Numbered from the stretch's first letter, positions 1 through 64,000 are shown. The stretch: 64,000 nucleotides of DNA from Candidatus Latescibacterota bacterium (GCA_965208835.1 OZ242358.1:320001-384000), one strand, 5' to 3'. The notes: generated by a model from the letters alone, not told the origin. Program-made: numbers and translations.

Positions 1-372
1 CACCTTGGCGAGGGTAAACCTCCCGTCCCCGGTGGTTTCGCCCACGTCGATTTTCAGCTTTTCCTTGAGATGCTTCGTGATTTCCCCGGCCCCGCAAAGC
101 GCGCAGGACAGCGTTCCGCACACGTGGATAACGTATTTGCCCACGGGCGCCTTGTGGAACATGGGATAGAAGCTCATCACGCCCGCCGCGTGGGCCGGCG
201 GAATATCCAGAAGGTCCGCGACGTATCTCAGCCCTTCGAGCGAGATGTACCCCCACTCCTTCTGCGCAAGGTGCAGAACCGGAAGGATTGCCGCCTTGCG
301 CCACTCCGGCGGATAGTGCGTGATCAACTCCTCACACTTCTCCCGCGTCTTTTCAGACAGCGCGATCGCCAT
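1..372 (-). CDS. nuoE: NADH-quinone oxidoreductase subunit E (runs off window edge)
   Basis: Translated by hand from ATG at 372 (absent from ORF track): MAIALSEKTREKCEELITHYPPEWRKAAILPVLHLAQKEWGYIS...SFYPMF...IHVCGTLSCALCG. Contains the 2Fe-2S CxxxxC motif and lies downstream of nuoCD. Confidence 0.92.
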   Translation of the reverse strand, partial: MAIALSEKTREKCEELITHYPPEWRKAAILPVLHLAQKEWGYISLEGLRYVADLLDIPPAHAAGVMSFYPMFHKAPVGKYVIHVCGTLSCALCGAGEITKHLKEKLKIDVGETTGDGRFTLAKV

Positions 373-411
373 TTTTGTTGACCCGTGAAAATGATGCCGC
401 GGTGGGGCAAC

Positions 412-2184
412 TTACCTGTCCAACTCTCCCGCGATGACGTTTATGCTTCCCAGGATGGCCACGACGTCGGCCACCATATGTCCGTGCGCCAGTTGCGGGA
501 AACACTGGTAATTCATGAACGACGGGGGCCTTACCCGAAGCCTGTAGGCGGCCCCGCTTCCGTCGCTGACAACATAGAAGCCCAATTCCCCGTTGGGACT
601 CTCCGTAGCCACGTAAATCTCTCCGGGGGGCGGTGCGATTCCGTGATCGTCCATCGTTACCTTGAAGTGGTGGATCAGCGATTCCATCCCGGTATACACG
701 TCGTCCTTTTCAGGAAGAATGACCTTGGCGTCGTCGACCTTGACGGCCCCTCCGGGAAGGTTGTTCACCGCCTGTTCGACGATCCGGATGCTCTGGTTCA
801 ATTCCTCCATCCGGACGAGGTAGCGGTCGTACACATCTCCCTTTTCGCCAACGGGAACCTCGAAGTCATACTCCTCGTAGCCCAGATAGGGTTCGGCCTT
901 CCGCAAATCGTAGTTCACGCCCGACCCGCGCGCCATCGGCCCCGTCATGTTCCACTCGATGGCGTCTTCGGCCGAAATCACGCCGATTCCCTTGGTACGG
1001 TCGATCCAGATCCTGTTTCGGGTCAGCAGCCTGTCCACCTCCCCTGCCGCCCTGGGGAATTGCGCCGTGAAATCCGTTACCAGTTCGTGGAAATTGTCAG
1101 GCACGTCCCAGCCCAGACCGCCGACCCGTGTATAACTCGTGGTCAAACGGGTCCCGGTGACGGCCTCGAAGATATCGTAAAGGCGTTCACGTTGTTCGAA
1201 GGTGTACAGGAACACCGTCATCGCGCCGATATCCAGCGCGTGCGTGCCCAGCCAGACCATATGGTCCGCGATGCGCGACAGCTCCGAAAGGATGACGCGG
1301 ATTACCGTGGCGCGCGGCGGGATTTCCAGGCCCATCAGTTCTTCCACCGTCATCGCAAAACCGATGTTATTGCACAACGGCGAAAGGTAGTTCATCCGGT
1401 CGGTCACCGTGACCCACTGGTTGTACGTATGGTGTTCACCCAGTTTTTCAAAGCCCGTATGCAGGTAGCCGATGTCCGGAATGCACCTGGAGATGCGCTC
1501 GCCTTCCAGTTCGAGCGTGAGCCGAAGCGTACCATGGGTCGCCGGATGCTGGGGTCCGAGATTCAGGACCATGCGTTCCGATGCCAGCGGATCGTCGTCC
1601 GGAACATCGTCGCCCTCGAAGGGATTGCCCTCGAACCCGGGATCTTCCGGCGCGATGACGTCCCGTTCTCCGCGGCCGTTTACCGGGTAGTCTTTTCTCA
1701 GCGGATGGTATTTGAAATTCACCGGCATCAATATGCGCCGTAAATCCGGATGTCCCTCGAACCGGATGCCAAACATATCGTAGGCTTCACGCTCCGGCCA
1801 CTCGGCCCCCTTCCACAACCCGCACGCGGACGGGATGCAGCAGGTTTCATCATCCACCTTCGCCCTGAGCCTGAACCGGTGGTTGTGAAGGTGGGAATAT
1901 AGATGATAGACCACGTTGAACCGGGTGCCCGGATGCGGTCCCGGATACTCGGAATAATCGACCGCCGTCACATCCGACAGACGGTCGTACGCCAGGTCCG
2001 GATCGTCCCGCAGAAAGGCCAGCATATCCGATACCCGGTCCGCCTCGCATACGGCCACCCAATCGCCGCGAAAATCCGAAACCTCGAGGACGTCTTCGCC
2101 GAACCGTTCCTCCAGCTTCTTCGAAGTCAGGTTTCGGACCTCCGTGTCAGCCACCAGTGTCCCGCTTTTCTTTTCCAGGGCCAT
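412..2184 (-). CDS. nuoCD: Fused NADH-quinone oxidoreductase subunit C/D
   Basis: NuoC motif [22 protein letters not shown] followed by NuoD motifs [24 protein letters not shown] and C-terminal GELDR. ATG at 2184 preferred over TTG at 2196. Confidence 0.95.
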
Positions 2185-2237
2185 GCGTTCGCCCAATCGT
2201 CACACGTTAAAAGTCAATTCCTCTGTCGCTTAGTTCC

Positions 2238-2603
2238 TCAGTCCCAATCCAGGCCGCCCTTCCGCCAAACATACGCGAGCCCGAGAACCAGGACACCGAG
2301 GAACACCGCCATTTCCGTAAAAACAAAGCTCCCCTGAGCCAGCAGATCCTTGAAAACGACGGCCCAGGGGTATAGAAAGACGACTTCGATATCGAAGACG
2401 ATAAACAGCATCGCCACAACGTAAAACTTGACGGAGAACCGCAGCCTGGCGTCGCCCACGGGAGGAACGCCCGACTCGTACGGCGATAATTTAACCGGGT
2501 TGGGACGGCGGGGCCCGAACAGATGCGTAATGATCAAACTGACGGCGGCAAACCCGACGGCCACTGCCATCAGAATAACAATCGGAAGATAATCGACCAG
2601 CAT
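2238..2603 (-). CDS. nuoA: NADH-quinone oxidoreductase subunit A
   Basis: Motifs KLSPYESG, FYVVAMLFIVFDIEVVFLYPWAV and KGGLDW; three TM segments; GGAGG RBS upstream. Confidence 0.95.
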   Translation of the reverse strand: MLVDYLPIVILMAVAVGFAAVSLIITHLFGPRRPNPVKLSPYESGVPPVGDARLRFSVKFYVVAMLFIVFDIEVVFLYPWAVVFKDLLAQGSFVFTEMAVFLGVLVLGLAYVWRKGGLDWD

Positions 2604-2682
2604 CGTGCGCCTGGACCTCCCACGTACTCAAGAAGCGGATCCGGAATGGCATTCACTCCGAGGACCGCTTTTCGGCGGTGAA

Positions 2683-2711
2683 AGTATATCACAAGGAGTA
2701 CCAAATGTCAA
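2683..2711 (-). promoter_or_regulatory. Sigma70-type promoter of the nuo operon
   Basis: Minus strand reads TTGACA-17 nt-TATACT, about 80 nt upstream of nuoA. Confidence 0.6.
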
Positions 2712-2939
2712 GGCATTCCCATTGTCATTGAAAGCCCTGCTCACCGGGAGATAAATCGGTCGTACGGGGAGCGGTTTCTCCCTCCGTACGACTGGAGAAT
2801 TCGATCGAATACGACGGGTTGCGGATGGATGAATATCTGTTGACACAGCCTGTAATGTCGCTCATATTTTCGCGACGCACGGTCTCGGCTATGGATACTC
2901 CTTTCACGTTCGCAGACGACTGCCAAGGTCGATAACCTT

Positions 2940-3103
2940 AGAAGCTGTCTTAAAATTCCCAGCGGTCTTTGCGCGCCTGCAAAAGAGCCGGTCGGCGTTG
3001 GTCAAACCCGCCCGTATAGACAAATATGGGCGAATTTTCCCGCCTTGACCGCCACTTTTTCGCTCGCGCTCGGGAACTCACCGGTAATTTTAAAACAGCT
3101 TCT
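2940..3103. mobile_element. MITE family A, copy 1
   Basis: 18-bp terminal inverted repeats AGAAGCTGTCTTAAAATT / AATTTTAAAACAGCTTCT (1 mismatch); near-identical copy at 48237-48392; no transposase. Confidence 0.8.
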
Positions 3104-3118
3104 TACGAGTAACTCGGT

Positions 3119-3697
3119 ATGTTTCGCAGGATTATTTCCATGTTAAATGCGAAGCCCCCGCCGCCTCCTTCGCCGCAGCTGGAAATGCAGCGGGATACGC
3201 TGCAGGACCTGCCGGAAATCAGGGTCCCCGAAGGGTATGGCCTGCGAACCTACCGTTCAGGCGACGAAGCCGGCTGGTGCGCGATCATGGAAGGTAACGT
3301 TGGGCGGGATTGGACTCCTGAACTATGTCGCGAGAAACTCGTTAACGATCCCCGCTTCCACCCCGAAAACCTCTATTTCGCCACCATCGATTCCCGGCTC
3401 GTGGGTTCCGCGTGTGCCTGGAGCCGGGATCTGACCGAGCGAATCGTCGGGGAAGTGCATATGGTTGCCGTACTTGAAGACCAGCGCGGGAAAGGCCTTG
3501 GACACCTCGTCAACGCGGCCGTACTCCACCGGCTCAGGGACCTGGGCTATCGCCAGGCCCACCTGCTGACCGACGACTGGCGCATCCCGGCCATCAAGAG
3601 CTATCTCACCGCCGGATTCCGGCCCCTGCACACCCACGACGATCACGCCAAACGGTGGTCGGACGTTTTTGCCCGACTCGGAATCGAGACTGGTTGA
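3119..3697 (+). CDS. GNAT family N-acetyltransferase
   Basis: Acetyl-CoA motif VAVLEDQRGKGLG and C-terminal AIKSYLTAGF. Confidence 0.85.
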   Translation: MFRRIISMLNAKPPPPPSPQLEMQRDTLQDLPEIRVPEGYGLRTYRSGDEAGWCAIMEGNVGRDWTPELCREKLVNDPRFHPENLYFATIDSRLVGSACAWSRDLTERIVGEVHMVAVLEDQRGKGLGHLVNAAVLHRLRDLGYRQAHLLTDDWRIPAIKSYLTAGFRPLHTHDDHAKRWSDVFARLGIETG

Positions 3698-3725
3698 CCG
3701 TCGTCATTTTCGTAAAGAGACAGAT

Positions 3726-4793
3726 ATGAAAGCAGCTGTACTCCACCGACCGCTGACCCGCGTCTCCGTCGAAGATGTGGACATCTCGTCTCCTCGCGAG
3801 GGTGAAGTGCTTCTGGATATCGTCGGCGCCGGGGTCTGCCACAGCGACTATCACTTCGTTGACGGACACGTCGCGCCTCGCGCGCTTCCCTGGGTTATGG
3901 GACACGAAGGCGCGGGGGTCGTCCGCGAAGTCGGCCCCGGGGTGACCGGTGTTCGCAATGGCGACAAGATCATTCTCTCGCTCGATGCAATGTGCGGATA
4001 TTGCCGCAATTGCAGCCATGGCAGCCCGGCGCTCTGCGAAACACATCAGGGCGAAGTACCGAGTCGCATCTCCAGACACGGGAAGGTCTATTTTCACAAC
4101 AGGCCCACCTATACCGAACAGTCCATCGTATCCGCGGATGCGTGCGTCAGGGTGCCGGACGACACGGACCTCAGGAAAGCGTGCCTGATCAGCTGCGCCG
4201 TGATCACGGGTATCGGCGCCGTGGTGAATCGCGCAAAGGTGGAAGCGGGCGCCGCAATGGCCGTATTCGGCTGCGGCGGCGTGGGCCTCAATGTCATCCA
4301 GGGCGGCGTCCTCGCATCGGCGGGGAAGATCATCGCTGTGGACAAGGTGCCGTACAAACTGGAACTGGCCGAACAGTTCGGCGCCACCCATTTCGTGAAT
4401 GCCGACACGGAAGATCCCGTACAGCGGATCGTGGAGATAACCGGCGGCGGCGCGGACTATGCGTTTGAAGTCGTGGGATTTCCGGCGCTGGTCAGACAGG
4501 CGTTTGCATCGGTCCGCGCCAGCGGGACCGCGGTCGTGGTGGGGGTGCAGCCAGCCGGGCAGGATATTTCCGTCGACGGCGATGATCTCTTGCGGGACCG
4601 CGCCGTGATGGGTTCCTGGCACGGCGCCGCCCGCGCCCGCGTGGATTTCCTCTGGATTCTGGATCTCTATCGACAGGGAAAGGTCAAGCTGGACGAGCTG
4701 ATATCCCGCTATCGCCCTCTGGATGAGATCAACGAGGCATTCGATGATATGCTCCAGGGAAAGGTCGCGCGGACGGTGCTGGTTTTCGATTGA
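3726..4793 (+). CDS. Zn-dependent alcohol dehydrogenase (MDR family)
   Basis: GVCHSD, GHEGAG, structural-Zn CGYCRNC...C and Rossmann GCGGVG; start taken at MKAAVL. Confidence 0.92.
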   Translation: MKAAVLHRPLTRVSVEDVDISSPREGEVLLDIVGAGVCHSDYHFVDGHVAPRALPWVMGHEGAGVVREVGPGVTGVRNGDKIILSLDAMCGYCRNCSHGSPALCETHQGEVPSRISRHGKVYFHNRPTYTEQSIVSADACVRVPDDTDLRKACLISCAVITGIGAVVNRAKVEAGAAMAVFGCGGVGLNVIQGGVLASAGKIIAVDKVPYKLELAEQFGATHFVNADTEDPVQRIVEITGGGADYAFEVVGFPALVRQAFASVRASGTAVVVGVQPAGQDISVDGDDLLRDRAVMGSWHGAARARVDFLWILDLYRQGKVKLDELISRYRPLDEINEAFDDMLQGKVARTVLVFD

Positions 4794-4862
4794 GGGACGT
4801 TTCAGGCGTTAGTTTCGTCCCGAAATGGAGGAGGCGTTTTCACTCTCGGATAGGACTGAACA

Positions 4863-7304
4863 ATGGCATTGAAGAAATCCCAACTCTATTCATCGCTCTG
4901 GCAAAGCTGCGACGAGTTACGTGGCGGCATGGACGCGTCTCAGTACAAAGACTACGTCCTGACCCTTTTGTCTATGAAGTATGTCTCTGACAAACACGCC
5001 GCCGACCCTAACGCGCTCATCGAAGTTCCTCCAGGGGGCGGCTTTGCGGACATGGTGTCGTTGAGAGGCGACAAGGAAATCGGAGACAAGATAAACAAGA
5101 TCATCGGAAGGCTCGCAGAATCGAACGACTTGAAGGGCGTCATCGATCAGGCGGACTTCAATGACGAGAGTAAGCTCGGTTCGGGAAAGGAAATGCAGGA
5201 CCGGCTTTCCAAACTGGTTGCCATATTCGACGGTCTGGACTTTCGGGCCAACCGCGGTGGTGGCGATGATCTGCTCGGCGACGCGTACGAGTACCTGATG
5301 ATGCATTTCGCTACAGAGTCGGGCAAGAGCAAGGGGCAATTTTACACGCCCGCCGAGGTCTCCCGGATCATGGCGAAAGTGATCGGAATCGGACCGGACA
5401 CCCGCCAGGACCAGACCATCTACGATCCTACCTGTGGCTCAGGCTCGTTACTGCTCAAGGCCGCGGACGAGGCGCCAAGCGGCATCACTATCTATGGGCA
5501 GGAGATGGACAACGCCACCTGGGCACTGGCTCGAATGAATCTGATCCTCCACGGCCACCCGACCGCAGAACTGTGGCGCGGCAACACGCTGGCTTCACCT
5601 TATTTCAAGAGTCCTGACGACAGTCTCAAGACGTTCGACTTCGCCGTCGCGAATCCGCCCTTTTCGGCAAAGGCCTGGACCAGTGGCCTCAATCCGGAAC
5701 ACGACGAATACGGTCGGTTTGTATACGGTATACCCCCGGCAAAGAATGGTGACTATGCCTTTCTCTTGCACCTCATTGCGTCGCTAAGGAGCAACGGAAA
5801 GGGTGCGATTATTCTCCCGCACGGCGTCTTGTTCCGCGGGAACAAGGAAGCCGATATCCGCCGAAACCTTATCCGGCACGGCTTTATCAAGGGTATCATC
5901 GGCCTGCCTGCCAACTTGTTTTATGGCACGGGCATTCCTGCCTGCATACTGGTTATTGATAAGGCGAACGCACACGCTCGCAAGGGAATCTTCATGATCG
6001 ATGCGAGCAAGGGATTCCTCAAGGATGGCAATAAGAACCGCCTGCGAGCACAGGACATCCACCGGATTGTCGATGTGTTCAACAGGCAGATCGAGACGCC
6101 TCGATATTCCCGTATGGTGCCTGTAGCTGAGATTGGCAATCCGTCTAACGACTATAACCTCAACATCCCACGATATATTGATTCGAGTGACCCGGAGGAT
6201 CTGCACGATCTTTACGCCCACCTGCACGGCGGTATTCCAAACCGGGACCTCGACGCACTTGGCACTTATTGGGAGGTTTTTCCCTCGTTGCGTCAGTCGT
6301 TATTTGTAGGCAATGGTCGTCAGGGCTACAGCGACGCCAGGACTGAGACGCAGGACGTGAAGGCCACGATTCTGAACCACGTGGAGTTTAAGACCTATTG
6401 TAAACGGGTGTTGGACATTCTGAACAATTGGCGTGAACACCAGGATCCGCGCCTCAAGGGGATTGAAAACGGTACCGACCCACAAAATATCATCCAAGCG
6501 TTATCCGAAGACCTGCTTGCTGGGTTCTCCAACCTGCCGTTGATCGACACGTACGACGTATATCAGCGATTGATAGACTATTGGGACGGAGTCATGCAGG
6601 ACGATGTATATCTCATCACGGAAGATGGTTGGATCAAAGCGGCGAAGCCGCGTGGGATAATTCAAGACAAAGAGAAACGGATTGAAGAGACCCCAGATCT
6701 GACCATCAAGCGGACGAAATACAAAATGGATATGATCGCTCCCGCGGTGCTCGTCGCGCGCTACTTCGCTGCCGATCAAGCGAACATCGACGCATTACAA
6801 ACCGTTGAAGAGGCTGCGACCAGCGAGCTGTCTGAGTTTGTTGAAGAACACACGGGCGAGGATGGGTTGCTGCAGGACGCAACGAATGACAAAGGAAGAG
6901 TCACCAAGACCGGGGTGACGATGCGGCTCAGGATAATCCGGGATGAGCCGGATAGCGTCGAAGAACGAGACATTCTGACACGCTTTATGGATCTGACGAA
7001 GGAAGAGTCGAAGGCAAGTAAGGATTTAAACGACAGCAAATCCGCGTTGGATTACAAGGTACTAGCCCGGTATCAAACGCTAACCGAGGACGAGATTAAG
7101 TCACTTGTGGTCGACGACAAATGGTTTGGAACAATCTACGCCACGATTCTCGAAGAGGTGCAGCGGCTTACCCAGCAGCTTACCGATAGAATAGGGGAAC
7201 TGGAAAAGCGGTACGCTCGAACGCTTCCTGAGTTGGAGCGGGAGGTCTATAGATACAGCGCGAAGGTCAAGGGCCACCTGAAGAGAATGGGGCTATCACT
7301 GTGA
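4863..7304 (+). CDS. hsdM: Type I restriction-modification methyltransferase subunit M
   Basis: GQFYTP, motif I DPTCGSGS, motif IV NPPF, LPHGVLFRG, YNLNIPRYI. Confidence 0.96.
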   Translation: MALKKSQLYSSLWQSCDELRGGMDASQYKDYVLTLLSMKYVSDKHAADPNALIEVPPGGGFADMVSLRGDKEIGDKINKIIGRLAESNDLKGVIDQADFNDESKLGSGKEMQDRLSKLVAIFDGLDFRANRGGGDDLLGDAYEYLMMHFATESGKSKGQFYTPAEVSRIMAKVIGIGPDTRQDQTIYDPTCGSGSLLLKAADEAPSGITIYGQEMDNATWALARMNLILHGHPTAELWRGNTLASPYFKSPDDSLKTFDFAVANPPFSAKAWTSGLNPEHDEYGRFVYGIPPAKNGDYAFLLHLIASLRSNGKGAIILPHGVLFRGNKEADIRRNLIRHGFIKGIIGLPANLFYGTGIPACILVIDKANAHARKGIFMIDASKGFLKDGNKNRLRAQDIHRIVDVFNRQIETPRYSRMVPVAEIGNPSNDYNLNIPRYIDSSDPEDLHDLYAHLHGGIPNRDLDALGTYWEVFPSLRQSLFVGNGRQGYSDARTETQDVKATILNHVEFKTYCKRVLDILNNWREHQDPRLKGIENGTDPQNIIQALSEDLLAGFSNLPLIDTYDVYQRLIDYWDGVMQDDVYLITEDGWIKAAKPRGIIQDKEKRIEETPDLTIKRTKYKMDMIAPAVLVARYFAADQANIDALQTVEEAATSELSEFVEEHTGEDGLLQDATNDKGRVTKTGVTMRLRIIRDEPDSVEERDILTRFMDLTKEESKASKDLNDSKSALDYKVLARYQTLTEDEIKSLVVDDKWFGTIYATILEEVQRLTQQLTDRIGELEKRYARTLPELEREVYRYSAKVKGHLKRMGLSL

Positions 7305-7325
7305 TAAAAACTGAGGAGCGATGAC

Positions 7326-8171
7326 GTGTCTGCTTCAGATGCCCAAACACTCCCAACCGTCCCGTTCGGACGATATCGGATCAGCCGGCTTATCATGGGC
7401 GACAATCCGATCTATGGATATTCACACTTCAATCAGCTGCTCTCGGAACATCAGAAGGAAGCCAATACATCCGATCAGGTGATCGCGACCCTGCGCCGCG
7501 CCGAGGCAGTGGGCATCAACGCCTGGCAGAATACTCTGACCGACCGATCTGCCGCCGATCTTCAACGATACCGTGACGAGGGAGGTACAATCCATTACTT
7601 CTGTCTCAGCGGCGGTGGAAACTGGTATGACGATCCCTCGCTGATCGACGAAGCCGCCAAACACGGTCCGATTGGTATGGCGCCCCATGGTAGCGGTGTC
7701 GCAGGGCGATGTTTGAAGGAGAATCGCCTCGGGCATCTTCAGGATATCCTCAAGCGCATTCGGAACACCGGTGCCATGGTCGGCCTATCGGTTCACAATC
7801 CCCGCATCATCGATATTGCCGAAGAAGAAGATTGGGATATCGACTACTACATGACCGCCCTGTACTATCTGGAAGGCGCACGAGAGGAATTCGAACGACA
7901 ATTCGGTTATCCGCCGCTCGGTGAAATCTACCTCCGCGAACATCGCGACCGAATGTGTCGCATTATAAGACGCACCTCCAAACCCTGCATCGTCTTCAAA
8001 GTCCTCGCCGCCGGACGTTCGATTGGTTCCCGGAATCGGATTCGTGAAGAATTCGCGTATGCCCTCGATAACATCAAGGCCAACGACGTCCTTCTGGTCG
8101 GGATGTATCAGAAATTCAACGATCAACTGGGCGAAAACGCGGCGATCGTAGCTGAATTGTGTCATGGATAG
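7326..8171 (+). CDS. Hypothetical protein, aldo/keto-reductase-like TIM barrel
   Basis: N-terminal LPTVPFGRYRISRLIMGDNP and C-terminal KPCIVFKVLAAGR resemble AKR-like oxidoreductases; GAGGAG RBS before GTG. Confidence 0.6.
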   Translation: MSASDAQTLPTVPFGRYRISRLIMGDNPIYGYSHFNQLLSEHQKEANTSDQVIATLRRAEAVGINAWQNTLTDRSAADLQRYRDEGGTIHYFCLSGGGNWYDDPSLIDEAAKHGPIGMAPHGSGVAGRCLKENRLGHLQDILKRIRNTGAMVGLSVHNPRIIDIAEEEDWDIDYYMTALYYLEGAREEFERQFGYPPLGEIYLREHRDRMCRIIRRTSKPCIVFKVLAAGRSIGSRNRIREEFAYALDNIKANDVLLVGMYQKFNDQLGENAAIVAELCHG

Positions 8172-8239
8172 TCAAGTGTGAGTCAGCGGCAGTTTATCTA
8201 CAGGCGTTGTTATGCAAAGATTGTGTGCGAGTATATCTG

Positions 8240-9598
8240 ATGAACAATGAACCCGATTCCATGGGCAAACGCCTTGACGTCGGACATAAACAATCGGGGA
8301 ATTTGCCGGTGGGTTACAAGCGAACTGAACTCGGTCTACTGCCTGACACGTGGGACGCAGTGCTTCTCGGTGACCTGTTCGTTTTCAAGAATGGCTTAAA
8401 CAAAGCCAAGCGTTTCTTCGGTACCGGGACACCTATCGTCAATTACATGGACGTTTTTGATCGCCCGGGGCTTAGTGCGGACGACCTATCAGGCAAGGTT
8501 TACCTCAGTCCTGAAGAGATCAAGAAATATGAGGTGCGGCAGGGAGACGTTTTCTTTACGCGTACTTCCGAGACTATAGAGGATGTTGGTGTTACATCCG
8601 TAATGCTCAACGAGCCCCGTGATACCGTGTTCAGTGGTTTTGTTCTTCGCGCCCGGCCGCGCGATGGTCGACTTGACAACAGCTACAAACAGTATTGCTT
8701 TGGACCCAGAGCAGTTAGGTCCCAGATCGTATCAAATGCAACATACACAACCCGTGCTCTGACGAATGGTCGATCCCTATCGGCAGTGTGGATCCCAGTT
8801 CCACCGAAGCCTGAGCAACGTGCCATCGCCGAGGCATTGTCGGATGTGGATGGTTTGCTTGCGGAGTTGGATGCGCTGATCGCCAAGAAGGGAGCCATCA
8901 AGCACGCCGCTATGCAGCAACTCCTCAAAGGCAAGAGCCGTTTGCAGGGGTTCAGCGGGGCGTGGCAGACTAAGCGGTTGGGAGATATGGGACGCTGCCT
9001 ACGCGGTGTTAGCTACGATCCGACGACAGACTTGTCTAGCTATGATAAAGACAGCACGGTAAGGCTTCTTCGATCGAGCAATATCCAAGATGCTGTCGTG
9101 ACGCCAACAGATGTCCATTATGTTGAAGCGCGAAAAGTGTCCGAGTCCCAAGTTATGCAACATAATGACATACTCGTCTGTATGGCGAATGGCAGTAAGG
9201 AGTTAGTCGGAAAAGCCGGGCTTTTTCGCATCCAAGATGGATATGCCTATACCTTTGGAGCGTTCATGGGATGCTTTCGCATCGAACTAACTATTGCTGA
9301 TCCGAGGTATGTATTTTATCTCTTCCAGTCATGCGAATTCCGCGACTTTGTTGGCCTAATCTTAGCTGGATCAAGCATCAACAATCTAAAGCCAAGCGAT
9401 ATCGAATCGGCTGAATTCCATATTCCAGACAGAAATGAACAACACGCAATCGCAGGCGTCCTCTCCGACATTGACACCGAGGTCGCCGGCTTGGAAGGAC
9501 GCAGGGAAAAGGCTTTCCTAATCAAGCGAGCCATGATGGAGCAACTTCTAACCGGGCGGGTGCGGCTGATCGAGGCAGAAGGAACAGAGGATGGCTAG
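8240..9598 (+). CDS. hsdS: Type I RM specificity subunit S
   Basis: GYKRTELGLLPDTW start, two TRDs, repeated conserved regions PPKPEQRAIAEALSDVD and PDRNEQHAIAGVLSDID, C-terminal MEQLLTGRVRL. Start codon uncertain (8159, 8240 or 8261). Confidence 0.93.
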   Translation: MNNEPDSMGKRLDVGHKQSGNLPVGYKRTELGLLPDTWDAVLLGDLFVFKNGLNKAKRFFGTGTPIVNYMDVFDRPGLSADDLSGKVYLSPEEIKKYEVRQGDVFFTRTSETIEDVGVTSVMLNEPRDTVFSGFVLRARPRDGRLDNSYKQYCFGPRAVRSQIVSNATYTTRALTNGRSLSAVWIPVPPKPEQRAIAEALSDVDGLLAELDALIAKKGAIKHAAMQQLLKGKSRLQGFSGAWQTKRLGDMGRCLRGVSYDPTTDLSSYDKDSTVRLLRSSNIQDAVVTPTDVHYVEARKVSESQVMQHNDILVCMANGSKELVGKAGLFRIQDGYAYTFGAFMGCFRIELTIADPRYVFYLFQSCEFRDFVGLILAGSSINNLKPSDIESAEFHIPDRNEQHAIAGVLSDIDTEVAGLEGRREKAFLIKRAMMEQLLTGRVRLIEAEGTEDG

Positions 9599-12178
9599 CG
9601 TCGAGCAGGAAATCCGTAATTGGCTTCATCAGCAACAGGATTGGATTCAGGAAGCAGTTGAGAAACTGCTAGCGTCAGGTAGTTTGGAGGATAACGACAT
9701 CCAGGCCATCTCGGATCGTCTTAAGACCCCAGATGGGCAGCAGATAACGACTCACCGCAACTTCGAGGGTATTGGAAATTCCTCCTCATCCACAACCGAC
9801 GTTCACCTCCTTTCAATTGGTGATATCTGCGGAATCGAAAATCTATGTCCGCATCGTCCCCTTACGTTCGGAACCGGAAATCTCGCCGTGATCTACGGAC
9901 CCAACGGTTCGGGAAAATCCGGTTACACGCGCATCCTCAATAGAGTGTGCGGGAAACCGCGTGCGAAGGAGATCAAGCCCAACGTATTCGATAGTCGCCC
10001 TGCGAATCAGCAGTGTCGGATACGTTACGCAATAGGGGAAGAATACCAATCAGTTATTTGGCGACCGAGCGACATTGCGTTAGAGGACCTAAGAGCTGTC
10101 GATATATTTGACGCTGATGCTGCCGCTTTCTACATCAGCGAGGAAAAAGCGGTCTCCTACATGCCTCAGGCGGTAACGATGTTTGAGGCGCTAGCAAGTG
10201 TTTGCGACAGGGTCAAAGAGAAACTCCAATTCGAAAAGAGTCGATTGGTCAGCCAGCTGCCTAATCTGCCGCCAGAATATAGGTCGACTCCTCCTGGTAA
10301 AACATATACCCAGTTGAAACACGACCTCACCGAGCAACAGATCCAGTGTTTGACCAAATGGGGAGACGATAACGAAGAGAAACTTGGAAAATTGACAGAA
10401 CGCCTTAGTGCGGACGACCCGGTAAAGCTGGCGAAGATTAAGCGCAGCACGATAAGCCAACTCGAACAATTAGAATCTCAGTTGACGAACGCGGCGGAAG
10501 CCACAGGCAAGCAACAGGTGGAGGCCCTTCGGACAGCTCGAGAAAACGCAAGTCAGAAACGCAAGATTGCCGAAGAGGCAACCAACTTAAGTAAGCCAAG
10601 CTAGGCGGTATCGGCACCGAAACATGGAACGCTCTATGGGAGGCAGCGCGTGATTATTCGCAAATTGCCTATCCAGGACGAGACTATCCCGTTACAGAGG
10701 ACGACGCGAGGTGCGTCTTGTGCCATCAGAAATTGGCTCACGAGGCACGGAAACGTCTGCAGGAATTCGAAACTTTTGTCCAGGATGTAGTTGAAACTGA
10801 AGCCAAGTCGGCTGAAAACACCTACCGTGAAACGCTGGCAAAACTACCGACCAAATGGGATGACGCGGAGATCCGAACTAGATGTGAAGCTGCCGGGTTG
10901 ACGGAGGGTTGTTGGATCGACAAGCTTAGATCCTTTTGGGACAGAGTGGACGAAACGTGTAAGGATCTCTTGAACGGTGAAAACGATTCAAGAGCTGTCG
11001 CCATAGAACGACCCGATGATCTCTTGTTCGAGATGGCAAAACGTTCCGAATTACTGGAACGGGATGCACTGCAGCTTGATGAGGATGCGGAGAATTTCGA
11101 TCGAGAACAGGCACGCCAAGACAAGCTGAGTTTAGAGGCTTTGCGTTGGACGGCACAGCAAGCGACTGCAATTCACCTCGAGATCGTTCGACTAAAGAAA
11201 ATCGAGGATTATGACGAATGGGAACGACTGGCAAACTCACGGAGAATATCCCTAATGGCTGGACGTGTGGCTGAGAGGGTAGTCACGCAGGCGTATGTGG
11301 ATCGGTTCAATCGAGAACTCAAGCTGTTGGGCGCGTCGCGAATAAAGGTCAAACTAACCAAGACCCAGACGAGAAAAGGGCAAGCACTCCATGGGCTCCG
11401 CCTGAAGGGTGTACAACCTACGACAGAGAATGCTCCCGAAGCGGTCCTGAGCGAAGGAGAGCGTCGCGTCGTTTCTCTGGCGGCTTTTTTGGCCGATGTG
11501 GCAGAGAAGCCCCATGCGGCGCCATTCATTTTTGATGATCCGATCTCGTCGCTGGACCAAGACTTCGAGGGGCATGTGGCGACTCGTCTTGCGCAACTGG
11601 CACAAAGCCGCCAGGTACTCGTGTTCACACACCGGTTGTCTCTCTATGGTGCGATGGAGGATGCCGCAAGAAAGGTTGGTGCAGTTTGGAAAGACAGACA
11701 CCTTCAGCAGTGCTGTATTGAGTCGTTCTCAGGGTCCGCAGGACACCCGGCGGATGACGCTGTCTGGAATGTCAACACGAGGAAGGGCAACAATATCCTT
11801 TTGGAACGCCTCAAAGAGGCCAAGAAGGCCGGCGAAACGGGCGGTTCAAATGCCTACCAGATCCATGCACAGGGGATCTGCACTGATTTTCGCAAGCTTC
11901 TGGAGCGGACCGTCGAAGATGACTTATTGAATCAGGTCGTACGGCGGCACAGAAGGAGTGTAACGACGGAAAATAGATTGAATCCACTTGCAAGTATCAC
12001 ACGTGGAGACTGCGAATTTATCGACAATCTGATGACCAAGTATTCCTGCTACGAGCACAGTCAGTCGATGGAAACGCCGGCTTTCATTCCCGATGAGCCG
12101 GAACTTCGCGCTGACTTGGAGTCGCTGAAAGCATGGCGCGAAGAATTCAGGAAGCGTCCGCCGGAGTCCGGCATATGA
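9591..12178 (+). pseudogene. RloC-like Rad50/SMC-type ABC ATPase with Zn-hook and HEPN-like C-terminus, split by a frameshift at ~10593-10601
   Basis: Walker A GPNGSGKS in ORF 9591-10604. The -1 frame continues AKLGGIGTETWNALWEAAR...RCVLCHQ (CxxC hook), then LSEGE signature, Walker B IFDDPISSLD, FTH and C-terminal FRKLLE...YEHS. Confidence 0.75.
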
Positions 12179-12210
12179 GCAACGTTGGCCGACCTGAGAT
12201 CCTCGCTCAA
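12175..12210 (+). pseudogene. Putative remnant of an hsdR 5' end
   Basis: ATG overlaps the ATPase stop (ATGA); MSNVGRPEILAQ resembles the intact HsdR start MTSVGQKEIRTQ at 20431. Confidence 0.5.
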
Positions 12211-12415
12211 GTGTTTCCAATCTTGATGCCCTGCGGGACCACGCGACTGCCGTATTCTGGTTACATTGTAGCGTGTTCTGTTTCTGGCAAGATACGTAAA
12301 GGCCCGTCGTAAGAGGTTTCTCCTCTCAACTTAATGGGACACGATCCACGACTTGCGAGTTCATCAACTCAAGCGGTCGATTTTAGCGAAAAGTCACGCA
12401 AAAACCCAGATCGTG

Positions 12416-12444
12416 TTGAATGCTAAGCCGATCGTGACTATAAT
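12416..12444 (+). promoter_or_regulatory. Sigma70-type promoter at the head of the inserted defence block
   Basis: TTGAAT-17 nt-TATAAT. Confidence 0.6.
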
Positions 12445-12538
12445 AGTGCAAATATCGTATCAATGAGATTCGCATTGGGGCGCGGAATTACAGATGATCA
12501 CCTAATCCTTAGGCCAGATAATTTAAGCCACAGGCGAT

Positions 12539-12820
12539 CTGGAGAATGGTGCACCAGCACATGTTGGGTATTTCGAAGACGACACTCGTTCCAAGCGCCA
12601 GGCCCGGGAGTTTGAACCCGATGCCTTGTAGCGGATCGACTCCGCGCTCACCGTCTACTTCGATCCGGAACGGGAAGACCTATCGTCAGAACAGGTGAAG
12701 CTGTGGCGACAGGGAATCTGGAATCAGGGTTTCGTCCCTGTGCTATGAAAAGTTCCGCGACATAGGATTGATCTCCAAAACGGCTTCGGCTGTCCGAAAC
12801 GTATAGAGGATGCGGCGCCT
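12539..12820 (+). pseudogene. Degraded gene fragment, possibly the N-terminus of an N6-DNA methylase/type IIG-like enzyme
   Basis: One frame reads ...FEPDAL*RIDSALTVYFD...KLWRQGIWNQGFVPVL*KVPRHRIDLQNGFGCP, with two stops each one base from TGG. Family assignment is from memory and weak. Confidence 0.35.
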
Positions 12821-12859
12821 TCTCTTCGGCCAGGTGTGGCCCATCGAATTGTAATCGTT

Positions 12860-13342
12860 ATGGCGGTAACGTTTTTGGAACATGAGATAGAGTCGTTGAT
12901 ACAAGAGCGCAAGCAACTGCCTCAGGATTGGCGTACCCGGATTCGTCTAAAGTCCAAGCGTGGCCACGAAGAACAACACCTTGATATAGCAGGTGATGCG
13001 GGGAGCGAGTTTCGTCTGATTTTCAGGCAGAATAAGATCAATCCCCTCGACTTCTCAGTTATTCTGGCCGTTCGAGTACCGGGATCAAACCAACTCTTCC
13101 GCCTCCGGCGCTATAATGGCAAAGGCCAAGAACATTCGAACCGCATTGAAGGCGTGAAATTCTATGATTTTCACATTCATGTTGCTACGGAGAGGTATCA
13201 GGAACTCGGAACCAGGGAGGATGCGTACGCCGATCCAACCGACCGTTTCGGAGACTATCACGGTGCCCTTCGTTGTCTGATTTCCGATGTGAATCTTGTG
13301 GTGCCGCCGGACCTCCAAGTTGACCTTTTCGAGGAGGTGTAA
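12860..13342 (+). CDS. Hypothetical protein with conserved-looking His motifs, partner of the DUF1828 gene
   Basis: RLRRYNGKGQEHSN...FYDFHIH; stop is 3 nt before the next ORF, whose GAGGAGG RBS lies in its 3' end. Confidence 0.7.
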   Translation: MAVTFLEHEIESLIQERKQLPQDWRTRIRLKSKRGHEEQHLDIAGDAGSEFRLIFRQNKINPLDFSVILAVRVPGSNQLFRLRRYNGKGQEHSNRIEGVKFYDFHIHVATERYQELGTREDAYADPTDRFGDYHGALRCLISDVNLVVPPDLQVDLFEEV

Positions 13343-13345
13343 GCA

Positions 13346-14122
13346 ATGTCCTTTGAGACCATAGAGCGAGACTTTCACGAGAAGGTCTCGGCTCAGATTC
13401 GGATTGCGGCCGAGGGTATGGAACGCTTCCGCGTGTTTACCCCGTTCATGTTCGACGACGGCGATCATCTGGACATCGTTTTAAGGAAGGACGGTACACG
13501 TTGGGTGCTTTCCGATGAAGCGCATACGTATATGCATCTGACATACGACATCGATGAGAAGGATCTCCATGGTGGCACGCGTCAAAAAATCATCTCAAAT
13601 ACACTTTCCATGTTTCAGATCGAGGATCGCGACGGAGAGTTGATACTCGACGTGCCGGAGGAACGTTACGGTGACGCACTGTATTCGTTCGTTCAGGGGC
13701 TACTCAAGATATCTGACGTTTCGTACTTAACTCGGGCAAGGGTTAGTTCCACATTTATGGACGATTTTCGTACGGTGATGAGTAATGCCCTACCTGAAGA
13801 GCGCAGAGAGTTTGACTGGAGCGATCCTTTAAGGGATCCTCAAGGAAAGTATACGGTTGACTGTCGAGTCAACGGTATGCAGCGGCCCTTGTTCGTTCAT
13901 GCCCTTGCCAACGACGGCAGGACCCGCGACGCCACGATCTCGCTTCATCAATTCGAACGGTGGGAAATACCGTTTCGTTCACTCGCTATTTTCGAAGATC
14001 AGGAGTCCATCAGTCGTAAGGTGTTAGCCCGCTTCAGTGACGTCTGCGAGAAGCAATTCTCCAGCCTCACTGCAAATCAAGAGAGGATAACGCGCTTTCT
14101 GAGCGAGAACATATCGGGATAA
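13346..14122 (+). CDS. DUF1828/DUF1829-like protein
   Basis: FRVFTPFMFDDGDHLDIVL...WVLSDEAHT matches the DUF1828 pattern; the C-terminal half (GKYTVDCRV) is DUF1829-like. Confidence 0.7.
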   Translation: MSFETIERDFHEKVSAQIRIAAEGMERFRVFTPFMFDDGDHLDIVLRKDGTRWVLSDEAHTYMHLTYDIDEKDLHGGTRQKIISNTLSMFQIEDRDGELILDVPEERYGDALYSFVQGLLKISDVSYLTRARVSSTFMDDFRTVMSNALPEERREFDWSDPLRDPQGKYTVDCRVNGMQRPLFVHALANDGRTRDATISLHQFERWEIPFRSLAIFEDQESISRKVLARFSDVCEKQFSSLTANQERITRFLSENISG

Positions 14123-14341
14123 ACCACGATTTAAGTAGACTTGCTTAGATCGCCTTGGCGGAGTTGTGCCGGGACAGGATCCGTTCTGTCAAAAAGGGAG
14201 TGATGCTGCAGCTTCTTCCTAGACGGATGAGCCTGATCGAACTGAGTTTTAGATGGCACAACGGGCCAACGTTAGACACACGGAACCGAGTTTCTTCAAT
14301 TACAGACCTGTGATGCCAAAACACAGATTTCAGGAGGCATT

Positions 14342-15304
14342 TTGATGGTCAATGCCGTAAATAGCCAGCAAGAGTCAGCGCCAACGATTGTTGAGGACGA
14401 ACACTTTCCGGGGCTATATCAGAGTGCCGATCGGTCCTCGATCTCGGCACAGCGGCGCTATATTCACTTTCATCGATGGCATTTATTCTGTCTTATCTTT
14501 GGGAGCGTTAGTGTCGCCATAGCGACGAAATTTCCAGTTGCCGCCACATGGACCTACGTTCTCCTAGCGATCGTTCTGGCAATTGGCATCTTTCTTACTC
14601 TGATATCCCGGGTCCGTCGGGATAATGAAGTTTGGTTTGACTGTCGGGCGATTGCTGAGTCAACAAAGACCGCCACATGGCGATTCATGATGAAGGCTGA
14701 ACCATTCAAGGATGACAGTACGTCTGAGCAGTCATTTCTTGAGAAACTTCGGCAAATTAGAGGGGCGAGACCTTCCAGCCCGAAGGATTTAGCGCAAAAC
14801 CTCGATGCAAACGCTCAATCCGTTAGTGGTTTTATGAATGAAATTCGTCGGAAATCCGTGGAAGAACGGCGGAACCTATATCTTGAGTCGCGGCTTCGCG
14901 ATCAAAAAACCTGGTATTCAAATAAAGCCATCTTCAATTCAAGGAAGGAAAATCGTTGGTCTTGGACAGTTGTTGTGCTACAGATTTCCGCCATTGTTTT
15001 TGCGATTATTCAGGCGTGTTTGAGTGGCTTACCATTAAACGTGGTCCCATTGTTGATGACTTGCGCTGCTTCTGCGGTCGCCTGGAGCCATATGAAGCGC
15101 TACAGTGAGCTGGCTCAGTCCTATTCGCTCGCCGCCCAGGAACTCGGAGATCAGGAAACAGTCGCGTTGGATATAACGGAAGAGGCTGATTTCCTCGAAC
15201 TCGTGGAGCAGGTCGAGGAGACTATCTCTCGTGAGCACACTATGTGGTGTGTACGGCGAAATGTAATTTTCGGTCCAACCCACGCGGACGACGAAATGGC
15301 GTAA
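14342..15304 (+). CDS. DUF4231 / tandem SLATT-domain membrane effector (4 TM)
   Basis: FPGLYQSADRSSISAQRRY + 2 TM + WFDCRAIAESTKTATWRFMMKAEPF; then YLESRLRDQKTWYSNKA + 2 TM + LAQSYSLAAQEL...VEETISREHTMW. Confidence 0.85.
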   Translation: MMVNAVNSQQESAPTIVEDEHFPGLYQSADRSSISAQRRYIHFHRWHLFCLIFGSVSVAIATKFPVAATWTYVLLAIVLAIGIFLTLISRVRRDNEVWFDCRAIAESTKTATWRFMMKAEPFKDDSTSEQSFLEKLRQIRGARPSSPKDLAQNLDANAQSVSGFMNEIRRKSVEERRNLYLESRLRDQKTWYSNKAIFNSRKENRWSWTVVVLQISAIVFAIIQACLSGLPLNVVPLLMTCAASAVAWSHMKRYSELAQSYSLAAQELGDQETVALDITEEADFLELVEQVEETISREHTMWCVRRNVIFGPTHADDEMA

Positions 15305-15353
15305 AGTCAGTATTCTGTTCCGAAACTTACTCTTCGATGGACAGAAGTCTTAC

Positions 15354-16418
15354 GTGGCGTTCTTCAGATTCAAGCAATCAAGGATGATTAGGATGACAAT
15401 CCAACATTGCGATGGAGCCAAATACCTTAACGTCGAATCCTCTACGGCAATCGAACGAAGCCAGGAGTTATACATCGCTGAGACAACCGTTCAACTACCT
15501 TGTTTCTTTCCTTCAGTTTCGAGCGTGAAGACAAGCCTATCGCCGGTCAGTTACGCTGACTTTCTGACCGTTACTGGTCATCCACTATTTTTAGCCTCTG
15601 CATATGATTTAGCCCATTGTCCTGATGATCAGCGCCCGGGCATGGAAACTGCCCTTAATAGACGTATAGATAGCGGTGCCGTTGTACTTATTGATAGCGG
15701 AAACTACGAAAGCTATTGGAAACAAGATTCCGATTGGGGACCGGCTGATTTTCATAAGGTCGTGCAATCCTATCAACACGATCTCTGCTTCTGTTTTGAT
15801 AACCTGATGCCACCTGACTCTCCGAAATTGATCTCCGACGATGTCGTGGCAGGTGTAACAAGAGATCAGGAGAATGCACAGACAACAGTGCTTCCGATAG
15901 TCCATGGCAACGCGGAAGCACTGCCTGATGCGGCGCGATTAACAGCGGAAAAGCTCTACCCTTTATTGTTGGCTGTCGCGGAACGAGATTTGGGTGAGGG
16001 AATTCTCGATCGGGTTCGCACCGTACGGAGAATCCGAGTAGCGTTAAACGCATTAGGCTTCTATTGCCCGCTTCACCTGCTTGGAACCGGAAATCCGATT
16101 TCAATCATTGCCTATACATTGGCAGGAGCCGATAGTTTTGATGGATTGGAATGGTGTCAGGCGGTCGTTGATCACGAGAATGGCAGGCTCTTACATTTTC
16201 AGCAATGGGATTTGATCCGAAACCAAACAGAGTGGGGTCAATCTCCCGTACTACCGTACGTCCAATCTGTCTTAATGCACAATCTGGTTTTTTATCGCGA
16301 GTTCATGGTAGGGTTTCAGGAAGCACTGTATACCGGAAGAGTTGAATCGTTCGTACAAAAGTATGTAACTAAGGAACAATTGGATCTACTATTGCCTGCT
16401 ATCGAAGGAGTTCAATAG
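15354..16418 (+). CDS. tRNA-guanine transglycosylase (TGT)-like protein, Cap10-like
   Basis: TGT barrel motifs in order: LPCFFP, LIDSGNY, CFD, PIVHG, LHLLGTG, GADSFDG, HNL. Lacks the CxCxxC Zn site. Start may be 15384 or 15393. Confidence 0.8.
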   Translation: MAFFRFKQSRMIRMTIQHCDGAKYLNVESSTAIERSQELYIAETTVQLPCFFPSVSSVKTSLSPVSYADFLTVTGHPLFLASAYDLAHCPDDQRPGMETALNRRIDSGAVVLIDSGNYESYWKQDSDWGPADFHKVVQSYQHDLCFCFDNLMPPDSPKLISDDVVAGVTRDQENAQTTVLPIVHGNAEALPDAARLTAEKLYPLLLAVAERDLGEGILDRVRTVRRIRVALNALGFYCPLHLLGTGNPISIIAYTLAGADSFDGLEWCQAVVDHENGRLLHFQQWDLIRNQTEWGQSPVLPYVQSVLMHNLVFYREFMVGFQEALYTGRVESFVQKYVTKEQLDLLLPAIEGVQ

Positions 16419-16419
16419 C

Positions 16420-17133
16420 TTGGCGCCGAAAAATTTCACGCTACTTTCTATCGAACAAGCGATCCGCGATGTGTGCAACACATTACAAGAACGCCCGACT
16501 GTGTCCTGGAGAAACCACAGCGAAGATGAACTGTGGAGAGAGCTTGTGTCATGTATCCTGGGTAGTCGGGTAAGAGTCAAGGCTGTTAATGCTGCCATCG
16601 AACGCATGAGCAGTATGTGTCTGTTGACGCGACCCCATCCACGCGCTTGTTTTAATCAACTTGAACAGGACACTATAACAGCGCTTACGGGAGGTTATCC
16701 TTTTTTTCGTGTCCGTGCCAATCAGATTCGGCGGGCGGCAGAACACATATACACTTCCCGAGGGTCAATTCTAAACCTGCTTAATGACTTAGATGACGTT
16801 TGTATAGCTCGAAGACTGTTAGTGCGAGAGGTTCCGGGTCTGGGACCGAAACAGGCAAGTCTTTTCCTCCGCAACATATGTTTCGCAAAGTACATTGCGA
16901 TCTTGGATGTACATATACTGACTTATTTGCGGTGGATAGGCATTACAGACTCATCGCTAAAATCGATTCCGAATCTAGGCCAATACGAAGCGTTGGAAGG
17001 CGCCTTTATCGAACATGCTTGTGCATTCGGATACTCGCCTGACCGGTTCGACCTTGCAGTCTGGATTGTAATAAGGGTAGTAAAGGAGGAATCCAAAATT
17101 GCGGATCGTGACTCTTGTATCGGGTGGATTTGA
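16420..17133 (+). CDS. HhH N-glycosylase/DNA lyase (OGG-like), Cap11-like
   Basis: ELWRELVSCILGS, HhH motif VPGLGPKQASLFLRN with catalytic-type Lys, AILDVH with Asp, C-terminal DLAVW. Confidence 0.85.
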   Translation: MAPKNFTLLSIEQAIRDVCNTLQERPTVSWRNHSEDELWRELVSCILGSRVRVKAVNAAIERMSSMCLLTRPHPRACFNQLEQDTITALTGGYPFFRVRANQIRRAAEHIYTSRGSILNLLNDLDDVCIARRLLVREVPGLGPKQASLFLRNICFAKYIAILDVHILTYLRWIGITDSSLKSIPNLGQYEALEGAFIEHACAFGYSPDRFDLAVWIVIRVVKEESKIADRDSCIGWI

Positions 17134-17695
17134 TTCAACTCTTGTGAGCGTGATGGCGAAAGAGGAGGGAGCAGAGCTGTTTCCGCTTTTTGTTGATTAC
17201 GGCCAACTTGCCGTGCGCAATGAATGGGCGGCCTGCAAGCGACTTCACTCACAATTCGGTCTACCACCTGTTACGTACATGGATTTGTCTGGGTTTGGTA
17301 AGACGATCTCGAGTGGTCTCACAGACTGTAGTTTACGTATTAATGAAGATGCTTTTTTGCCGGGTCGCAATCTCCTATTTGTCTTGGCAGGAGCGGCTCA
17401 TGCTATTGATGTTCAGGCAAATAGCATCGCGCTCGGACTACTGAATCCCGCGGATCACATTTTTCCAGACCAAACGAAACAGTTTTTGGAAGAATGTGAA
17501 AGGATGATCGAGGTTGCGATGGGGAGCCGCATTCTTGTCCTTGCGCCTTTACTCGAGTTGTCAAAGCGAGATGTCTTGCTCTTGGCTAGCAAACGAGGGA
17601 TCACACAAGCCTATTCGTGTCATGCTGGTGGTGAAGAACCTTGTGGAGTGTGTATCGCATGCATTGAGATATATAATGCGAAAAAAAGGAGGTAA
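17099..17695 (+). CDS. QueC-like PP-loop ATPase, Cap9-like
   Basis: PP-loop VSGGFDS, VDYGQ, LPGRNLLF, FPD, APLLELSK and Zn site SC...PCGVCIAC. TTG start with AAGGAGG RBS, overlapping the glycosylase gene. Confidence 0.92.
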   Translation: MRIVTLVSGGFDSTLVSVMAKEEGAELFPLFVDYGQLAVRNEWAACKRLHSQFGLPPVTYMDLSGFGKTISSGLTDCSLRINEDAFLPGRNLLFVLAGAAHAIDVQANSIALGLLNPADHIFPDQTKQFLEECERMIEVAMGSRILVLAPLLELSKRDVLLLASKRGITQAYSCHAGGEEPCGVCIACIEIYNAKKRR

Positions 17696-17697
17696 TG

Positions 17698-18201
17698 ATG
17701 GGTGGCATCGGCAGTGGTAGAGGATTGGACCCAAACGAAATGGAGACACTCGAGCAGCGTGTCAGAAGGTCATTTAGGGATCGTGTCGACGAGCACAAAC
17801 GCAATGTGTTTATTAGTTTTACGTCGGATGATCTCAGTGAGGTTAACTTGCTTCGTGCTCAGGCGAGGAACCAAGACAGCAACATTAGCTTTAATGATTG
17901 GTCACTGAGAAAGCCGTTCGATAGTGAGGCAGCCGACTACATCAGGCGCGGCATCAGGGAACGTATTCGCCAATCCTCTGTGACTGTTGTTTATGTGTCT
18001 GAAAACACCGCTGATAGCAGATGGGTCAACTGGGAGATACGAGAGAGCCTTGCAATGGGGAAGGGCATCGTCGCCATGCACAAAGGAAATACACCGCCAC
18101 GAAGACTTCCTAAGGCGATAACCGAAAACAATATCAGTGTCGTACCATGGAGACAGGATCGTCTTGCAAGTATCATTGAGAGGGAATCCGAGAATCGTTA
18201 G
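17698..18201 (+). CDS. TIR domain protein (DUF1863/MTH538, ThsB-like) with Gly-rich N-terminal extension
   Basis: NVFISF, DWSL, IRERIRQSSVTVVYVS and SRWVNWEI with the catalytic-type Glu. AGGAGG at 17687-17692 is spaced for ATG 17698 (MGGIGSG). Confidence 0.9.
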   Translation: MGGIGSGRGLDPNEMETLEQRVRRSFRDRVDEHKRNVFISFTSDDLSEVNLLRAQARNQDSNISFNDWSLRKPFDSEAADYIRRGIRERIRQSSVTVVYVSENTADSRWVNWEIRESLAMGKGIVAMHKGNTPPRRLPKAITENNISVVPWRQDRLASIIERESENR

Positions 18202-18416
18202 AAGCGCAGCTGTAAACATAGCCTCGACATTTTTCAATGGTTATTGCTGGGATCTGTCCGCAAAAAGAATAGATATTGACGTCTCGGGTCAACGATTCAC
18301 GAAGCCAACAGGCGTATATGGAGATAAAGTGAATTTGAACGAACAAGATTTCTCGCGCCTCCTGGGATTGCTAAGTTGACTTCTTACAATAAGGTACTCG
18401 CTGAGGAGGGTCCCAA

Positions 18417-19778
18417 ATGTTGACACGGCTACGCCTGGAGAATTTCAAATCTTGGGAAAATACAGGTGACATAACGTTTAGGCCTATCACTGGCTTTTTC
18501 GGTACCAATAGTTCTGGTAAGACCAGCCTTTTTCAAGCTCTGTTACTGATGAAACAAACGATAGATTCCCCAGACCCTGGAATTGTGTTGCACTTCGGTG
18601 ATGAGAAAACACTAGTCGACTTAGGCGATTTTGAGAGTGTGGTCCACGAGCATGACACAGACCGAAGTATTAGACTGTCGCTGGGCTGGAACTCAGAGAT
18701 TGATCTGCCATTTCCGGATACGACTAACACTGGGACTCCAACGTCAGGTAACGAAATCGGATTTGATGTTGATCTCGCGGAGGAGAATGTCGGTTCCGGG
18801 AAGTCGCCAATACTCAGAAAAATGGCATATAGTGTCCGTGGAAGGCGGTTTGGTTTGGCGCAAGTACTGGGTAGGAAGGAACACGATTTGTTTGTCAGCG
18901 GTGCCGGCTTGGATAGGTCTCACCGCGTCAGCGATGACGGTCGGTTAGCTCGTTCGATTAAATTTCACGAGTTTAGATATTGGCTTCCTGAGTTTTTCAA
19001 AGACCCGGCTATAATGTATCGTCTCCAATACGCATTGGAGTTGTTCTTAAGGGATCTATTTTATCTTGGACCTCTCCGTGCCTACCCGTCTCGGATCTAT
19101 GCACGGTCTGGAGCACAACCTCGGGACATGGGCCCGGCAGGTGAATTCGCGGTAGACGCAATCCTATCGTCTCGCGAACGTGGCAGGAAGATTAGTCATC
19201 GTCGACGATCTCTAAGTTTCGAGAGATATGTCGCGCAATGGCTTATGCGTCTCGGATTGATATACGACTTTCGCGTAGTGGCATTAACTAAAGGGAGACG
19301 CCTGTTCGAGGTAAGGGTCCGAAAGTCACCCAATTCGGCGGAGGTTCTCCTCACGGACATCGGCTTCGGAGTTTCACAGATACTTCCCGTGTTGGTGCTT
19401 TGCTTCTATGTCCCACGTAAGTCCAAGATCATCTTGGAGCAGCCAGAGATTCACCTGCATCCCTCTGTGCAGGCGGGACTTGCCGATGTATTCGTCGACG
19501 CTTGGAAGCAACGCAATGTGCAAGTATTGTTCGAAAGCCATAGTGAGCATTTACTGCTCAGACTTCAGCGTCGTATCGCCGAGGGAAAAATAAAAAGAGA
19601 TGATGTTAGCCTCTTTTTCTGTTCGATGGACGACCGAGGTGTCTCGACACTCAGCCAACTCGAAGTAGACGATTTCGGGAACATTTCGAATTGGCCGAGG
19701 GATTTCTTTGGTGACCAATTCGGCGAGATTGCTAATATGAATGAGGCTGCGCAGAAGAGGAAGCGAGGTACTGTGTAG
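18417..19778 (+). CDS. ABC/AAA_21-type ATPase with C-terminal DUF3696
   Basis: LENFKS, Walker A GTNSSGKT, YLGPLR, DIGFGVSQILP, Walker B LEQPEIHLHP, ESHSEH, C-terminal FGNISNWPRDFF. Confidence 0.88.
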   Translation: MLTRLRLENFKSWENTGDITFRPITGFFGTNSSGKTSLFQALLLMKQTIDSPDPGIVLHFGDEKTLVDLGDFESVVHEHDTDRSIRLSLGWNSEIDLPFPDTTNTGTPTSGNEIGFDVDLAEENVGSGKSPILRKMAYSVRGRRFGLAQVLGRKEHDLFVSGAGLDRSHRVSDDGRLARSIKFHEFRYWLPEFFKDPAIMYRLQYALELFLRDLFYLGPLRAYPSRIYARSGAQPRDMGPAGEFAVDAILSSRERGRKISHRRRSLSFERYVAQWLMRLGLIYDFRVVALTKGRRLFEVRVRKSPNSAEVLLTDIGFGVSQILPVLVLCFYVPRKSKIILEQPEIHLHPSVQAGLADVFVDAWKQRNVQVLFESHSEHLLLRLQRRIAEGKIKRDDVSLFFCSMDDRGVSTLSQLEVDDFGNISNWPRDFFGDQFGEIANMNEAAQKRKRGTV

Positions 19779-19780
19779 GA

Positions 19781-20278
19781 ATGAGCAAGACGGAAATAGT
19801 AATGGATACGAATGTAGCTATCGTTGCAAATGGTGAAGCCGAACAGGCATGCGAAGACTGCATTTGTGCATGTATTGCAAGATTACGCCATATTATGGAT
19901 GAGTGCCGCCTCTTAGTGGACGACAATTACCGGGTCTTTAACGAATATCAGAGACACCTAAGACGCTCTGGACAACCAGGACCCGGCGACGCCTTTTTTA
20001 AATGGCTCTGGCTAAACCAGGCTAATAACGAACATTGCAGGATGGTTCCGGTGACGCCTCATGAAGATGATGATTGTGGATTCGAGGAATTCCCTGATGA
20101 TCCAAATCTAAGCACATTTGACCGATCTGATCGCAAATTTGTCGCAATAGCGTTGGCAAGCGGTACAGAGCCAATGGTTCTAAATGCCACCGATACGGAC
20201 TGGTGGTCGCACCGGCACGTATTAGGAAGACATGGCGTTGGGTTAGTCTTCATCTGTCCAGAACTGATGATCCGCTGA
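19781..20278 (+). CDS. PIN-like domain protein
   Basis: IVMDTNV N-terminal strand, EY, DRSDRKFVAIA and ATDTDW acidic pattern typical of PIN folds; begins 2 nt after the ATPase stop. Confidence 0.65.
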   Translation: MSKTEIVMDTNVAIVANGEAEQACEDCICACIARLRHIMDECRLLVDDNYRVFNEYQRHLRRSGQPGPGDAFFKWLWLNQANNEHCRMVPVTPHEDDDCGFEEFPDDPNLSTFDRSDRKFVAIALASGTEPMVLNATDTDWWSHRHVLGRHGVGLVFICPELMIR

Positions 20279-20430
20279 AATCGAGATATTTGCTAAAGTT
20301 CATACCTTGGCAGAAGATAATGAAGATTTCTATTCCGCATATGACCAAGGGTGCCACAGTTGTGAAGAGTTGGTCCGGCAGCCGAATTGTAATACAGATG
20401 CACCAAAACTAAGACTCAGAACATTCTCAT

Positions 20431-23400
20431 ATGACCTCAGTCGGCCAAAAGGAAATACGCACACAGCGACAGGTGATCGCCTTCTTCCGGTATGCGCTTG
20501 GATACAACTATCTCGGTGACTGGCAGGATCGCACCGATAACAGCAATATCGAGAAGGGGCTGCTTACCAATTGGTTGAAGCGAAATGGTCACCGCGATAG
20601 GGTAATCAACAAGGTACTGCGTGATCTCGACAAGGCAGGTGCAATCGGCGGCAGTAAGACGCTCTACGATGCAAACCGTGAGGTGTACGGTCTGCTTCGT
20701 TACGGCGTGAAGGTACGACCTGACGTCGGCGAACCGAACGTCACTGTCTGGCTGATCGACTGGGTGAATCCGGCAAATAACGACTTCGCGATCGCCGAGG
20801 AAGTTACGGTGTCAGATACAAACACCAAGCGACCGGACATCGTACTGTACGTTAACGGACTCGCGCTTGGGGTGCTGGAATTGAAGCGCTCGACGGTATC
20901 GGTTGCGGAAGGTATCCGGCAGAACCTCGACAACCAGAAGAAGGAGTTCATCCGGCCGTTTTTTGCCACGGTGCAACTCGTGATGGCTGGAAATGATTCC
21001 GAAGGGTTGCGCTACGGCGTGATCGAGACACCCGAGAAATACTGGCTGCGCTGGAAAGAAACGAACGGCATCCCGGCTGCTGGCGACAATCCTTTACTGC
21101 GCGAGTTGAGCCAGCTCTGCAGCAAAGAGCGATTACTTGAAATCGTACACGACTTCGTCGTCTTTGACGCAGGCGTAAAGAAGATTTGTCGCCACAACCA
21201 ATACTTCGGTGTTCGTGCGGCCCAGGAGCGAGTGAAAAGCCGGGAGGGCGGCATCATCTGGCACACGCAAGGCAGCGGCAAGAGCCTGACGATGGTCTGG
21301 CTGGCGAAATGGATTCGCGAGAACGTCACCGACTCAAGAGTCCTTCTCATCACGGATCGTACCGAGTTGGATGAGCAAATTGAGGCTGTCTTTAAGGGTG
21401 TCAGCGAGGACATCTACCGCACGAAGAGTGGCGCTGATCTCGTGCAGGTGCTAAATAGACCTGACGAATGGCTGATCGGCTCCCTTATCCACAAGTTCGG
21501 TGCAACCGAGGACATCAGCGAAAGAGAAATCGAGGACTATGTCGAGGAGATCAAGAAGAATCTACCCGGTGGGTTCCGTGCCAAGGGCGAGATTTTCGTT
21601 TTCGTGGACGAATGTCACCGCACCCAGTCCGGGAAACTACACGAGGCAATGAAGGCAATATTGCCGGGCGCGATGCTGGTCGGCTTTACCGGCACGCCGT
21701 TACTTAAATCAGACAAACGCCGAAGTATCGAGACCTTTGGTACCTACATCCACACCTACAAGTACGATGAAGCAGTTCGCGACGGCGTGGTACTGGACTT
21801 ACGTTACGAGGCTCGTGACATCGATCAGAATACCACCTCCCAGGAGAAGATAGACCAGTGGTTCGAAGTCAAGACGCAGGGACTGAACGATGTGGCGAAG
21901 GCACAACTGAAGCAGCGCTGGGGCACGATGCGGAAAGTGTTAAGCTCACGGGATCGCCTGGAGAAGATCGTCGCCGACATTCAGATGGACATGGAGATAA
22001 ACGACCGACTCAAGAGCGGTCATGGCAATGCCCTTCTGATTTCTGGCAGCATCGACTCCGCCTGCCGCTTCTTTGAGATGTTTCAGCAGACAGATCTGGC
22101 GGGAAAATGCGCCATCGTCACGTCCTACAAACCGGCGCCAGGAGACATCAAAGGTGAGGAGACCGGCGAAGGACTAACGGAAAAGCTGCGGCGATACAGT
22201 ATCTATCGAAAGATGCTTGCCGCGCACTTCGACGAGCCGGAAGACACCGCAATGAACAAGGTTGAACGGTTTGAACTCGAGGTAAAGAAGCGATTCGTCA
22301 AGGAACCGGGCCAGATGAAGCTGCTGATCGTGGTAGATAAGCTGCTGACCGGTTTCGATGCGCCATCTGCGACATATCTCTACATTGACAAACACATGCA
22401 GGACCACGGGCTTTTCCAGGCGATCTGCCGAGTCAATCGCCTCGACGGCGACGACAAAGAATACGGATACATCGTCGACTACAAGGACCTGTTCCGCTCG
22501 CTGGAGCAGTCAATTCAGGATTATACCGGAGGAGCCTTCGGCGGGTACGACCAAGCCGATGTGAAGGGGTTGCTCAAAGATAGACTCACGAAAGGTCGGG
22601 AACGGCTCGAGGAAACGCGAGAAGCGATCCGGGCGCTGTGCGAACCTGTCGCGCCGCCACGCGACTCTGCGTCATACCGGCGTTTCTTCTGCGGGATCGA
22701 AAGTGGCGATATAGAGGAACTCAAGGAAAACGAGCCGCGGCGTATAGCCCTTTATAAGCGGACTGCGGCGCTTTTGCGAGCTTACGCAAACCTGGCCAAT
22801 GAAATGCAAGAGGCAGGTTATAGTGAAGCCGAAACGCAGCAGATCAGGATAGAGGTTGATCACTACGAAAATGTCCGAAAGGAGGTCAAACTCGCGAGTG
22901 GCGACTACATCGACCTGAAGATGTATGAGCCCGCTATGCGCCACCTCCTCGACACATACATCCGCGCTGAGGATAGCGAAAAGCTCTCGACATTTGACGA
23001 CCTAACACTTGTGCAACTGATTGTCAAGCAAGGTGAAAACGCATTGAATACGTTACCTGAGAGTATCCGCAGCGATCCCGAAGCGGCGGCCGAGACGATA
23101 GAAAATAACATGCGTCGTCTGATCATCGACGAGACGCCCGTTAACCCGAAATATTACGGCAGGATGTCTGAGCTGCTGGACGCTCTGATCCTCCAGCGGA
23201 AGCAGGAACGTCTAGACTACAAGATGTACCTGGCAAGAATTGTTGAATTGGCCGGAAAAGTGACCAACCCTGAAACCGAGACGTCGTATCCATCGGAAAT
23301 TGACAGCAACACACTCAGGACACTATTCGACAACCTACAGGGCGCTACAGTTGGACAGGATAGACCGTATGCCGATTCGGCCATAGAACGTTCCAAGGAT

Positions 23401-23580
23401 GAACTGATCGAAAAGGCGGTCGCGGTCGATCACGCCATCCGAAGTGTAAAGAAAGCCGACTGGCGAGGAAACAAGTTTAAGGAACGGGAGGTCCGCAATG
23501 CTATCAAGTCTCAACTTGGTGACAACGACGACCTCGTATACCAGATATTCGAGATTGTAAAGGCACAGAGTGAATACTAA
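20431..23580 (+). CDS. hsdR: Type I RM restriction subunit R
   Basis: Nuclease RPDIVLYVNG...ELK, Walker A HTQGSGKS, DECH, GFTGTP, LLTGFDAP, QAICRVNR. Confidence 0.96.
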   Translation: MTSVGQKEIRTQRQVIAFFRYALGYNYLGDWQDRTDNSNIEKGLLTNWLKRNGHRDRVINKVLRDLDKAGAIGGSKTLYDANREVYGLLRYGVKVRPDVGEPNVTVWLIDWVNPANNDFAIAEEVTVSDTNTKRPDIVLYVNGLALGVLELKRSTVSVAEGIRQNLDNQKKEFIRPFFATVQLVMAGNDSEGLRYGVIETPEKYWLRWKETNGIPAAGDNPLLRELSQLCSKERLLEIVHDFVVFDAGVKKICRHNQYFGVRAAQERVKSREGGIIWHTQGSGKSLTMVWLAKWIRENVTDSRVLLITDRTELDEQIEAVFKGVSEDIYRTKSGADLVQVLNRPDEWLIGSLIHKFGATEDISEREIEDYVEEIKKNLPGGFRAKGEIFVFVDECHRTQSGKLHEAMKAILPGAMLVGFTGTPLLKSDKRRSIETFGTYIHTYKYDEAVRDGVVLDLRYEARDIDQNTTSQEKIDQWFEVKTQGLNDVAKAQLKQRWGTMRKVLSSRDRLEKIVADIQMDMEINDRLKSGHGNALLISGSIDSACRFFEMFQQTDLAGKCAIVTSYKPAPGDIKGEETGEGLTEKLRRYSIYRKMLAAHFDEPEDTAMNKVERFELEVKKRFVKEPGQMKLLIVVDKLLTGFDAPSATYLYIDKHMQDHGLFQAICRVNRLDGDDKEYGYIVDYKDLFRSLEQSIQDYTGGAFGGYDQADVKGLLKDRLTKGRERLEETREAIRALCEPVAPPRDSASYRRFFCGIESGDIEELKENEPRRIALYKRTAALLRAYANLANEMQEAGYSEAETQQIRIEVDHYENVRKEVKLASGDYIDLKMYEPAMRHLLDTYIRAEDSEKLSTFDDLTLVQLIVKQGENALNTLPESIRSDPEAAAETIENNMRRLIIDETPVNPKYYGRMSELLDALILQRKQERLDYKMYLARIVELAGKVTNPETETSYPSEIDSNTLRTLFDNLQGATVGQDRPYADSAIERSKDELIEKAVAVDHAIRSVKKADWRGNKFKEREVRNAIKSQLGDNDDLVYQIFEIVKAQSEY

Positions 23581-24304
23581 GCCGAAATCCTATACCATTG
23601 AGATACGTGGGACTGTGGTAGACGTCGTCCTCAAGGACATCAAGAACCTTCATATCGGGGTTTACCCGCCGAACGGCAGGGTGAGGGTGGCAGCTCCGCT
23701 CAGTCTCGGTGATGACGCGGTGCGCCTGGCAGTCATTTCTCGCCTCGGTTGGATTGGCCGCCAAAAGGAGAGATTCAAACGGCAGGATCGGCAATCCCAG
23801 CGAGAATTCGTGACAGGTGAAAGCCATTATTTCGAGGGCCGACGCTACCGGCTCGATGTAACGGAACAGAGCAGTCCACCTTCGGTTCGTCTACTCAATA
23901 ATTCTACCCTAGCGTTGTGCGTTCGACCGGGATCCGACCGGCATATTAGAGAGGCCTTGCTGGATCGATGGTACCGACGCAATCTTCGTGATCGCCTTCC
24001 AGGAATTATTGCAAAGTGGGAGCCCGAAATGGGCGTGCAGGTCAATGAAGCCCGCATACGAAAGATGAAGACCCGATGGGGAACCTGCAACCCCGCTGCT
24101 CGCCGAATTTGGTTGAATCTCGAACTTGCAAAGAAGCCTTCGGCCTGCATTGAATACGTCGTCGTGCACGAGATGGTCCACCTGATTGAGCGTCATCACA
24201 ACGATCGTTTTCGGAAGATGATGGACAAATTCATGCCACTCTGGCGTTTCCATCAGGATGAACTCAACCGTGCGCCGCTCGCGCATGCAGACTGGCGCTA
24301 CTAA
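23570..24304 (+). CDS. M48/DUF45 (YgjP-like) metal-dependent hydrolase
   Basis: MKTRWGTC and YVVVHEMVH (HExxH); overlaps the hsdR 3' end, as is common for type I RM loci. Confidence 0.9.
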   Translation: MNTKPKSYTIEIRGTVVDVVLKDIKNLHIGVYPPNGRVRVAAPLSLGDDAVRLAVISRLGWIGRQKERFKRQDRQSQREFVTGESHYFEGRRYRLDVTEQSSPPSVRLLNNSTLALCVRPGSDRHIREALLDRWYRRNLRDRLPGIIAKWEPEMGVQVNEARIRKMKTRWGTCNPAARRIWLNLELAKKPSACIEYVVVHEMVHLIERHHNDRFRKMMDKFMPLWRFHQDELNRAPLAHADWRY

Positions 24305-24642
24305 GTTGGACTTTAGGCTCAGTACCCTTCCTCCCGTGTCCCCCACGTACCGTGTGGCCCCATTTCGGAAATGACGCCTCGCAGGGTTGCGATTGGAAAT
24401 AATTCCTTTAAATTTTCTATAGGGCATTTTTGTTGATAGAATCTGTATCTTTGTCATTGGCTTCAGTGACATATTTGTTCTCCCGGGTACTGCAGCGCGG
24501 GGTTCTTTTAGTTCCAGTTACCCAGGAAGTCCACTCGCGACCTTCTATCTTGAGGCGTCGCGGACGGGCGCTGTCCCGAGACCTCTGAGATTAGTCTGTG
24601 AATTCCGTGCGCGTTAAACGTTAGCAGGGAGGACTGATCGTC

Positions 24643-24990
24643 ATGGATCTGGACATCAGTTGGGAGCGGAAGGACGGGGTCCTGATCGCTGTGGTCGCGG
24701 GTCGTATCGATGGCAACAATGCCGATGTTCTCCAGGATACTCTGGAGTTTGGAATCGGTCCGGAAGATCGTGCTTTGATTCTGGATTTCGAGCGGGTCAC
24801 TTTCATCAGCAGCGCGGGCCTTCGCGTTGGTGTGATCATCGCCTGGAAATTCAAGGATCCCGGAAAGCAATTCGGTGTCTGCACCCTCGCCGATCCTGTC
24901 CGTGACGTTATCACAGTCAGCGGTTTCGATCAGATTATCGACATCTTCGAGTCGCAGGCGGAGGCTATAGAAACGTTCAGTTGCAATTGA
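24643..24990 (+). CDS. STAS domain anti-sigma factor antagonist
   Basis: GRIDGNN, LILDFERVTFISSAGLRV with phospho-acceptor Ser, SGFDQII. Confidence 0.9.
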   Translation: MDLDISWERKDGVLIAVVAGRIDGNNADVLQDTLEFGIGPEDRALILDFERVTFISSAGLRVGVIIAWKFKDPGKQFGVCTLADPVRDVITVSGFDQIIDIFESQAEAIETFSCN

Positions 24991-25059
24991 GTTCTAACCC
25001 GCCTGCATTCCATTCACCTGTGAAACGGAAGACCTACCTAACCGAATCGGAGTACCGAG

Positions 25060-25332
25060 ATGAACAGCAATGAAGAAAAAATCGGATCGATGCAGAGCGC
25101 GGTGGATATGGAGATCGTTGGGGACAACATTTCGGACATCGCTGAATTCACGGTTGAAAAATACGAATTCAGGATTGACAGCACCCTCTCACCGGAGGCG
25201 CGCGAGAAAGCGGTCGCCGCTATTGAGGAAGCTCTGTGGAAGCGGGTTGCGGAGTTGAATTTGTTGCGCAAGCAGTATCTGGCAGGGTTGTTCAGTTTGG
25301 CCGACGAGACGCTGGGCGAGATTGTCGATTAG
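25060..25332 (+). CDS. Small hypothetical protein
   Basis: 90-aa ORF with GGAG RBS and helical acidic composition; family not recognised. Confidence 0.6.
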   Translation: MNSNEEKIGSMQSAVDMEIVGDNISDIAEFTVEKYEFRIDSTLSPEAREKAVAAIEEALWKRVAELNLLRKQYLAGLFSLADETLGEIVD

Positions 25333-25670
25333 CGGCAACAACGCTTGTTTTGCTCATGTCAGACTGTATCTGAAGCGTTCGGTGAGTCTTGATTTAACCT
25401 CATTCGGAAAAAACAGTAACGCGGCGACGCGATCAAATCCTCCGAAACGGGGTGTTATCGACGTATGGAGTGTCGTTTTTTCCTTTCACGTCCAGTGACC
25501 TGGTGTATCCTGGTAATCCGCCGTATAATCGCCTTTATTTACAAGCACATATTTGAATTAACGTCCCCGAAGACTTACGAATCAAGGTTAACCTCAGCCG
25601 GCAAGATCATGCGGGATATGTGTCAGGGAGGATGAATTCGGAGGTCGGAACCATCGGTTTTTGAATCAAG

Positions 25671-25765
25671 AGAAGCCCTTTTTAACTTCCGATTTACGGG
25701 CAGCACGCGAGTACTCGAGCGGTGTACGCGCGTGCGACCCGCAAAGGATTTTAAAAGGGCTTTTT
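25671..25765. repeat. Long imperfect palindrome (hairpin or mini-MITE)
   Basis: AAGCCCTTTTTAA...CGGG..GCACGCG / CGCGTGC..CCCG...TTAAAAGGGCTT nested complementarity. Confidence 0.55.
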
Positions 25766-25840
25766 CGTTTTGTATCTTGATGTACTGCCGGGCTACAGAA
25801 TCACCTGACTCATCAGAAGACGGAACTGGAGGCGCATCAG

Positions 25841-27583
25841 ATGCCAGCCCCTGAAGGCGAGAGAATCCGCTACGAACGCGACGAGAGATGTCCCTGGCCA
25901 TTGGCATTCAGCGTGGGCATTCAGGGTCTCGTGATCGTACTGGCGCCGACGGTGTTGATTGTGGCCATCACGGTTCTTGCCGCCGGCCAGGATCAACGCT
26001 TCATGTCGTGGGCCGTGTTCGCAGCACTCATCCTTACGGGAGTTGCCACCGCTTTGCAGGCAGCCAGAATCGGCAGGGTGGGCGGCGGCCATCTTCTCAT
26101 CACGGGCGTAACTCCTAACTTCATCGCCGTCTCGATCCTGGCGCTGGAGGAGGGCGGTCCCGCATTGCTGGCGGGTCTCATGGTCGTCTCCTCGTTTTTC
26201 TACGTCGCAGTGGGAGCCTGGCTGCCGATGCTGCGCCGTATCATAACGCCGGTAGTCTCAGGTACCGTGCAGATGCTTATCGCGGCCATGGTCCTGCCTT
26301 TCGCCCTCGATCGGCTGAAAGACGTACCGGAGGGCGCATCCGGGGCGGCGGGTCCATGTGTGGCGGCGGTGACCCTGGTCGTTTCGACAATGCTGGTTTT
26401 GCGCGCTCCCAGATCCTGGCGGCCGTGGTCTCTTCTTGCGGGAATCGCCGCCGGCTGTGCGGCCGCCGCGCCGTTCGGGCTTTACGATTTCGCGCAATTG
26501 AGCGGTTCATCGTGGGTTGGAATCCCGTATAGCGAATTTCCGGTATTCAACCTGACGTTCAACGCAGGTTTCTGGGCATTGCTGCCCATGTTTCTCATTG
26601 TGACCCTGGTACAAGCCATCAAGGGCATCAGCGACGGTGTGGTGGCGCAACGTGTGGCGCTGAACAAGCCCCGGGCGACCGATTTCCGATTGATCCAGGG
26701 GTCGCTCTATGCCAACGGCGCGGGCATCCTGATGTCCGGAATCGCCGGAACGCCGCCCACGAGCACCTACTCATCGTTCACGACGTCACTCATCAATCTC
26801 ACGGGAGTGTCCGCCCGCAACGTTGGATATGCAATGGGCGGCCTTCTGGTGATCCTGGCTTTCTTTCCCAAGGTAACGGGTGTCCTGCTCACAATTCCCG
26901 GGCCGGTTATGGGAGGCTTTCTTCTGTTCGCCCTCGGCATGTTTTTCGTCGAAGGAATACAGACCCTGTCGCGTGCCGGCCTGGACCTGCAGCACGCCAT
27001 CGTGGCGGGGCTGGCGTTCTCCATCGGACTCGGTATGCAGCACCGGAATATCCTTGAGGACCTCCTGGGAAGTCCCTGGGGCGCATTGCTCGGCAACGGG
27101 ATGACCATCGGCACGGCGACGGCGATCGGGCTGACAGCGTTCCTTGAACTGACCAGTCCGCGCCGCCGGCGCCTGGAGGGCCGGCTGGATATATCCGAAC
27201 TTCCCCGTATCGACGCGTTTCTTAGAGAGATTGCAGACGGGATGGGCTGGGACGCCGCCGCGACCGGGCGGTTGCGCTCCGCGGGCGAGGAGACGCTGGC
27301 GAGTCTGCTGGAGCCGGAAAACGAGAATTCTACGGACCGTGTGCCGCGCCTGATCGTCGGTGCCCGCAAAGAGGGTGAAGCCGTGGAACTGGAATTCGTA
27401 GCGGTTTCTGACGAAGAAAACCTGGAAGATCGTCTCACTTTTCTCGACGAACAGGCGGAGACACCTGACGAAGGCGAGATATCGTTTCGCATACTGCGGC
27501 ATTACGCATCGTCGGTCCGGCACCAGAAGTACCACGACATGGACATTGTTACCGTGCGGGTGACCCGGAAGGCAGGTTCTTGA
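25841..27583 (+). CDS. NCS2 (xanthine/uracil) permease, SupE-like, with C-terminal HATPase/anti-sigma-kinase-like domain
   Basis: Multi-TM NCS2 pattern (ATALQ, ITPVVSGTV, TYS...TGV, IPGPVMGG); soluble tail ELPRIDAFLREIA...RLRSAGEE...FRILRHYASSVRHQ. Confidence 0.8.
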   Translation: MPAPEGERIRYERDERCPWPLAFSVGIQGLVIVLAPTVLIVAITVLAAGQDQRFMSWAVFAALILTGVATALQAARIGRVGGGHLLITGVTPNFIAVSILALEEGGPALLAGLMVVSSFFYVAVGAWLPMLRRIITPVVSGTVQMLIAAMVLPFALDRLKDVPEGASGAAGPCVAAVTLVVSTMLVLRAPRSWRPWSLLAGIAAGCAAAAPFGLYDFAQLSGSSWVGIPYSEFPVFNLTFNAGFWALLPMFLIVTLVQAIKGISDGVVAQRVALNKPRATDFRLIQGSLYANGAGILMSGIAGTPPTSTYSSFTTSLINLTGVSARNVGYAMGGLLVILAFFPKVTGVLLTIPGPVMGGFLLFALGMFFVEGIQTLSRAGLDLQHAIVAGLAFSIGLGMQHRNILEDLLGSPWGALLGNGMTIGTATAIGLTAFLELTSPRRRRLEGRLDISELPRIDAFLREIADGMGWDAAATGRLRSAGEETLASLLEPENENSTDRVPRLIVGARKEGEAVELEFVAVSDEENLEDRLTFLDEQAETPDEGEISFRILRHYASSVRHQKYHDMDIVTVRVTRKAGS

Positions 27584-27607
27584 AGAAGTGAATCGGCGTC
27601 CGCATGG

Positions 27608-28462
27608 TCAGGAATTCCCGGGACGGGACACCAGTTGCGCCCGGTATTCCTCGACCAAAGCGGCGGCTCCCGCGCGGATGAACCCCAATTCCGATGTTGC
27701 TTCGTAAAACGCAGCTCCCCTGCGGGCCCAGTCGCCCGCGGCGGCGGCGCTCCACGGCATGGTGCCGAAGGCCACACCGTGCTTTTTGCAGCGTTTCAGT
27801 ACGTCTTCCATCGGACCACGCACCTCGGGGTGATCGAAATCGCCCGGGTGTCCGAATTCGATGGAGGTGTCCCCCGGCCCCACGAAACACATGTCGACCC
27901 CTGGCAGGCTCAGAATCTCCTCGGCGTTCCGATAACCCCTGACCGTTTCCAGGTGGACCACCAGTGTGGTTTCCTGGTCCTGTTCGTCCATCCATCCCCG
28001 CCAGTCCGCAACCTCCCTGTAGTCGCTGTTTCCCCAGCCCGGCGCCACGGCGCGGGTCCCCGTCGGGGGAAATTTAAGGTAGCTGAGCAATCGCTCGACC
28101 TGTTCCCTGGTTTCCGTACGGGGCAGCTGGATTCCCACCACGCCGGCTTCCAGCAGCTTTGAGACTTCCTGGCGTTCCAGCTGGGGCGTCTTGGCGATGA
28201 CGGGCATGCCGTTGTCGCGGGCCGAGAGAATGGTGTCGGCCAGGTCCTGCAAGTCGAAGAGGCTGTGCTCGTACTCGATGTAGAGGAAATCGAACCCGGC
28301 GTGCCGGAACAGCTTGACGAGCGACGGATGGGCGTACGCCTCCAGCGTCGCCCCGATCAACACGTCGCCTCTGTTCAGCCGGGCCTTGAGGTGGCGTCCC
28401 GGACCTCCTTCCGGGTACCACGGATTGTCTATTCCCTTACTGCTGTCTGAGAGCGGCGGCAT
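27608..28462 (-). CDS. HpcH/HpaI aldolase family protein
   Basis: GFDFLYIEYEHS, LKFPPTGTRA, HLET, FVGPGD. Confidence 0.9.
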   Translation of the reverse strand: MPPLSDSSKGIDNPWYPEGGPGRHLKARLNRGDVLIGATLEAYAHPSLVKLFRHAGFDFLYIEYEHSLFDLQDLADTILSARDNGMPVIAKTPQLERQEVSKLLEAGVVGIQLPRTETREQVERLLSYLKFPPTGTRAVAPGWGNSDYREVADWRGWMDEQDQETTLVVHLETVRGYRNAEEILSLPGVDMCFVGPGDTSIEFGHPGDFDHPEVRGPMEDVLKRCKKHGVAFGTMPWSAAAAGDWARRGAAFYEATSELGFIRAGAAALVEEYRAQLVSRPGNS

Positions 28463-28487
28463 TAAGGTCTCCTATTTTCAAGTCCGC

Positions 28488-29171
28488 TCATACGCGTATC
28501 TTTGAGATCGATATATGGCCTTTGAAACAGGCGTCCATGTCACTTCCGGGTTGCCGCGGCCGGTCGTGGTAGATACCAGTGTACCGAAAAGCGTCACCGG
28601 TTCGCACGTACGTCATCAGGTTTGGGCTGGTGTCCACGCGAGCTTGTCTTGTTTCCAGACGGACCCCATCGTGTTCGGGATGCGGCAGATTCACATTGAG
28701 AAAACACCCGGCCTCAAGCGTCTCGCTCAGCAGCCTGCCCAGAACCGGTTGAATCCGTTCGGCTGCAAGACGCCAGTCGATCGACCGGTCTTTCGCTCTA
28801 TAGTGTGACAGGGCAATGGCCTTATATCCGAGAATAGCCGCCTCCCGGGCCGCGGCCACGGTCCCGGAATCGTAGATATCCACTCCGAGATTGCTTCCGT
28901 TGTTGATCCCGGAGAGCAGCCAGTCGCCATCGGATGCCAGTTGGCTCAAACCCAGGCGAGTACAGTCGGCAGGCGTGCCCCAGACCCTGAACCGTTCTTC
29001 CGTCAGCTTATCGACCCGAACGGGTTTGTCGGTTGTCAAAGTATGTCCGACACCCGACTGCGGTTGTGCAGGTGCGACAACCACGACCTCGCCCCGCCGG
29101 GACGCCAGCCGAACCAGCGTGCTGATGCCATCTGCTTCAATGCCGTCGTCGTTCGTAACGATCAGTTTCAA
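28488..29171 (-). CDS. surE: 5'/3'-nucleotidase SurE
   Basis: TNDDG, VVAP..QSG, GTPADC, SGINNGSNLG...SGTVAAAREA. Confidence 0.93.
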   Translation of the reverse strand: MKLIVTNDDGIEADGISTLVRLASRRGEVVVVAPAQPQSGVGHTLTTDKPVRVDKLTEERFRVWGTPADCTRLGLSQLASDGDWLLSGINNGSNLGVDIYDSGTVAAAREAAILGYKAIALSHYRAKDRSIDWRLAAERIQPVLGRLLSETLEAGCFLNVNLPHPEHDGVRLETRQARVDTSPNLMTYVRTGDAFRYTGIYHDRPRQPGSDMDACFKGHISISKIRV

Positions 29172-29192
29172 CTTGCGCTCCCCGTCAGACCG

Positions 29193-29798
29193 TCATTGCG
29201 AAGTCGCCCGCTTCGCTCGCGATTCGGTCTGGCCCGCCTGGCGCAGCGGTTTCTTCAACAGGCGGCCCCAGTAACTGTCGTACGGGTGGACGACCCGCAC
29301 CCGTTCTTCGGCCCGGTAGACAGGCCGTCCTTCATTCGCCCATCTGAATATTGACCCTTCGAGATTGTAGACTTCGGTAAAACCCGTCTTCATCAGAAAT
29401 TCGGCGAGTTCGGAGGAACGGTATCCTACGGAACAGTACACGACGATGCGACGGTTCGCGGGTACGCCCCGGAGAATTCTTATTGCCTCGTCCTTCGAGC
29501 TGGCAGCCCTGGCGCCCAGGAGATGGCTGACAGCATATTCCTCCGGTTTTCGTACGTCCAGCAGAATGAGCTCTTCCTGCTTCGGCGACTCGTCGAGCCA
29601 CGACTGCAGCGTATCGGTCGGGACATGGGCGACCGCGGGAAACCTCGCGCGAATCGTATTGAGCGTGGATGTCCACGACTTCGCACTGTCTTCGGCTTTT
29701 TCCTGTGCTATCGAGGAAGCGGGTGAGCAGGCAAGGATGCCGGCAAACATCAACAAGAGCGGGCGAGGTATAAAAGAAGGGCTGAAGAGGAACGCCAT
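29193..29798 (-). CDS. Exported rhodanese-like domain protein
   Basis: Signal-peptide-like N-terminus; LLDVR..EEYAVSHL, VYCSVGYRS, NLEGSIFRW. Confidence 0.88.
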   Translation of the reverse strand: MAFLFSPSFIPRPLLLMFAGILACSPASSIAQEKAEDSAKSWTSTLNTIRARFPAVAHVPTDTLQSWLDESPKQEELILLDVRKPEEYAVSHLLGARAASSKDEAIRILRGVPANRRIVVYCSVGYRSSELAEFLMKTGFTEVYNLEGSIFRWANEGRPVYRAEERVRVVHPYDSYWGRLLKKPLRQAGQTESRAKRATSQ

Positions 29799-29802
29799 GG
29801 AT

Positions 29803-30834
29803 TCAGATAAGCGAATGAATCTCGAGGAATTCGCGCATCGCCTCGACGCATTCCGCGGGTTGTTCCAATTGCAGGAGGTGGGTCGTTTCAGGGAGGAAAT
29901 CGTAGTCGACGGTGACGATATCGCTGAGATCGAGCGTCGGCAGATAGGAAAAAGGCAGAGTGGGATCTGCGCCGATGACCTTCAGTGGGCAACGGAATTT
30001 CGGAAAGTCGACGAGCACGGCAAACGTGGCGGCGTAATCGACGATCTGCGCTTCGTATTCCCGGGGACACCGGAGTTCGAAACCTTGCCCGTTCGGGCAT
30101 CTGCGAAGGGTCGTTCTCGCCACAAGCTCGAAGACGCCCGGCACAACGCGCTGGAAGGTCGGCAGGTAGGGGAGTACGTCCGCGAATTCCTGCCTGGCTT
30201 CGAAATGGTTCGCGCGGCGCCGCGTCATTGCGGCAACGCGTTCAGCCGCAGCATCGAATTCTTCGTAACTGGCGCCGTGCTTGCACAGTGGAGGGTCGAA
30301 CAGAACGCATGCGGAGAATCCGCTGCCTCTGGCGGACGAGAGTAGCGTGATCAGGGCGGAAACCGAATGGAATACGCCTATTCTCGGTTTTTTTTCGAAG
30401 TGCCGGTCGATTGCATCGAGAATACGGTCGTGGTCATTGACGAACGTTGGGACACTATGCTCGTGAATGGAACTGACCGTGTTCCAGCCGTGGTTCCTCA
30501 GGTCGTAGACAATCAGGTCGAAATCGTCCAGCAGCAATGACCAGAACGGGAAATAGAGATCGATCGCGAGACCGTTGCCATGGCTCAAAACGAGACGTGG
30601 ACCCTCAGGGTTTCCATGACGCCGCAACGTGATGCGGGTGTCGTCGTCCACGGGGACGTCAATCGTGGCATGCGGCTCGGGGATTTCCCATATCGTTTCC
30701 GGGCGCGTGGACAAATGGCACATCTTTCCAGGGAGTTGATTCAACGATGCAGTGGCCGCAGGATCTGACGGCACCGCATTGAATTCCCTTAAATTCAATG
30801 TGGCCCCGGACAAGAATCCGGGGCCAGTCGTCAA
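29803..30834 (-). CDS. supD: Alpha/beta hydrolase, SupD-like
   Basis: SHGNG, YDLRNHG, nucleophile elbow FHSVSA, C-terminal THLLQLEQP; downstream of the ACP and PKS. True start may be later. Confidence 0.75.
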   Translation of the reverse strand: MTTGPGFLSGATLNLREFNAVPSDPAATASLNQLPGKMCHLSTRPETIWEIPEPHATIDVPVDDDTRITLRRHGNPEGPRLVLSHGNGLAIDLYFPFWSLLLDDFDLIVYDLRNHGWNTVSSIHEHSVPTFVNDHDRILDAIDRHFEKKPRIGVFHSVSALITLLSSARGSGFSACVLFDPPLCKHGASYEEFDAAAERVAAMTRRRANHFEARQEFADVLPYLPTFQRVVPGVFELVARTTLRRCPNGQGFELRCPREYEAQIVDYAATFAVLVDFPKFRCPLKVIGADPTLPFSYLPTLDLSDIVTVDYDFLPETTHLLQLEQPAECVEAMREFLEIHSLI

Positions 30835-30864
30835 TCAGTGAACGCGCTCCATTTGGGAACCGTC

Positions 30865-31104
30865 TCACCCGGCATTCAGGCGATCGACCAGTTCCCGGAC
30901 GCTCTTGACCTCTCCACAATCTTCAAGACTAAATTTAACTTCGAACTCCTGCGCGACCAGTTTCGCGAACGCCACGAGGTCCACGGAGGAAATACCGGCC
31001 TCCATGAGGCTGATATTCAGGTCATCCGGCAGCGCGATCGGCTGCCCGTCCACTTCGAGATTTTCCGCGATGAGCGTTCTGAGACGATCTTCGGTTGAAG
31101 CCAT
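30865..31104 (-). CDS. supB: Stand-alone acyl carrier protein, SupB-like
   Basis: 79-aa acidic protein with GISSVD at the phosphopantetheine site; directly downstream of the PKS. Confidence 0.8.
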   Translation of the reverse strand: MASTEDRLRTLIAENLEVDGQPIALPDDLNISLMEAGISSVDLVAFAKLVAQEFEVKFSLEDCGEVKSVRELVDRLNAG

Positions 31105-31194
31105 AGCTGCGACCCTTTCAATTAGGTAATCGGTTTATACGGACAGGTAAGATAGCGATCATCAAATGTCAAGTCAACAGGTTTTGTTGCTGGT

Positions 31195-34100
31195 TTATCT
31201 GGAACGATTGTTCGCTTCAATCCAGTGACGGCGGCGCTGGAACGGATAGGAAGGAAGCGAGATGCGGCGCCGGGATTCGCCCGCGAACAACCCCTTGAAC
31301 GAAACCGCGTGTCCCGACTCGAAAACACGCGCGACCGCCTCCGTGATGCCGCCGTCATTTGCGTCCGTGTTTTCGTCTGCTGCAAATCGCAGGCTGTCAA
31401 TCACATCCGGCGCCTCGCCGCCGTTCGAGGTGGTCGGCCAGGCTTGAACGATTTCGGGACCGGGCAATGCTGCCGGGCCGATCCCCACGACAACCTGTAC
31501 GCCCAGATCGGCCAACGTGTCGATGCAATTTCGGAACGGCACCGGCTCATCGACCTGGCGTTGCCAGTACTCCGCATCCCCGGCCTCGTCTGATGTAATC
31601 AACCTCCCGGTGACGTGGCTGATCAGGTCGACCGAAGGCGTTTTGGCCGTGACGTCCAGGGATCCGTTTGCGGCGCGGGCGGCCGAAAACCGCAATCCCT
31701 CCTCCAGGCTGAAGACGCCGGCCGCCTGCGCCGCCGCGATTTCTCCGATGTCGGTTCCGACGACCACGTTCGGTCGGATTCCCGCGCTGGACCAGAGTGC
31801 CGTAAGCGCGCATTCCAGCGCATAGGCGGCCGGCTGGGCCCACGCGGGATCGTCGAGCAGGCCGTCCGATCCGGCGCGCCCGAACATCACGTCAAGGAGC
31901 GAGGCGCCCCGAATTTCGCCAAAGGCCACCTCGCAGCGATCCAGTACCGCACGCACCACGGGCTCCGTTTCGTACAGCGCCAGGACCACGTCGGCACGAT
32001 GGCGGACATCCCCGGAATACGCGAATGCAACCTTGCCAGCCGCCACCCGGTCCGGCGACCCGGCAGCTTCAGCCACCGTCTTCAGGCCGTCCCGCAGCGA
32101 CCGCGCATCGCCGAAAACCACGCCCGCCCTGTAGTCCAGATGGCTCCGGCATGTCCCCGCGGTCCAGGCCATATCCGCGAGCACGTCCTGCAGCGCTTCT
32201 TCGGAAGCCGTCTCTGCAGCCCTGTCGTCGAGCCAGTCGAGATACCGCCCCGCCAGGTCAATCAGCGCGCCACCCGCCTTCCCGGATAGCGGAAGGAAAC
32301 GCGTCTTCCGCGGTTGACACACGTTGTTCTCCGGGACCGCCAGGTCCGCGATCGGCTCCGGCAGTGATACGTCGACGAAGCACGCGGCGCCCGCGGGGAC
32401 GGGATCCGCATCATTGGGTGAAGCGACCTCCGATGCGTAACCTTCCACCACGACATGGGCGTTCGTGCCCGAGACGCCGAAGGCGCTCACCCCTGCTCGC
32501 GGCGGTCGATCGGTGTTGGCCGGCCAGTCGGTGTTAGCCGACACCACGCGTACCGGCAGGCTGTCCCAGTCCACGTGCGGGCTTGGTTCGCTGAAATGCA
32601 GGTTCCGGGGAATCACACCGCGTTTCATCGCCAGGACGGTTTTGACAAGGCTCGCAACCCCCGCAGCGGGCTCGAGATGGCCGATGTTGGTCTTCACCGA
32701 ACCCACCAGCAACGGCCGTTCGGCGTCACGTTCCCTGCCGTAGACCGCCGCCGCGGCGTGAAGCTCGATCGGGTCGCCAAGCCCCGATCCGGCTCCGTGC
32801 GCCTCCAGATAATCCACCTCCGAAGGGTCGACGTTCCCGCGCGCAAGGGCGGACTCGATGACCCGCTCCTGCGCGGGGCCGTTCGGGACAGTCGGGCCGG
32901 CGCTCGCTCCGTTCTGGTTCACCGCCGAACCGCGAATAACGCCCCAGATGCGGTCACCGTCGGCCTCGGCCTGGCCAAGCCGTTTCAGAACGACCATACC
33001 ACAGCCCTCCGCTCGCACGAATCCGTCCGCGGATGCATCGAATGCCCTGCACCGCCCGCTTGGCGACAACATCCCCAAATCTGCCATTTCTCTCGTCAGT
33101 TCAGGCGAAAGAGCGGCGTGGGAGCCTCCAACCAGTGCCATGTCCACTTCTCCCGCCCGCAGGGCAGCGACCGCGTAATGTACCGCAACAAGTGACGACG
33201 CACAGTTGAGCTCCACCGGAATTGTGGGGCCCTCCAGTCCCAGTACGAAGGAAAGACGTCCGACGGCCATGCTGGCTGCGGTATTCAGATAGCTGACACC
33301 GTAGTCATCGCTGGACATCAGAAGCCGGTATTCGCTGGTGGAAATACCCGCATACACTCCCGTGAGGGTGCCCCGCAACCGGTCCGGATCCATCCCCGCG
33401 TCCTCAAGCGCCTGCCAGCTCGTTTCCAGGAGCATCCGCTGACGAGGATCCATCGTGCGCGCCTCGATCGGCGTAATCCGGAAGAACCTCGAGTCGAATT
33501 GATCGATCTCATCCACGAATCCGCCCTGTCGGTACGCGGCATACTCGACTGGAAGGTCTTTGGCGAAACCGCCAGAGGCGCCGGAGTCCCCGCGTCCGTC
33601 CGTCACCGCGTCTTCGCCCGCTTCGAGGTGGCGCCAGAATGCGTCGAGATCGGGTGCGCCGGGGAACCGGCACGCCATACCCACGATCGCAATGCCGCCT
33701 TCCTCCTTTTCCTGTCGCACAACCGGCTGAGGCGCCGGCTCGGGTTCTTCCTCGGCGACCGGTTCACTGCTGACCTCGCCCAGTTCTCCTGCCAGGTGAC
33801 TCGCGAGACTGGCGATGTCCGGGTAGTCGAATACCACTGTATTGGGTACGACGTACTGGTCGGAGAATGCCCGGTTAAGGCGGTTTCGCAGCTCTACGGC
33901 CATAAGCGAGTCCATACCCAGATCGAAAAATCCCACCGAGGGCTCAGGCGCCGCCGGAAGCCTGAGTACCGCCTGCACCTCCTGCTGCAGGAACGACACG
34001 AGCAGTTCTTCCGGCGCCGCGGGCGTTCCGCGCAGCCGGGACATCAGGTCCTCGGAAGACGCAGCTGCGTCGGCCTCGTCATCCGTTGTCGCGGAAAGCA

Positions 34101-37100
34101 GATCATCGAGAAAAGGCGGCCGGTCCTGGACAGCCTCCTCAAACACCGACCAGTCCATCGACATCACCACGGAATTCGTAACGTCCTGACGTACAAGCTG
34201 GTCGAACGCCCGCATACCCTGCTGCGGGGTGAACCAGCGCCCGCCGAGCGCCGACCGCTGCCGGTCGATCCGTTCCCGCTGTTCCGCGGCCTCGCCGATT
34301 TCCGACCACGCCCCCCAGGCGATGGCCTGGCCGGGGAGTCCCAACGCGCGGCGGTGACCGGCGAGCTGATCCAGAAACGCGTTTGCCGAAGCGTGGTTCG
34401 CCTGCCCCGGATTGCCCATGACGCCGACCCGGCTGGAGAACAACACGAACATATCCAGATCGCGGTCCATCGTGGCCCGATGCAGGTGCCATGCGCCGAG
34501 GACCTTCGGCCCGAGTACCGTTTCGAAACGGTCCCAGGTCTGGTTGGTCAGTGCGCCGTCGGAGAGTACCCCCACGCTGTGGATCACGCCCCCGAGCGGT
34601 GGTAGTGTCGCATCCATCCTCTCCAGCATCTCGTCGATAGCGGCGGCGTCCGTCACGTCCGCCAGTTCTACCTGCACCGTAGCGCCGCCCTCGCGCAGCC
34701 TGCGAATCGCTTCCTCGGCCTCGTCATCGGGCGCCCGGCGTCCGTTCAACACGATGGCGCCTGCTCCGCGGTCCGCCAGCCAGGCCGCGACGGCGCATCC
34801 GATTCCGCCCAGACCGCCCGTAACAAGATAGGTCCGGTCCTGGCGCAGCGTGCCGTTCTGCACGGGCGGCGTTGTTACGACGATCTTCCCGAGGTGGCGT
34901 GCAGCGCGCATGAAGCTCAGGGCGGCTCCGGCCTCGGCGAGCGGCCACCTGCTGTGGGTGATCGCTTCGAGTTCTCCGGACGAAAGGCGAGTCATTACAT
35001 CCCGGAGGACCCTTCCCACCCATTCGGGGTCGGTCTTTTTCATCACGTCCAGTTCAAGGATGTCGTACGGCACGTCCGGCCGCACCGCCGCCATCTCCTC
35101 CTCGCTCAGAATATCCCGCCTGGCCAGTTCCACGAAGCGTCCGCCGCGCCTGAGACAGGACAGACTCGCATCGATGAAGCCTTCTCCCGTAAGGCTGTTC
35201 AGTACCACGTCCACACCCGCGCCGTCCGTGGCCTCCAGGATTTCCCGGCCGAAGTTCGTCGTGCGGCTGTCGAAAATGTGTTTCACCCCCAACGATCGGA
35301 GATACGCCTGCTTGGGGGCGCTCGCGGTGGCGAAGACCTCCGCTCCCGCGGCCTGCACCAGCTGGATGGCAGCCAGTCCGACGCCGCCCGCCCCCGCGTG
35401 AATCAGAACCCGCTCGCCGGCCTCAAGACCGGAAAACTCGAATGACAACGCTGCGGACACGAACGCGCTTGGCACCGTGGCAAGTCCGGAGACCGAGTAT
35501 CCCGATGGCGCGGGCGCCACCAGTTGCTCGTGCGTGACCATCTGCTGACCGAATGCACCGAAGCCCAATCCGACCACATGGTCGCCCACCGAGACGGTTG
35601 ATACTTCGGAGCCGACCTCGAGGATGTGGCCGCACATTTCTCTGCCAAGATTGCCCTCTTCGATAAAGCCGAGGGAACGAAAGACATCCCAGAAGTTGAG
35701 CCCGGCCGCTTCCACAGCAACGCGAACTTCCCACGGCTCGAGAGATCGTTTGGGCAGCGGGAGGACCTGCGGCCGGTCGAATACGCCGGTCGGATCCGGA
35801 GCCAGCACCCAATCCGACGCCTCGGGCAGCGACAGCCGCTCACCTTCGGTCCCGGCCTGAACCAGGCGCGCCACCTGACGGCGGCCGGACCGATACGCGA
35901 TGTGATTTTCGGAATCCGGATAGAGAAGCTCGTTGGCGAGATCGGGCGCGGGCGCCATCTCGCCCGGGTCCAGATCGATCATCCGCGGCTGGAGATGCGC
36001 CGCTTCACGGGCTACGGCCTTGCCGAAGCCCCACAGCGTGGCGCCGACGAGTTCTCCGCCCCGCTCACGTTCCAGTACCTGGGCACCCCGTGTGATCAAC
36101 CAGACTCCGTTTTCCGGAACGACGTCGGCGTCGGCGATGCCCTGCACGAGCGCGAGCGCGCTCGCTCCCGCCCGCTTCACGTCCTCCGCCAATTCCTGCG
36201 TTGTGGCCTGTGCCCCGTGACCGTCCAGTCCCGCGAGATGCACGACGCCGCGCAGCGGCACCTCGTCAGGCAGATCTGCCAGAAGCGCGCGCCAGGACTC
36301 GCGACAATCTGTCTCCACGCCAGTGTTGAAGACACCCGTGACGTCGCCCGCGGGTTCCTTGTCGTCCTGCATTTCACTGCCGGCAAGCACGACAGTCTGG
36401 TTCCGCGCGGCTAATTCGGCTGCCATTCTCGACGCGGAACCTCCCCGGTCCGCAGCCAGAACCCAGGCGCCGGGAGCCTCGGCCACTTTCGCCGGACCCT
36501 GCGCCACGATGACACCCTTGTCAAGCGTCCGGGACGTGTCGGACTCGTCCGCCCCCAGGACTTCCACGCCTTCGAATCCTGCGCCGCCGAGAGCATAGCG
36601 CCAGATCGGGGGGCCGGCGAGGGCGTGGTGGGGACGGTAGTCGTCGGCGAACCGCCACCAGCCATCCAGCTGCCCGAAGGTCAGGTCCATCCATCCCAGC
36701 CCACTCAGGTTTTCAAGTGCGATCAGGTGCCCTGACGGCGCGAGAAGGTCCCGGCAGTGGGCCAGCGTCTCGCTCAGGTACCGCGTCGCGTGCAGCACGT
36801 TGGATGCGATCAGCAGGTCGTAACCGTGGGCGTCGAAGCCCTGCTCAACCGGGTCCTTTTCGATATCCAGCGGACGGTACTCGATGCAGCCGCCGCCGTC
36901 GCCGAACCTCGCTTCCGCCTCGGAAAAGAAGCCCGCGGAGATGTCCGTATACATGTAATCGAACTGCCCATCGGGAAGTTCCGGAAGTACGGAAGCGGTC
37001 GCCGATCCGGTTCCCGCTCCGACCTCGATGACTCTCAGGCGTCGGCCTTCGGGCAACGCAGCCACCAGCGCTTGGACCGCATCCGCCAGCATCCGGTTCG

Positions 37101-40100
37101 CAGCGCGTGCGACCGGCGCCTTCAGATACAGATCGGCCGCTGTCGGTTCACCGCTGCTGAACAGAAGTGTCAGCGGATCTTCACGACCGCGAAGCACGTC
37201 CGCCAGGGCATTGCCGGAACGCCGGAACAAGCCGGTCTCGATCTGGCCGTCGGGGTGCAGGTCGACCATGCGCGAAGCGAACTCCTCGAGGTCGTCTGGC
37301 AGGCCTTCGGGGAGCGGATCACCAGGGCCCACGACCACGGTGAATCCGTCGCCCGCTTCCTTCACGACCCCCGACCTGGCGAGCATCTCGAACAGCCGCC
37401 GAAAGAGGCGGCTGTGCTCCGGAAGGATGTCCAATTCGTCCCGCAACACCTCCGGATCGACGGTTTCTCCTGCCTGCCGCCGCCAGCCCAGCTCTTCCAG
37501 CGTCGCGAGCGCGCGGGACCGGGACCACCGTTCCAGGTCCGCCAGCAATGCGTCCCTGTCATCGGGATCGACTCCCGCGTCCGTGAGATATCCGGCGAAC
37601 GTCTGTGAGCCGGCCGCGACGGCCGCCGGGGTCGGGAAGAAGCCCGCGGACGTTATTCCGGCGGGAAGGTCGCACTCGCGCCAGACCACCTCGTACAGGA
37701 GGTCCTTGACGCCTTCGACCGCGGCGAGCAGCGCTTCCTGCGTGGCCCGTTTTACCGTGTACCCGCTCAGGCGGCCAAGATGCGCACCGTTCGGGTCGTA
37801 AATGTCAATCTCACCGCTCAGCACCTCAGGGGGCTCACCGGCCGCGGCTTCCGCCTCGCTGGATGCTTCGCTGAGTCGCACGTGACAAACCACCCGGTCC
37901 GGCAGCGTTCCCGCCAGCCAGAGCCGCTCCCACGCGAACGGCAGATACGTGGCTCCGCCCTCCTTGCCTGCCAGATTGCGCGCCGCGCCCACAACCTGGA
38001 AACAGCCGTCCAGCACGAGCGGATGGACATCCAGACCATGACCTGAAAGCGACTCAGGTAGAGACACCTCGCCCAGCGCCTCGCCTGGACGCGACCAGAC
38101 CCTGCCAAGCGTACGGAAGAACGGCCCGAGGTCGACGCCGGTACTCGCCCTGTGGCGGTAGTAGTCCGCCACGTCCATGGGGGAAAGCGCGCTCTTCACG
38201 CTTTCGAGATCGATTCGTCCGCCAGGATCGGGAGCCGGAGCTCCCGGCGCAAGAACGCCCTCCACGTGAACGGTCCAGTCTCCTTCGCCGCCGCTGCTGA
38301 AGATCTGGACACCGCGCGGTGAACCCGGTTCGCGGGTATCGAGCCCGACCTGCATCCTCCTGCCCGCGTCACCCTCGCCGTCTTCGTCCTCTTCGAAAAC
38401 CAGGGCATTGTGCAACTGGAAGTTCTCCACGACCACGGGACCTGCTTCCTCAAGGCGAGACGCGGCACAGGCCATCGCGCCGTAGAGCGCGCCGGGCGCG
38501 ACGATCCTGCCGAACACCTTGTGATCGTTCAACCAGGCCGGGTCCGACGGAAACACTTCCGTCTCGAAGGTAACCTCTCCACGCGCGGATTCGTGCCGGA
38601 CGCCAAGCAGCGGATGGCCGGCTCCGCCGGCCCGTCGTCTCGGAGGCTGGATCCAGTGTCTACGGCGCTGAAACGGATAGCTGGGCAGAGAGACCCGTCG
38701 GCGGTTCTCCCCTGCGAAGAGCCCGGCGAAGCCAACCGGGAGTCCCGCCTCGTATGCCTCTGCCACTGCCGCTACGAAACCATCGGCATTCCGGGTCTCC
38801 TCAGCACCGTCCGAAGGCGGGCGGAGGCTGGACAGCACCACCGGCGCCGGTGTTTCCGGCGATTCAGGCCAGGACGCGGCCGCCAACGGAGCGAGTACAG
38901 ATCGCGGACCGATCTCCAGCACCACGTCGACGCCCTGATCCGCCAGCGTCTTCACACCCTGGGCAAACGCCACCGCCTCCCGGGCGTGCCTGCGCCAATA
39001 AGCGCCGCCTTGGGTCTGCCCCGGTTCTACAGCCTGACCCGTCAGGTTGCTGACAACGGCAAGTGAGGGAGACTGGATCTCCAGGCCGCTGAGAAAGCTC
39101 TCCAGTTCGTCAAGAATGGGCTCAACGAGGGCGCTGTGGAACGCCTTGGTCGTGTTCAACCGCCTGACCCTCACGCCTGCCGTGGCGAATCGATTCGAGA
39201 TCGCCTCGATGCCCGCTGCAGGACCACTGACAACCTGGTGGGTACCGTTGTACCCCGATATGCTCAACCCGGCATCCTGAGAGCTCGCGTTCACGACTTC
39301 CTCGACGCGATCGGCTGGCGCAAATACAGCGGCCATGCTTCCCGGTTCCATCTTCGACATCAACGCGCCGCGTACCGCGGCGAACCGCATTCCGTCCTCC
39401 AGGCTGAATACGCCCGCCGCCTGCGACGCCGCGAGTTCCCCGATGCTGTGTCCCAGAACGACGTCGGGACGGATACCGACGCTCGACCAGAGCGCCGTCA
39501 GCGCGCATTCCAGCGCGTAGAGAGCAGGTTGCTCCCAGGCCGTGTCGCCGAGTTCCCCCTCGCTTCCGACATTTCCGAACATCACATCCAGCAGCGAGGC
39601 TCCCCGTTCTTCAAGTATCACCGCCTCGCAGCGGTCCATCACCGCCCTTGCGACGGGCTCCGTCTCGTACAGTCCACGTCCCATGCCTGCCCACTGGCTC
39701 CCCTGTCCCGTGTAGGCGAACGCCACCCTGGCGCGAGTCCGCGAGAAGGAGCCCAGGTTTCCCTCCTGGACATCCCTAAGCTGATTGCGCAACGTTTCCA
39801 CGTCCTTGAAGACGACGCCCGCGCGGTGGTCGAAGTGACTCCGGCCCACGCCCGCAGTCCAGGACATGTCAGCCAGTATCTCACTATCGTCGGAGGAGAT
39901 TTCGTCAGCGGCTTCCCCCAGCCGCGAAAGGTAACGCCCGGCAAGATCGCACAGCGCACCATCGGATTTTCCCGATAGCGGAAGCAGGCGGACCCGGCGC
40001 GGTTGGACTTTCCGTTCAGCGATCGGGAGATCCCCCACCGCTGCCGGAAGTGAGACCGCTACGGGCATCGCGGCACCGGCAGTCCCCGGTTTTCCGGCGG

Positions 40101-41478
40101 CGGCGTCCGGCGCACGGTATTCCTCCATTACGATATGGGCGTTGGTCCCGGATATGCCGAAGGAGTTAACTCCGGCGAGTCGGGTACTCCCCGGACGGCG
40201 CGGCCAGTCCATCATCGACGACGTCACGTGCAGGGGCAGCCGGTCCCAGTCTACGCTCGGATTGGGATCCCGGAAGTGGAGGTGCTTCGGGATCACTCCC
40301 CGGTTCAGTACGAGCGCGGTCTTGATCACACCTGCTACGCCAGCGGCCGACTCCAGGTGGCCGATATTGGTCTTCACGGATCCGATGAGGAGCGGCCGGT
40401 CGGCCTTTCGTCCACGCCCGTAGACACTCGCCACGGCATCGATCTCGATAGGATCGCCGACGGTGGTTCCCTTCCCGTGCGCCTCGAGGTAATCCACGTC
40501 AAGCGGGGAGATGCCGCCCTCGGACAGTGCGGTTTCGATCACTTCTTCGAGCGCTGGCGTGTTCGGCACCGTCAGCCCCGTACTGGCCCCGCCATGGTTA
40601 ACCGCCGAGCCCCGGATGACCGCCCAGATCCGGTCCCCGTCAGCCTCAGCCTCGCTCAGCCGCTTCAGCACGACGACCCCGCAGCCCTCGCCACGCACAT
40701 AGCCGTTTGCCGAGGCGTCAAAGGTCTTGCACTGTCCGTCCGGAGACAGCATCATCGCCTCCGCGCGCAATTCGTAGATGCGACCGTTCAGTATTGCCTG
40801 CACGCCGCCGGCAATGGCCAGATCGGCTTTGCCCTGTTGCAGGTCCGCCACTGCGTCATTGACCGATACCATGGACGACGCGCACGCGGCGTCGACCGCC
40901 TTGGCCGGTCCCCTGAGCCCCAGTACGAATGAGACCCGCCCACTGGCGCCGTTCAGGTTCGTGCCGCTGAGGGCATAGAGACACCCGGCAGCCTCGGCGG
41001 GCTTGATTGAGTCCACCACCAGCATTCGGTATTCATCGTTGCTGATCCCGGTGTAGACGCCCGTGCGGGTCTCTCTCAACCCCTCCGGATCGATTCCTGC
41101 GTCCTCAAGCGCCTCCCAGCTCGTCTCCAGCATCATTCGCTGTTGCGGGTCCAGAAACTCCGCTTCCACGGGCGAAATCCGGAAAAAGGTGTCGTCGAAA
41201 AGGTCGATGTCGTCGACGAATGCGCCGAAACGACAACCCTCGTTCTGCCCTGCGTTTTCGGCGAAGATCTGCCCCCAGCGGCCCGTCCCGGAGCCCGGGA
41301 CACCCTCACCTACGGCATTCCCGCCGGCTTCGAGCAATCGCCAGAATGAAGCGATGTCCGCCGCGCCGGGGAATCGACACGCCATGCCCACGGTTGCTAT
41401 CGGCTGCGCGGACCCGGAACTCATGCTCCGGTCGTCCGGGTTCCCCAGGGATTCAATGTGCCCATCTGCTTCCATCAT
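31195..41478 (-). CDS. supA: Type I PKS, SupA-type (KS-AT-DH-MT-ER-KR-ACP-KS-AT*)
   Basis: [73 protein letters not shown]2 LNCASS, degenerate AT2 GTDIG. Confidence 0.9.
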
Positions 41479-41576
41479 GCACTTCTCCTATTTTGCGGAC
41501 TTCGCCGAATCCGAACCGGTCATTTGCCGACCCGTGTATTTGCCGATCGGGATTTGCATCGCAGGCGGTGGGATAT

Positions 41577-42368
41577 TCAGTTGCCCGGATTTCGCTCAAG
41601 CGTTTCCAGCCAGCGATATCCGTAGATCGGGATGTCGTCTGACGGCGGCGTCACGCCACCCCGGAACATGCTGAACCGTACCACCCGTATACGGTAGCTA
41701 TAGCCGTGCACTGGCCGGAAGCCCACGATTTCACTTCGAAACGGGGCGCCATTGACAACTCTGCAGTAGATGGAACGATTGTCGTCGCATTGCACCCGGC
41801 CCGGCCCGACCACGACGATCTCCTCGTCCGTGCCCGTCGCCTCGTCCTTCGTGACGATTTCATCCAGCACATGGCGGCCATCGCCATATTTGTTTACATT
41901 TAAGTGATAGTAAAAACCCGCCTCGTATTCAAAGTTCGTGATGATGTCGTTATATGGAACACCGTTAACCAGCAGGCAGAAGTCATCTGAATTTGAGCAC
42001 GTAACCCGTGTAGGCCCGATAAGCAATGTCGCCGGAGTGGACGGGGCGCGGGTTTTCTCCATTTGTTCAAGCAGACGATAGGCATATCGGCCTGCATCCT
42101 GGGGTGGCTCTCCTCCATTCCAGGGGTCGTATTTTCCAATCCGCAGCCGGTAGGAGTAGCCGGCTTCGAAGGTAAAGCCATCGATTCCGTCGTAAAACAA
42201 GTTGCCGTCAACCACCATGCAGGTCTGCTCGCCGACGCCGTAGCATCTGGCAAGGGCCGGCCCCACGGTAACTTCAATGATCTCGATATAACGCGGTCCC
42301 ACCGCATCTTTGCACGCGAAGGATGCCAGGGTCACAACCACGGGAAGAACAAGCCTTCCGGCTCGCAT
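41577..42368 (-). CDS. Lipoprotein with three tandem DUF4377-like repeats
   Basis: Lipobox-like SFAC; three units of pattern VGP...C...C.vVnG..f...I.gF....GY.Y.l.v; GGAGG RBS before ATG 42368. Confidence 0.7.
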   Translation of the reverse strand: MRAGRLVLPVVVTLASFACKDAVGPRYIEIIEVTVGPALARCYGVGEQTCMVVDGNLFYDGIDGFTFEAGYSYRLRIGKYDPWNGGEPPQDAGRYAYRLLEQMEKTRAPSTPATLLIGPTRVTCSNSDDFCLLVNGVPYNDIITNFEYEAGFYYHLNVNKYGDGRHVLDEIVTKDEATGTDEEIVVVGPGRVQCDDNRSIYCRVVNGAPFRSEIVGFRPVHGYSYRIRVVRFSMFRGGVTPPSDDIPIYGYRWLETLERNPGN

Positions 42369-42752
42369 CGGGACCTCCTTCAACAGGGCACACACCCTGT
42401 TGCGTTGTTCCCGGCATTTGAACAGCATCGACTCAACCGGCGGGTGAGCCCTGTCGAACCATCAGGCCGTTTGTACGCCGGCGGGTCAGCTCTGAAGTTG
42501 ACAAAGCCGTCGCATCCATTGTAACTTTTAATATATAACAAAAATCGGCGTTTGAACAATGGCAGGTGGCAGCCATCCGGAAACACCGGCTCATCCTGCA
42601 ATCTTCCAATGGACTGATTCCGGCCTTCGGGCGCGGACGTCACACGACGGCCAAGTCCGGCAGGAGTGGTTGGCATGTCATTGGCTGGTCGACGAATTCC
42701 AGAAGCGATTGTTGTCCCGATCGGCCATCTTCAGGACCCCGCCCTGATCGTC

Positions 42753-42901
42753 TAACAGTCCGTTGATAAAGTCGCTCTGCAGGCGAGGCCGAAGACAAGG
42801 CGCGCAACCGAGTCCCATCGGGCGATTCGGCGAGGGAGCGCAACGCAGTATTTCGACCGCGAGGGCCGGCCGTAGTCCGGATGGGCTTTCCCAACGGGCT
42901 G
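42753..42901. mobile_element. MITE family B, copy 1
   Basis: Ends TAACAGTCCGTTG / CAACGGGCTG; reverse-complement homolog at 54794-54961. Confidence 0.75.
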
Positions 42902-42914
42902 CCAAGGGGGATAG

Positions 42915-45875
42915 ATGGTGCGCGTGATTCTGTTTTGCTGGCTGGTGCTGGGGTGCGGGACGGTCTGGTCCCAGCCCATTGGCTATATTGAAGGGACGGT
43001 CAAAGGGGAAAGTGGCGAGACCCTGCCAGGTGCAAATGTCGTCGTTACGGGCGTGGACGTCGAGGAGCGTACACGGGCTGCCACAGGCGACGAGGGCCGG
43101 TTCAGATTTGCCGTTCCGGCGGGGAATTACCGGATCGAGATCACATTCATCGGGTATAAGTTCAGAATTCTCGATGACGTCTCGGTTCGGCAAGGCCAAT
43201 CCACCAGGCTGGACGTGATCCTCAAGGAGCAGGTTATTTTTCTGGAGAAGAGCGTGGTCTCCGCTTCCCGCCGCAGGGAAAAGATCCTGGACGCTCCCGC
43301 CTCCGTCTCCGTGGTCGAGACCGCCGACATCCGCAACAACCCCTCGATGAACGTGGCCGACCACGTAAAGAACCTGCCGTCGGTTGACTTCGCGAAGACC
43401 GGACTGGCAAACAGCAGCATCGTGGTGCGCGGCTTCAACAGCGTCTTCACCGGCACCCTGCTCATGATGACGGACAACCGGCTTGCCAGGGTGCCGTCCG
43501 TGCGGGTCAACGCCCCGAATTTCATTCCCATTACAAGCGATGACGTGGAACGAATCGAGGTGGTTCTGGGTCCTGGATCGGCGCTCTACGGGCCCAACAG
43601 TGCGGACGGTGTGATGCACATCATCACCCATTCGCCCTTTACGTCGCAGGGTACGAGTGCGCACTTCGGATACGGAGAGCGCAACCTGCGTCAGGCCTCG
43701 ATTCGCCACGCGGGCAAGGTCGGGGACCGGGTGGGCTACAAGGTTTCCGCCCGGTACTATACAGGGACCGAGTGGGAATATGTCGATCCGGAGGAGGTGA
43801 GGGCCCGAGAACGCCGGGAGGAGCAGATTGCCTCGGGTCTGAACCTGCCGTCTCTTCCGCTTCGCAACCCCGAAACCAACAATCTCGGGCTGGAAGCGCG
43901 TCTGGACTGGCGCGCCTCCGACAACTTCACCGCTATTTTTTCATCGGGACACAACAAGGCGGACCTGGTCGGGCTGACCGGCGTGGGGGCCTCCCAGACG
44001 AGAGACTGGCAATATAACTACGCTCAGATGCGCGTGCTGTACGGCGACTGGTTTGTACAGGCCTTCCGCAACTGGACCGATTCCGGAGGGACTTTCCTGC
44101 TGCGTACGGGCGATCCCGTGGTCGACAAGTCCTCCCTCACGGTGTTCCAGGCGCAACACGTATCGAAACTGGGTGCCCGCCAGCGGTTCACGTATGGCCT
44201 GGATGCACTGTTTACGCGGCCGGATACCGAAGAAACCGTCATGGGCAGGAACGAGGATGACGACGACCTGAACGAGTTCGGGGTCTACCTGCAGAGTGAA
44301 ACTTCCCTTTCCGCGATGGTTGACCTCGTGCTTGCCCTGCGCTACGACTACCACAGCCGCCTCGTGGACCCCGAGTTCTCGCCCAGGGCCGCGCTGGTTT
44401 TGAAGCCGAAGCCGACCCAGACGTGGCGTCTGACGTACAACCGGGCTTTCACCACGCCCACCTCGAACAATCTGTATCTCGATCTGCTGGCCACCAGAGA
44501 CCCCTTCGGGTTCAGCGGAATCTTCTCGCCGATGTTCACGGCACGCGGTCTGACGTTCGACCCGATCGATCTCTGGACCCAGGGCAACTACCAGGACAAC
44601 GACTTCGGCTTCACATTCCGGCGGGAAGGCGGACGGCCCCTCTTCCGCTCGCCGTTTGCCCCCATGGCCGGCCTGCCGGCCGATCAGTATCTGCGACTGG
44701 ACGATCCGGAATTTACCAACGTGATGTGGGGTATCGGCAGGGAGGTGGTGCTCGAACAGCTGCTGCCGACGGTAAAGGAAATGGCCGTCGACATCCTGAT
44801 CCAACAGGGCATGGGCGCCGAAGAAGCCCGGAATCTCGCAAACGGACTGGCTGAAGCCTTTCCCGGTATCGTTCCCGAGCGATTGGCGGGCCTTCGCAAC
44901 GTCATGGGCCGGCTGAACATCGCAACGCCGCCGCTGGGCGAAAATCCGGAAGATATCCAACAGCCGTTTTTCTTTCTGGAGTCGGACGGCGCGACTCCGG
45001 TGACGGCCTACGACGTCCCGCGCATCCAGTCCGCGATTACCAGGACGATCGAGTTGGGCTACAAGGGCGTCATTGCGGACAGACTCATCGTGGCCGCGGA
45101 CCTGTATCAGTCCAGGATTGAAAATTACGTGGGTTCGGTTTCGGTGGAAACCCCCAACGTGTTTCTCGAACCGGAGAGTCTGGCCGAGGCTCTGAACCAC
45201 GGATTCGAAGAGACGCTGTCCGATCCGTCGAACGCCGTGCTCGCCGCCGGTCTCCAGCTGATTGACAACGTGCAGGTGCCGGGGCTCCTGGAGGGCAACC
45301 GGAACGGTTCTCCGGTGGATGAACTGACCGCCATCTTCGTGGCCGGTGCCGCGGCGATTCCATACGGAACGGTGTCGCCGGAACAGGCGACCGATCCCTA
45401 CGCGATGGTGTTGACCTACCGCAACTATGAAGATATCACCATCCGCGGCCTGGACCTGGGCCTGGCCTGGTATCCAACGGCGCAATGGAGACTGACCGGC
45501 AACTATTCGTACGTGAGCAAGAACTTCTTCAAGAACCTGAAATACACGCACGTCCCGGGCGTTGGCGATATCACATTGAATTCGCCCCGGCACAAATTCA
45601 AGCTGGGGGCGTCGTACGACTTTACCGGATTGGGCCTGTCGGTCGGCAGCGCGCTCCGATTCACCGATTCCTTTCCCATGCAATCGGGGGTGTACGTGGG
45701 CGACGTGGATGCCTATACGGTTGTCGACATGTCGCTGAAATACCGGTTGCCCGTTGAGCGGGAAGTGGACCTGCATCTGGACGCGAGCAATCTACTCAAT
45801 ACACGCTATCGTTCATTCATCGGGGCCCCGGAAGTGGGCCGCCTCGTCTTCAGCCAGGTCAGCATGAGGTTCTGA
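42915..45875 (+). CDS. TonB-dependent outer membrane receptor
   Basis: Signal peptide, N-terminal carboxypeptidase-regulatory-like domain (LPGANVVV), plug ERIEVVLGPGSALYG, C-terminal NLLN...GR...RF. Confidence 0.93.
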   Translation: MVRVILFCWLVLGCGTVWSQPIGYIEGTVKGESGETLPGANVVVTGVDVEERTRAATGDEGRFRFAVPAGNYRIEITFIGYKFRILDDVSVRQGQSTRLDVILKEQVIFLEKSVVSASRRREKILDAPASVSVVETADIRNNPSMNVADHVKNLPSVDFAKTGLANSSIVVRGFNSVFTGTLLMMTDNRLARVPSVRVNAPNFIPITSDDVERIEVVLGPGSALYGPNSADGVMHIITHSPFTSQGTSAHFGYGERNLRQASIRHAGKVGDRVGYKVSARYYTGTEWEYVDPEEVRARERREEQIASGLNLPSLPLRNPETNNLGLEARLDWRASDNFTAIFSSGHNKADLVGLTGVGASQTRDWQYNYAQMRVLYGDWFVQAFRNWTDSGGTFLLRTGDPVVDKSSLTVFQAQHVSKLGARQRFTYGLDALFTRPDTEETVMGRNEDDDDLNEFGVYLQSETSLSAMVDLVLALRYDYHSRLVDPEFSPRAALVLKPKPTQTWRLTYNRAFTTPTSNNLYLDLLATRDPFGFSGIFSPMFTARGLTFDPIDLWTQGNYQDNDFGFTFRREGGRPLFRSPFAPMAGLPADQYLRLDDPEFTNVMWGIGREVVLEQLLPTVKEMAVDILIQQGMGAEEARNLANGLAEAFPGIVPERLAGLRNVMGRLNIATPPLGENPEDIQQPFFFLESDGATPVTAYDVPRIQSAITRTIELGYKGVIADRLIVAADLYQSRIENYVGSVSVETPNVFLEPESLAEALNHGFEETLSDPSNAVLAAGLQLIDNVQVPGLLEGNRNGSPVDELTAIFVAGAAAIPYGTVSPEQATDPYAMVLTYRNYEDITIRGLDLGLAWYPTAQWRLTGNYSYVSKNFFKNLKYTHVPGVGDITLNSPRHKFKLGASYDFTGLGLSVGSALRFTDSFPMQSGVYVGDVDAYTVVDMSLKYRLPVEREVDLHLDASNLLNTRYRSFIGAPEVGRLVFSQVSMRF

Positions 45876-45891
45876 TGAAGCCGCAGGATGA

Positions 45892-45931
45892 CAAAAGAGG
45901 GGGTGCGGCGACTGCTGCACCCCCTCTTTTG
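45892..45931. terminator. Intrinsic terminator (bidirectional type)
   Basis: CAAAAGAGGGGGTGCGGC-GACT-GCTGCACCCCCTCTTTTG hairpin directly after the TonB receptor stop. Confidence 0.8.
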
Positions 45932-45951
45932 CAAGGCAGAGGTCTGCGAAT

Positions 45952-46944
45952 ATGTCTGGCAACGGGACATCGGCGGAGCATTCGAAAGAGACGCGTGACG
46001 ATGGGGCGTCCGTCCGTAACATGGCCGGATCACTGGACCGGGCGAAGGGGGCGCTGGTGGGGCTGGCGCTGGGGGATGCGCTCGGTACGACGCTCGAATT
46101 CTCCGGGCGGGACACCAGGCCGCCGGTTACCGAGATCGTTGGTGGAGGTCCATTCGGCCTGGCCGCCGGGGAATGGACCGACGATACGAGCATGGCCCTG
46201 TGCCTCGCCGAGTCGCTGCTGGAACGGGGTCGGCTGGACGTTCACGACCTGACGGTACGGTTCCTCCGGTGGCGCGATGAAGGACACAACTCGGTCACGG
46301 GCGTGTGTTTCGATATCGGCAATGCCACTGACGGCGCACTCCGGTCTTTTCGGGAAACCGGCGAGCCGCTGAGCGGCAGCTCCAATCCCCGGACCGCAGG
46401 AAACGGTTCGCTGATGCGACTCTCGCCGGTGGCGATCCGCTGGTGGCGCGACCGGTCCAAAGCAACGGCGGCCGCCCGGCTGCAGAGTCGAACCACCCAC
46501 GGCGCCCCTCAGGCGGTGGAGGCGTGTGCGCTCTTTGTCGAACTGCTGATCGAGGCGATCGCCGGTGCGCCGAAGGAGACCGTCCTGCGCGGCAGGGGCT
46601 GGACCGGCGACGCGCTGATCGCCGACGTGGCCGTCGGTTCATGGCGCGCAAAAGAGCGCGACGCCATCTCCTCTTCGGGATACGTCCTGCACACGCTCGA
46701 AGCGGCGCTGTGGTGCGTGGACAGGTCGGAGTCCATCGAGGATGCCCTGATTCTGGCCGCCAATCTCGCTGATGACGCCGATACCGTGGCCGCGGTCACG
46801 GGACAGCTCGCCGGCGCCCTGTGGGGCATGTCGGGCGCCCCCGCCGCATGGCTCGACAAACTGGCCTGGCGCGACCGCCTGGACGCGCTCGCCGCCGACC
46901 TGTTCGAGGCCGCCAACAGCGAGCTGGCCGGTCCCGCGGCGTGA
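45952..46944 (+). CDS. ADP-ribosylglycohydrolase (DraG/ARH family)
   Basis: GLALGDALG, WTDDTSMA, AGNGSLMR, TH, DADT. Confidence 0.93.
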   Translation: MSGNGTSAEHSKETRDDGASVRNMAGSLDRAKGALVGLALGDALGTTLEFSGRDTRPPVTEIVGGGPFGLAAGEWTDDTSMALCLAESLLERGRLDVHDLTVRFLRWRDEGHNSVTGVCFDIGNATDGALRSFRETGEPLSGSSNPRTAGNGSLMRLSPVAIRWWRDRSKATAAARLQSRTTHGAPQAVEACALFVELLIEAIAGAPKETVLRGRGWTGDALIADVAVGSWRAKERDAISSSGYVLHTLEAALWCVDRSESIEDALILAANLADDADTVAAVTGQLAGALWGMSGAPAAWLDKLAWRDRLDALAADLFEAANSELAGPAA

Positions 46945-47140
46945 AATGCGATTGCCGGTTTTGCGTTCGCAACGAAAAAAGCCGCGATCCACCTCCTGGT
47001 GAACCGCGGCCATCGCCACACCCTCATGCACACATCATCCGGTGGCGGACGCACGGTTCCCGCTGCGCAAAACCACCAGCGCTTAAGGGAAATCGCCACG
47101 CTACCGAACAAACACCTCGAATGCCGCCCCATGAATATCC

Positions 47141-48217
47141 TCACGATCCGGATTCCTTCCGTTCGTCTCTGCGCATCCGGTCCCGCGCTTTCCTTGAGAT
47201 GCGGTTCCAGACGCCCGTAAGCCCCATCGCCTTCTTCATTTCCTTTAACGTCTCATCTGCGACCACCTGGACGCGCTGCGTTCCCTCGTACAGTACCTTT
47301 TCCACGTACCCCGAATCCGCTTCAAAATGCGCCCTTCGCTCCCGGATCGGATCGAGAAACTCGTTCAGCGCCCGGGTGAGCTTTTCCTTCACCTCCACGT
47401 CGCCGACCGTCCCCTCGCGGTACCTCGACTTCAGGTCAGCCACTTCCGCCTCGTCCGGATTGAACGCGTCGTGGTAGACGAATACGGGGTTCCCTTCCAC
47501 CCTGCCGGGTATGTCGGCTCTGACCCGGTTGGGATCGGTAAACATCCCCCGCACCTTCCTCTTCACGGTCTGCGCGTCGTCGGACAGAAAAATCGCATTG
47601 TCCAGGCTCTTGCTCATCTTGGCCTGGCCGTCCGTACCCACCAGAACGGGGACCTCGCCGATCAGCGCGTCCGGAATCGGGAAGACCTCTCCGTAATAGC
47701 TGTTGAACCGGCGGGCGATTTCTCGGGTGACCTCCACGTGAGCGAGATTGTCCTTTCCCACGGGAACCAGGTGCGCCCTGGGCGTCAAGATATCCGCGGC
47801 CTGCAAGATGGGATAACCGACCAGCCCGAACGGGATCGCCTCTTCGTCCAGCCTGGCTGCGCGCGCCATATCCTTGATGCTGGGCAGCCGCGCCACTCTG
47901 GGTAGGGTCACCAGCATCTCGAAAAACAGGTTCATTTCGTATACCGCGTGGATGGCGGACTGGAGATAGACGGTCGACCTGGACGGATCGATGCCCACCG
48001 CCAGATAGTCCAGCAGCATCTCCCGCACGTTCTCACGCAGGGCGTGGATGTGTTCCTTCTGCGGCCGGGTCGTAAGCATGTGCAGGTCCGCCACCAGGAA
48101 AAAGCACTCGTATTCGTCCTGCAGCCGTACCCGGTTCTTCAACGAGCCGACGTAATGTCCCAGGTGCATCTTCCCGGTGGGCCGGTCGCCCGTGAGGATC
48201 CGTTTCCGTTCATCCAT
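47141..48217 (-). CDS. trpS: Tryptophanyl-tRNA synthetase
   Basis: TGDRPTGKMHLGH (HIGH), YPILQAADI, VPVGKD, KMSKS. Confidence 0.96.
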   Translation of the reverse strand: MDERKRILTGDRPTGKMHLGHYVGSLKNRVRLQDEYECFFLVADLHMLTTRPQKEHIHALRENVREMLLDYLAVGIDPSRSTVYLQSAIHAVYEMNLFFEMLVTLPRVARLPSIKDMARAARLDEEAIPFGLVGYPILQAADILTPRAHLVPVGKDNLAHVEVTREIARRFNSYYGEVFPIPDALIGEVPVLVGTDGQAKMSKSLDNAIFLSDDAQTVKRKVRGMFTDPNRVRADIPGRVEGNPVFVYHDAFNPDEAEVADLKSRYREGTVGDVEVKEKLTRALNEFLDPIRERRAHFEADSGYVEKVLYEGTQRVQVVADETLKEMKKAMGLTGVWNRISRKARDRMRRDERKESGS

Positions 48218-48236
48218 CTATATTCCCTCCTCGGAC

Positions 48237-48392
48237 GCTGTCTTAAAATTCCCAGCGGTCTTCGCGCGGCTGCAAAAGCGCCGGTCGGCGTTGGTCAAAC
48301 CCGCCCGTATAGACAAATATGGGCGGATTCTCCCGCCTTGACCGCCACTTTTTCGCTCGCGCTCGGGAACTCACCGGTAATTTTAAGACAGC
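48237..48392. mobile_element. MITE family A, copy 2
   Basis: Perfect 14-bp TIR GCTGTCTTAAAATT / AATTTTAAGACAGC; same orientation and nearly the same sequence as 2940-3103. Confidence 0.8.
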
Positions 48393-48393
48393 T

Positions 48394-48425
48394 AAAAAAA
48401 ATCCCCGCCGTAGGCCGGCAGGGAC
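48394..48425 (-). terminator. Attenuator terminator upstream of trpS
   Basis: Minus-strand RNA GUCCCUGCCG-GCCUA-CGGCGGGGAU followed by a U run. Confidence 0.8.
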
Positions 48426-48454
48426 GTTGATCTTAAAAAATCCGAATCTCAAAT

Positions 48455-48532
48455 TCAGCACGCAGTCAGCCGGCCGGTACGATTGAAGTCGTACCACCAC
48501 CAGCTTCCGGAATGTCCGTCGCGCGCGGCCAT
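48455..48532 (-). CDS. Trp leader peptide (25 aa, MAARDGHSGSWWWYDFNRTGRLTAC)
   Basis: AAAGGA RBS, ATG at 48532, three consecutive TGG codons (48494-48502), TGA at 48455-48457; upstream of the terminator and trpS. Confidence 0.82.
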   Translation of the reverse strand: MAARDGHSGSWWWYDFNRTGRLTAC

Positions 48533-48571
48533 CTCGTTTTTCCTTTAAACAGGGTTCTCTGGGACCGGTCA

Positions 48572-48600
48572 ACGATATCGAATTCTCAATATCCTGTCAA
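48572..48600 (-). promoter_or_regulatory. Sigma70-type promoter of the leader-trpS unit
   Basis: Minus strand TTGACA-17 nt-TATCGT, about 40 nt before the leader ATG. Confidence 0.65.
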
Positions 48601-48651
48601 GCGAATTCTTCTATTTCCGGTCTTTCAACACGCGATGCGCCTGAGAGACGC

Positions 48652-49644
48652 CTATGTCGCATTCTTCAACGATTCCGCCATTTCGACGGCAAAGTAGGTC
48701 AGGATCATATCTGCGCCGGCCCGCTTGATGGACGTAAGCGTTTCGACCATCGCGCGCTCCTTCTCCACCCAGCCGCGCTCCGAAGCCGCAAGGACCATCC
48801 CGTATTCGCCGGAAACGTTGTAGGCCGCGATGGGCGTTTCGAAGCTCTGCCTCGCGCTCGCGATGACGTCCAGGTACGGCAGTGCGGGCTTCACCATCAC
48901 CACGTCGGCCCCTTCCTCGATATCCAGCGCGATCTCCTTCATCGCTTCCCGGATATTGGCAGGATCCATCTGATACGTCTTCTTGTCCTCGGGGACACCC
49001 CGCGCCTTTACCGGCTCGGACTTGAGCGCTCCACGGAACGGCCCGTAAAAGCAAGATGCATATTTGGCGGAATAGGCCATGATGCCGACGTTGCTGAACC
49101 CCTGGTCGTCCAGCGCCACCCTGATGGCGCCAATCCGTCCGTCCATCATGTCAGACGGGGTGACCCAGTCCACGCCCGCCTCGGCGTGAGAAAGCGACAT
49201 CTTGCACAGCACCTCGACGCTCTCGTCGTTCGCGACCTCGCCGTCGATCAGCAGGCCGTCGTGTCCGTGCGTGGTATAGGGATCCAGCGCCACGTCCGTC
49301 TGCACGCAGAGGTCGGGAAGCGCCGCCTTGAGTGCCCGGACCGCCCTCTGGATCAATCCGTCCTGTGCGTACGCCATTGTTGCGCGCTCGTCCTTTTCCT
49401 CCGAATAGCCGAACAGATTGACGCCGCAGATGCCGAGGCCGTACACCGTCTCGCACTCACGCACGAGTTCGTCGACCGAAAACCGGAACTGGCCGGGCAT
49501 CGAATCGATGGGTTCCCGCACGTTGGCGCCTTCCGTCACGAACATCGGATAGATCAGGTCCCCCACGTTCAGCACGGTTTCCCTCGTCAGCGTCCTTATG
49601 GGTTCCGTACGCCTCAACCGCCGGGGCCGGTAGGTCAGTTCCAT
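48652..49644 (-). CDS. hemB: Porphobilinogen synthase
   Basis: RPRRLR, DVALDPYTTHGHDG, SDMMDGR, YSAKYAS.FYGPFR, MVKP, AYNVSGEY. Confidence 0.96.
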   Translation of the reverse strand: MELTYRPRRLRRTEPIRTLTRETVLNVGDLIYPMFVTEGANVREPIDSMPGQFRFSVDELVRECETVYGLGICGVNLFGYSEEKDERATMAYAQDGLIQRAVRALKAALPDLCVQTDVALDPYTTHGHDGLLIDGEVANDESVEVLCKMSLSHAEAGVDWVTPSDMMDGRIGAIRVALDDQGFSNVGIMAYSAKYASCFYGPFRGALKSEPVKARGVPEDKKTYQMDPANIREAMKEIALDIEEGADVVMVKPALPYLDVIASARQSFETPIAAYNVSGEYGMVLAASERGWVEKERAMVETLTSIKRAGADMILTYFAVEMAESLKNAT

Positions 49645-49668
49645 ATTGCCTCTCTAATGCAAAAACCC

Positions 49669-49787
49669 AAACCGACCGGGATTAAGCAGGATTAGAAACA
49701 AAGAGCAGGGACAGAACCAATCAGGATTAAGCAGGATTAAAAGCAAAGAGCAAAATCAAAACCGACCGGGATTAAGCAGGATTAGAA
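49669..49787. repeat. Three direct repeats of GGATTAAGCAGGATTA at 45-bp period
   Basis: Cores at 49679, 49724 and 49769; units 1 and 3 share the longer AAACCGACCGGGATTAAGCAGGATTAGAA. Confidence 0.8.
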
Positions 49788-49951
49788 TCCAGGAACGAGA
49801 AAAGAAAAATACGGCGCGCAATGCCGATCCGCGCATAATCAGAATGTACCCTCCATAGACGCATTGTCAACCCCTTCGTTATTTGGAGACGCGGCAAAGG
49901 GCGTCTGCCAGGCGAAGAAAAACCCAGCAAATAATCACGTCCCATTGCCGT

Positions 49952-49976
49952 GTAGGGGCGTCCCTTGTGGGCGCCC
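49952..49976 (+). repeat. GTAG-type REP-like palindrome
   Basis: GTAG-GGGCGTCC-CTTGT-GGGCGCCC. Confidence 0.55.
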
Positions 49977-50110
49977 GCATTCCTGCCGCCGTCGCCCGTA
50001 CGAAAATGGCCTTTTCGCTGAAATGTGACGGCAGTAAATTGGATGCCAGGTGATGGACGACGCCGCAGGCTTTTCTCTCGACTACATTCCAGTAGAACGA
50101 GAACGAGCAG

Positions 50111-50135
50111 GGCAGACAGGAATGTCCGCCCCACC
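50111..50135 (-). repeat. GTGG-type REP-like palindrome
   Basis: Minus strand GGTGG-GGCGGACA-TTCC-TGTCTGCC. Confidence 0.5.
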
Positions 50136-50161
50136 TTCACATAAACGGAGTGGAGCCATAA

Positions 50162-52489
50162 ATGGACCTCGCGAAGTTTGAGGACGATACGATAAACTCG
50201 GAACAGCTTCTTGTGGAATCCGAGCACGAAGAGAACGTCGATCTACCCGTTGACGCCGGGGACTGGCGGCGGGTGAACGAAGTTCGCGCTGAGGTGTATC
50301 TGCCTCCTGGCGCAAACGGTCTGCTCTGGTGCCGGTTGACGTCGGGCCATCGCACCGAGGGCATGAGCGAAGACGATGGCTATCTGTTCCACGCCATCGT
50401 CTCCCCGCGCGGCGGGAACCTCTGGGAGGGCTGGCGGGAATTTCGGTTTCCCGCGGAGTGTTTCTATACGCAGGGGATTCCTTCAGGTTGGAAAGAGACG
50501 CGATCGGCAACGCTGACCGGCCCGCAGGGCAGCCGGTTTCGCAACATTCGCCTGGTAGAGAGAGACGTGACGCCCGGTCCGCGTATGACGGATGAAGCCT
50601 TCATCGCCACACTGGACCCGGACCACCCCGGCCTGAAAATGCTGAAGGACTTGCCGGACGGATCCCTTCTGACGGAAGTCGCGAGGTATTTCCGGTCCAG
50701 CGGCTTCGACCGGGAACTGGTCCCGAGTGAACGGGAGCCGAATGCCGATCCCGATCAGGCCGACCGGGTCCTGGAAGGCAGGGTCCTGGGGCAGGACTGG
50801 TCGGCGGCTATCGACTGGGAGGCCAATCCAACGGGCTATATCGAATGGACGCTCGCCATCCACTATCTCCTGTTCCTGAGGCCTGCGATCGACGCGTACT
50901 GGGAAACCGGAGACGCAAAATATGCCAAGGGCATCGAGCGATACATCGCGGACTGGATGCGGCGCTGCCCGGTTCCCTACGGCGTTCGCGCCGGAGGATA
51001 CCCGTGGGGCCATTCGCTGGTGGTGGCCATCCGGCCATTCAGCACACTCGTGGACGTGTTCCGCGTGCTCTGCGCGTGTCCGGAGACCGATGACGCCACG
51101 ATCATCGACATGCTCAAGTCCATCTACGAGCATCAGGCCTGTCTGCTGCGTTTCCAGTCCTTCCCGCCCTCGAACAAGACCATTGCCGAGGCACGGACCA
51201 TTGCCGCGCTGGGCTGCGCTTTCCCCGAATTCAGAGACGCCGCAGGCTGGCGGGAAGAAGGCTATCGCCGGCTGCTGGACGACATGCGCGTGCAGGTGAT
51301 GCCGGACGGGGCGTCGTATGAACTCACGCCCGGTTACCAGATGAGCATTGCCACGTGGTTCCTCGAATCGTTTCAGGTTGCGCGAAAGTTCAACCATCCG
51401 CTCGACCCAGAACTGGAGGCGGGCATTCGATCTATGTTCGACTGGTGCGTGGCCATCACCCGCCCGGACTTCACCCGGCCCTCCGTCTCCGACGCCGGAA
51501 GCATGGACTCGAAGTATGACGATGCCCTGGCGCACCCGGGGCGCGTACTCGACAACCCGGCCGCGGTGTGGGTGGGCACCGGGGGCCGTGAGGGCGCGCC
51601 GCCGGAATATGAATCGATCGGCCTGCGCGACTCGGGCTATTTCATCATGAGGAGCGGCTGGGACCGGGACGCGCGATATCTCTTCTTCGAGGGGGGCCCT
51701 TACGGCCGCTGGCACCAGCACGAAGACAAACTCAGCTTTGAAGTCTATGCCTATGGCACGCCCTTTATCGTGGATCCCGGCATCACGTCGTACTACACCA
51801 ACCCCTGGACCCGGTTCTATACGACCACGCAGGCCCACAATACCGTCCTTGTGGACGGCCGGCCGCAGGCCCGGGGCCGCAATCAGACCATCGAACAGTG
51901 GACCCGTTCCGCCCGCGATTCGACATTCTGGCATTCTGATGATGATTCCGACGTCGCCGCGGCGAGTTACGACGCGCCATACGCAGATCTGGATGTGGCG
52001 GTCCGGCATCGCCGCGCTGTGATTTTCGTCAAACCGGATTATTTCATGGTCTTCGATGAACTGACGGGCGACGGCAGCCATACGTACGAGGCATTGTTCC
52101 ACTTCATGCCGTTCCGTCTGCTGACGGATTCTGAAACCGGCGCCGTCCGAACCGGGCGTATGGATGCACCCAACCTGGAGTTGATTCCACTGACCCGGAT
52201 GACGCCCCGGCTGGTCTGCGGCCAAAACGACCCGGTCCAGGGCTGGCTGGCGGTTAGCGGGCAGGACGTGCCGGCGCCAGTGGCCATATACAGAAGAAGG
52301 ACGCGGCTCCCGTTCCGGACAGGGTACGTGATATATCCCTTCGGCACGGACCGCGTCACCGCGGGAATCACGACAGAAACCGTACGGCGCGCGAACGTGT
52401 GGTCCGTCAACGTCGACCACGCCGACGGAAGGCGGGACCGCGTGCGAATGGACTGGGATGACGAGGCAGGACCGGCGTTATTGCGGTGA
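50162..52489 (+). CDS. Heparinase II/III-like polysaccharide lyase
   Basis: QVMPDGASYELTPGYQ, SGYFIMRSGW, HQHEDKLSFE, VDPG...Y, TQAHNTVLVDG. Confidence 0.88.
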   Translation: MDLAKFEDDTINSEQLLVESEHEENVDLPVDAGDWRRVNEVRAEVYLPPGANGLLWCRLTSGHRTEGMSEDDGYLFHAIVSPRGGNLWEGWREFRFPAECFYTQGIPSGWKETRSATLTGPQGSRFRNIRLVERDVTPGPRMTDEAFIATLDPDHPGLKMLKDLPDGSLLTEVARYFRSSGFDRELVPSEREPNADPDQADRVLEGRVLGQDWSAAIDWEANPTGYIEWTLAIHYLLFLRPAIDAYWETGDAKYAKGIERYIADWMRRCPVPYGVRAGGYPWGHSLVVAIRPFSTLVDVFRVLCACPETDDATIIDMLKSIYEHQACLLRFQSFPPSNKTIAEARTIAALGCAFPEFRDAAGWREEGYRRLLDDMRVQVMPDGASYELTPGYQMSIATWFLESFQVARKFNHPLDPELEAGIRSMFDWCVAITRPDFTRPSVSDAGSMDSKYDDALAHPGRVLDNPAAVWVGTGGREGAPPEYESIGLRDSGYFIMRSGWDRDARYLFFEGGPYGRWHQHEDKLSFEVYAYGTPFIVDPGITSYYTNPWTRFYTTTQAHNTVLVDGRPQARGRNQTIEQWTRSARDSTFWHSDDDSDVAAASYDAPYADLDVAVRHRRAVIFVKPDYFMVFDELTGDGSHTYEALFHFMPFRLLTDSETGAVRTGRMDAPNLELIPLTRMTPRLVCGQNDPVQGWLAVSGQDVPAPVAIYRRRTRLPFRTGYVIYPFGTDRVTAGITTETVRRANVWSVNVDHADGRRDRVRMDWDDEAGPALLR

Positions 52490-52518
52490 CGCCTGTCACG
52501 TCAACGGTTTCAGAAAGC

Positions 52519-52558
52519 CGAAAAGGACGGGCACCACACGGTGTACCCGTCCTTTTCG
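52519..52558. terminator. Bidirectional intrinsic terminator
   Basis: CGAAAAGGACGGG...CCCGTCCTTTTCG between the convergent lyase and symporter genes. Confidence 0.8.
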
Positions 52559-52627
52559 ATCTCAGACTATGTGTAAATCCGCGCCCAGTGTGTAAAGGCC
52601 TCAATTCTTCAGCGACAGCAGGGCGGA

Positions 52628-54589
52628 TCAGGTCGCGTCGCCCGGCTCAGCCAGATGCGCCTTTCGTGCCTCCTCCACGCGCTCGGGCGGAACGGGTCTG
52701 GAAAGCCCCACGCAAAACGCCAGGTACCACATGACGAAGATGCCGAAGGCAAGCATCAACAACTGCCAGACCCACAGAGACGGCAGGCCGAACGGGCCCC
52801 ATGTCGCAGGCGCATTGGGGTCGCCGAACAGCGTATTGCCGACTACGGCAAAGGGTCCGAAGCCCACGAGGAACCAGACCACGGTGAATAGCCAGGCCCA
52901 GGGGACGTGCCGGCGCCGCTCCTGCGAAATACCCGAGACCGCCTGAACGAAGCGGTGATGGCTCACTCTCCGGTCCCGGTCTTTCCCGCCGTCCGGCCGC
53001 AGATACGACACAAGAACGGCAACCAGCATGTTGAAGAAAATGCCCCAGCCCGCGCTGTGAATCGTCAGCGGGTACGCGCCCCAGGGCGTGTCGCTGATCG
53101 TGGAGGCGATGCGGTCCGGCAGGAACAGCTTCACAAATCCCATGATCACGGGAAGCACCTCGCTGACCGTGCGGTCGGTAAGTGTAACCGCTGCCAGTCC
53201 CGCAACCAGCCCCCATACCACGCCCTTCCTGGTGAAGAACCGGAAATAACAGAGCCCCATCAATGCCGGATACATCTGAAACCCGTAGGCCACGGCGAGT
53301 CCGCCCAGCATCACGATTGCCTGCGTGGATTTGGCTGCCACAATCAGCGCGGCAAGCGTTACCAGTATCACGAAAATCCGGCCGTACAACTTCTGCGTGC
53401 TGTCCGAAGCATCGGGTGAAACGTAACGCCGATAGAGGTCCCGGGTCACCATCCCGCTGAACGTGGACATATAGGCCGCCCCGGTGCTCTGCATGGCCCC
53501 CAGCGCACACACGGCAAGCAGTCCGACCAGCCACGGATAGTTGTCCGCCAGCAGGTTGATCAACTGGGGCACCAGTTCCGGCCGGCTCACCTTTTCGAAG
53601 ACCCCGTTGGCCAGCAGCACGTTACCGCCCAGTCCCTGGAATATAGTAAAGGTAAACAGGATGATTCCGATGATCACCGAGGACGCCACCACCTGCTGCC
53701 ATCGAAAGGGCTCGCTGGTACGGTTGGAAAACGCCCACATTGAAAAGGCGGGCGAAGACTGGATGCCCATCAGCGCGAACATATAGGTCATACACATCAT
53801 TCCGGTCCAGACGCCTCCAACCGCTTTCGACCCCTCGGAAACAACCTGAATCGAGCCGGGCAACGCCACGTAATGGGAATGCCCCGCGGGCGTCAGTCCC
53901 TTTCCCGAAGCCAGGTCCTGTCGAACAAGATTGCCCACGCCCTCCGTGAAAGCCGTCCATCCACCGGAAAATTGAATCGCGACAATGCCCAGGGCGACGA
54001 TCCCGAACGCAAGGAGAATGCACTGCGCGCAGTCCACGTAAGCCACAGACCGCAGCCCACCGGCAGCCACATAGATCATCACAATGGCGGACAGCGCGAA
54101 CATCCCCACTTCCACGCTCAGCAAGTTATCGGAGAGCACGTTGAACAGGAACCCCGAGGCTCGAAGCTGGACACCCAGATACGGCACGCTGAAAAGAAAC
54201 GCCACGAGTACCGTCAGCAGTCTGATCGTATCGCCGCCGTAGTAGTGGGAATACATCTCGCCGGGCGTGATATGCTGAAACGCCCTCCCGATGAGCCATT
54301 GTCGCCTCAGGAAAAGCACGCCGGTAAACGGAATCGTCAGCGCATAGAAGGAAGCGAACGCATAAGGAAGGCCTGCCTCCAGAATGAGACCGGGATGACC
54401 CACGAAGGTCCAGCCCGAAAAACTGGTGGCGGTGGCGGCCAGCACGAAAACCCAGATGCCGATGCTGCGGCCGGCCACGAAATAATCCGCGGACGTGCGC
54501 GATCGCAGGGCCCCCCGGAACCCCCAGAAAAGACAATAGGCCCAGTACAGGCCCACGAAGATCAGCAACCAGATCAGTTTGGCTTCCAA
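52628..54589 (-). CDS. Sodium:solute symporter family protein
   Basis: DYFVAGR, ATSFSGWTFVGHPG, GGLRSVAYVD, AMQST; many TM segments. Confidence 0.92.
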   Translation of the reverse strand: MEAKLIWLLIFVGLYWAYCLFWGFRGALRSRTSADYFVAGRSIGIWVFVLAATATSFSGWTFVGHPGLILEAGLPYAFASFYALTIPFTGVLFLRRQWLIGRAFQHITPGEMYSHYYGGDTIRLLTVLVAFLFSVPYLGVQLRASGFLFNVLSDNLLSVEVGMFALSAIVMIYVAAGGLRSVAYVDCAQCILLAFGIVALGIVAIQFSGGWTAFTEGVGNLVRQDLASGKGLTPAGHSHYVALPGSIQVVSEGSKAVGGVWTGMMCMTYMFALMGIQSSPAFSMWAFSNRTSEPFRWQQVVASSVIIGIILFTFTIFQGLGGNVLLANGVFEKVSRPELVPQLINLLADNYPWLVGLLAVCALGAMQSTGAAYMSTFSGMVTRDLYRRYVSPDASDSTQKLYGRIFVILVTLAALIVAAKSTQAIVMLGGLAVAYGFQMYPALMGLCYFRFFTRKGVVWGLVAGLAAVTLTDRTVSEVLPVIMGFVKLFLPDRIASTISDTPWGAYPLTIHSAGWGIFFNMLVAVLVSYLRPDGGKDRDRRVSHHRFVQAVSGISQERRRHVPWAWLFTVVWFLVGFGPFAVVGNTLFGDPNAPATWGPFGLPSLWVWQLLMLAFGIFVMWYLAFCVGLSRPVPPERVEEARKAHLAEPGDAT

Positions 54590-54793
54590 AACGTCCGTCC
54601 CTCCCGTGGAAATGAAGGAAAACGAAGAACAGGCCCGGCAAGGTATGAAGAATAGCCCTGATACGCAACGGTAAATTGCCCAAACGCGACTCGCCGCGGT
54701 CCGCTCCGGCAGCCGGCGTCCACGGCCCCGAATCCGATTTTTGATTTGACAAGACGGGGATATTTTCGTATGGAGAGTTGCAGTGTTGAGCCC

Positions 54794-54961
54794 TTAACAG
54801 CCCGTTGGAAAAGCCCATCCGGGCTACAGCCGGCCCTTGCGGTCGAAATACTGCGTTGCGCGCCCTCGCCGAATCGCTGGATGGGACTCGGTTGCGCGCC
54901 TTGTCTTCGACCACAATGCCTCCGCCTCGCCTGCAGAGCGACTTTTTCAACGGACTGTTAA
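54794..54961. mobile_element. MITE family B, copy 2 (inverted relative to copy 1)
   Basis: 14-bp TIR TTAACAGCCCGTTG / CAACGGACTGTTAA (1 mismatch). Confidence 0.78.
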
Positions 54962-55042
54962 AGCGTGTTCACCATACGCTGTCAGGGCTTCAACATCCGA
55001 CAGAACACCAAGCGTAGGCTCGATCTTCTTCGGTTCAGCGAC

Positions 55043-56572
55043 ATGGCTATCACGCGAAAAAGACTCACGCCGGCTATCGTCGGCTTTTTCGTCTCCGCCT
55101 GCACCCTCGCGCCGCGTTCAGCGCCGCCGGTCGCTGAATCGGTTTCCGAGCTGACCGACGGATCCGCAGGGGGTGAAGTCTCTGTCTCAATCCAGCGCCG
55201 GGAATGGTGGAAATCCTTCGCCGACCCGGCCCTGAACGGGATAATCGAGAACGTGCTGGAATCGAACTTCGACCTGGCGGCCGCGGTCGCCCGGGTCGAT
55301 CAGGCCAGGGCGCGCGCACGCATCGCCAGGGCGCCCCTGTTCCCGTCGATTCAGCCGACAGCCGGCGTCAACGAATTCGACGCACCCACAAACGCGGGCA
55401 TCGGAGCGCAGCTGGACGAACTGGGAGTGGGTTCGGGAGGTGGCGGCGTGCCGCGAATCGCCCTCCCCGATCGACTCGGGCTGACGACTTACACGGTCGG
55501 TGCGGAATTCGCGTATGAACTGGACTTCTGGGGCCGGAATCGCAACGACGGTCTCGCCGCGGGAGCCGAGCGCCTGGCATCCGAGTCGGACTATCTGACG
55601 GCCAGGATGGGCGTTCTGGCCGAAACCGTCCGGACCTACCTTGAAATTGTCAACCTGCGGCGCCAGCAGAGGCTGGCAACGGAAATAGCAGAGGTCTCCC
55701 GCCAAAGGGAGTCGCTTGCGGAGTCCCGATACAACCGTGGGCTGACCGACGTGAGCGGCCTCCACAGGGCGCGGCAGGATGCGCGAGGCGCACAGGCCGA
55801 ATTGCCGCAGATTGTTGCTCTGCTGGCCAACGCGGAGGGGCGGCTCCGGGTGCTTATGGGAGACCACCGCGTGGACCTCGCGCGATTGCTGTCTGATTCT
55901 CTGGCCACCGACGGGGCCCTGCAGCCTGTTCCGGCGGGCATTCCGACCCGCCTTCTGGCGCAGCGTCCCGACGTCGTCGCGGCAAAGCAGCGGTTGGAAG
56001 CCGCCCGATACCAGGTCGGCGCCCGTCGCGCGGACCTGGCGCCGAGACTGTCTCTTCACGGATCCATCGGGCTGCAGAGTACGGAGTCGAGCGAGTGGTT
56101 CAACCCGGAGCAATGGTTCCGCAATCTGAGCATGAACCTGCTCGGACCCGTCTTCCAGGGCTCTCGTCTTCGCGGCAATCTCGCGCTCGCGAAAGCCAGA
56201 ATGAAAGAAGCCGTCGCGGCCTACGGGAGATCCGTGGTCACCGCTGTCAACGAGGTTGAAGCCGCGCTTGCAGGCCTGGCGGCCAGCCGCAGGCGTCATT
56301 CTCTGCTGAGCTCTCAATCGAATGCGGCTCAATCGGAAGAAGAACTGCAGGAGCAACGGTATGTTTCGGGTGTGATTGACTATGTGGCGTTACTGACCGC
56401 GATGCAGGTCCGGCTGACGGCGGAATCCTTGCTTGCAGCGTCGGACCGCGACCTGGGTCTGGCCCGACTTGCCCTGCACCGGGCGCTGGGAGGCGCGTGG
56501 ACCCCCGACGCCCGCCAGGCCTTCGGGCCGGAACCGCCGAGCCAACGCATCTCCCGACCTCCAACGGAGTAG
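55043..56572 (+). CDS. RND efflux outer membrane factor lipoprotein (OprM/NodT type)
   Basis: Lipobox VSAC, WWKSFADPAL, YELDFWGR, LLAQRPDV, LHRALGGAW. Confidence 0.92.
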   Translation: MAITRKRLTPAIVGFFVSACTLAPRSAPPVAESVSELTDGSAGGEVSVSIQRREWWKSFADPALNGIIENVLESNFDLAAAVARVDQARARARIARAPLFPSIQPTAGVNEFDAPTNAGIGAQLDELGVGSGGGGVPRIALPDRLGLTTYTVGAEFAYELDFWGRNRNDGLAAGAERLASESDYLTARMGVLAETVRTYLEIVNLRRQQRLATEIAEVSRQRESLAESRYNRGLTDVSGLHRARQDARGAQAELPQIVALLANAEGRLRVLMGDHRVDLARLLSDSLATDGALQPVPAGIPTRLLAQRPDVVAAKQRLEAARYQVGARRADLAPRLSLHGSIGLQSTESSEWFNPEQWFRNLSMNLLGPVFQGSRLRGNLALAKARMKEAVAAYGRSVVTAVNEVEAALAGLAASRRRHSLLSSQSNAAQSEEELQEQRYVSGVIDYVALLTAMQVRLTAESLLAASDRDLGLARLALHRALGGAWTPDARQAFGPEPPSQRISRPPTE

Positions 56573-56578
56573 AACGTC

Positions 56579-57790
56579 ATGTCCCGCATATCCAGCATCC
56601 TGATTTCCGTCGCGATTGTCGTGTTTTCGGTGGGTCTGGCTGCTCTAATGGTTTCACTGGCGCCCGAACCGACGCGGACCGAACAGCCTCCCCAGATTCC
56701 GTACGTTCAGACGGGTTGGGTTTTGGCCGGGTCCGGATCCATACCGATTTTCGGGTCCGGTACCGTGCGTCCCGGCGCGGAGGTCGATATCGTTCCTCAG
56801 GTGAGCGGCAGGGTGGTCTGGGTGGATCCGGGATTCAAGAGCGGCGGCCGGGTAACGGCCGGGCAACCCATGTTCCGGATCGAAGAGGTCCACTATCAAT
56901 TCCGGGTGGAGGAAGCGGAAGCCAATCTTGCGGCCAGCCGGGTGGCATTGCTCAGGGAACAGGAACAGGCATCCATTGCCCGCTCCCAGTACGAACTCTA
57001 CGCGCGGCAGCGGGGGGACGAGGCTTCGCCATCCGATACGAATCCTCTCACGCTGAGAGAGCCCCAGTTGAACGCGGCGAGGGCGGCGCTGAATCGCGAC
57101 GAAGCCAGGCTTGCCGACGCCAGACTCGCCCTGTCCAGAACCCGGATGACCGCGCCTTTCAACGGCGTGGTGCGCGAGGAATTCGTGGACCGGGGAAAGG
57201 TCGTCAGTCCCGGCCAGCCGGTGGGCCGGCTGTTTGCCGCGGACGCGGTGGAAGTGGTCGTACCCCTGACCGACGGCAACGCCGCCCTCATTCCGGACCT
57301 GTGGCGACTGAAGGCGGGTGACGGCAATCGAGACGTGGCTGCCCGGGTGGTCGCCCGGTACGGCGACGCGAAATACGAATGGGAAGGCTACGTGGATCGA
57401 GCCGAGGCAGCCCTTGACGAGCAATCGCGCACCATCGATGTCATCGTGCGCGTACCGGGTCCGTTTTCCGCGGGCGTCCCGGCGACCGGGAACGTCAACC
57501 CAGGTGGTCATCCGCCACTGTTGGTGGGCAAGTTTGTCCAGGTGGAAATCGAGGGCAGGTTCGGGGAGGGCTTTTTCAGGATCCCACGGGCATCGCTGAA
57601 GCCCGGTAACGAGGTCTGGATGGTGAAGGGCGGCGCTGTGAATATCGTTCCGGTTCGGGTTTTGCAGCGTTCCAACGATGAGGCGTACGTGACGGGTTCG
57701 CTGGAACACGGTCTGGCGGCAATAACCGGCGGGATCCAGTTCGCAACGGACGGAATGCCCGTCCAGACGGAGACTGACGAGTCGCCATGA
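56579..57790 (+). CDS. RND efflux periplasmic adaptor (MFP)
   Basis: N-terminal TM, IVPQVSGRVV, LSRTRMTAPFNG, LLVGKFV. Confidence 0.92.
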   Translation: MSRISSILISVAIVVFSVGLAALMVSLAPEPTRTEQPPQIPYVQTGWVLAGSGSIPIFGSGTVRPGAEVDIVPQVSGRVVWVDPGFKSGGRVTAGQPMFRIEEVHYQFRVEEAEANLAASRVALLREQEQASIARSQYELYARQRGDEASPSDTNPLTLREPQLNAARAALNRDEARLADARLALSRTRMTAPFNGVVREEFVDRGKVVSPGQPVGRLFAADAVEVVVPLTDGNAALIPDLWRLKAGDGNRDVAARVVARYGDAKYEWEGYVDRAEAALDEQSRTIDVIVRVPGPFSAGVPATGNVNPGGHPPLLVGKFVQVEIEGRFGEGFFRIPRASLKPGNEVWMVKGGAVNIVPVRVLQRSNDEAYVTGSLEHGLAAITGGIQFATDGMPVQTETDESP

Positions 57791-60700
57791 GTACGAACGA
57801 CGACATCCACGGCGAACGGCCCGGCCCGATCGCCTACATGGCCGGCAACAGCATTGCCGCCAATCTGTTGATGTGGGCTATCGTCGCCGCGGGGTTGGTT
57901 TCGCTGACCGGAATCGATCGGGAAGCGTGGCCCACCACGCCCTTCTACCATATCGAAGTCTCCATGGCCTATCCCGGCGCCACTCCGGAGGAGGTGGAGG
58001 AGTCGATCGTTGTCAAGATCGAGGACCGGGTCAGCGGTTTGGACGACGTCAAGGCGGTCAAGTCAGTGGCGGCGCCGGGTATCGCGTCCGTCAGAATTCA
58101 AATGAATTCCGGAACGGACATGGCCCGGGCCCTGGACGATATCGAGTCCGCGGTCAATCGCGTACAGTCTTTCCCCGCCGATGCCGATCGTCCCAGTTTC
58201 CGGGAGATGGATAACCGCATGAGCTTGATGCGGCTCATCGTCTACGGCGACGTGTCCGAGCGCTCGCTGAAGGAATTGGCGTATCAGATCGAGGATAAAC
58301 TCACGGCGCTTCCGTCCGTGTCCCAGGTCGAGATCAGTGGTGTTCGGGAATACGAGATCTCCATCGAGGTGCCGCTGCATCAGTTGAGGGCCCTCGGGCT
58401 TACTCTCAACGACGTTGCCAATACCATTCGTCGCAGTTCCCTGAATCTCTCTGCCGGCAGTATCGATACCCGGGAGTCCCAGGTGCGGATCCGGACCCTC
58501 GGCCAGAACTACGACCAGCAGGATTTCGAAGCAATCGTCCTTCTCAGCAAGAGTGACGGCACGGTATTGCGCGTTGGCGATATCGCCGAAGTCCGCGACG
58601 GATTTCAGGAAGCCGACCTGATTGTCCGGCATCAGAACCATCCCGCTGTATTCGTGGAGGTCTTCCGGGCCGATGGCGAACAGGTGATGGACGTCGCGAC
58701 GAACGTCCGGGAACATTTGAAAAACGAGGTGATCCCGGTGCTGCCGGACGGCGTGGGCGTCACCGTGTGGAATGACGAATCCCAAGTCTATGAGGAACGC
58801 GCCGGTCTCCTTATCAAGAACGGCATCCTGGGGCTGTTGCTGGTGTTGATCGCACTCAGCCTGTTTCTCGAAATCCGGCTTGCAATTTGGGTCGCCGTCG
58901 GCCTCGCCGTTTCGGGTATAGGCGCGCTGGCCGTCATGAATGCGCTCGACGTGGCGATCAACGAAATCAGCCTGTTTTCCTTCGTACTCGCCATAGGGAT
59001 CGTCGTCGACGACGCCATCGTCGTCGCCGAGCACATTCGATACGAACGCAGTCGGGGAACCCCCGGTGTTACGGCCGCGATCCGTGGTGTACGTCGGATA
59101 AAGGTGCCACTGACCTTCGCGGTCCTCACTTCGGTGGTCGCTTTCGTCCCGCTGCTGTTCATCCCCGGCGGCATCGGTGACGTATGGCGGGCCCTGCCGA
59201 TCGTCATGATCGCCATGTTATTGGTCTCCCTGGTCGAATCACTGCTGGTGCTGCCCAACCACCTGTCCCATTTGAAGGGTCCGGAATGGGTGCCGACCAG
59301 TGCTTTCGACCGGTTCTTCGCACGGATCCAGGGCCGTGTGAACGAGTTGTTGAACCGGTTCGTACAGGGTCCGCTGGACCGGGCGCTGCGGTTCGCGACG
59401 GATCAGCCCGCGATCACGATGGGGGGGGCCGTGGGTATGCTCGTGCTCAGCATCTCGCTGTTGCCGGCGGGAATCGTACCCACAACGCTGGCCGCTGACA
59501 TCGAGGGGGATTTCGCGACGGTCGTCCTGGAGATGCCCGATGGGACGACCGCCCCGAGGACGTACGAAGTGGCGCTGGAACTGGAGGCCGCAGGCCGCAG
59601 GGTCATCGAACGACTCTCGCGCGGCCGGCCCGGAGACGCGCCACCGCTGCTGACTGGCGTAACGGTTACCGTCGGTTTGGGATCGAGACTCGAGGGCGGG
59701 CTCAATCCGGCCCCCACCCTCAATCCCCAGGCCAACATCGCTACCATCGAGTTCAAACTCCTGAGTGCGCAGCAAAGGCAGATCTCATCCGGAGAGGTCG
59801 TGCAGGCATGGCGAGAAGAGGTGGGGGTGCTTCCTTACGTGCGCGGCGTCACCTTCAGCGGCGCGGTCTTTGACCTGGGCAACCCGGTCGAGGCCGTACT
59901 GTCGCATCCGGATCCGGATCTCCTTGCGCGGATTGCGAACGCTGTGGTCGACGGTCTCCGAGAAGTGGCAGGCATCCACGACATCCGGTCGGATCACACC
60001 CCGGGCATCCCGGAAATGCAGCTGGAGCTGCGGCCGGAGGCGCGGACGCTCGGTCTCACGCTCGATGCGCTGGCCGGGCAGGCGCGCGCCGCGTTCTTCG
60101 GCGCAGAGGCGGTTCGGGTGCAACGCGGCCGGGAAGAGGTCCGGGTCTACGTGCGCCTGCCCGAGGATGAGCGGAATTCCATTACCGATATCGAGGGGTA
60201 CCTGCTCCGTACACCGGGCGGGGCCGAGGTTCCGGTCATGAGTGTGGCCTCCCTGAATCCGGGGGTGTCACCGCCGGCCATTCGGCGGAAGGACGGCCAG
60301 CGCGTCGTCACGGTCACCGCGGATGTCGATGCTTCGGAGATTTCCGGCGACGAAGCCAACAACATTCTGGCCAATTCGATCCTCTCGGACCTGACCGCCT
60401 TGCACCCGGACCTGACATACAGCTTCGGAGGTGAACAGCAACAGCAACTCGATTCCCTGGATGCGCTGTACCGTGGGTTCGCGGTCGCGCTGATCATGAT
60501 CTTTGTTCTTCTCGCCATTCCGCTGCGATCCTACACCAAACCGTTTATCATCATGGTCGTGATCCCCTTCGGGTTCATCGGCGTGATCCTGGGCCACTGG
60601 GTTCTGGGAGTAGCTCTGAGCGCTGTTTCCTTCTTGGGTATCTTCGGCCTGAGTGGGGTGGTCGTGAACGATTCCCTGGTGATGATCGATTTCATCGATC

Positions 60701-60981
60701 AGAAACTCGGGGAAGGCGCGTCGGCAAGAACTGCGATTGTGGAGGGCGCCAAAGGACGCTTTCGTCCGATCATGCTCACTTCCGTGACGACGTTCCTCGG
60801 CTTCACGCCCCTCATTCTGGAGCGCGCCATCCAGGCCCAGTTCCTGATCCCCTTTGCCGCCTCGCTCGGTTGCGGCATTCTGTTCACCACGGCTATACTC
60901 ATGATGGTCGTTCCCGCGCTTTACACCATCCAACTGCGTCTGACTGCTTCGTGGGGCCGTTCCGGCGCCGGTACCACGTAG
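57787..60981 (+). CDS. RND transporter permease (AcrB family)
   Basis: YPGATPEEVE, GIVVDDAIVVAE, GVVVNDS, RFRPIMLTS. Confidence 0.95.
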   Translation: MSTNDDIHGERPGPIAYMAGNSIAANLLMWAIVAAGLVSLTGIDREAWPTTPFYHIEVSMAYPGATPEEVEESIVVKIEDRVSGLDDVKAVKSVAAPGIASVRIQMNSGTDMARALDDIESAVNRVQSFPADADRPSFREMDNRMSLMRLIVYGDVSERSLKELAYQIEDKLTALPSVSQVEISGVREYEISIEVPLHQLRALGLTLNDVANTIRRSSLNLSAGSIDTRESQVRIRTLGQNYDQQDFEAIVLLSKSDGTVLRVGDIAEVRDGFQEADLIVRHQNHPAVFVEVFRADGEQVMDVATNVREHLKNEVIPVLPDGVGVTVWNDESQVYEERAGLLIKNGILGLLLVLIALSLFLEIRLAIWVAVGLAVSGIGALAVMNALDVAINEISLFSFVLAIGIVVDDAIVVAEHIRYERSRGTPGVTAAIRGVRRIKVPLTFAVLTSVVAFVPLLFIPGGIGDVWRALPIVMIAMLLVSLVESLLVLPNHLSHLKGPEWVPTSAFDRFFARIQGRVNELLNRFVQGPLDRALRFATDQPAITMGGAVGMLVLSISLLPAGIVPTTLAADIEGDFATVVLEMPDGTTAPRTYEVALELEAAGRRVIERLSRGRPGDAPPLLTGVTVTVGLGSRLEGGLNPAPTLNPQANIATIEFKLLSAQQRQISSGEVVQAWREEVGVLPYVRGVTFSGAVFDLGNPVEAVLSHPDPDLLARIANAVVDGLREVAGIHDIRSDHTPGIPEMQLELRPEARTLGLTLDALAGQARAAFFGAEAVRVQRGREEVRVYVRLPEDERNSITDIEGYLLRTPGGAEVPVMSVASLNPGVSPPAIRRKDGQRVVTVTADVDASEISGDEANNILANSILSDLTALHPDLTYSFGGEQQQQLDSLDALYRGFAVALIMIFVLLAIPLRSYTKPFIIMVVIPFGFIGVILGHWVLGVALSAVSFLGIFGLSGVVVNDSLVMIDFIDQKLGEGASARTAIVEGAKGRFRPIMLTSVTTFLGFTPLILERAIQAQFLIPFAASLGCGILFTTAILMMVVPALYTIQLRLTASWGRSGAGTT

Positions 60982-61012
60982 TGCACTTCATGACGCAGGG
61001 AGGCGAAAACCG

Positions 61013-63040
61013 ATGGCTGATTCTACCGAGGATCCGACGACTCAACCGCTGACTTTGACTCAAGAACTCATCCTGATGCTTCTCAATGAGGAGACCGGTT
61101 ACTTCCACCAGGTCCCCGGCTGGGATTTGCACTGCGCTGTTGTCGGCGCCGTGCTTGCGGAACTTTCACTCCGGTCCCGCATTGACACGGACGCGGAGTC
61201 CCTGTTCCTCCTCGACCAGACGCCAACGGGCAATTCCACCATCGATCCCATACTGAAAGAAATCGCAAGCGAGTCAAATCAGCAGAATACCCAGTACTGG
61301 ATCGAGCGGCTGGCTTCCCGTGCAGAGTCGATCGTTGATTCGGTTCTGGACCGCTTGGTAGAAATGAAGATCCTGGAACACCACGACGGCGAGTTCTGGA
61401 CGTTGGCCCGTACCGACTGGAAGATGGGATTGCACAGCGACGACGATACGGGCACCGCGAATCAGTACATCAGAACGCGGATCAGTCGGGCGATCTTCAT
61501 GAACGAGATACCCGACCCGAGAGACGTCATAATCATCTGCCTCGTCAATACGTGCGACGTATTTCGGTACATTTTCCAACTCGACGACGAGACGGAGCAG
61601 CGCATCGAGTTCATCTGCAAGATGGACGAGATCGGGCGTTCAATATCAGAAGCGGTCTCCCACAATCTCGCTGGCCCGATGCTTCGACGTCCCGTGCTTA
61701 CCCGGAAGATTCCGAAGGTTTCGCTACGCAAGCTGGTGCTAAACCCACATGTTCTAGACGGGAACGTAAATGCGCTATTTGCGGATCTTGCGCAGGAATA
61801 CGGCCCGGTGTTTGAGATCCGTCCTCCGTTCGCCAAGCCCATGATCTTCCTTGCGGGACTCGAGGCAAACCGCTGGGTGCATAAGCACGGGCGCATGTAC
61901 CTGAGAGCCAAGGACTACTTCAGCGACTTCGAGAAGGTCTACGGCGCGTCCGGCCTCTTGCCTTCCCTGGACGGCGCCGATCACTTCCGGCTTCGCAAGT
62001 CCTTGTCGCCAGCGTATTCTCGCGGCAGACTGGAAGGGCAGATGGACCAGCTCTACCAGAATGCGCGGAATTACATGGCAAGCTGGAACGTTGGAGACGC
62101 CTATACTGCCACGTCCATGTGCCGGCAGATGGTGAACGCCCAACTCTCGCCACTGTTTATTGGTGTCGACAGCCAGGATCTCATGGACGATCTGATGAAA
62201 TACAAGGAACGGGCGCTCAGCGTTCACATCGCCAGGATGTTGCCAAAATTCACGCTGAACACCCCAGGCATGAGACGCCGGGCGAAAACCCTCGATACGC
62301 TGATGGAGCGAATCGAGGGGGTCCATACCCCCGCCCAACGGGCCGAAAGTCCGCGGGATCTCGTGGACGAGTACCTGAGCCTGCACGCGAGTGACCCGCA
62401 GTTCCTCCCGGAGTCCAACCTGCGGTTTGCCTTTTCCGCAGCGTTGATCGCCAGCGTGTACCTTGGCGATACGTTCAGCCTGGTCGTTTACGCGATGGCG
62501 TCGCAGCCTGCCCTTTGCGAGAAAATCCGAAATGAAGCCGATGCCATGTTCGAGAACGGCGATCCGGATGCCGAGGCCTTCACGCCATCCGCGATTGACG
62601 TCACGCATCGCTTCCTCATGGAGTGTATGCGCATGTACCCAATCGTTCCCATGTCCATTCGAAACGTGATGAATACGTGTGTGTTCGAGGGTTACGAACT
62701 GCCGTTGGGGGAACGCATCCACATCGCGATGACCGCCGCGCATTACATGAGCGACGTCTTTCCTGACCCGAACACCTTCGACATCGACCGCTACCTGCCG
62801 CCGCGACACGAGCATCGCAGCCCCGGGTACGCTCCGTACGGACTGGGCACGCATATGTGTCTCGGCACACGCTGGATGGAATTGCAACTTGCTGTCAACT
62901 TGCTGTTGCTGACGCACTATTTCAAGATCGAAATGTCGCCAGCCAACTATAAGCTGCGGTTCAATCCGTTTCCGTCGTTGAAACCTAGCAAGAAGCTGAA
63001 GTTCCGGATTACCGAACAGCGACGGGAACTGTTCGACTGA
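61013..63040 (+). CDS. Cytochrome P450 fused to an N-terminal GPP34/GOLPH3-like domain
   Basis: N-terminal LTLTQELILMLL...GAVLAELSLRSRI (GPP34 pattern); P450 ExxR (ECMR), FDIDRY and heme ligand YGLGTHMCLG. Confidence 0.85.
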   Translation: MADSTEDPTTQPLTLTQELILMLLNEETGYFHQVPGWDLHCAVVGAVLAELSLRSRIDTDAESLFLLDQTPTGNSTIDPILKEIASESNQQNTQYWIERLASRAESIVDSVLDRLVEMKILEHHDGEFWTLARTDWKMGLHSDDDTGTANQYIRTRISRAIFMNEIPDPRDVIIICLVNTCDVFRYIFQLDDETEQRIEFICKMDEIGRSISEAVSHNLAGPMLRRPVLTRKIPKVSLRKLVLNPHVLDGNVNALFADLAQEYGPVFEIRPPFAKPMIFLAGLEANRWVHKHGRMYLRAKDYFSDFEKVYGASGLLPSLDGADHFRLRKSLSPAYSRGRLEGQMDQLYQNARNYMASWNVGDAYTATSMCRQMVNAQLSPLFIGVDSQDLMDDLMKYKERALSVHIARMLPKFTLNTPGMRRRAKTLDTLMERIEGVHTPAQRAESPRDLVDEYLSLHASDPQFLPESNLRFAFSAALIASVYLGDTFSLVVYAMASQPALCEKIRNEADAMFENGDPDAEAFTPSAIDVTHRFLMECMRMYPIVPMSIRNVMNTCVFEGYELPLGERIHIAMTAAHYMSDVFPDPNTFDIDRYLPPRHEHRSPGYAPYGLGTHMCLGTRWMELQLAVNLLLLTHYFKIEMSPANYKLRFNPFPSLKPSKKLKFRITEQRRELFD

Positions 63041-63080
63041 CGAAATGGCTCCTTGTGGAGCCAGGGGGAAACACCACAAA

Positions 63081-64000
63081 ATGCGGCTGGGCAAACTATC
63101 AAGAGCGCCGGGAGATTCGTACCGGGGATCGGGCGTCGCAAGTCGAGTGCGGCACTTCGACGGCTGGCTCGAACGGGCGGCGACGGAGCCCGGTGACGTG
63201 GGCGGGTACGATCACACTGAAACAGTGAAAGACTATTACGACCTTTGCAGCGGGTTCATGGTGTGGGGCTGGGGCGAGTCCCTGCACTTCGCGCCTCTCA
63301 CGCCTGATGAGAGTGTGGAAGCGTCCATGGTCCGGCATCAGCGGTGGATGATCTCCAAGTTGGAGCTGCAACAGGGTATGACGGTGGTCGACGTCGGTTG
63401 TGGAGTCGGCGCCCCCATGCGCCGCGTCGTCCGCGAGGCTGGTGTCAGGGTTGTAGGAATCAACATCAATGAGATCCAGTTGGAAGAAGCGAAAAGGTTG
63501 AACGCCGAGGCGGGGCTCGATCACATGGTCGATTTCGAGACGTGCAGCTTCATGGACATGGGCGCCATCGAGGACGACACCTTCGACCGGGGTTATGCCA
63601 TAGAGTCAACGTGCCATGCGCCGGACAAGCAGCGCGCCTTCGCGGAGATCTTCCGCGTGCTGAAACCCGGTGCCCTGTTCTGGGGCCAGGAAATGTGTCT
63701 CACGGACAGGTTCGATCCGAAAGACGAGCGGCACCAGGCCATCAAGCAGGATCTCATGCGCGGCATTGCGCTGAAGGACATCGCGACCTTCGGGGAAGTG
63801 AATCGCGCGCTCGGAGCCGCGGGATTCCAAGTCATGGAAGGGATGGACCGAGACGTCCAGAAGGGACCCTCCACGCCTTGGTATCAGCCCATGGAGAGTC
63901 GCCATGGGACGTTGGGGAACACCTTGCGCAGGCTTCCGTGGGGCCGCAAGGCGGTCATCGCAGGATTGCAGCTGGCGGAAGTACTGCGGCTCTTTCCGAA
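63081..64000 (+). CDS. Sterol C24-methyltransferase-like SAM-dependent methyltransferase (runs off window edge)
   Basis: Translated by hand (absent from ORF track; in-frame ATGs at 63045 and 63081): YYD...WGWGESLHFAP, VDVGCGVGAP, YAIESTCHAP, EIFRVLKPG, PWY. Confidence 0.85.
   Translation, partial: MRLGKLSRAPGDSYRGSGVASRVRHFDGWLERAATEPGDVGGYDHTETVKDYYDLCSGFMVWGWGESLHFAPLTPDESVEASMVRHQRWMISKLELQQGMTVVDVGCGVGAPMRRVVREAGVRVVGININEIQLEEAKRLNAEAGLDHMVDFETCSFMDMGAIEDDTFDRGYAIESTCHAPDKQRAFAEIFRVLKPGALFWGQEMCLTDRFDPKDERHQAIKQDLMRGIALKDIATFGEVNRALGAAGFQVMEGMDRDVQKGPSTPWYQPMESRHGTLGNTLRRLPWGRKAVIAGLQLAEVLRLFP

Follow-up and report, generated by a model that had tools for sequence, protein, structure and literature searches.

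In type IV CBASS a CD-NTase and an effector are encoded together with Cap9 and Cap10, with Cap11 as an optional addition (structures 9ntn and 9nto; 10.1101/2025.04.06.647259). The QueC-like Cap9 tags the glycine tail of the CD-NTase with 7-amido-7-deazaguanine, an example of queuosine-pathway enzymes marking a protein with a nucleobase (10.1101/2025.04.06.647259). This modification (NDG) sits on Gly2 in a tail of the form M(G/S)G(G/S)GG and is universal in type IV CBASS, of which 49 operons were counted, about one third of them with Cap11 (Wassarman et al., 10.1101/2025.04.06.647259). The combination of TIR and SLATT proteins is defined as type VII Thoeris, with canonical cADPR signalling, in a 2025 preprint (10.64898/2025.12.03.692087). 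The preprint also reports Thoeris operons carrying cap9, cap10 and cap11 (Fig. 6G and S10B), its account consisting of two sentences and models; for another organism it predicts that the TIR interacts with Cap10 (AlphaFold3 ipTM 0.79) and with Cap9 (0.62) (10.64898/2025.12.03.692087). Covalent priming of a signalling enzyme by ancillary enzymes, together with a reversing enzyme, is also a feature of type II CBASS with Cap2/Cap3 and of Thoeris with Cap2/Cap3. There, however, E1/E2-like adenylation acts on a C-terminus, whereas an N-terminal deazaguanine amide is predicted for the locus described here, and the two chemistries are unrelated. In Dpd-type 7-deazaguanine DNA modification a DpdA-like TGT is accompanied by a ParB-like DpdB and helicase/nuclease partners. 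A survey of the QueC family (PMC13082051) nowhere mentions TIR, SLATT, Thoeris or OGG.

The window, a stretch of 64,000 nucleotides from a Candidatus Latescibacterota bacterium (GCA_965208835.1, OZ242358.1:320001-384000; host genome 5.18 Mb, 97.8% complete), contains the following features.

4863–7304: hsdM, type I restriction-modification gene flanking the cassette
8159–9598: hsdS, type I restriction-modification gene flanking the cassette
14342–15304, + strand: putative tandem SLATT membrane effector, ThsH-like (320 aa; Pfam SLATT_3 + SLATT_1 / DUF4231)
15354–16418, + strand: Cap10-like TGT-fold protein (354 aa; Pfam TGT 1.3e-10; best PDB match 9ntn_A, Cap10)
16420–17133, + strand: Cap11-like HhH-GPD (Ogg2-type) glycosylase/lyase (237 aa; Pfam Ogg-HhH 3.7e-22)
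17099–17695, + strand: Cap9-like QueC-family enzyme (198 aa; Pfam QueC 2.9e-34; single-sequence PDB match 9nto_B)
17686–17692, + strand: Shine-Dalgarno AAAGGAGG before the TIR gene, read from the sequence
17698–18201, + strand: ThsB-type TIR, putative signalling enzyme (167 aa, or 168 aa from 17695; Pfam ThsB_TIR, PF08937, 1.5e-24)
17698–17802, + strand: N-terminal extension of the TIR (residues 1–35), Gly-rich MGGIGSG then helix, predicted deazaguanylation acceptor
20431–23580: hsdR, type I restriction-modification gene flanking the cassette

A sequence-only reading of this DNA had described five co-oriented genes within a type I restriction-modification defence island, and both points were borne out. 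ORF calls and Pfam domains place tandem SLATT, TGT-like, OGG-like, QueC-like and ThsB-type TIR genes on the + strand between 14342 and 18201, separated by a 49-nt gap, a 1-nt gap, a 35-nt overlap and a 2-nt gap (the last counted from ATG 17698), and hsdM, hsdS and hsdR surround them. The cassette measures about 3.9 kb, no gap in it exceeds 49 nt, and it is nested within a type I restriction-modification operon. PADLOC models for TGT (6.7e-23), QueC (1.3e-27) and ThsB (1.6e-18) matched; the SLATT and OGG-like proteins had no PADLOC match. Purifying selection acts on each of the five genes, and since dN/dS against two relatives is 0.08–0.26 throughout, the ORFs are not chance. A scan of 13900–18700 for sigma-70 promoters and terminators was uninformative, its counts not differing from those of shuffled sequences.

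The first gene encodes a protein with two SLATT domains (SLATT_3, residues 23–177, 3.2e-33; SLATT_1, residues 180–302, 5e-32), each exceeding its NCBIfam cut-off, and four hydrophobic segments arranged 2+2. Its likely start is ATG 14345, which follows an AGGAGG at 14332–14337 after 7 nt. Together with a ThsB-type TIR bearing a catalytic Glu, the presumed signal maker, this SLATT protein gives the operon the makings of type VII Thoeris as described in the preprint. That system has a two-gene core, whereas here three genes lie between effector and TIR, and the TIR bears a 35-residue N-terminal extension; the SLATT protein is likened to ThsH from the description of that effector. With the reported Thoeris operons that carry Cap9, Cap10 and Cap11, the locus shares a TIR, an effector and cap9/cap10/cap11 in one operon and no CD-NTase.

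The TIR is the only ThsB_TIR match in the whole genome. Its E113, part of WVNWEI, does not vary among 23 sequences and aligns with a Glu of the top PDB match, 8fz9_A. The Shine-Dalgarno AAAGGAGG lies 5 nt before ATG 17698 and merely 2 nt before ATG 17695; these spacer lengths favour the start at 17698, which places Gly at position 2. Homologs begin in the same way: 119 of the 120 closest start with MG (111 MGG, 8 MGS) and one with MVG. The tail MGGIGSG deviates from the published M(G/S)G(G/S)GG at position 4, where it has Ile instead of Gly/Ser; a type IV CBASS cyclase from a Bacillus plasmid begins MGGSGG. The TIR tail thus resembles those of CD-NTases at the level of motif comparison. An AlphaFold2 model leaves residues 1–11 unstructured, forms a low-confidence helix from 12 to 27 and begins the TIR core at residue 35. 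A PDB search with the 38-residue N-terminus alone returned no match. In a phage collection the only matches, from Staphylococcus and Streptococcus phages, cover part of the TIR domain; they start at query residues 34–37 and lack the tail.

The QueC-like protein has Cap9 (9nto_B) as its top single-sequence PDB match (6e-13), and its S8/D12/S13, R90, F122 and D124 align with Cap9 S18/D22/S23, R86, Y115 and D117. All six named Cap9 residues are therefore kept, one of them conservatively (Y115 to F122), and both the SxGxDS PP-loop and the NDG-binding residues are present. Cys174, Cys182, Cys185 and Cys188 are invariant. The protein falls under the QueC equivalog cut-off. Two better-scoring QueC copies and a housekeeping Tgt are encoded elsewhere in the genome, so the host plausibly has a deazaguanine pathway that would supply the base.

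For the TGT-like protein, which falls under the NCBIfam tgt cut-off, Cap10 (9ntn_A) is the top PDB match with a single sequence (3e-7) and with a profile (3.5e-13), and no tRNA or DNA transglycosylase ranks above it. D114/S115, D149, H241 and D263, invariant or nearly so in an alignment of 25 sequences, align with Cap10 D73/S74, D122, H226 and D248; five of the six named Cap10 residues, including the catalytic Asp/His pair, are kept. The sixth, the base-readout residue K154, is without an aligned counterpart: Leu180 occupies the position and an invariant His184 lies nearby, in a region where the alignment is poor. The acidic helix (E38/D42/D45) with which Cap10 clamps the CD-NTase is not conserved either, reading A68/T72/G75 when the profile alignment is inspected by eye, so the docking mode must differ from that of type IV CBASS. 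Co-folding of the Cap10-like protein with the TIR gave an ipSAE of 0.53 (runs 0.59, 0.49 and 0.53) against 0.00 for the best control, a score within the weak range (≤0.60), with a partner pLDDT of at least 73 and a contact agreement of at least 72%. In the calibration, 58 of the 80 solved complexes tried reached the mark, as did 2 of the 110 mismatches. The score may stem from likeness to the solved Cap10–CdnD complex. In the OGG-like protein, whose family profile matches the N-glycosylase/DNA lyases 3fhg and 3fhf (3e-25), K144 (in GxGPKQAS) and D163 are invariant among 25 sequences.

The locus thus has in common with type IV CBASS a QueC-like Cap9, a TGT-like Cap10, an OGG-like Cap11 and a Gly-rich tail on the signalling enzyme, but that enzyme is a TIR here and a CD-NTase there. 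From these sequence features, the three helper proteins probably tag the first glycine of the TIR with a deazaguanine base.

We found 259 relatives in a one-genome-per-species set, from many bacterial phyla and archaea. Synteny is conserved. Of the relatives, 65 loci are informative in that their upstream sequence extends to 3.7 kb or more; 56 of these have Cap9, Cap11 and Cap10, in the order effector-cap10-cap11-cap9-TIR, and three have Cap9 and Cap10. Cap11 is present in 57 of the 61 informative loci that bear Cap9, compared with roughly one in three type IV CBASS operons. The TIR directly follows cap9 in a constant order across phyla, and the cassette frequently lies within type I restriction-modification operons.

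A SLATT/DUF4231 protein is encoded in 49 of the 54 related loci with room for an effector gene. The five loci with no SLATT match favour another possibility: the tailed TIR could act as the effector, depleting NAD+ as an NADase that the deazaguanylation module activates, with SLATT as a second or independent effector rather than the receiver of a TIR-made signal. TIR domains can possess NADase activity. In 11 loci a second, tail-less TIR adjoins the SLATT gene; the signal could come from this second TIR, and the tailed one would not have to make it in those loci. Against this, the SLATT gene is otherwise retained, two of the five SLATT-less loci encode a TPR-S/MAP3K_TRAF_bd protein instead and so have the effector slot filled, the TIR match is specific to the ThsB family, and the genome studied here has a single ThsB_TIR match. 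We regard an effector role for the tailed TIR as improbable. The effector slot varies among related loci.

A further alternative, which we think very improbable, is that the TGT, QueC and OGG genes place 7-deazaguanine in DNA or tRNA in a Dpd-like manner and that a TIR-SLATT Thoeris system is adjacent by chance. It draws on the catalytic residues of all three enzymes, which are typical of base exchange or excision, on the setting within a restriction-modification operon, and on the family profile of the QueC-like protein, which favours true QueC (2pg3, 9.6e-29) over Cap9 (9nto_B, 2.4e-19). The TGT-like protein, however, matches Cap10 best and has no visible CxCxxC zinc motif, and neither a ParB-like DpdB nor helicase/nuclease partners came up when the five genes and ten neighbouring ones were scanned with Pfam. 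The association of helpers and TIR also speaks against chance: of the 76 related loci whose upstream sequence reaches 700 nt or more, tail and Cap9 are both present in 67 and both absent in five (counts that ignore relatedness), such that all five loci without Cap9 are tail-less, and the cap9-then-TIR order is fixed across phyla. In the remaining four loci Cap9 is present and the tail pattern was missed; two of these read MGGGGG by eye, a third reads MGN and the fourth copy is frameshifted.

Of the five loci without tail and Cap9, four (L031, L036, L062 and L068) have no Cap genes, and their TIRs share an N-terminal extension and look like a single clade; L030 is a deletion remnant.

The sequence-only reading had also noted the absence of a CD-NTase and of ThsA. 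The SMODS CD-NTase profile (PF18144) has zero matches in the whole 5.18-Mb genome, which upholds the first claim as to SMODS; a search with PF21654 carries no evidential weight, as the control genomes matched none either. For the SIR2 part of ThsA the claim also holds, the only SIR2_2 matches lying about 4 Mb from the operon. The flanks of homologous loci show no recurrent CD-NTase family either: in the 199 flanking ORFs, taken in two halves, there is no CD-NTase among the 25 most frequent of 113 and the 25 most frequent of 104 Pfam families. Although its three ancillary families are identical to the type IV set, a decayed type IV CBASS that has lost its CD-NTase is scarcely credible, given the unmatched SMODS profile in a 97.8%-complete genome, a CD-NTase-less layout shared across many phyla by 56 of the 65 informative loci, the lack of a frequent CD-NTase family in the flanks, purifying selection on all five genes, and Cap10 homologs that are far more distant when CBASS-linked (29% identity) than when TIR-linked (36–38%).

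We return to the reading that we consider likely, by analogy with the described systems: a Thoeris-type abortive-infection system that joins a SLATT effector, in the composition of type VII, to the Cap9/Cap10/Cap11 module of type IV CBASS. The TIR would be translated from ATG 17698 and lose Met1, exposing Gly2. The Cap9-like enzyme would then use ATP and host 7-carboxy-7-deazaguanine to join the base to the amine of Gly2 through an amide (NDG), and the Cap10-like protein would bind the NDG-tail and keep the TIR primed but inactive. On infection the Cap10-like protein, with its catalytic Asp/His retained, may move the N9 of the base onto some target, a transfer that the Cap11-like protein would undo to limit autoimmunity. 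The freed or activated TIR would make a cyclic ADP-ribose signal from NAD+; purely by analogy with type VII, canonical cADPR is the most likely isomer. The tandem 2TM+2TM SLATT protein would take up the signal, oligomerize and breach the membrane, such that the cell would die before the phage cycle ends.

The control of a TIR and a SLATT effector by a 7-deazaguanine module without a CD-NTase, as proposed in the sequence-only reading, is thus supported by the Gly tail, the synteny, the Cap9, Cap10 and Cap11 residues and the lack of a recurrent CD-NTase. Its suggestion of a new, unnamed system does not stand, since TIR plus SLATT is type VII Thoeris and Thoeris operons with cap9/cap10/cap11 are already reported in the preprint; the match is one of composition, to a description based on sequence and AlphaFold3 (10.64898/2025.12.03.692087). 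That 2025 preprint had already noted the operon layout from sequence (10.64898/2025.12.03.692087). New here are the near-universal Cap11, the frequent nesting in type I restriction-modification operons and the variable effector slot.

A bolder and rather unlikely extension is that the Gly tail and Cap9/Cap10/Cap11 form a portable priming switch moved between CD-NTases and TIRs, and that activation consists of Cap10 covalently inserting the tagged TIR into phage or host nucleic acid, from which Cap11 would excise it. The TIR-linked form of the switch may be commoner than the CBASS form, although its 259 relatives and the 49 type IV CBASS operons were counted by different methods in different databases, which precludes a direct comparison. 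A nucleic-acid target is indicated by the base-exchange Asp/His of the Cap10-like protein, by the Lys/Asp of the near-obligatory Cap11 and by the nesting in type I restriction-modification operons. If true, a protein–nucleic acid conjugate would serve as an immune switch. TIR-linked cassettes would represent a second, independent substrate for the deazaguanine-tagging machinery of type IV CBASS and, because they are widespread, small and almost always keep Cap11, would be a good comparative system for the target of the tag and its reversal by Cap11.

The five co-oriented, closely spaced genes that the sequence-only reading had placed in one cassette are confirmed by their open reading frames and Pfam families:

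14342-15304, + strand, tandem SLATT gene (ORF; Pfam SLATT_3 and SLATT_1/DUF4231)
15354-16418, + strand, TGT-like (Cap10-like) gene (ORF; Pfam TGT)
16420-17133, + strand, OGG-like (Cap11-like) gene (ORF; Pfam Ogg-HhH)
17099-17695, + strand, QueC-like (Cap9-like) gene (ORF; Pfam QueC)
17695/17698-18201, + strand, TIR gene (ORF; Pfam ThsB_TIR)

From one gene to the next there are gaps of 49 nt and 1 nt, then an overlap of 35 nt and, if the TIR starts at ATG 17698, a last gap of 2 nt. Cassette proteins matched the PADLOC models for TGT, QueC and ThsB; the SLATT and OGG-like proteins had no PADLOC match. The QueC-, TGT- and Ogg-like proteins score below the NCBIfam cut-offs for the housekeeping equivalogs, and elsewhere the genome encodes a true Tgt as well as two QueC copies with higher scores; the cassette QueC and TGT genes are therefore extra, divergent paralogs. 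Comparison with the related loci L002 and L003 gave purifying dN/dS values (0.08-0.26) for each of the five genes.

The cassette was also said to lie in a type I RM defence island, and hsdM (4863-7304), hsdS and hsdR were indeed identified around it. Window 4863-24304 forms a single type I RM operon, in the order hsdM, hsdS, split PDC-S06, DUF6978, DUF1828/PDC-M24B, cassette, HEC-03B/HEC-03A, hsdR, ygjP; the interval from hsdS to hsdR thus holds four or more passenger modules. The GC content is 0.48-0.53 across the cassette-bearing stretch vs ∼ 0.6 in the flanking housekeeping genes, and no tRNA genes were found in window 1-30000. The PADLOC candidate PDC-S06 is matched by two adjacent ORFs, 9591-10604 (N-terminal part, 1-334 of 862; E 4.7e-101) and 10718-12178 (C-terminal part, 382-859 of 862; E 5.3e-186), a pair that represents either one gene, split or broken, or a form made up of two genes. 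Directly 3' of the cassette is a further candidate defence pair, an AAA_15/AAA_21 + DUF3696 ATPase (18417-19778; HEC-03B, 2.8e-128) and its 165-aa partner (19781-20278; HEC-03A, 1.5e-40), which occurs in L001 and L002 too.

In a contig scan with the TIR alignment 259 relatives came up, and the analysis went on with the 80 best loci; these come from many bacterial phyla and archaea, the closest being Latescibacterota MAGs (87-89% identity), which makes this phylum the probable source of the window. A homolog of the window HsdM, HsdS or HsdR is found within 8 kb in at least 35 of the 80. All ORFs of the 80 loci were searched with the five window proteins, and Cap genes were tallied in the 65 loci where the sequence upstream of the TIR extends for 3.7 kb or more. 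The synteny proposed by the sequence-only reading is conserved: Cap9, Cap11 and Cap10 are kept together by the TIR in 56/65 loci. Three have Cap9 and Cap10 only (L011, L021, L039), one has Cap9 and Cap11 (L046), one a truncated Cap9 (L072) and four no Cap genes (L031, L036, L062 and the remnant L030). The gene order effector-cap10-cap11-cap9-TIR recurs in 56 of the 65 loci. Cap11 accompanies 57 of the 61 Cap9-bearing informative TIR loci, compared with about one third of type IV CBASS. In related loci, 199 ORFs of 220-650 aa that flank the cassette at a distance of up to ∼ 3 kb were scanned with Pfam. No CD-NTase family was among the 25 families listed for each half of the set, in agreement with the original observation that the cassette lacks this enzyme, though isolated occurrences may have escaped this tally; the commonest families were Methylase_S (22), N6_Mtase (16) and HsdM_N (13). 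L030, from a related Latescibacterota MAG, shares the DUF6978/DUF1828/ygjP neighbours of the window, but its cassette has shrunk to one ORF (7284-8342) in which Cap9 residues 21-196, without the PP-loop, are fused in frame to TIR residues 55-164, a deletion remnant.

In type IV CBASS, the QueC-like Cap9 joins NDG (7-amido-7-deazaguanine) to Gly2 of the CD-NTase, the TGT-like Cap10 binds the tagged tail, and an N-terminal extension M(G/S)G(G/S)GG... is universal (10.1101/2025.04.06.647259). The Shine-Dalgarno AAAGGAGG of the window TIR gene lies 5 nt from ATG 17698 and just 2 nt from ATG 17695; this spacing favours ATG 17698, and therefore the N-terminus MGGIGSG. The TIR domain starts only at about residue 36, and the AlphaFold2 model (mean pLDDT 76) has residues 1-11 unstructured, followed by a low-confidence helix (12-27). 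Among 867 candidates, 836 homologs had E ≤ 1e-3; the best 120 of these have lengths of 161-175 aa and identities of 61-92%, and 119 start with MG (111 MGG, 8 MGS), the other one with MVG. The annotated 'CBASS oligonucleotide cyclase' of a Bacillus plasmid type IV CBASS, located via a distant Cap10 match, starts MGGSGG and has an LEQ helix beginning about ten residues further on, much as in the window TIR. In raw counts that ignore kinship, tail and Cap9 are both present in 67, and both absent in 5, of the 76 loci whose upstream sequence is 700 nt or longer. The other four have Cap9 and were missed by the tail pattern: L037 and L077 (MGGGGG by eye), L021 (MGN) and L028 (frameshifted). Four close TIR relatives (L031, L036, L062, L068) lack Cap genes and also the Gly tail: their N-terminus is extended by some 65 residues of another kind (PKRGKLTIRQIE...). 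Their surroundings are again of the type I RM/ygjP sort, and L031 has a HEPN_AbiU2-like ORF upstream.

Alignments to 9ntn_A equate window D114/S115, D149, H241 and D263 with Cap10 D73/S74, D122, H226 and D248, and these residues are invariant or almost so in 25 sequences. K154 of CBASS Cap10 has no counterpart in the window protein, nor is the acidic helix that clamps CdnD conserved. Cap9-like S8/D12/S13, R90, F122 and D124 correspond to S18/D22/S23, R86, Y115 and D117 of 9nto_B, and four Cys are invariant among relatives, although as a profile the family scores higher to QueC (2pg3) than to Cap9. The Cap11-like protein is an Ogg2-type HhH-GPD with invariant K144 and D163. E113 of the TIR is invariant among homologs, and its closest solved structure is 8fz9_A, an entry linked to a B. 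cereus TIR/TPR system (10.1101/2023.05.26.542521). Co-folding of Cap10 with the TIR gave weak support for binding, with ipSAE 0.53 (runs 0.59, 0.49, 0.53) against 0.00 for the best control, partner pLDDT of at least 73 and contact agreement of at least 72%; in the calibration 58/80 solved complexes and 2/110 mismatches reached the mark, and passes up to 0.60 count as weak. Resemblance to the solved Cap10-CdnD complex may account for this score.

Space for an effector gene was present in 54 loci. The tandem SLATT of the window recurs in 24 and a single ∼ 164-aa DUF4231/SLATT protein in 25 (20 by phmmer, 5 more by profile); the remaining five have no SLATT/DUF4231, and two of them encode a MAP3K_TRAF_bd/TPR-S protein in its place. 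Eleven loci have a second ThsB-type TIR (∼ 130-200 aa) beside the tailed one, located between the SLATT gene and cap10 in eight (L004, L005, L007, L008, L014, L015, L033, L065; the others are L006, L010, L018). In L004, the one locus scanned, the TIR domain of this 132-aa protein starts at residue 7, leaving no tail. Where a second TIR is present, the signal may not come from the tailed TIR alone. A variant cassette occurs on plasmids of cultured rhizobia: L086 (Rhizobium sophoriradicis plasmid NZ_CP104156.1, 16237-27214) encodes, in order, a carbohydrate kinase, a 467-aa TIR-TGT fusion, OGG-like and QueC-like proteins and a 155-aa TIR starting MGGGSSG, and on the opposite strand a TRAFs-binding/TPR protein, a tandem SLATT and an additional TIR.

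The cassette is real, and a mechanism in which the deazaguanine module acts on the TIR is plausible. The suggestion of a new, unnamed system did not hold: a preprint (bioRxiv 10.64898/2025.12.03.692087) gives TIR+SLATT the name type VII Thoeris and canonical cADPR as its signal, and it already reports Thoeris operons with cap9, cap10 and cap11. Our literature search found no experiment on a TIR operon with cap9/cap10/cap11. What is added here are the tallies by which Cap11 is near-universal, the fixed gene order and the frequent nesting within type I RM operons, together with the two SLATT forms, the occasional TPR-S effectors and the related TIR-TGT fusion layout of rhizobial plasmids.

Follow-up and report, generated by a model that had tools for sequence, protein, structure and literature searches.

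A ThsB-type TIR protein with a conserved glycine tail as a probable acceptor for N-terminal deazaguanylation in a Thoeris-type operon bearing a type IV CBASS accessory set

The window, a stretch of 64,000 nucleotides from Candidatus Latescibacterota bacterium (GCA_965208835.1 OZ242358.1:320001-384000), contains an operon of five tightly packed genes on the + strand, which by Pfam and PADLOC code for a SLATT protein, a TGT-like protein, an OGG-like protein, a QueC-like protein and, in last position, a ThsB-type TIR protein. The operon is a Thoeris-type system (TIR plus SLATT) bearing the accessory set of type IV CBASS, and as the best reading of this five-gene anti-phage operon we consider it likely that the TIR protein is deazaguanylated at its N-terminus. 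A preliminary description of this DNA had regarded the glycine-rich N-terminal tail of the TIR as a modification tag that ties it to the neighbouring QueC. This idea is supported by the conservation of the tail, its linkage to QueC, the position of the start codon and a model of the complex, from which we infer the modification itself. The features referred to below are the following.

14345 to 15304, + strand: SLATT membrane effector (Pfam SLATT_3, 3.2e-33, and SLATT_1, 5e-32), found in 25/34 related loci with enough flank
15354 to 16418, + strand: TGT-like, Cap10-like protein (Pfam TGT, 1.3e-10; PADLOC TGT, 6.7e-23; PDB 9ntn_A)
16420 to 17133, + strand: OGG-type HhH DNA glycosylase homologue, Cap11-like (Pfam Ogg-HhH, 3.7e-22), found in 55/57 related loci with enough upstream sequence
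17099 to 17695, + strand: QueC-like ATP-dependent ligase homologue, Cap9-like, 198 aa, TTG start (Pfam QueC, 2.9e-34; PADLOC QueC, 1.3e-27)
17687 to 17692, + strand: Shine-Dalgarno sequence AGGAGG, assigned to ATG 17698 (sequence and pattern scan)
17698 to 18201, + strand: ThsB-type TIR, 167 aa, starting MGGIGSG (Pfam ThsB_TIR, PF08937, 1.5e-24; PADLOC ThsB, 1.6e-18)
17698 to 17730, + strand: Gly-rich N-terminal tail of the TIR, residues 1-11, proposed acceptor (pLDDT below 50 for residues 1-10; motif conservation)
17731 to 17778, + strand: N-terminal helix of the TIR, residues 12-27, predicted QueC-docking element (helix in the model; interface of the complex model)

The SLATT gene probably starts at ATG 14345, 7 nt past an AGGAGG at 14332-14337; ORF calling gave TTG 14342. 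Comparison with Pfam, PADLOC and the PDB identifies the neighbours of the TIR as Cap9-, Cap10- and Cap11-like. None of the nine ORFs between 13346 and 23580 matches a CD-NTase family. Further defence genes lie upstream of the operon (DUF1828/PDC-M24B, DUF6978 and an AAA_13 ATPase), and a HEC-03 pair, a type I restriction R subunit and a YgjP-like peptidase lie downstream of it.

The process that serves as a precedent has been described for the type IV CBASS of Rhizobiales, in which Met1 of the CD-NTase CdnD is removed and Cap9 ligates 7-carboxy-7-deazaguanine to the amine of Gly2, forming an N-terminal 7-amido-7-deazaguanine (NDG, +176 Da), after which the modified CdnD tail is held in the active site of Cap10 (10.1101/2025.04.06.647259). 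In all type IV CD-NTases, the N-terminus is extended by a stretch that opens with M(G/S)G(G/S)GG, the N-terminal peptide of CdnD being GGSGGSFGSGFDPR, and CdnD-dependent defence is lost upon G2D substitution or deletion of the motif. Helix alpha-1 of CdnD sits in a cleft of Cap9, and the M29E/L104E/S135K variant abolishes defence. Type IV CBASS systems contain Cap9 and Cap10, and about a third of them also contain the OGG-like protein Cap11 (10.1101/2025.04.06.647259). The operon in the window resembles these systems in having the same Cap9, Cap10 and Cap11 families, the same acceptor motif on the signal-making enzyme followed by a Cap9-docking helix, and a membrane effector belonging to a class that also occurs in CBASS. 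However, the tagged enzyme in the window is a TIR and not a CD-NTase, the gene order differs, K154 of Cap10 has no evident equivalent in the TGT-like protein, and its acidic clamp helix is not kept there. As the signal enzyme is a TIR rather than a CD-NTase, an NAD-derived second messenger is to be expected instead of a cyclic oligonucleotide.

Thoeris operons with cap9, cap10 and cap11 have been reported in the main text of a preprint of December 2025, 'suggesting a similar mechanism', together with AlphaFold3 models in which ThsB pairs with Cap10 (ipTM 0.79) and Cap9 (ipTM 0.62) as the CD-NTase does (bioRxiv 10.64898/2025.12.03.692087). The operon in the window has exactly the same gene content, and its QueC-TIR model also passes. 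The preliminary description had seen a new substrate class in the tagged TIR. This part has been overtaken, and the claim to novelty fails because the main text of the preprint already predicts both the system and the mechanism. One example organism is named in that main text, which makes no mention of an N-terminal glycine motif on TIRs: 'N-terminus' does not occur in it, 'N-terminal' occurs twice in unrelated contexts, and 'glycine' once, for the C-terminal tail of Cap2. The present analysis adds counts of tail conservation, the finding that tail and QueC are strictly linked, a call of the start codon, the mapping of residues and the exceptions. The main text of the preprint also describes type VII Thoeris, a two-gene system of a TIR and the SLATT effector ThsH that uses a canonical cADPR signal (10.64898/2025.12.03.692087). 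The operon shares with it the pairing of a ThsB-type TIR gene with one for a SLATT-domain membrane protein, but type VII Thoeris as described there is without QueC, TGT and OGG accessory genes. For another QueC-family enzyme, QatC of QatABCD, the N-terminal glycine of its partner QatB has been proposed as the site of action in the available text of PMC13329287, PMC13279940, PMC13639016 and PMC13376578. QatC is, as described there, a long, remodelled QueC with different motifs, whereas the enzyme in the window has canonical motifs at Cap9-like positions within 198 aa, and the operon contains no QatA, QatB or QatD. Neither TIR nor Thoeris occurs in the available text of PMC13329287, and a search for literature joining QueC, the TIR domain and Thoeris found reviews only.

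N-terminal deazaguanylation of the TIR could proceed in five steps, which, save for the start codon, are modelled on homologous proteins. Translation would begin at ATG 17698, the start with comparative support, and methionine aminopeptidase, which exposes Gly2, would remove the methionine and free the alpha-amine of the glycine. The Cap9-like enzyme would next dock on the TIR helix, activate 7-carboxy-7-deazaguanine with ATP and join the base to the Gly2 amine, so that the TIR would carry NDG as CdnD does. The Cap10-like protein is then envisaged to bind the modified tail and to hold or prime the TIR; optionally, it may transfer the tail to a target, with the OGG-like protein reversing this step. 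Upon infection, the TIR would produce a signal from NAD, in response to which the SLATT membrane effector would open, and the infection would be aborted.

The QueC-like protein, used as a single sequence, has Cap9 as its closest PDB match (9nto_B, 6e-13, versus 1.2e-10 and 4.5e-10 for canonical QueC), whereas a profile of 14 TIR-linked QueC relatives reverses the order (2pg3, 3.2e-24; 3bl5, 1.1e-23; Cap9, 3e-20). As the family profile is nearer to canonical QueC than to Cap9, sequence alone does not tell whether the enzyme is a ligase or a preQ0 synthase. The motifs SGGxDS, YxQx5E, RN, FxDQxxxF, PLx4K and Cx7CxxCxxC are invariant in the 14 relatives and are located in the window's protein within L6-S13 and at Y34-E42, R90-N91, F122-x-D124-Q125-xxx-F129, P150-L151-x4-K156 and C174-x7-C182-xx-C185-xx-C188, respectively. 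According to the available text of PMC13329287, Cap9 proteins (QueC cluster 9) have a median length of about 185 aa and the motifs LxSGGxDS, Y/FxQx5E, RN, YxDCxxxF, PFx4K and CEx6CxxCxxC, all of which are present at matching positions in the 198-aa QueC-like protein with the substitutions Y to F, C to Q, F to L and E to H. Residues S8/D12/S13, L87, R90, F122 and D124 align with S18/D22/S23, L83, R86, Y115 and D117 of Cap9 and are likewise invariant in the 14 relatives. The same source states that Cap9 retains the ancestral active site, and the conserved residues therefore show competence and not specificity; it also gives only 67% as the share of Cap9-cluster genes that adjoin a CD-NTase. The genome itself codes for two canonical QueC proteins (208 and 197 bits), QueD and a housekeeping TGT and gives a weak, below-cut-off QueE-like match. 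This makes the QueC of the operon a spare third copy, and its substrate is probably available in the host.

The TIR model (mean pLDDT 74) consists of a disordered tail (residues 1-10), a helix (12-27) and a TIR fold with its first strand at residues 35-40, and its nearest PDB folds are the Bacillus cereus TIR 8fz9, EcThsB 8wcf and ThsB 6lhy. W112-E113 and E116 are invariant in the TIR alignment. Modelled as a complex, the QueC-like protein and the TIR scored 0.65 (runs of 0.65, 0.63 and 0.66; best of three controls, 0.02), which passes a mark reached by 58/80 solved complexes and 2/110 mismatched pairs, a calibration that holds roughly since custom alignments were used; the pass may in part reflect likeness to the Cap9-CdnD complex, which has already been solved. 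At least 74% of the contacts agree between runs, and the pLDDT of the partner is at least 76. The confident interface connects TIR residues 9-10 and 15-33 with QueC residues 1, 3, 19-25, 108-109 and 146-165, and the model, a check suggested in the preliminary description, supports binding of the N-terminal TIR helix by the QueC-like protein. By alignment, M19 and S109 of the QueC-like protein correspond to M29 and L104 of Cap9, and both are part of the interface; the third Cap9 cleft residue, S135, corresponds to G142, which is absent from the listed interface. The helix is placed with confidence, but TIR residues 1-8 lie outside the confident contacts, so that the model does not put Gly2 into the active site. 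The sequences of three type IV CBASS CD-NTases encoded on plasmids open with MGGSGG and continue with a helix such as ...LSQLEQEKQE, while the helix of the window's TIR reads ...METLEQRVRR; past the glycine run, the likeness is weak. The 37-residue N-terminal piece gave no match in the PDB at E up to 10, so that no homology of the tag to CdnD is demonstrable at the sequence level.

The TGT-like protein has Cap10 (9ntn_A) as its best PDB match, with 3e-07 for the single sequence and 1.9e-11 for the profile, of which it is the sole match. The top fold match of its model is also 9ntn_A (E 4.0e-13, TM 0.63), with a canonical TGT barely behind (6.2e-13, TM 0.60). Residues D114-S115, H241 and D263 align with the nucleobase-reading D73-S74 and the catalytic H226 and D248 of Cap10 and are invariant in 12 relatives and three CBASS-linked Cap10 proteins. 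The profile searches failed to align the middle of Cap10, which contains the further nucleobase-reading residues D122 and K154. D149 is the likely equivalent of D122. K154 has no evident equivalent, as the TGT-like protein, when aligned with three CBASS Cap10 homologues encoded on plasmids, has L180 in this column and an invariant H184 close to it. In the TGT-like family, the acidic helix by which Cap10 clamps CdnD is not conserved. The zinc site of canonical TGT lies in the C-terminal third, a part of the TGT-like protein in which there is no cysteine, the last one being C268. In this respect the protein is like Cap10, which is without the canonical TGT zinc site (Wassarman et al., 10.1101/2025.04.06.647259). 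The first approximately 31 residues of the TGT-like ORF are of low confidence, and its true start may lie further inside the ORF. A hidden fused effector was considered for the long TGT ORFs of loci that have no SLATT gene; these ORFs turned out instead to be TIR_2-TGT and Schlafen AlbA_2-TGT fusions.

Several of these observations bear on the possibility that the QueC-like and TGT-like proteins recognise the tail but act by a chemistry unlike NDG, be it with another 7-deazaguanine derivative, through a non-covalent grip or by a different transfer step. The apparent lack of a K154 equivalent, the unconserved CdnD-binding acidic helix of Cap10, the QueC family profile that is nearer to canonical QueC than to Cap9, and the fusion of the TGT-like protein to a second TIR_2 or a Schlafen AlbA_2 domain in some relatives, which suggests added functions, all agree with a departure of this kind. 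We nevertheless regard it as unlikely, as the QueC-like protein retains all of the Cap9 residues that contact the nucleobase and ATP, the TGT-like protein retains four of the six Cap10 residues that have been named, and the tail matches the published acceptor motif. With regard to formation of NDG on the TIR, a tentative extension may be considered, for which we see a modest chance of being right. The tail and docking helix would form a portable handle grafted on two unrelated signal enzymes, the CD-NTase and the TIR; the Cap10-like protein, as a transglycosylase with intact catalytic residues, would plant the entire TIR onto nucleic acid in place of guanine via the free N9 of the deazaguanine, the OGG-like protein would remove it, and infection would be sensed as a change in this linkage. 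A target of this kind would agree with those Cap10-like variants that carry, as a fusion, the nucleic-acid-binding domain Schlafen AlbA_2 or a further TIR.

Should the TIR indeed be deazaguanylated, a nucleobase-protein tag would be a general priming device of bacterial second-messenger immunity and would not be confined to one CBASS type. The TIR clade comprises 836 protein clusters and at least 472 metagenome loci from bacteria and archaea and by far exceeds type IV CBASS, for which Wassarman et al. counted 49 operons (10.1101/2025.04.06.647259); because of its size, it may be the better system for finding the target of Cap10. With its small size of 167 aa and its strictly conserved tail, the TIR would also be a convenient substrate for mass spectrometry and structural work.

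Conservation of the tail was assessed at the level of proteins and of loci. A database search with the TIR gave 836 relatives at E <= 0.001 among 867 candidates, and of the 120 closest that were listed, 119 start with MG (111 MGG and 8 MGS) and one with MVG. The set of 88 loci was composed of eight genome loci from a single-protein search (two Latescibacterota, a Binatia, a Hydrogenedentales, Methanoregula, Methanothrix and two uncultured archaea) and 80 metagenome loci, the best of 472 that were confirmed in an alignment search; as it contains close kin, the loci are not independent. Scored by script as M/V-G-[G/S] upstream of the TIR core, the tail is present in 84/88 loci, which is 84/86 with a readable start (83 ATG and one GTG, in L071), the start being lost at a contig end in L011 and L067. 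Gly2 is also found in 72/72 distinct peptides, a figure that is true by construction since the start was chosen by the motif, so that 84/86 is the meaningful count. Retention of Gly2 in syntenic loci, on which the preliminary description had made its proposal depend, is thus observed together with the MG starts of the closest listed homologues. The two readable loci without a tail are L006, a 5'-truncated TIR with unrelated sequence upstream, and L008 from Methanothrix, in which QueC adjoins a 36% identical TIR that starts MIETADTE... and has no glycine tail. MGGIGSG fits M(G/S)G(G/S)GG with departures at position 4 (Ile) and position 6 (Ser); among the 72 distinct relatives, Gly occupies position 4 in 54 and position 6 in 62.

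The tail is closely linked to QueC. A phmmer search for neighbouring genes took the proteins of the window as queries (E <= 1e-4), a setting at which divergent forms may be missed, and the same gene order recurs in related loci of bacteria and archaea: QueC lies directly upstream of the TIR in 77/77 loci with at least 300 nt upstream, and the tail starts 1-3 nt past the QueC stop in 68 of them. OGG is missing from L068 and L079 among the 57 loci with enough upstream sequence, and TGT is present in 48/50 loci with enough sequence, the exceptions being L058 and L080. As a control, 168 genomes of the window's phylum were searched with the TIR core alone and 30 loci were examined. The tail is present in 5/5 loci with an intact QueC upstream, the window included, and in 0/24 TIR loci without QueC upstream, a table that is descriptive and carries no statistical test, as the genomes are kin. 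The thirtieth locus, L098, contains an in-frame deletion that joins a 5'-truncated QueC to the TIR from residue 55 onward and is therefore a decayed copy. In a broader search with the TIR core, 41 of 150 representatives were dropped as the N-terminal end of the core was unmatched, and among the 109 kept, 37 are without an extension and none of these starts with MG. The others comprise 27 with a 28-45-residue extension starting MG[GS], five with an extension that starts MG followed by another residue, and 40 with other extensions, in two of which an internal MGG follows a start that was probably mis-called. The comparison with ordinary ThsB proteins thus agrees with the preliminary description in that the tail was absent from phylum loci without QueC and an MG start from extension-less representatives. 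On one Rhizobium plasmid, a second TIR that starts MTYDVFISH and has no tail was seen beside a DUF4231 protein, without QueC.

This linkage bears on the proposal that QueC, TGT and OGG put 7-deazaguanine on nucleic acid beside an independent TIR-SLATT Thoeris pair, with the glycines serving as an inert linker. The full canonical active site of the QueC-like protein and the catalytic Asp/His pair retained by the TGT-like protein are compatible with such a function, and OGG homologues act on DNA. Yet an independent pair would not account for the strict co-occurrence of tail and QueC, upstream in all 77 loci, or for the absence of the tag from the 24 TIRs without QueC, and a linker needs neither to start at residue 2 nor to have the acceptor motif of a CD-NTase. 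In addition, the C-terminal third of the TGT-like protein is devoid of cysteine, compared with a Cap10 that has no zinc site, and housekeeping QueC and TGT are already encoded in the genome. We therefore consider this proposal very unlikely and favour modification of the TIR tail.

The AGGAGG at 17687-17692 is followed by the TAA stop of the QueC-like gene (17693-17695), the context being ...gaaaaaaAGGAGGtaATGATGGGTGGCATC..., and by two ATG codons in frame with each other. ATG 17695 sits 2 nt past the AGGAGG and overlaps the TAA, and ATG 17698 is 5 nt past it. Translation from the latter gives MGGIGSGRGLDP... / MGGIGSGRGLDPNEMETLEQRVRRSFRDRVDEHKRNVFISF..., a protein of 167 aa that opens MGGIGSGRGLDPNEMETLEQRVRRSFRDRVDEHKR and reaches the NVFISF strand at residue 36, leaving 35 residues ahead of the TIR core. 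The position of the AGGAGG, both ATGs and the approximately 35 residues before NVFISF, as given in the preliminary description, agree with a re-reading of the sequence. At three other sites in the island (13332, 14332 and 18404), the distance from AGGAGG to ATG is 7-8 nt, by which measure a spacing of 2 nt to 17695 would be odd and one of 5 nt to 17698 is acceptable. The closest loci, L001 (89% identical) and L002 (87%), have ...aaaggagataaagATGGGC and ...aaaggagatagaaATGGGC without the extra ATG, and their start regions also read ...ggagataaagATGGGC and ...ggagatagaaATGGGC, with no second ATG. The gap from the QueC stop to the TIR start is 2 nt in 52/77 related loci, the modal value and the same as for ATG 17698, and no MM start occurs among the 120 closest homologues listed of the 836 matches. 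On these three grounds the conserved start is 17698, and the MGGIGSG start called in the preliminary description, which had named 17695 as the alternative, has comparative support. A start at ATG 17695, which is the first ATG, in frame and was called as the ORF start, would give MMGG... with the first Met retained and no free Gly amine here, but is highly improbable given the 2 nt to AGGAGG against 7-8 nt at its neighbours, the absence of this ATG from the closest relatives and the lack of MM among the homologues listed. The AGGAGG-N4-9-ATG pattern occurs six times in the window versus 2.3 expected, a number reached in 4/100 shuffles, and four of the six sites are gene starts in the island (13332, 14332, 17687 and 18404).

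The operon lies within a defence island, the two sides of which are made up as follows.

Window 10718-14122, upstream side: AAA_13/SMC-like ATPase, DUF6978 and DUF1828 (PDC-M24B)
Window 18417-24304, downstream side: HEC-03B/HEC-03A pair, type I restriction R subunit and YgjP-like metallopeptidase

The HEC-03 pair after the TIR gene is common to the window and the two closest related loci, L001 and L002. At the upstream end of the operon (window 14332-14347), AGGAGG is found 7 nt before ATG 14345, and hence this codon is more likely to be the start of the SLATT gene than TTG 14342, the start in the ORF list. The genome also possesses two full canonical QueC genes in addition to the defence copy, one of which is located about 14 kb from the sole QueD match in this genome.

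Own genome, C1:2893962-2894591: full canonical QueC gene
Own genome, C1:4749717-4750334: full canonical QueC gene

The glycine tail is missing from an archaeal, Methanothrix-type TIR subgroup (L008:830-1483 and the representative proteins P0163 and P0228), which starts MIETADTE… and has the TIR core motif changed to VFLIFR. The helix is kept (…LEDMAREEIRK…) and, in L008, QueC adjoins the TIR. The system in this subgroup either has decayed or functions without the acceptor. The TIR frames of note at three other related loci are listed below.

L098:751-1836, same-genus genome: QueC-TIR fused open frame
L003:4383-4706, Binatia: extra ThsB_TIR fragment ORF, 108 aa (PF08937, 4.5e-13)
L006:1-200: 5'-truncated TIR of the window-TIR clade

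The fused frame in L098, in which QueC without its first ~20 residues, and thus without the SGGxDS motif, is joined straight to the TIR from residue 55 onward, is a remnant of the same operon after a deletion. In L003, the fragment sits between the SLATT and TGT-like genes. Upstream of the truncated TIR in L006 are a stop and unrelated sequence, and neither QueC nor the tail is present at the locus; the locus could have been rearranged or could be a join made during assembly.

Several related operons encode a Cap10-like TGT protein with a further domain fused to its N-terminus.

L052:3245-4684: TIR_2-TGT fusion (second TIR domain; TIR_2 domain match)
L059:3195-4640: TIR_2-TGT fusion (second TIR domain; TIR_2 domain match)
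L070:3205-4659: TIR_2-TGT fusion (second TIR domain; TIR_2 domain match)
L068:577-2136: Schlafen AlbA_2-TGT fusion (AlbA_2 domain match)
L079:316-1872: Schlafen AlbA_2-TGT fusion (AlbA_2 domain match)
L089:4584-5987: TIR-TGT fusion, Rhizobium plasmid

An upstream SLATT match is absent from most operons with a fused TGT (the group of L052, L059, L070, L068, L079 and L089). The TIR_2-TGT fusion is also present on Rhizobium/Agrobacterium plasmids, where it is annotated as 'TIR domain-containing protein'. In L089, the tagged TIR of the TIR-TGT/OGG/QueC/TIR operon is followed, on its near side, by a protein of 340 aa that weakly matches Mrr_cat (1e-4) and may be the effector of this operon. A separate set of TIR, DUF4231 and TRAFs-binding-domain genes adjoins the same operon on the opposite strand (L089:84-3213).
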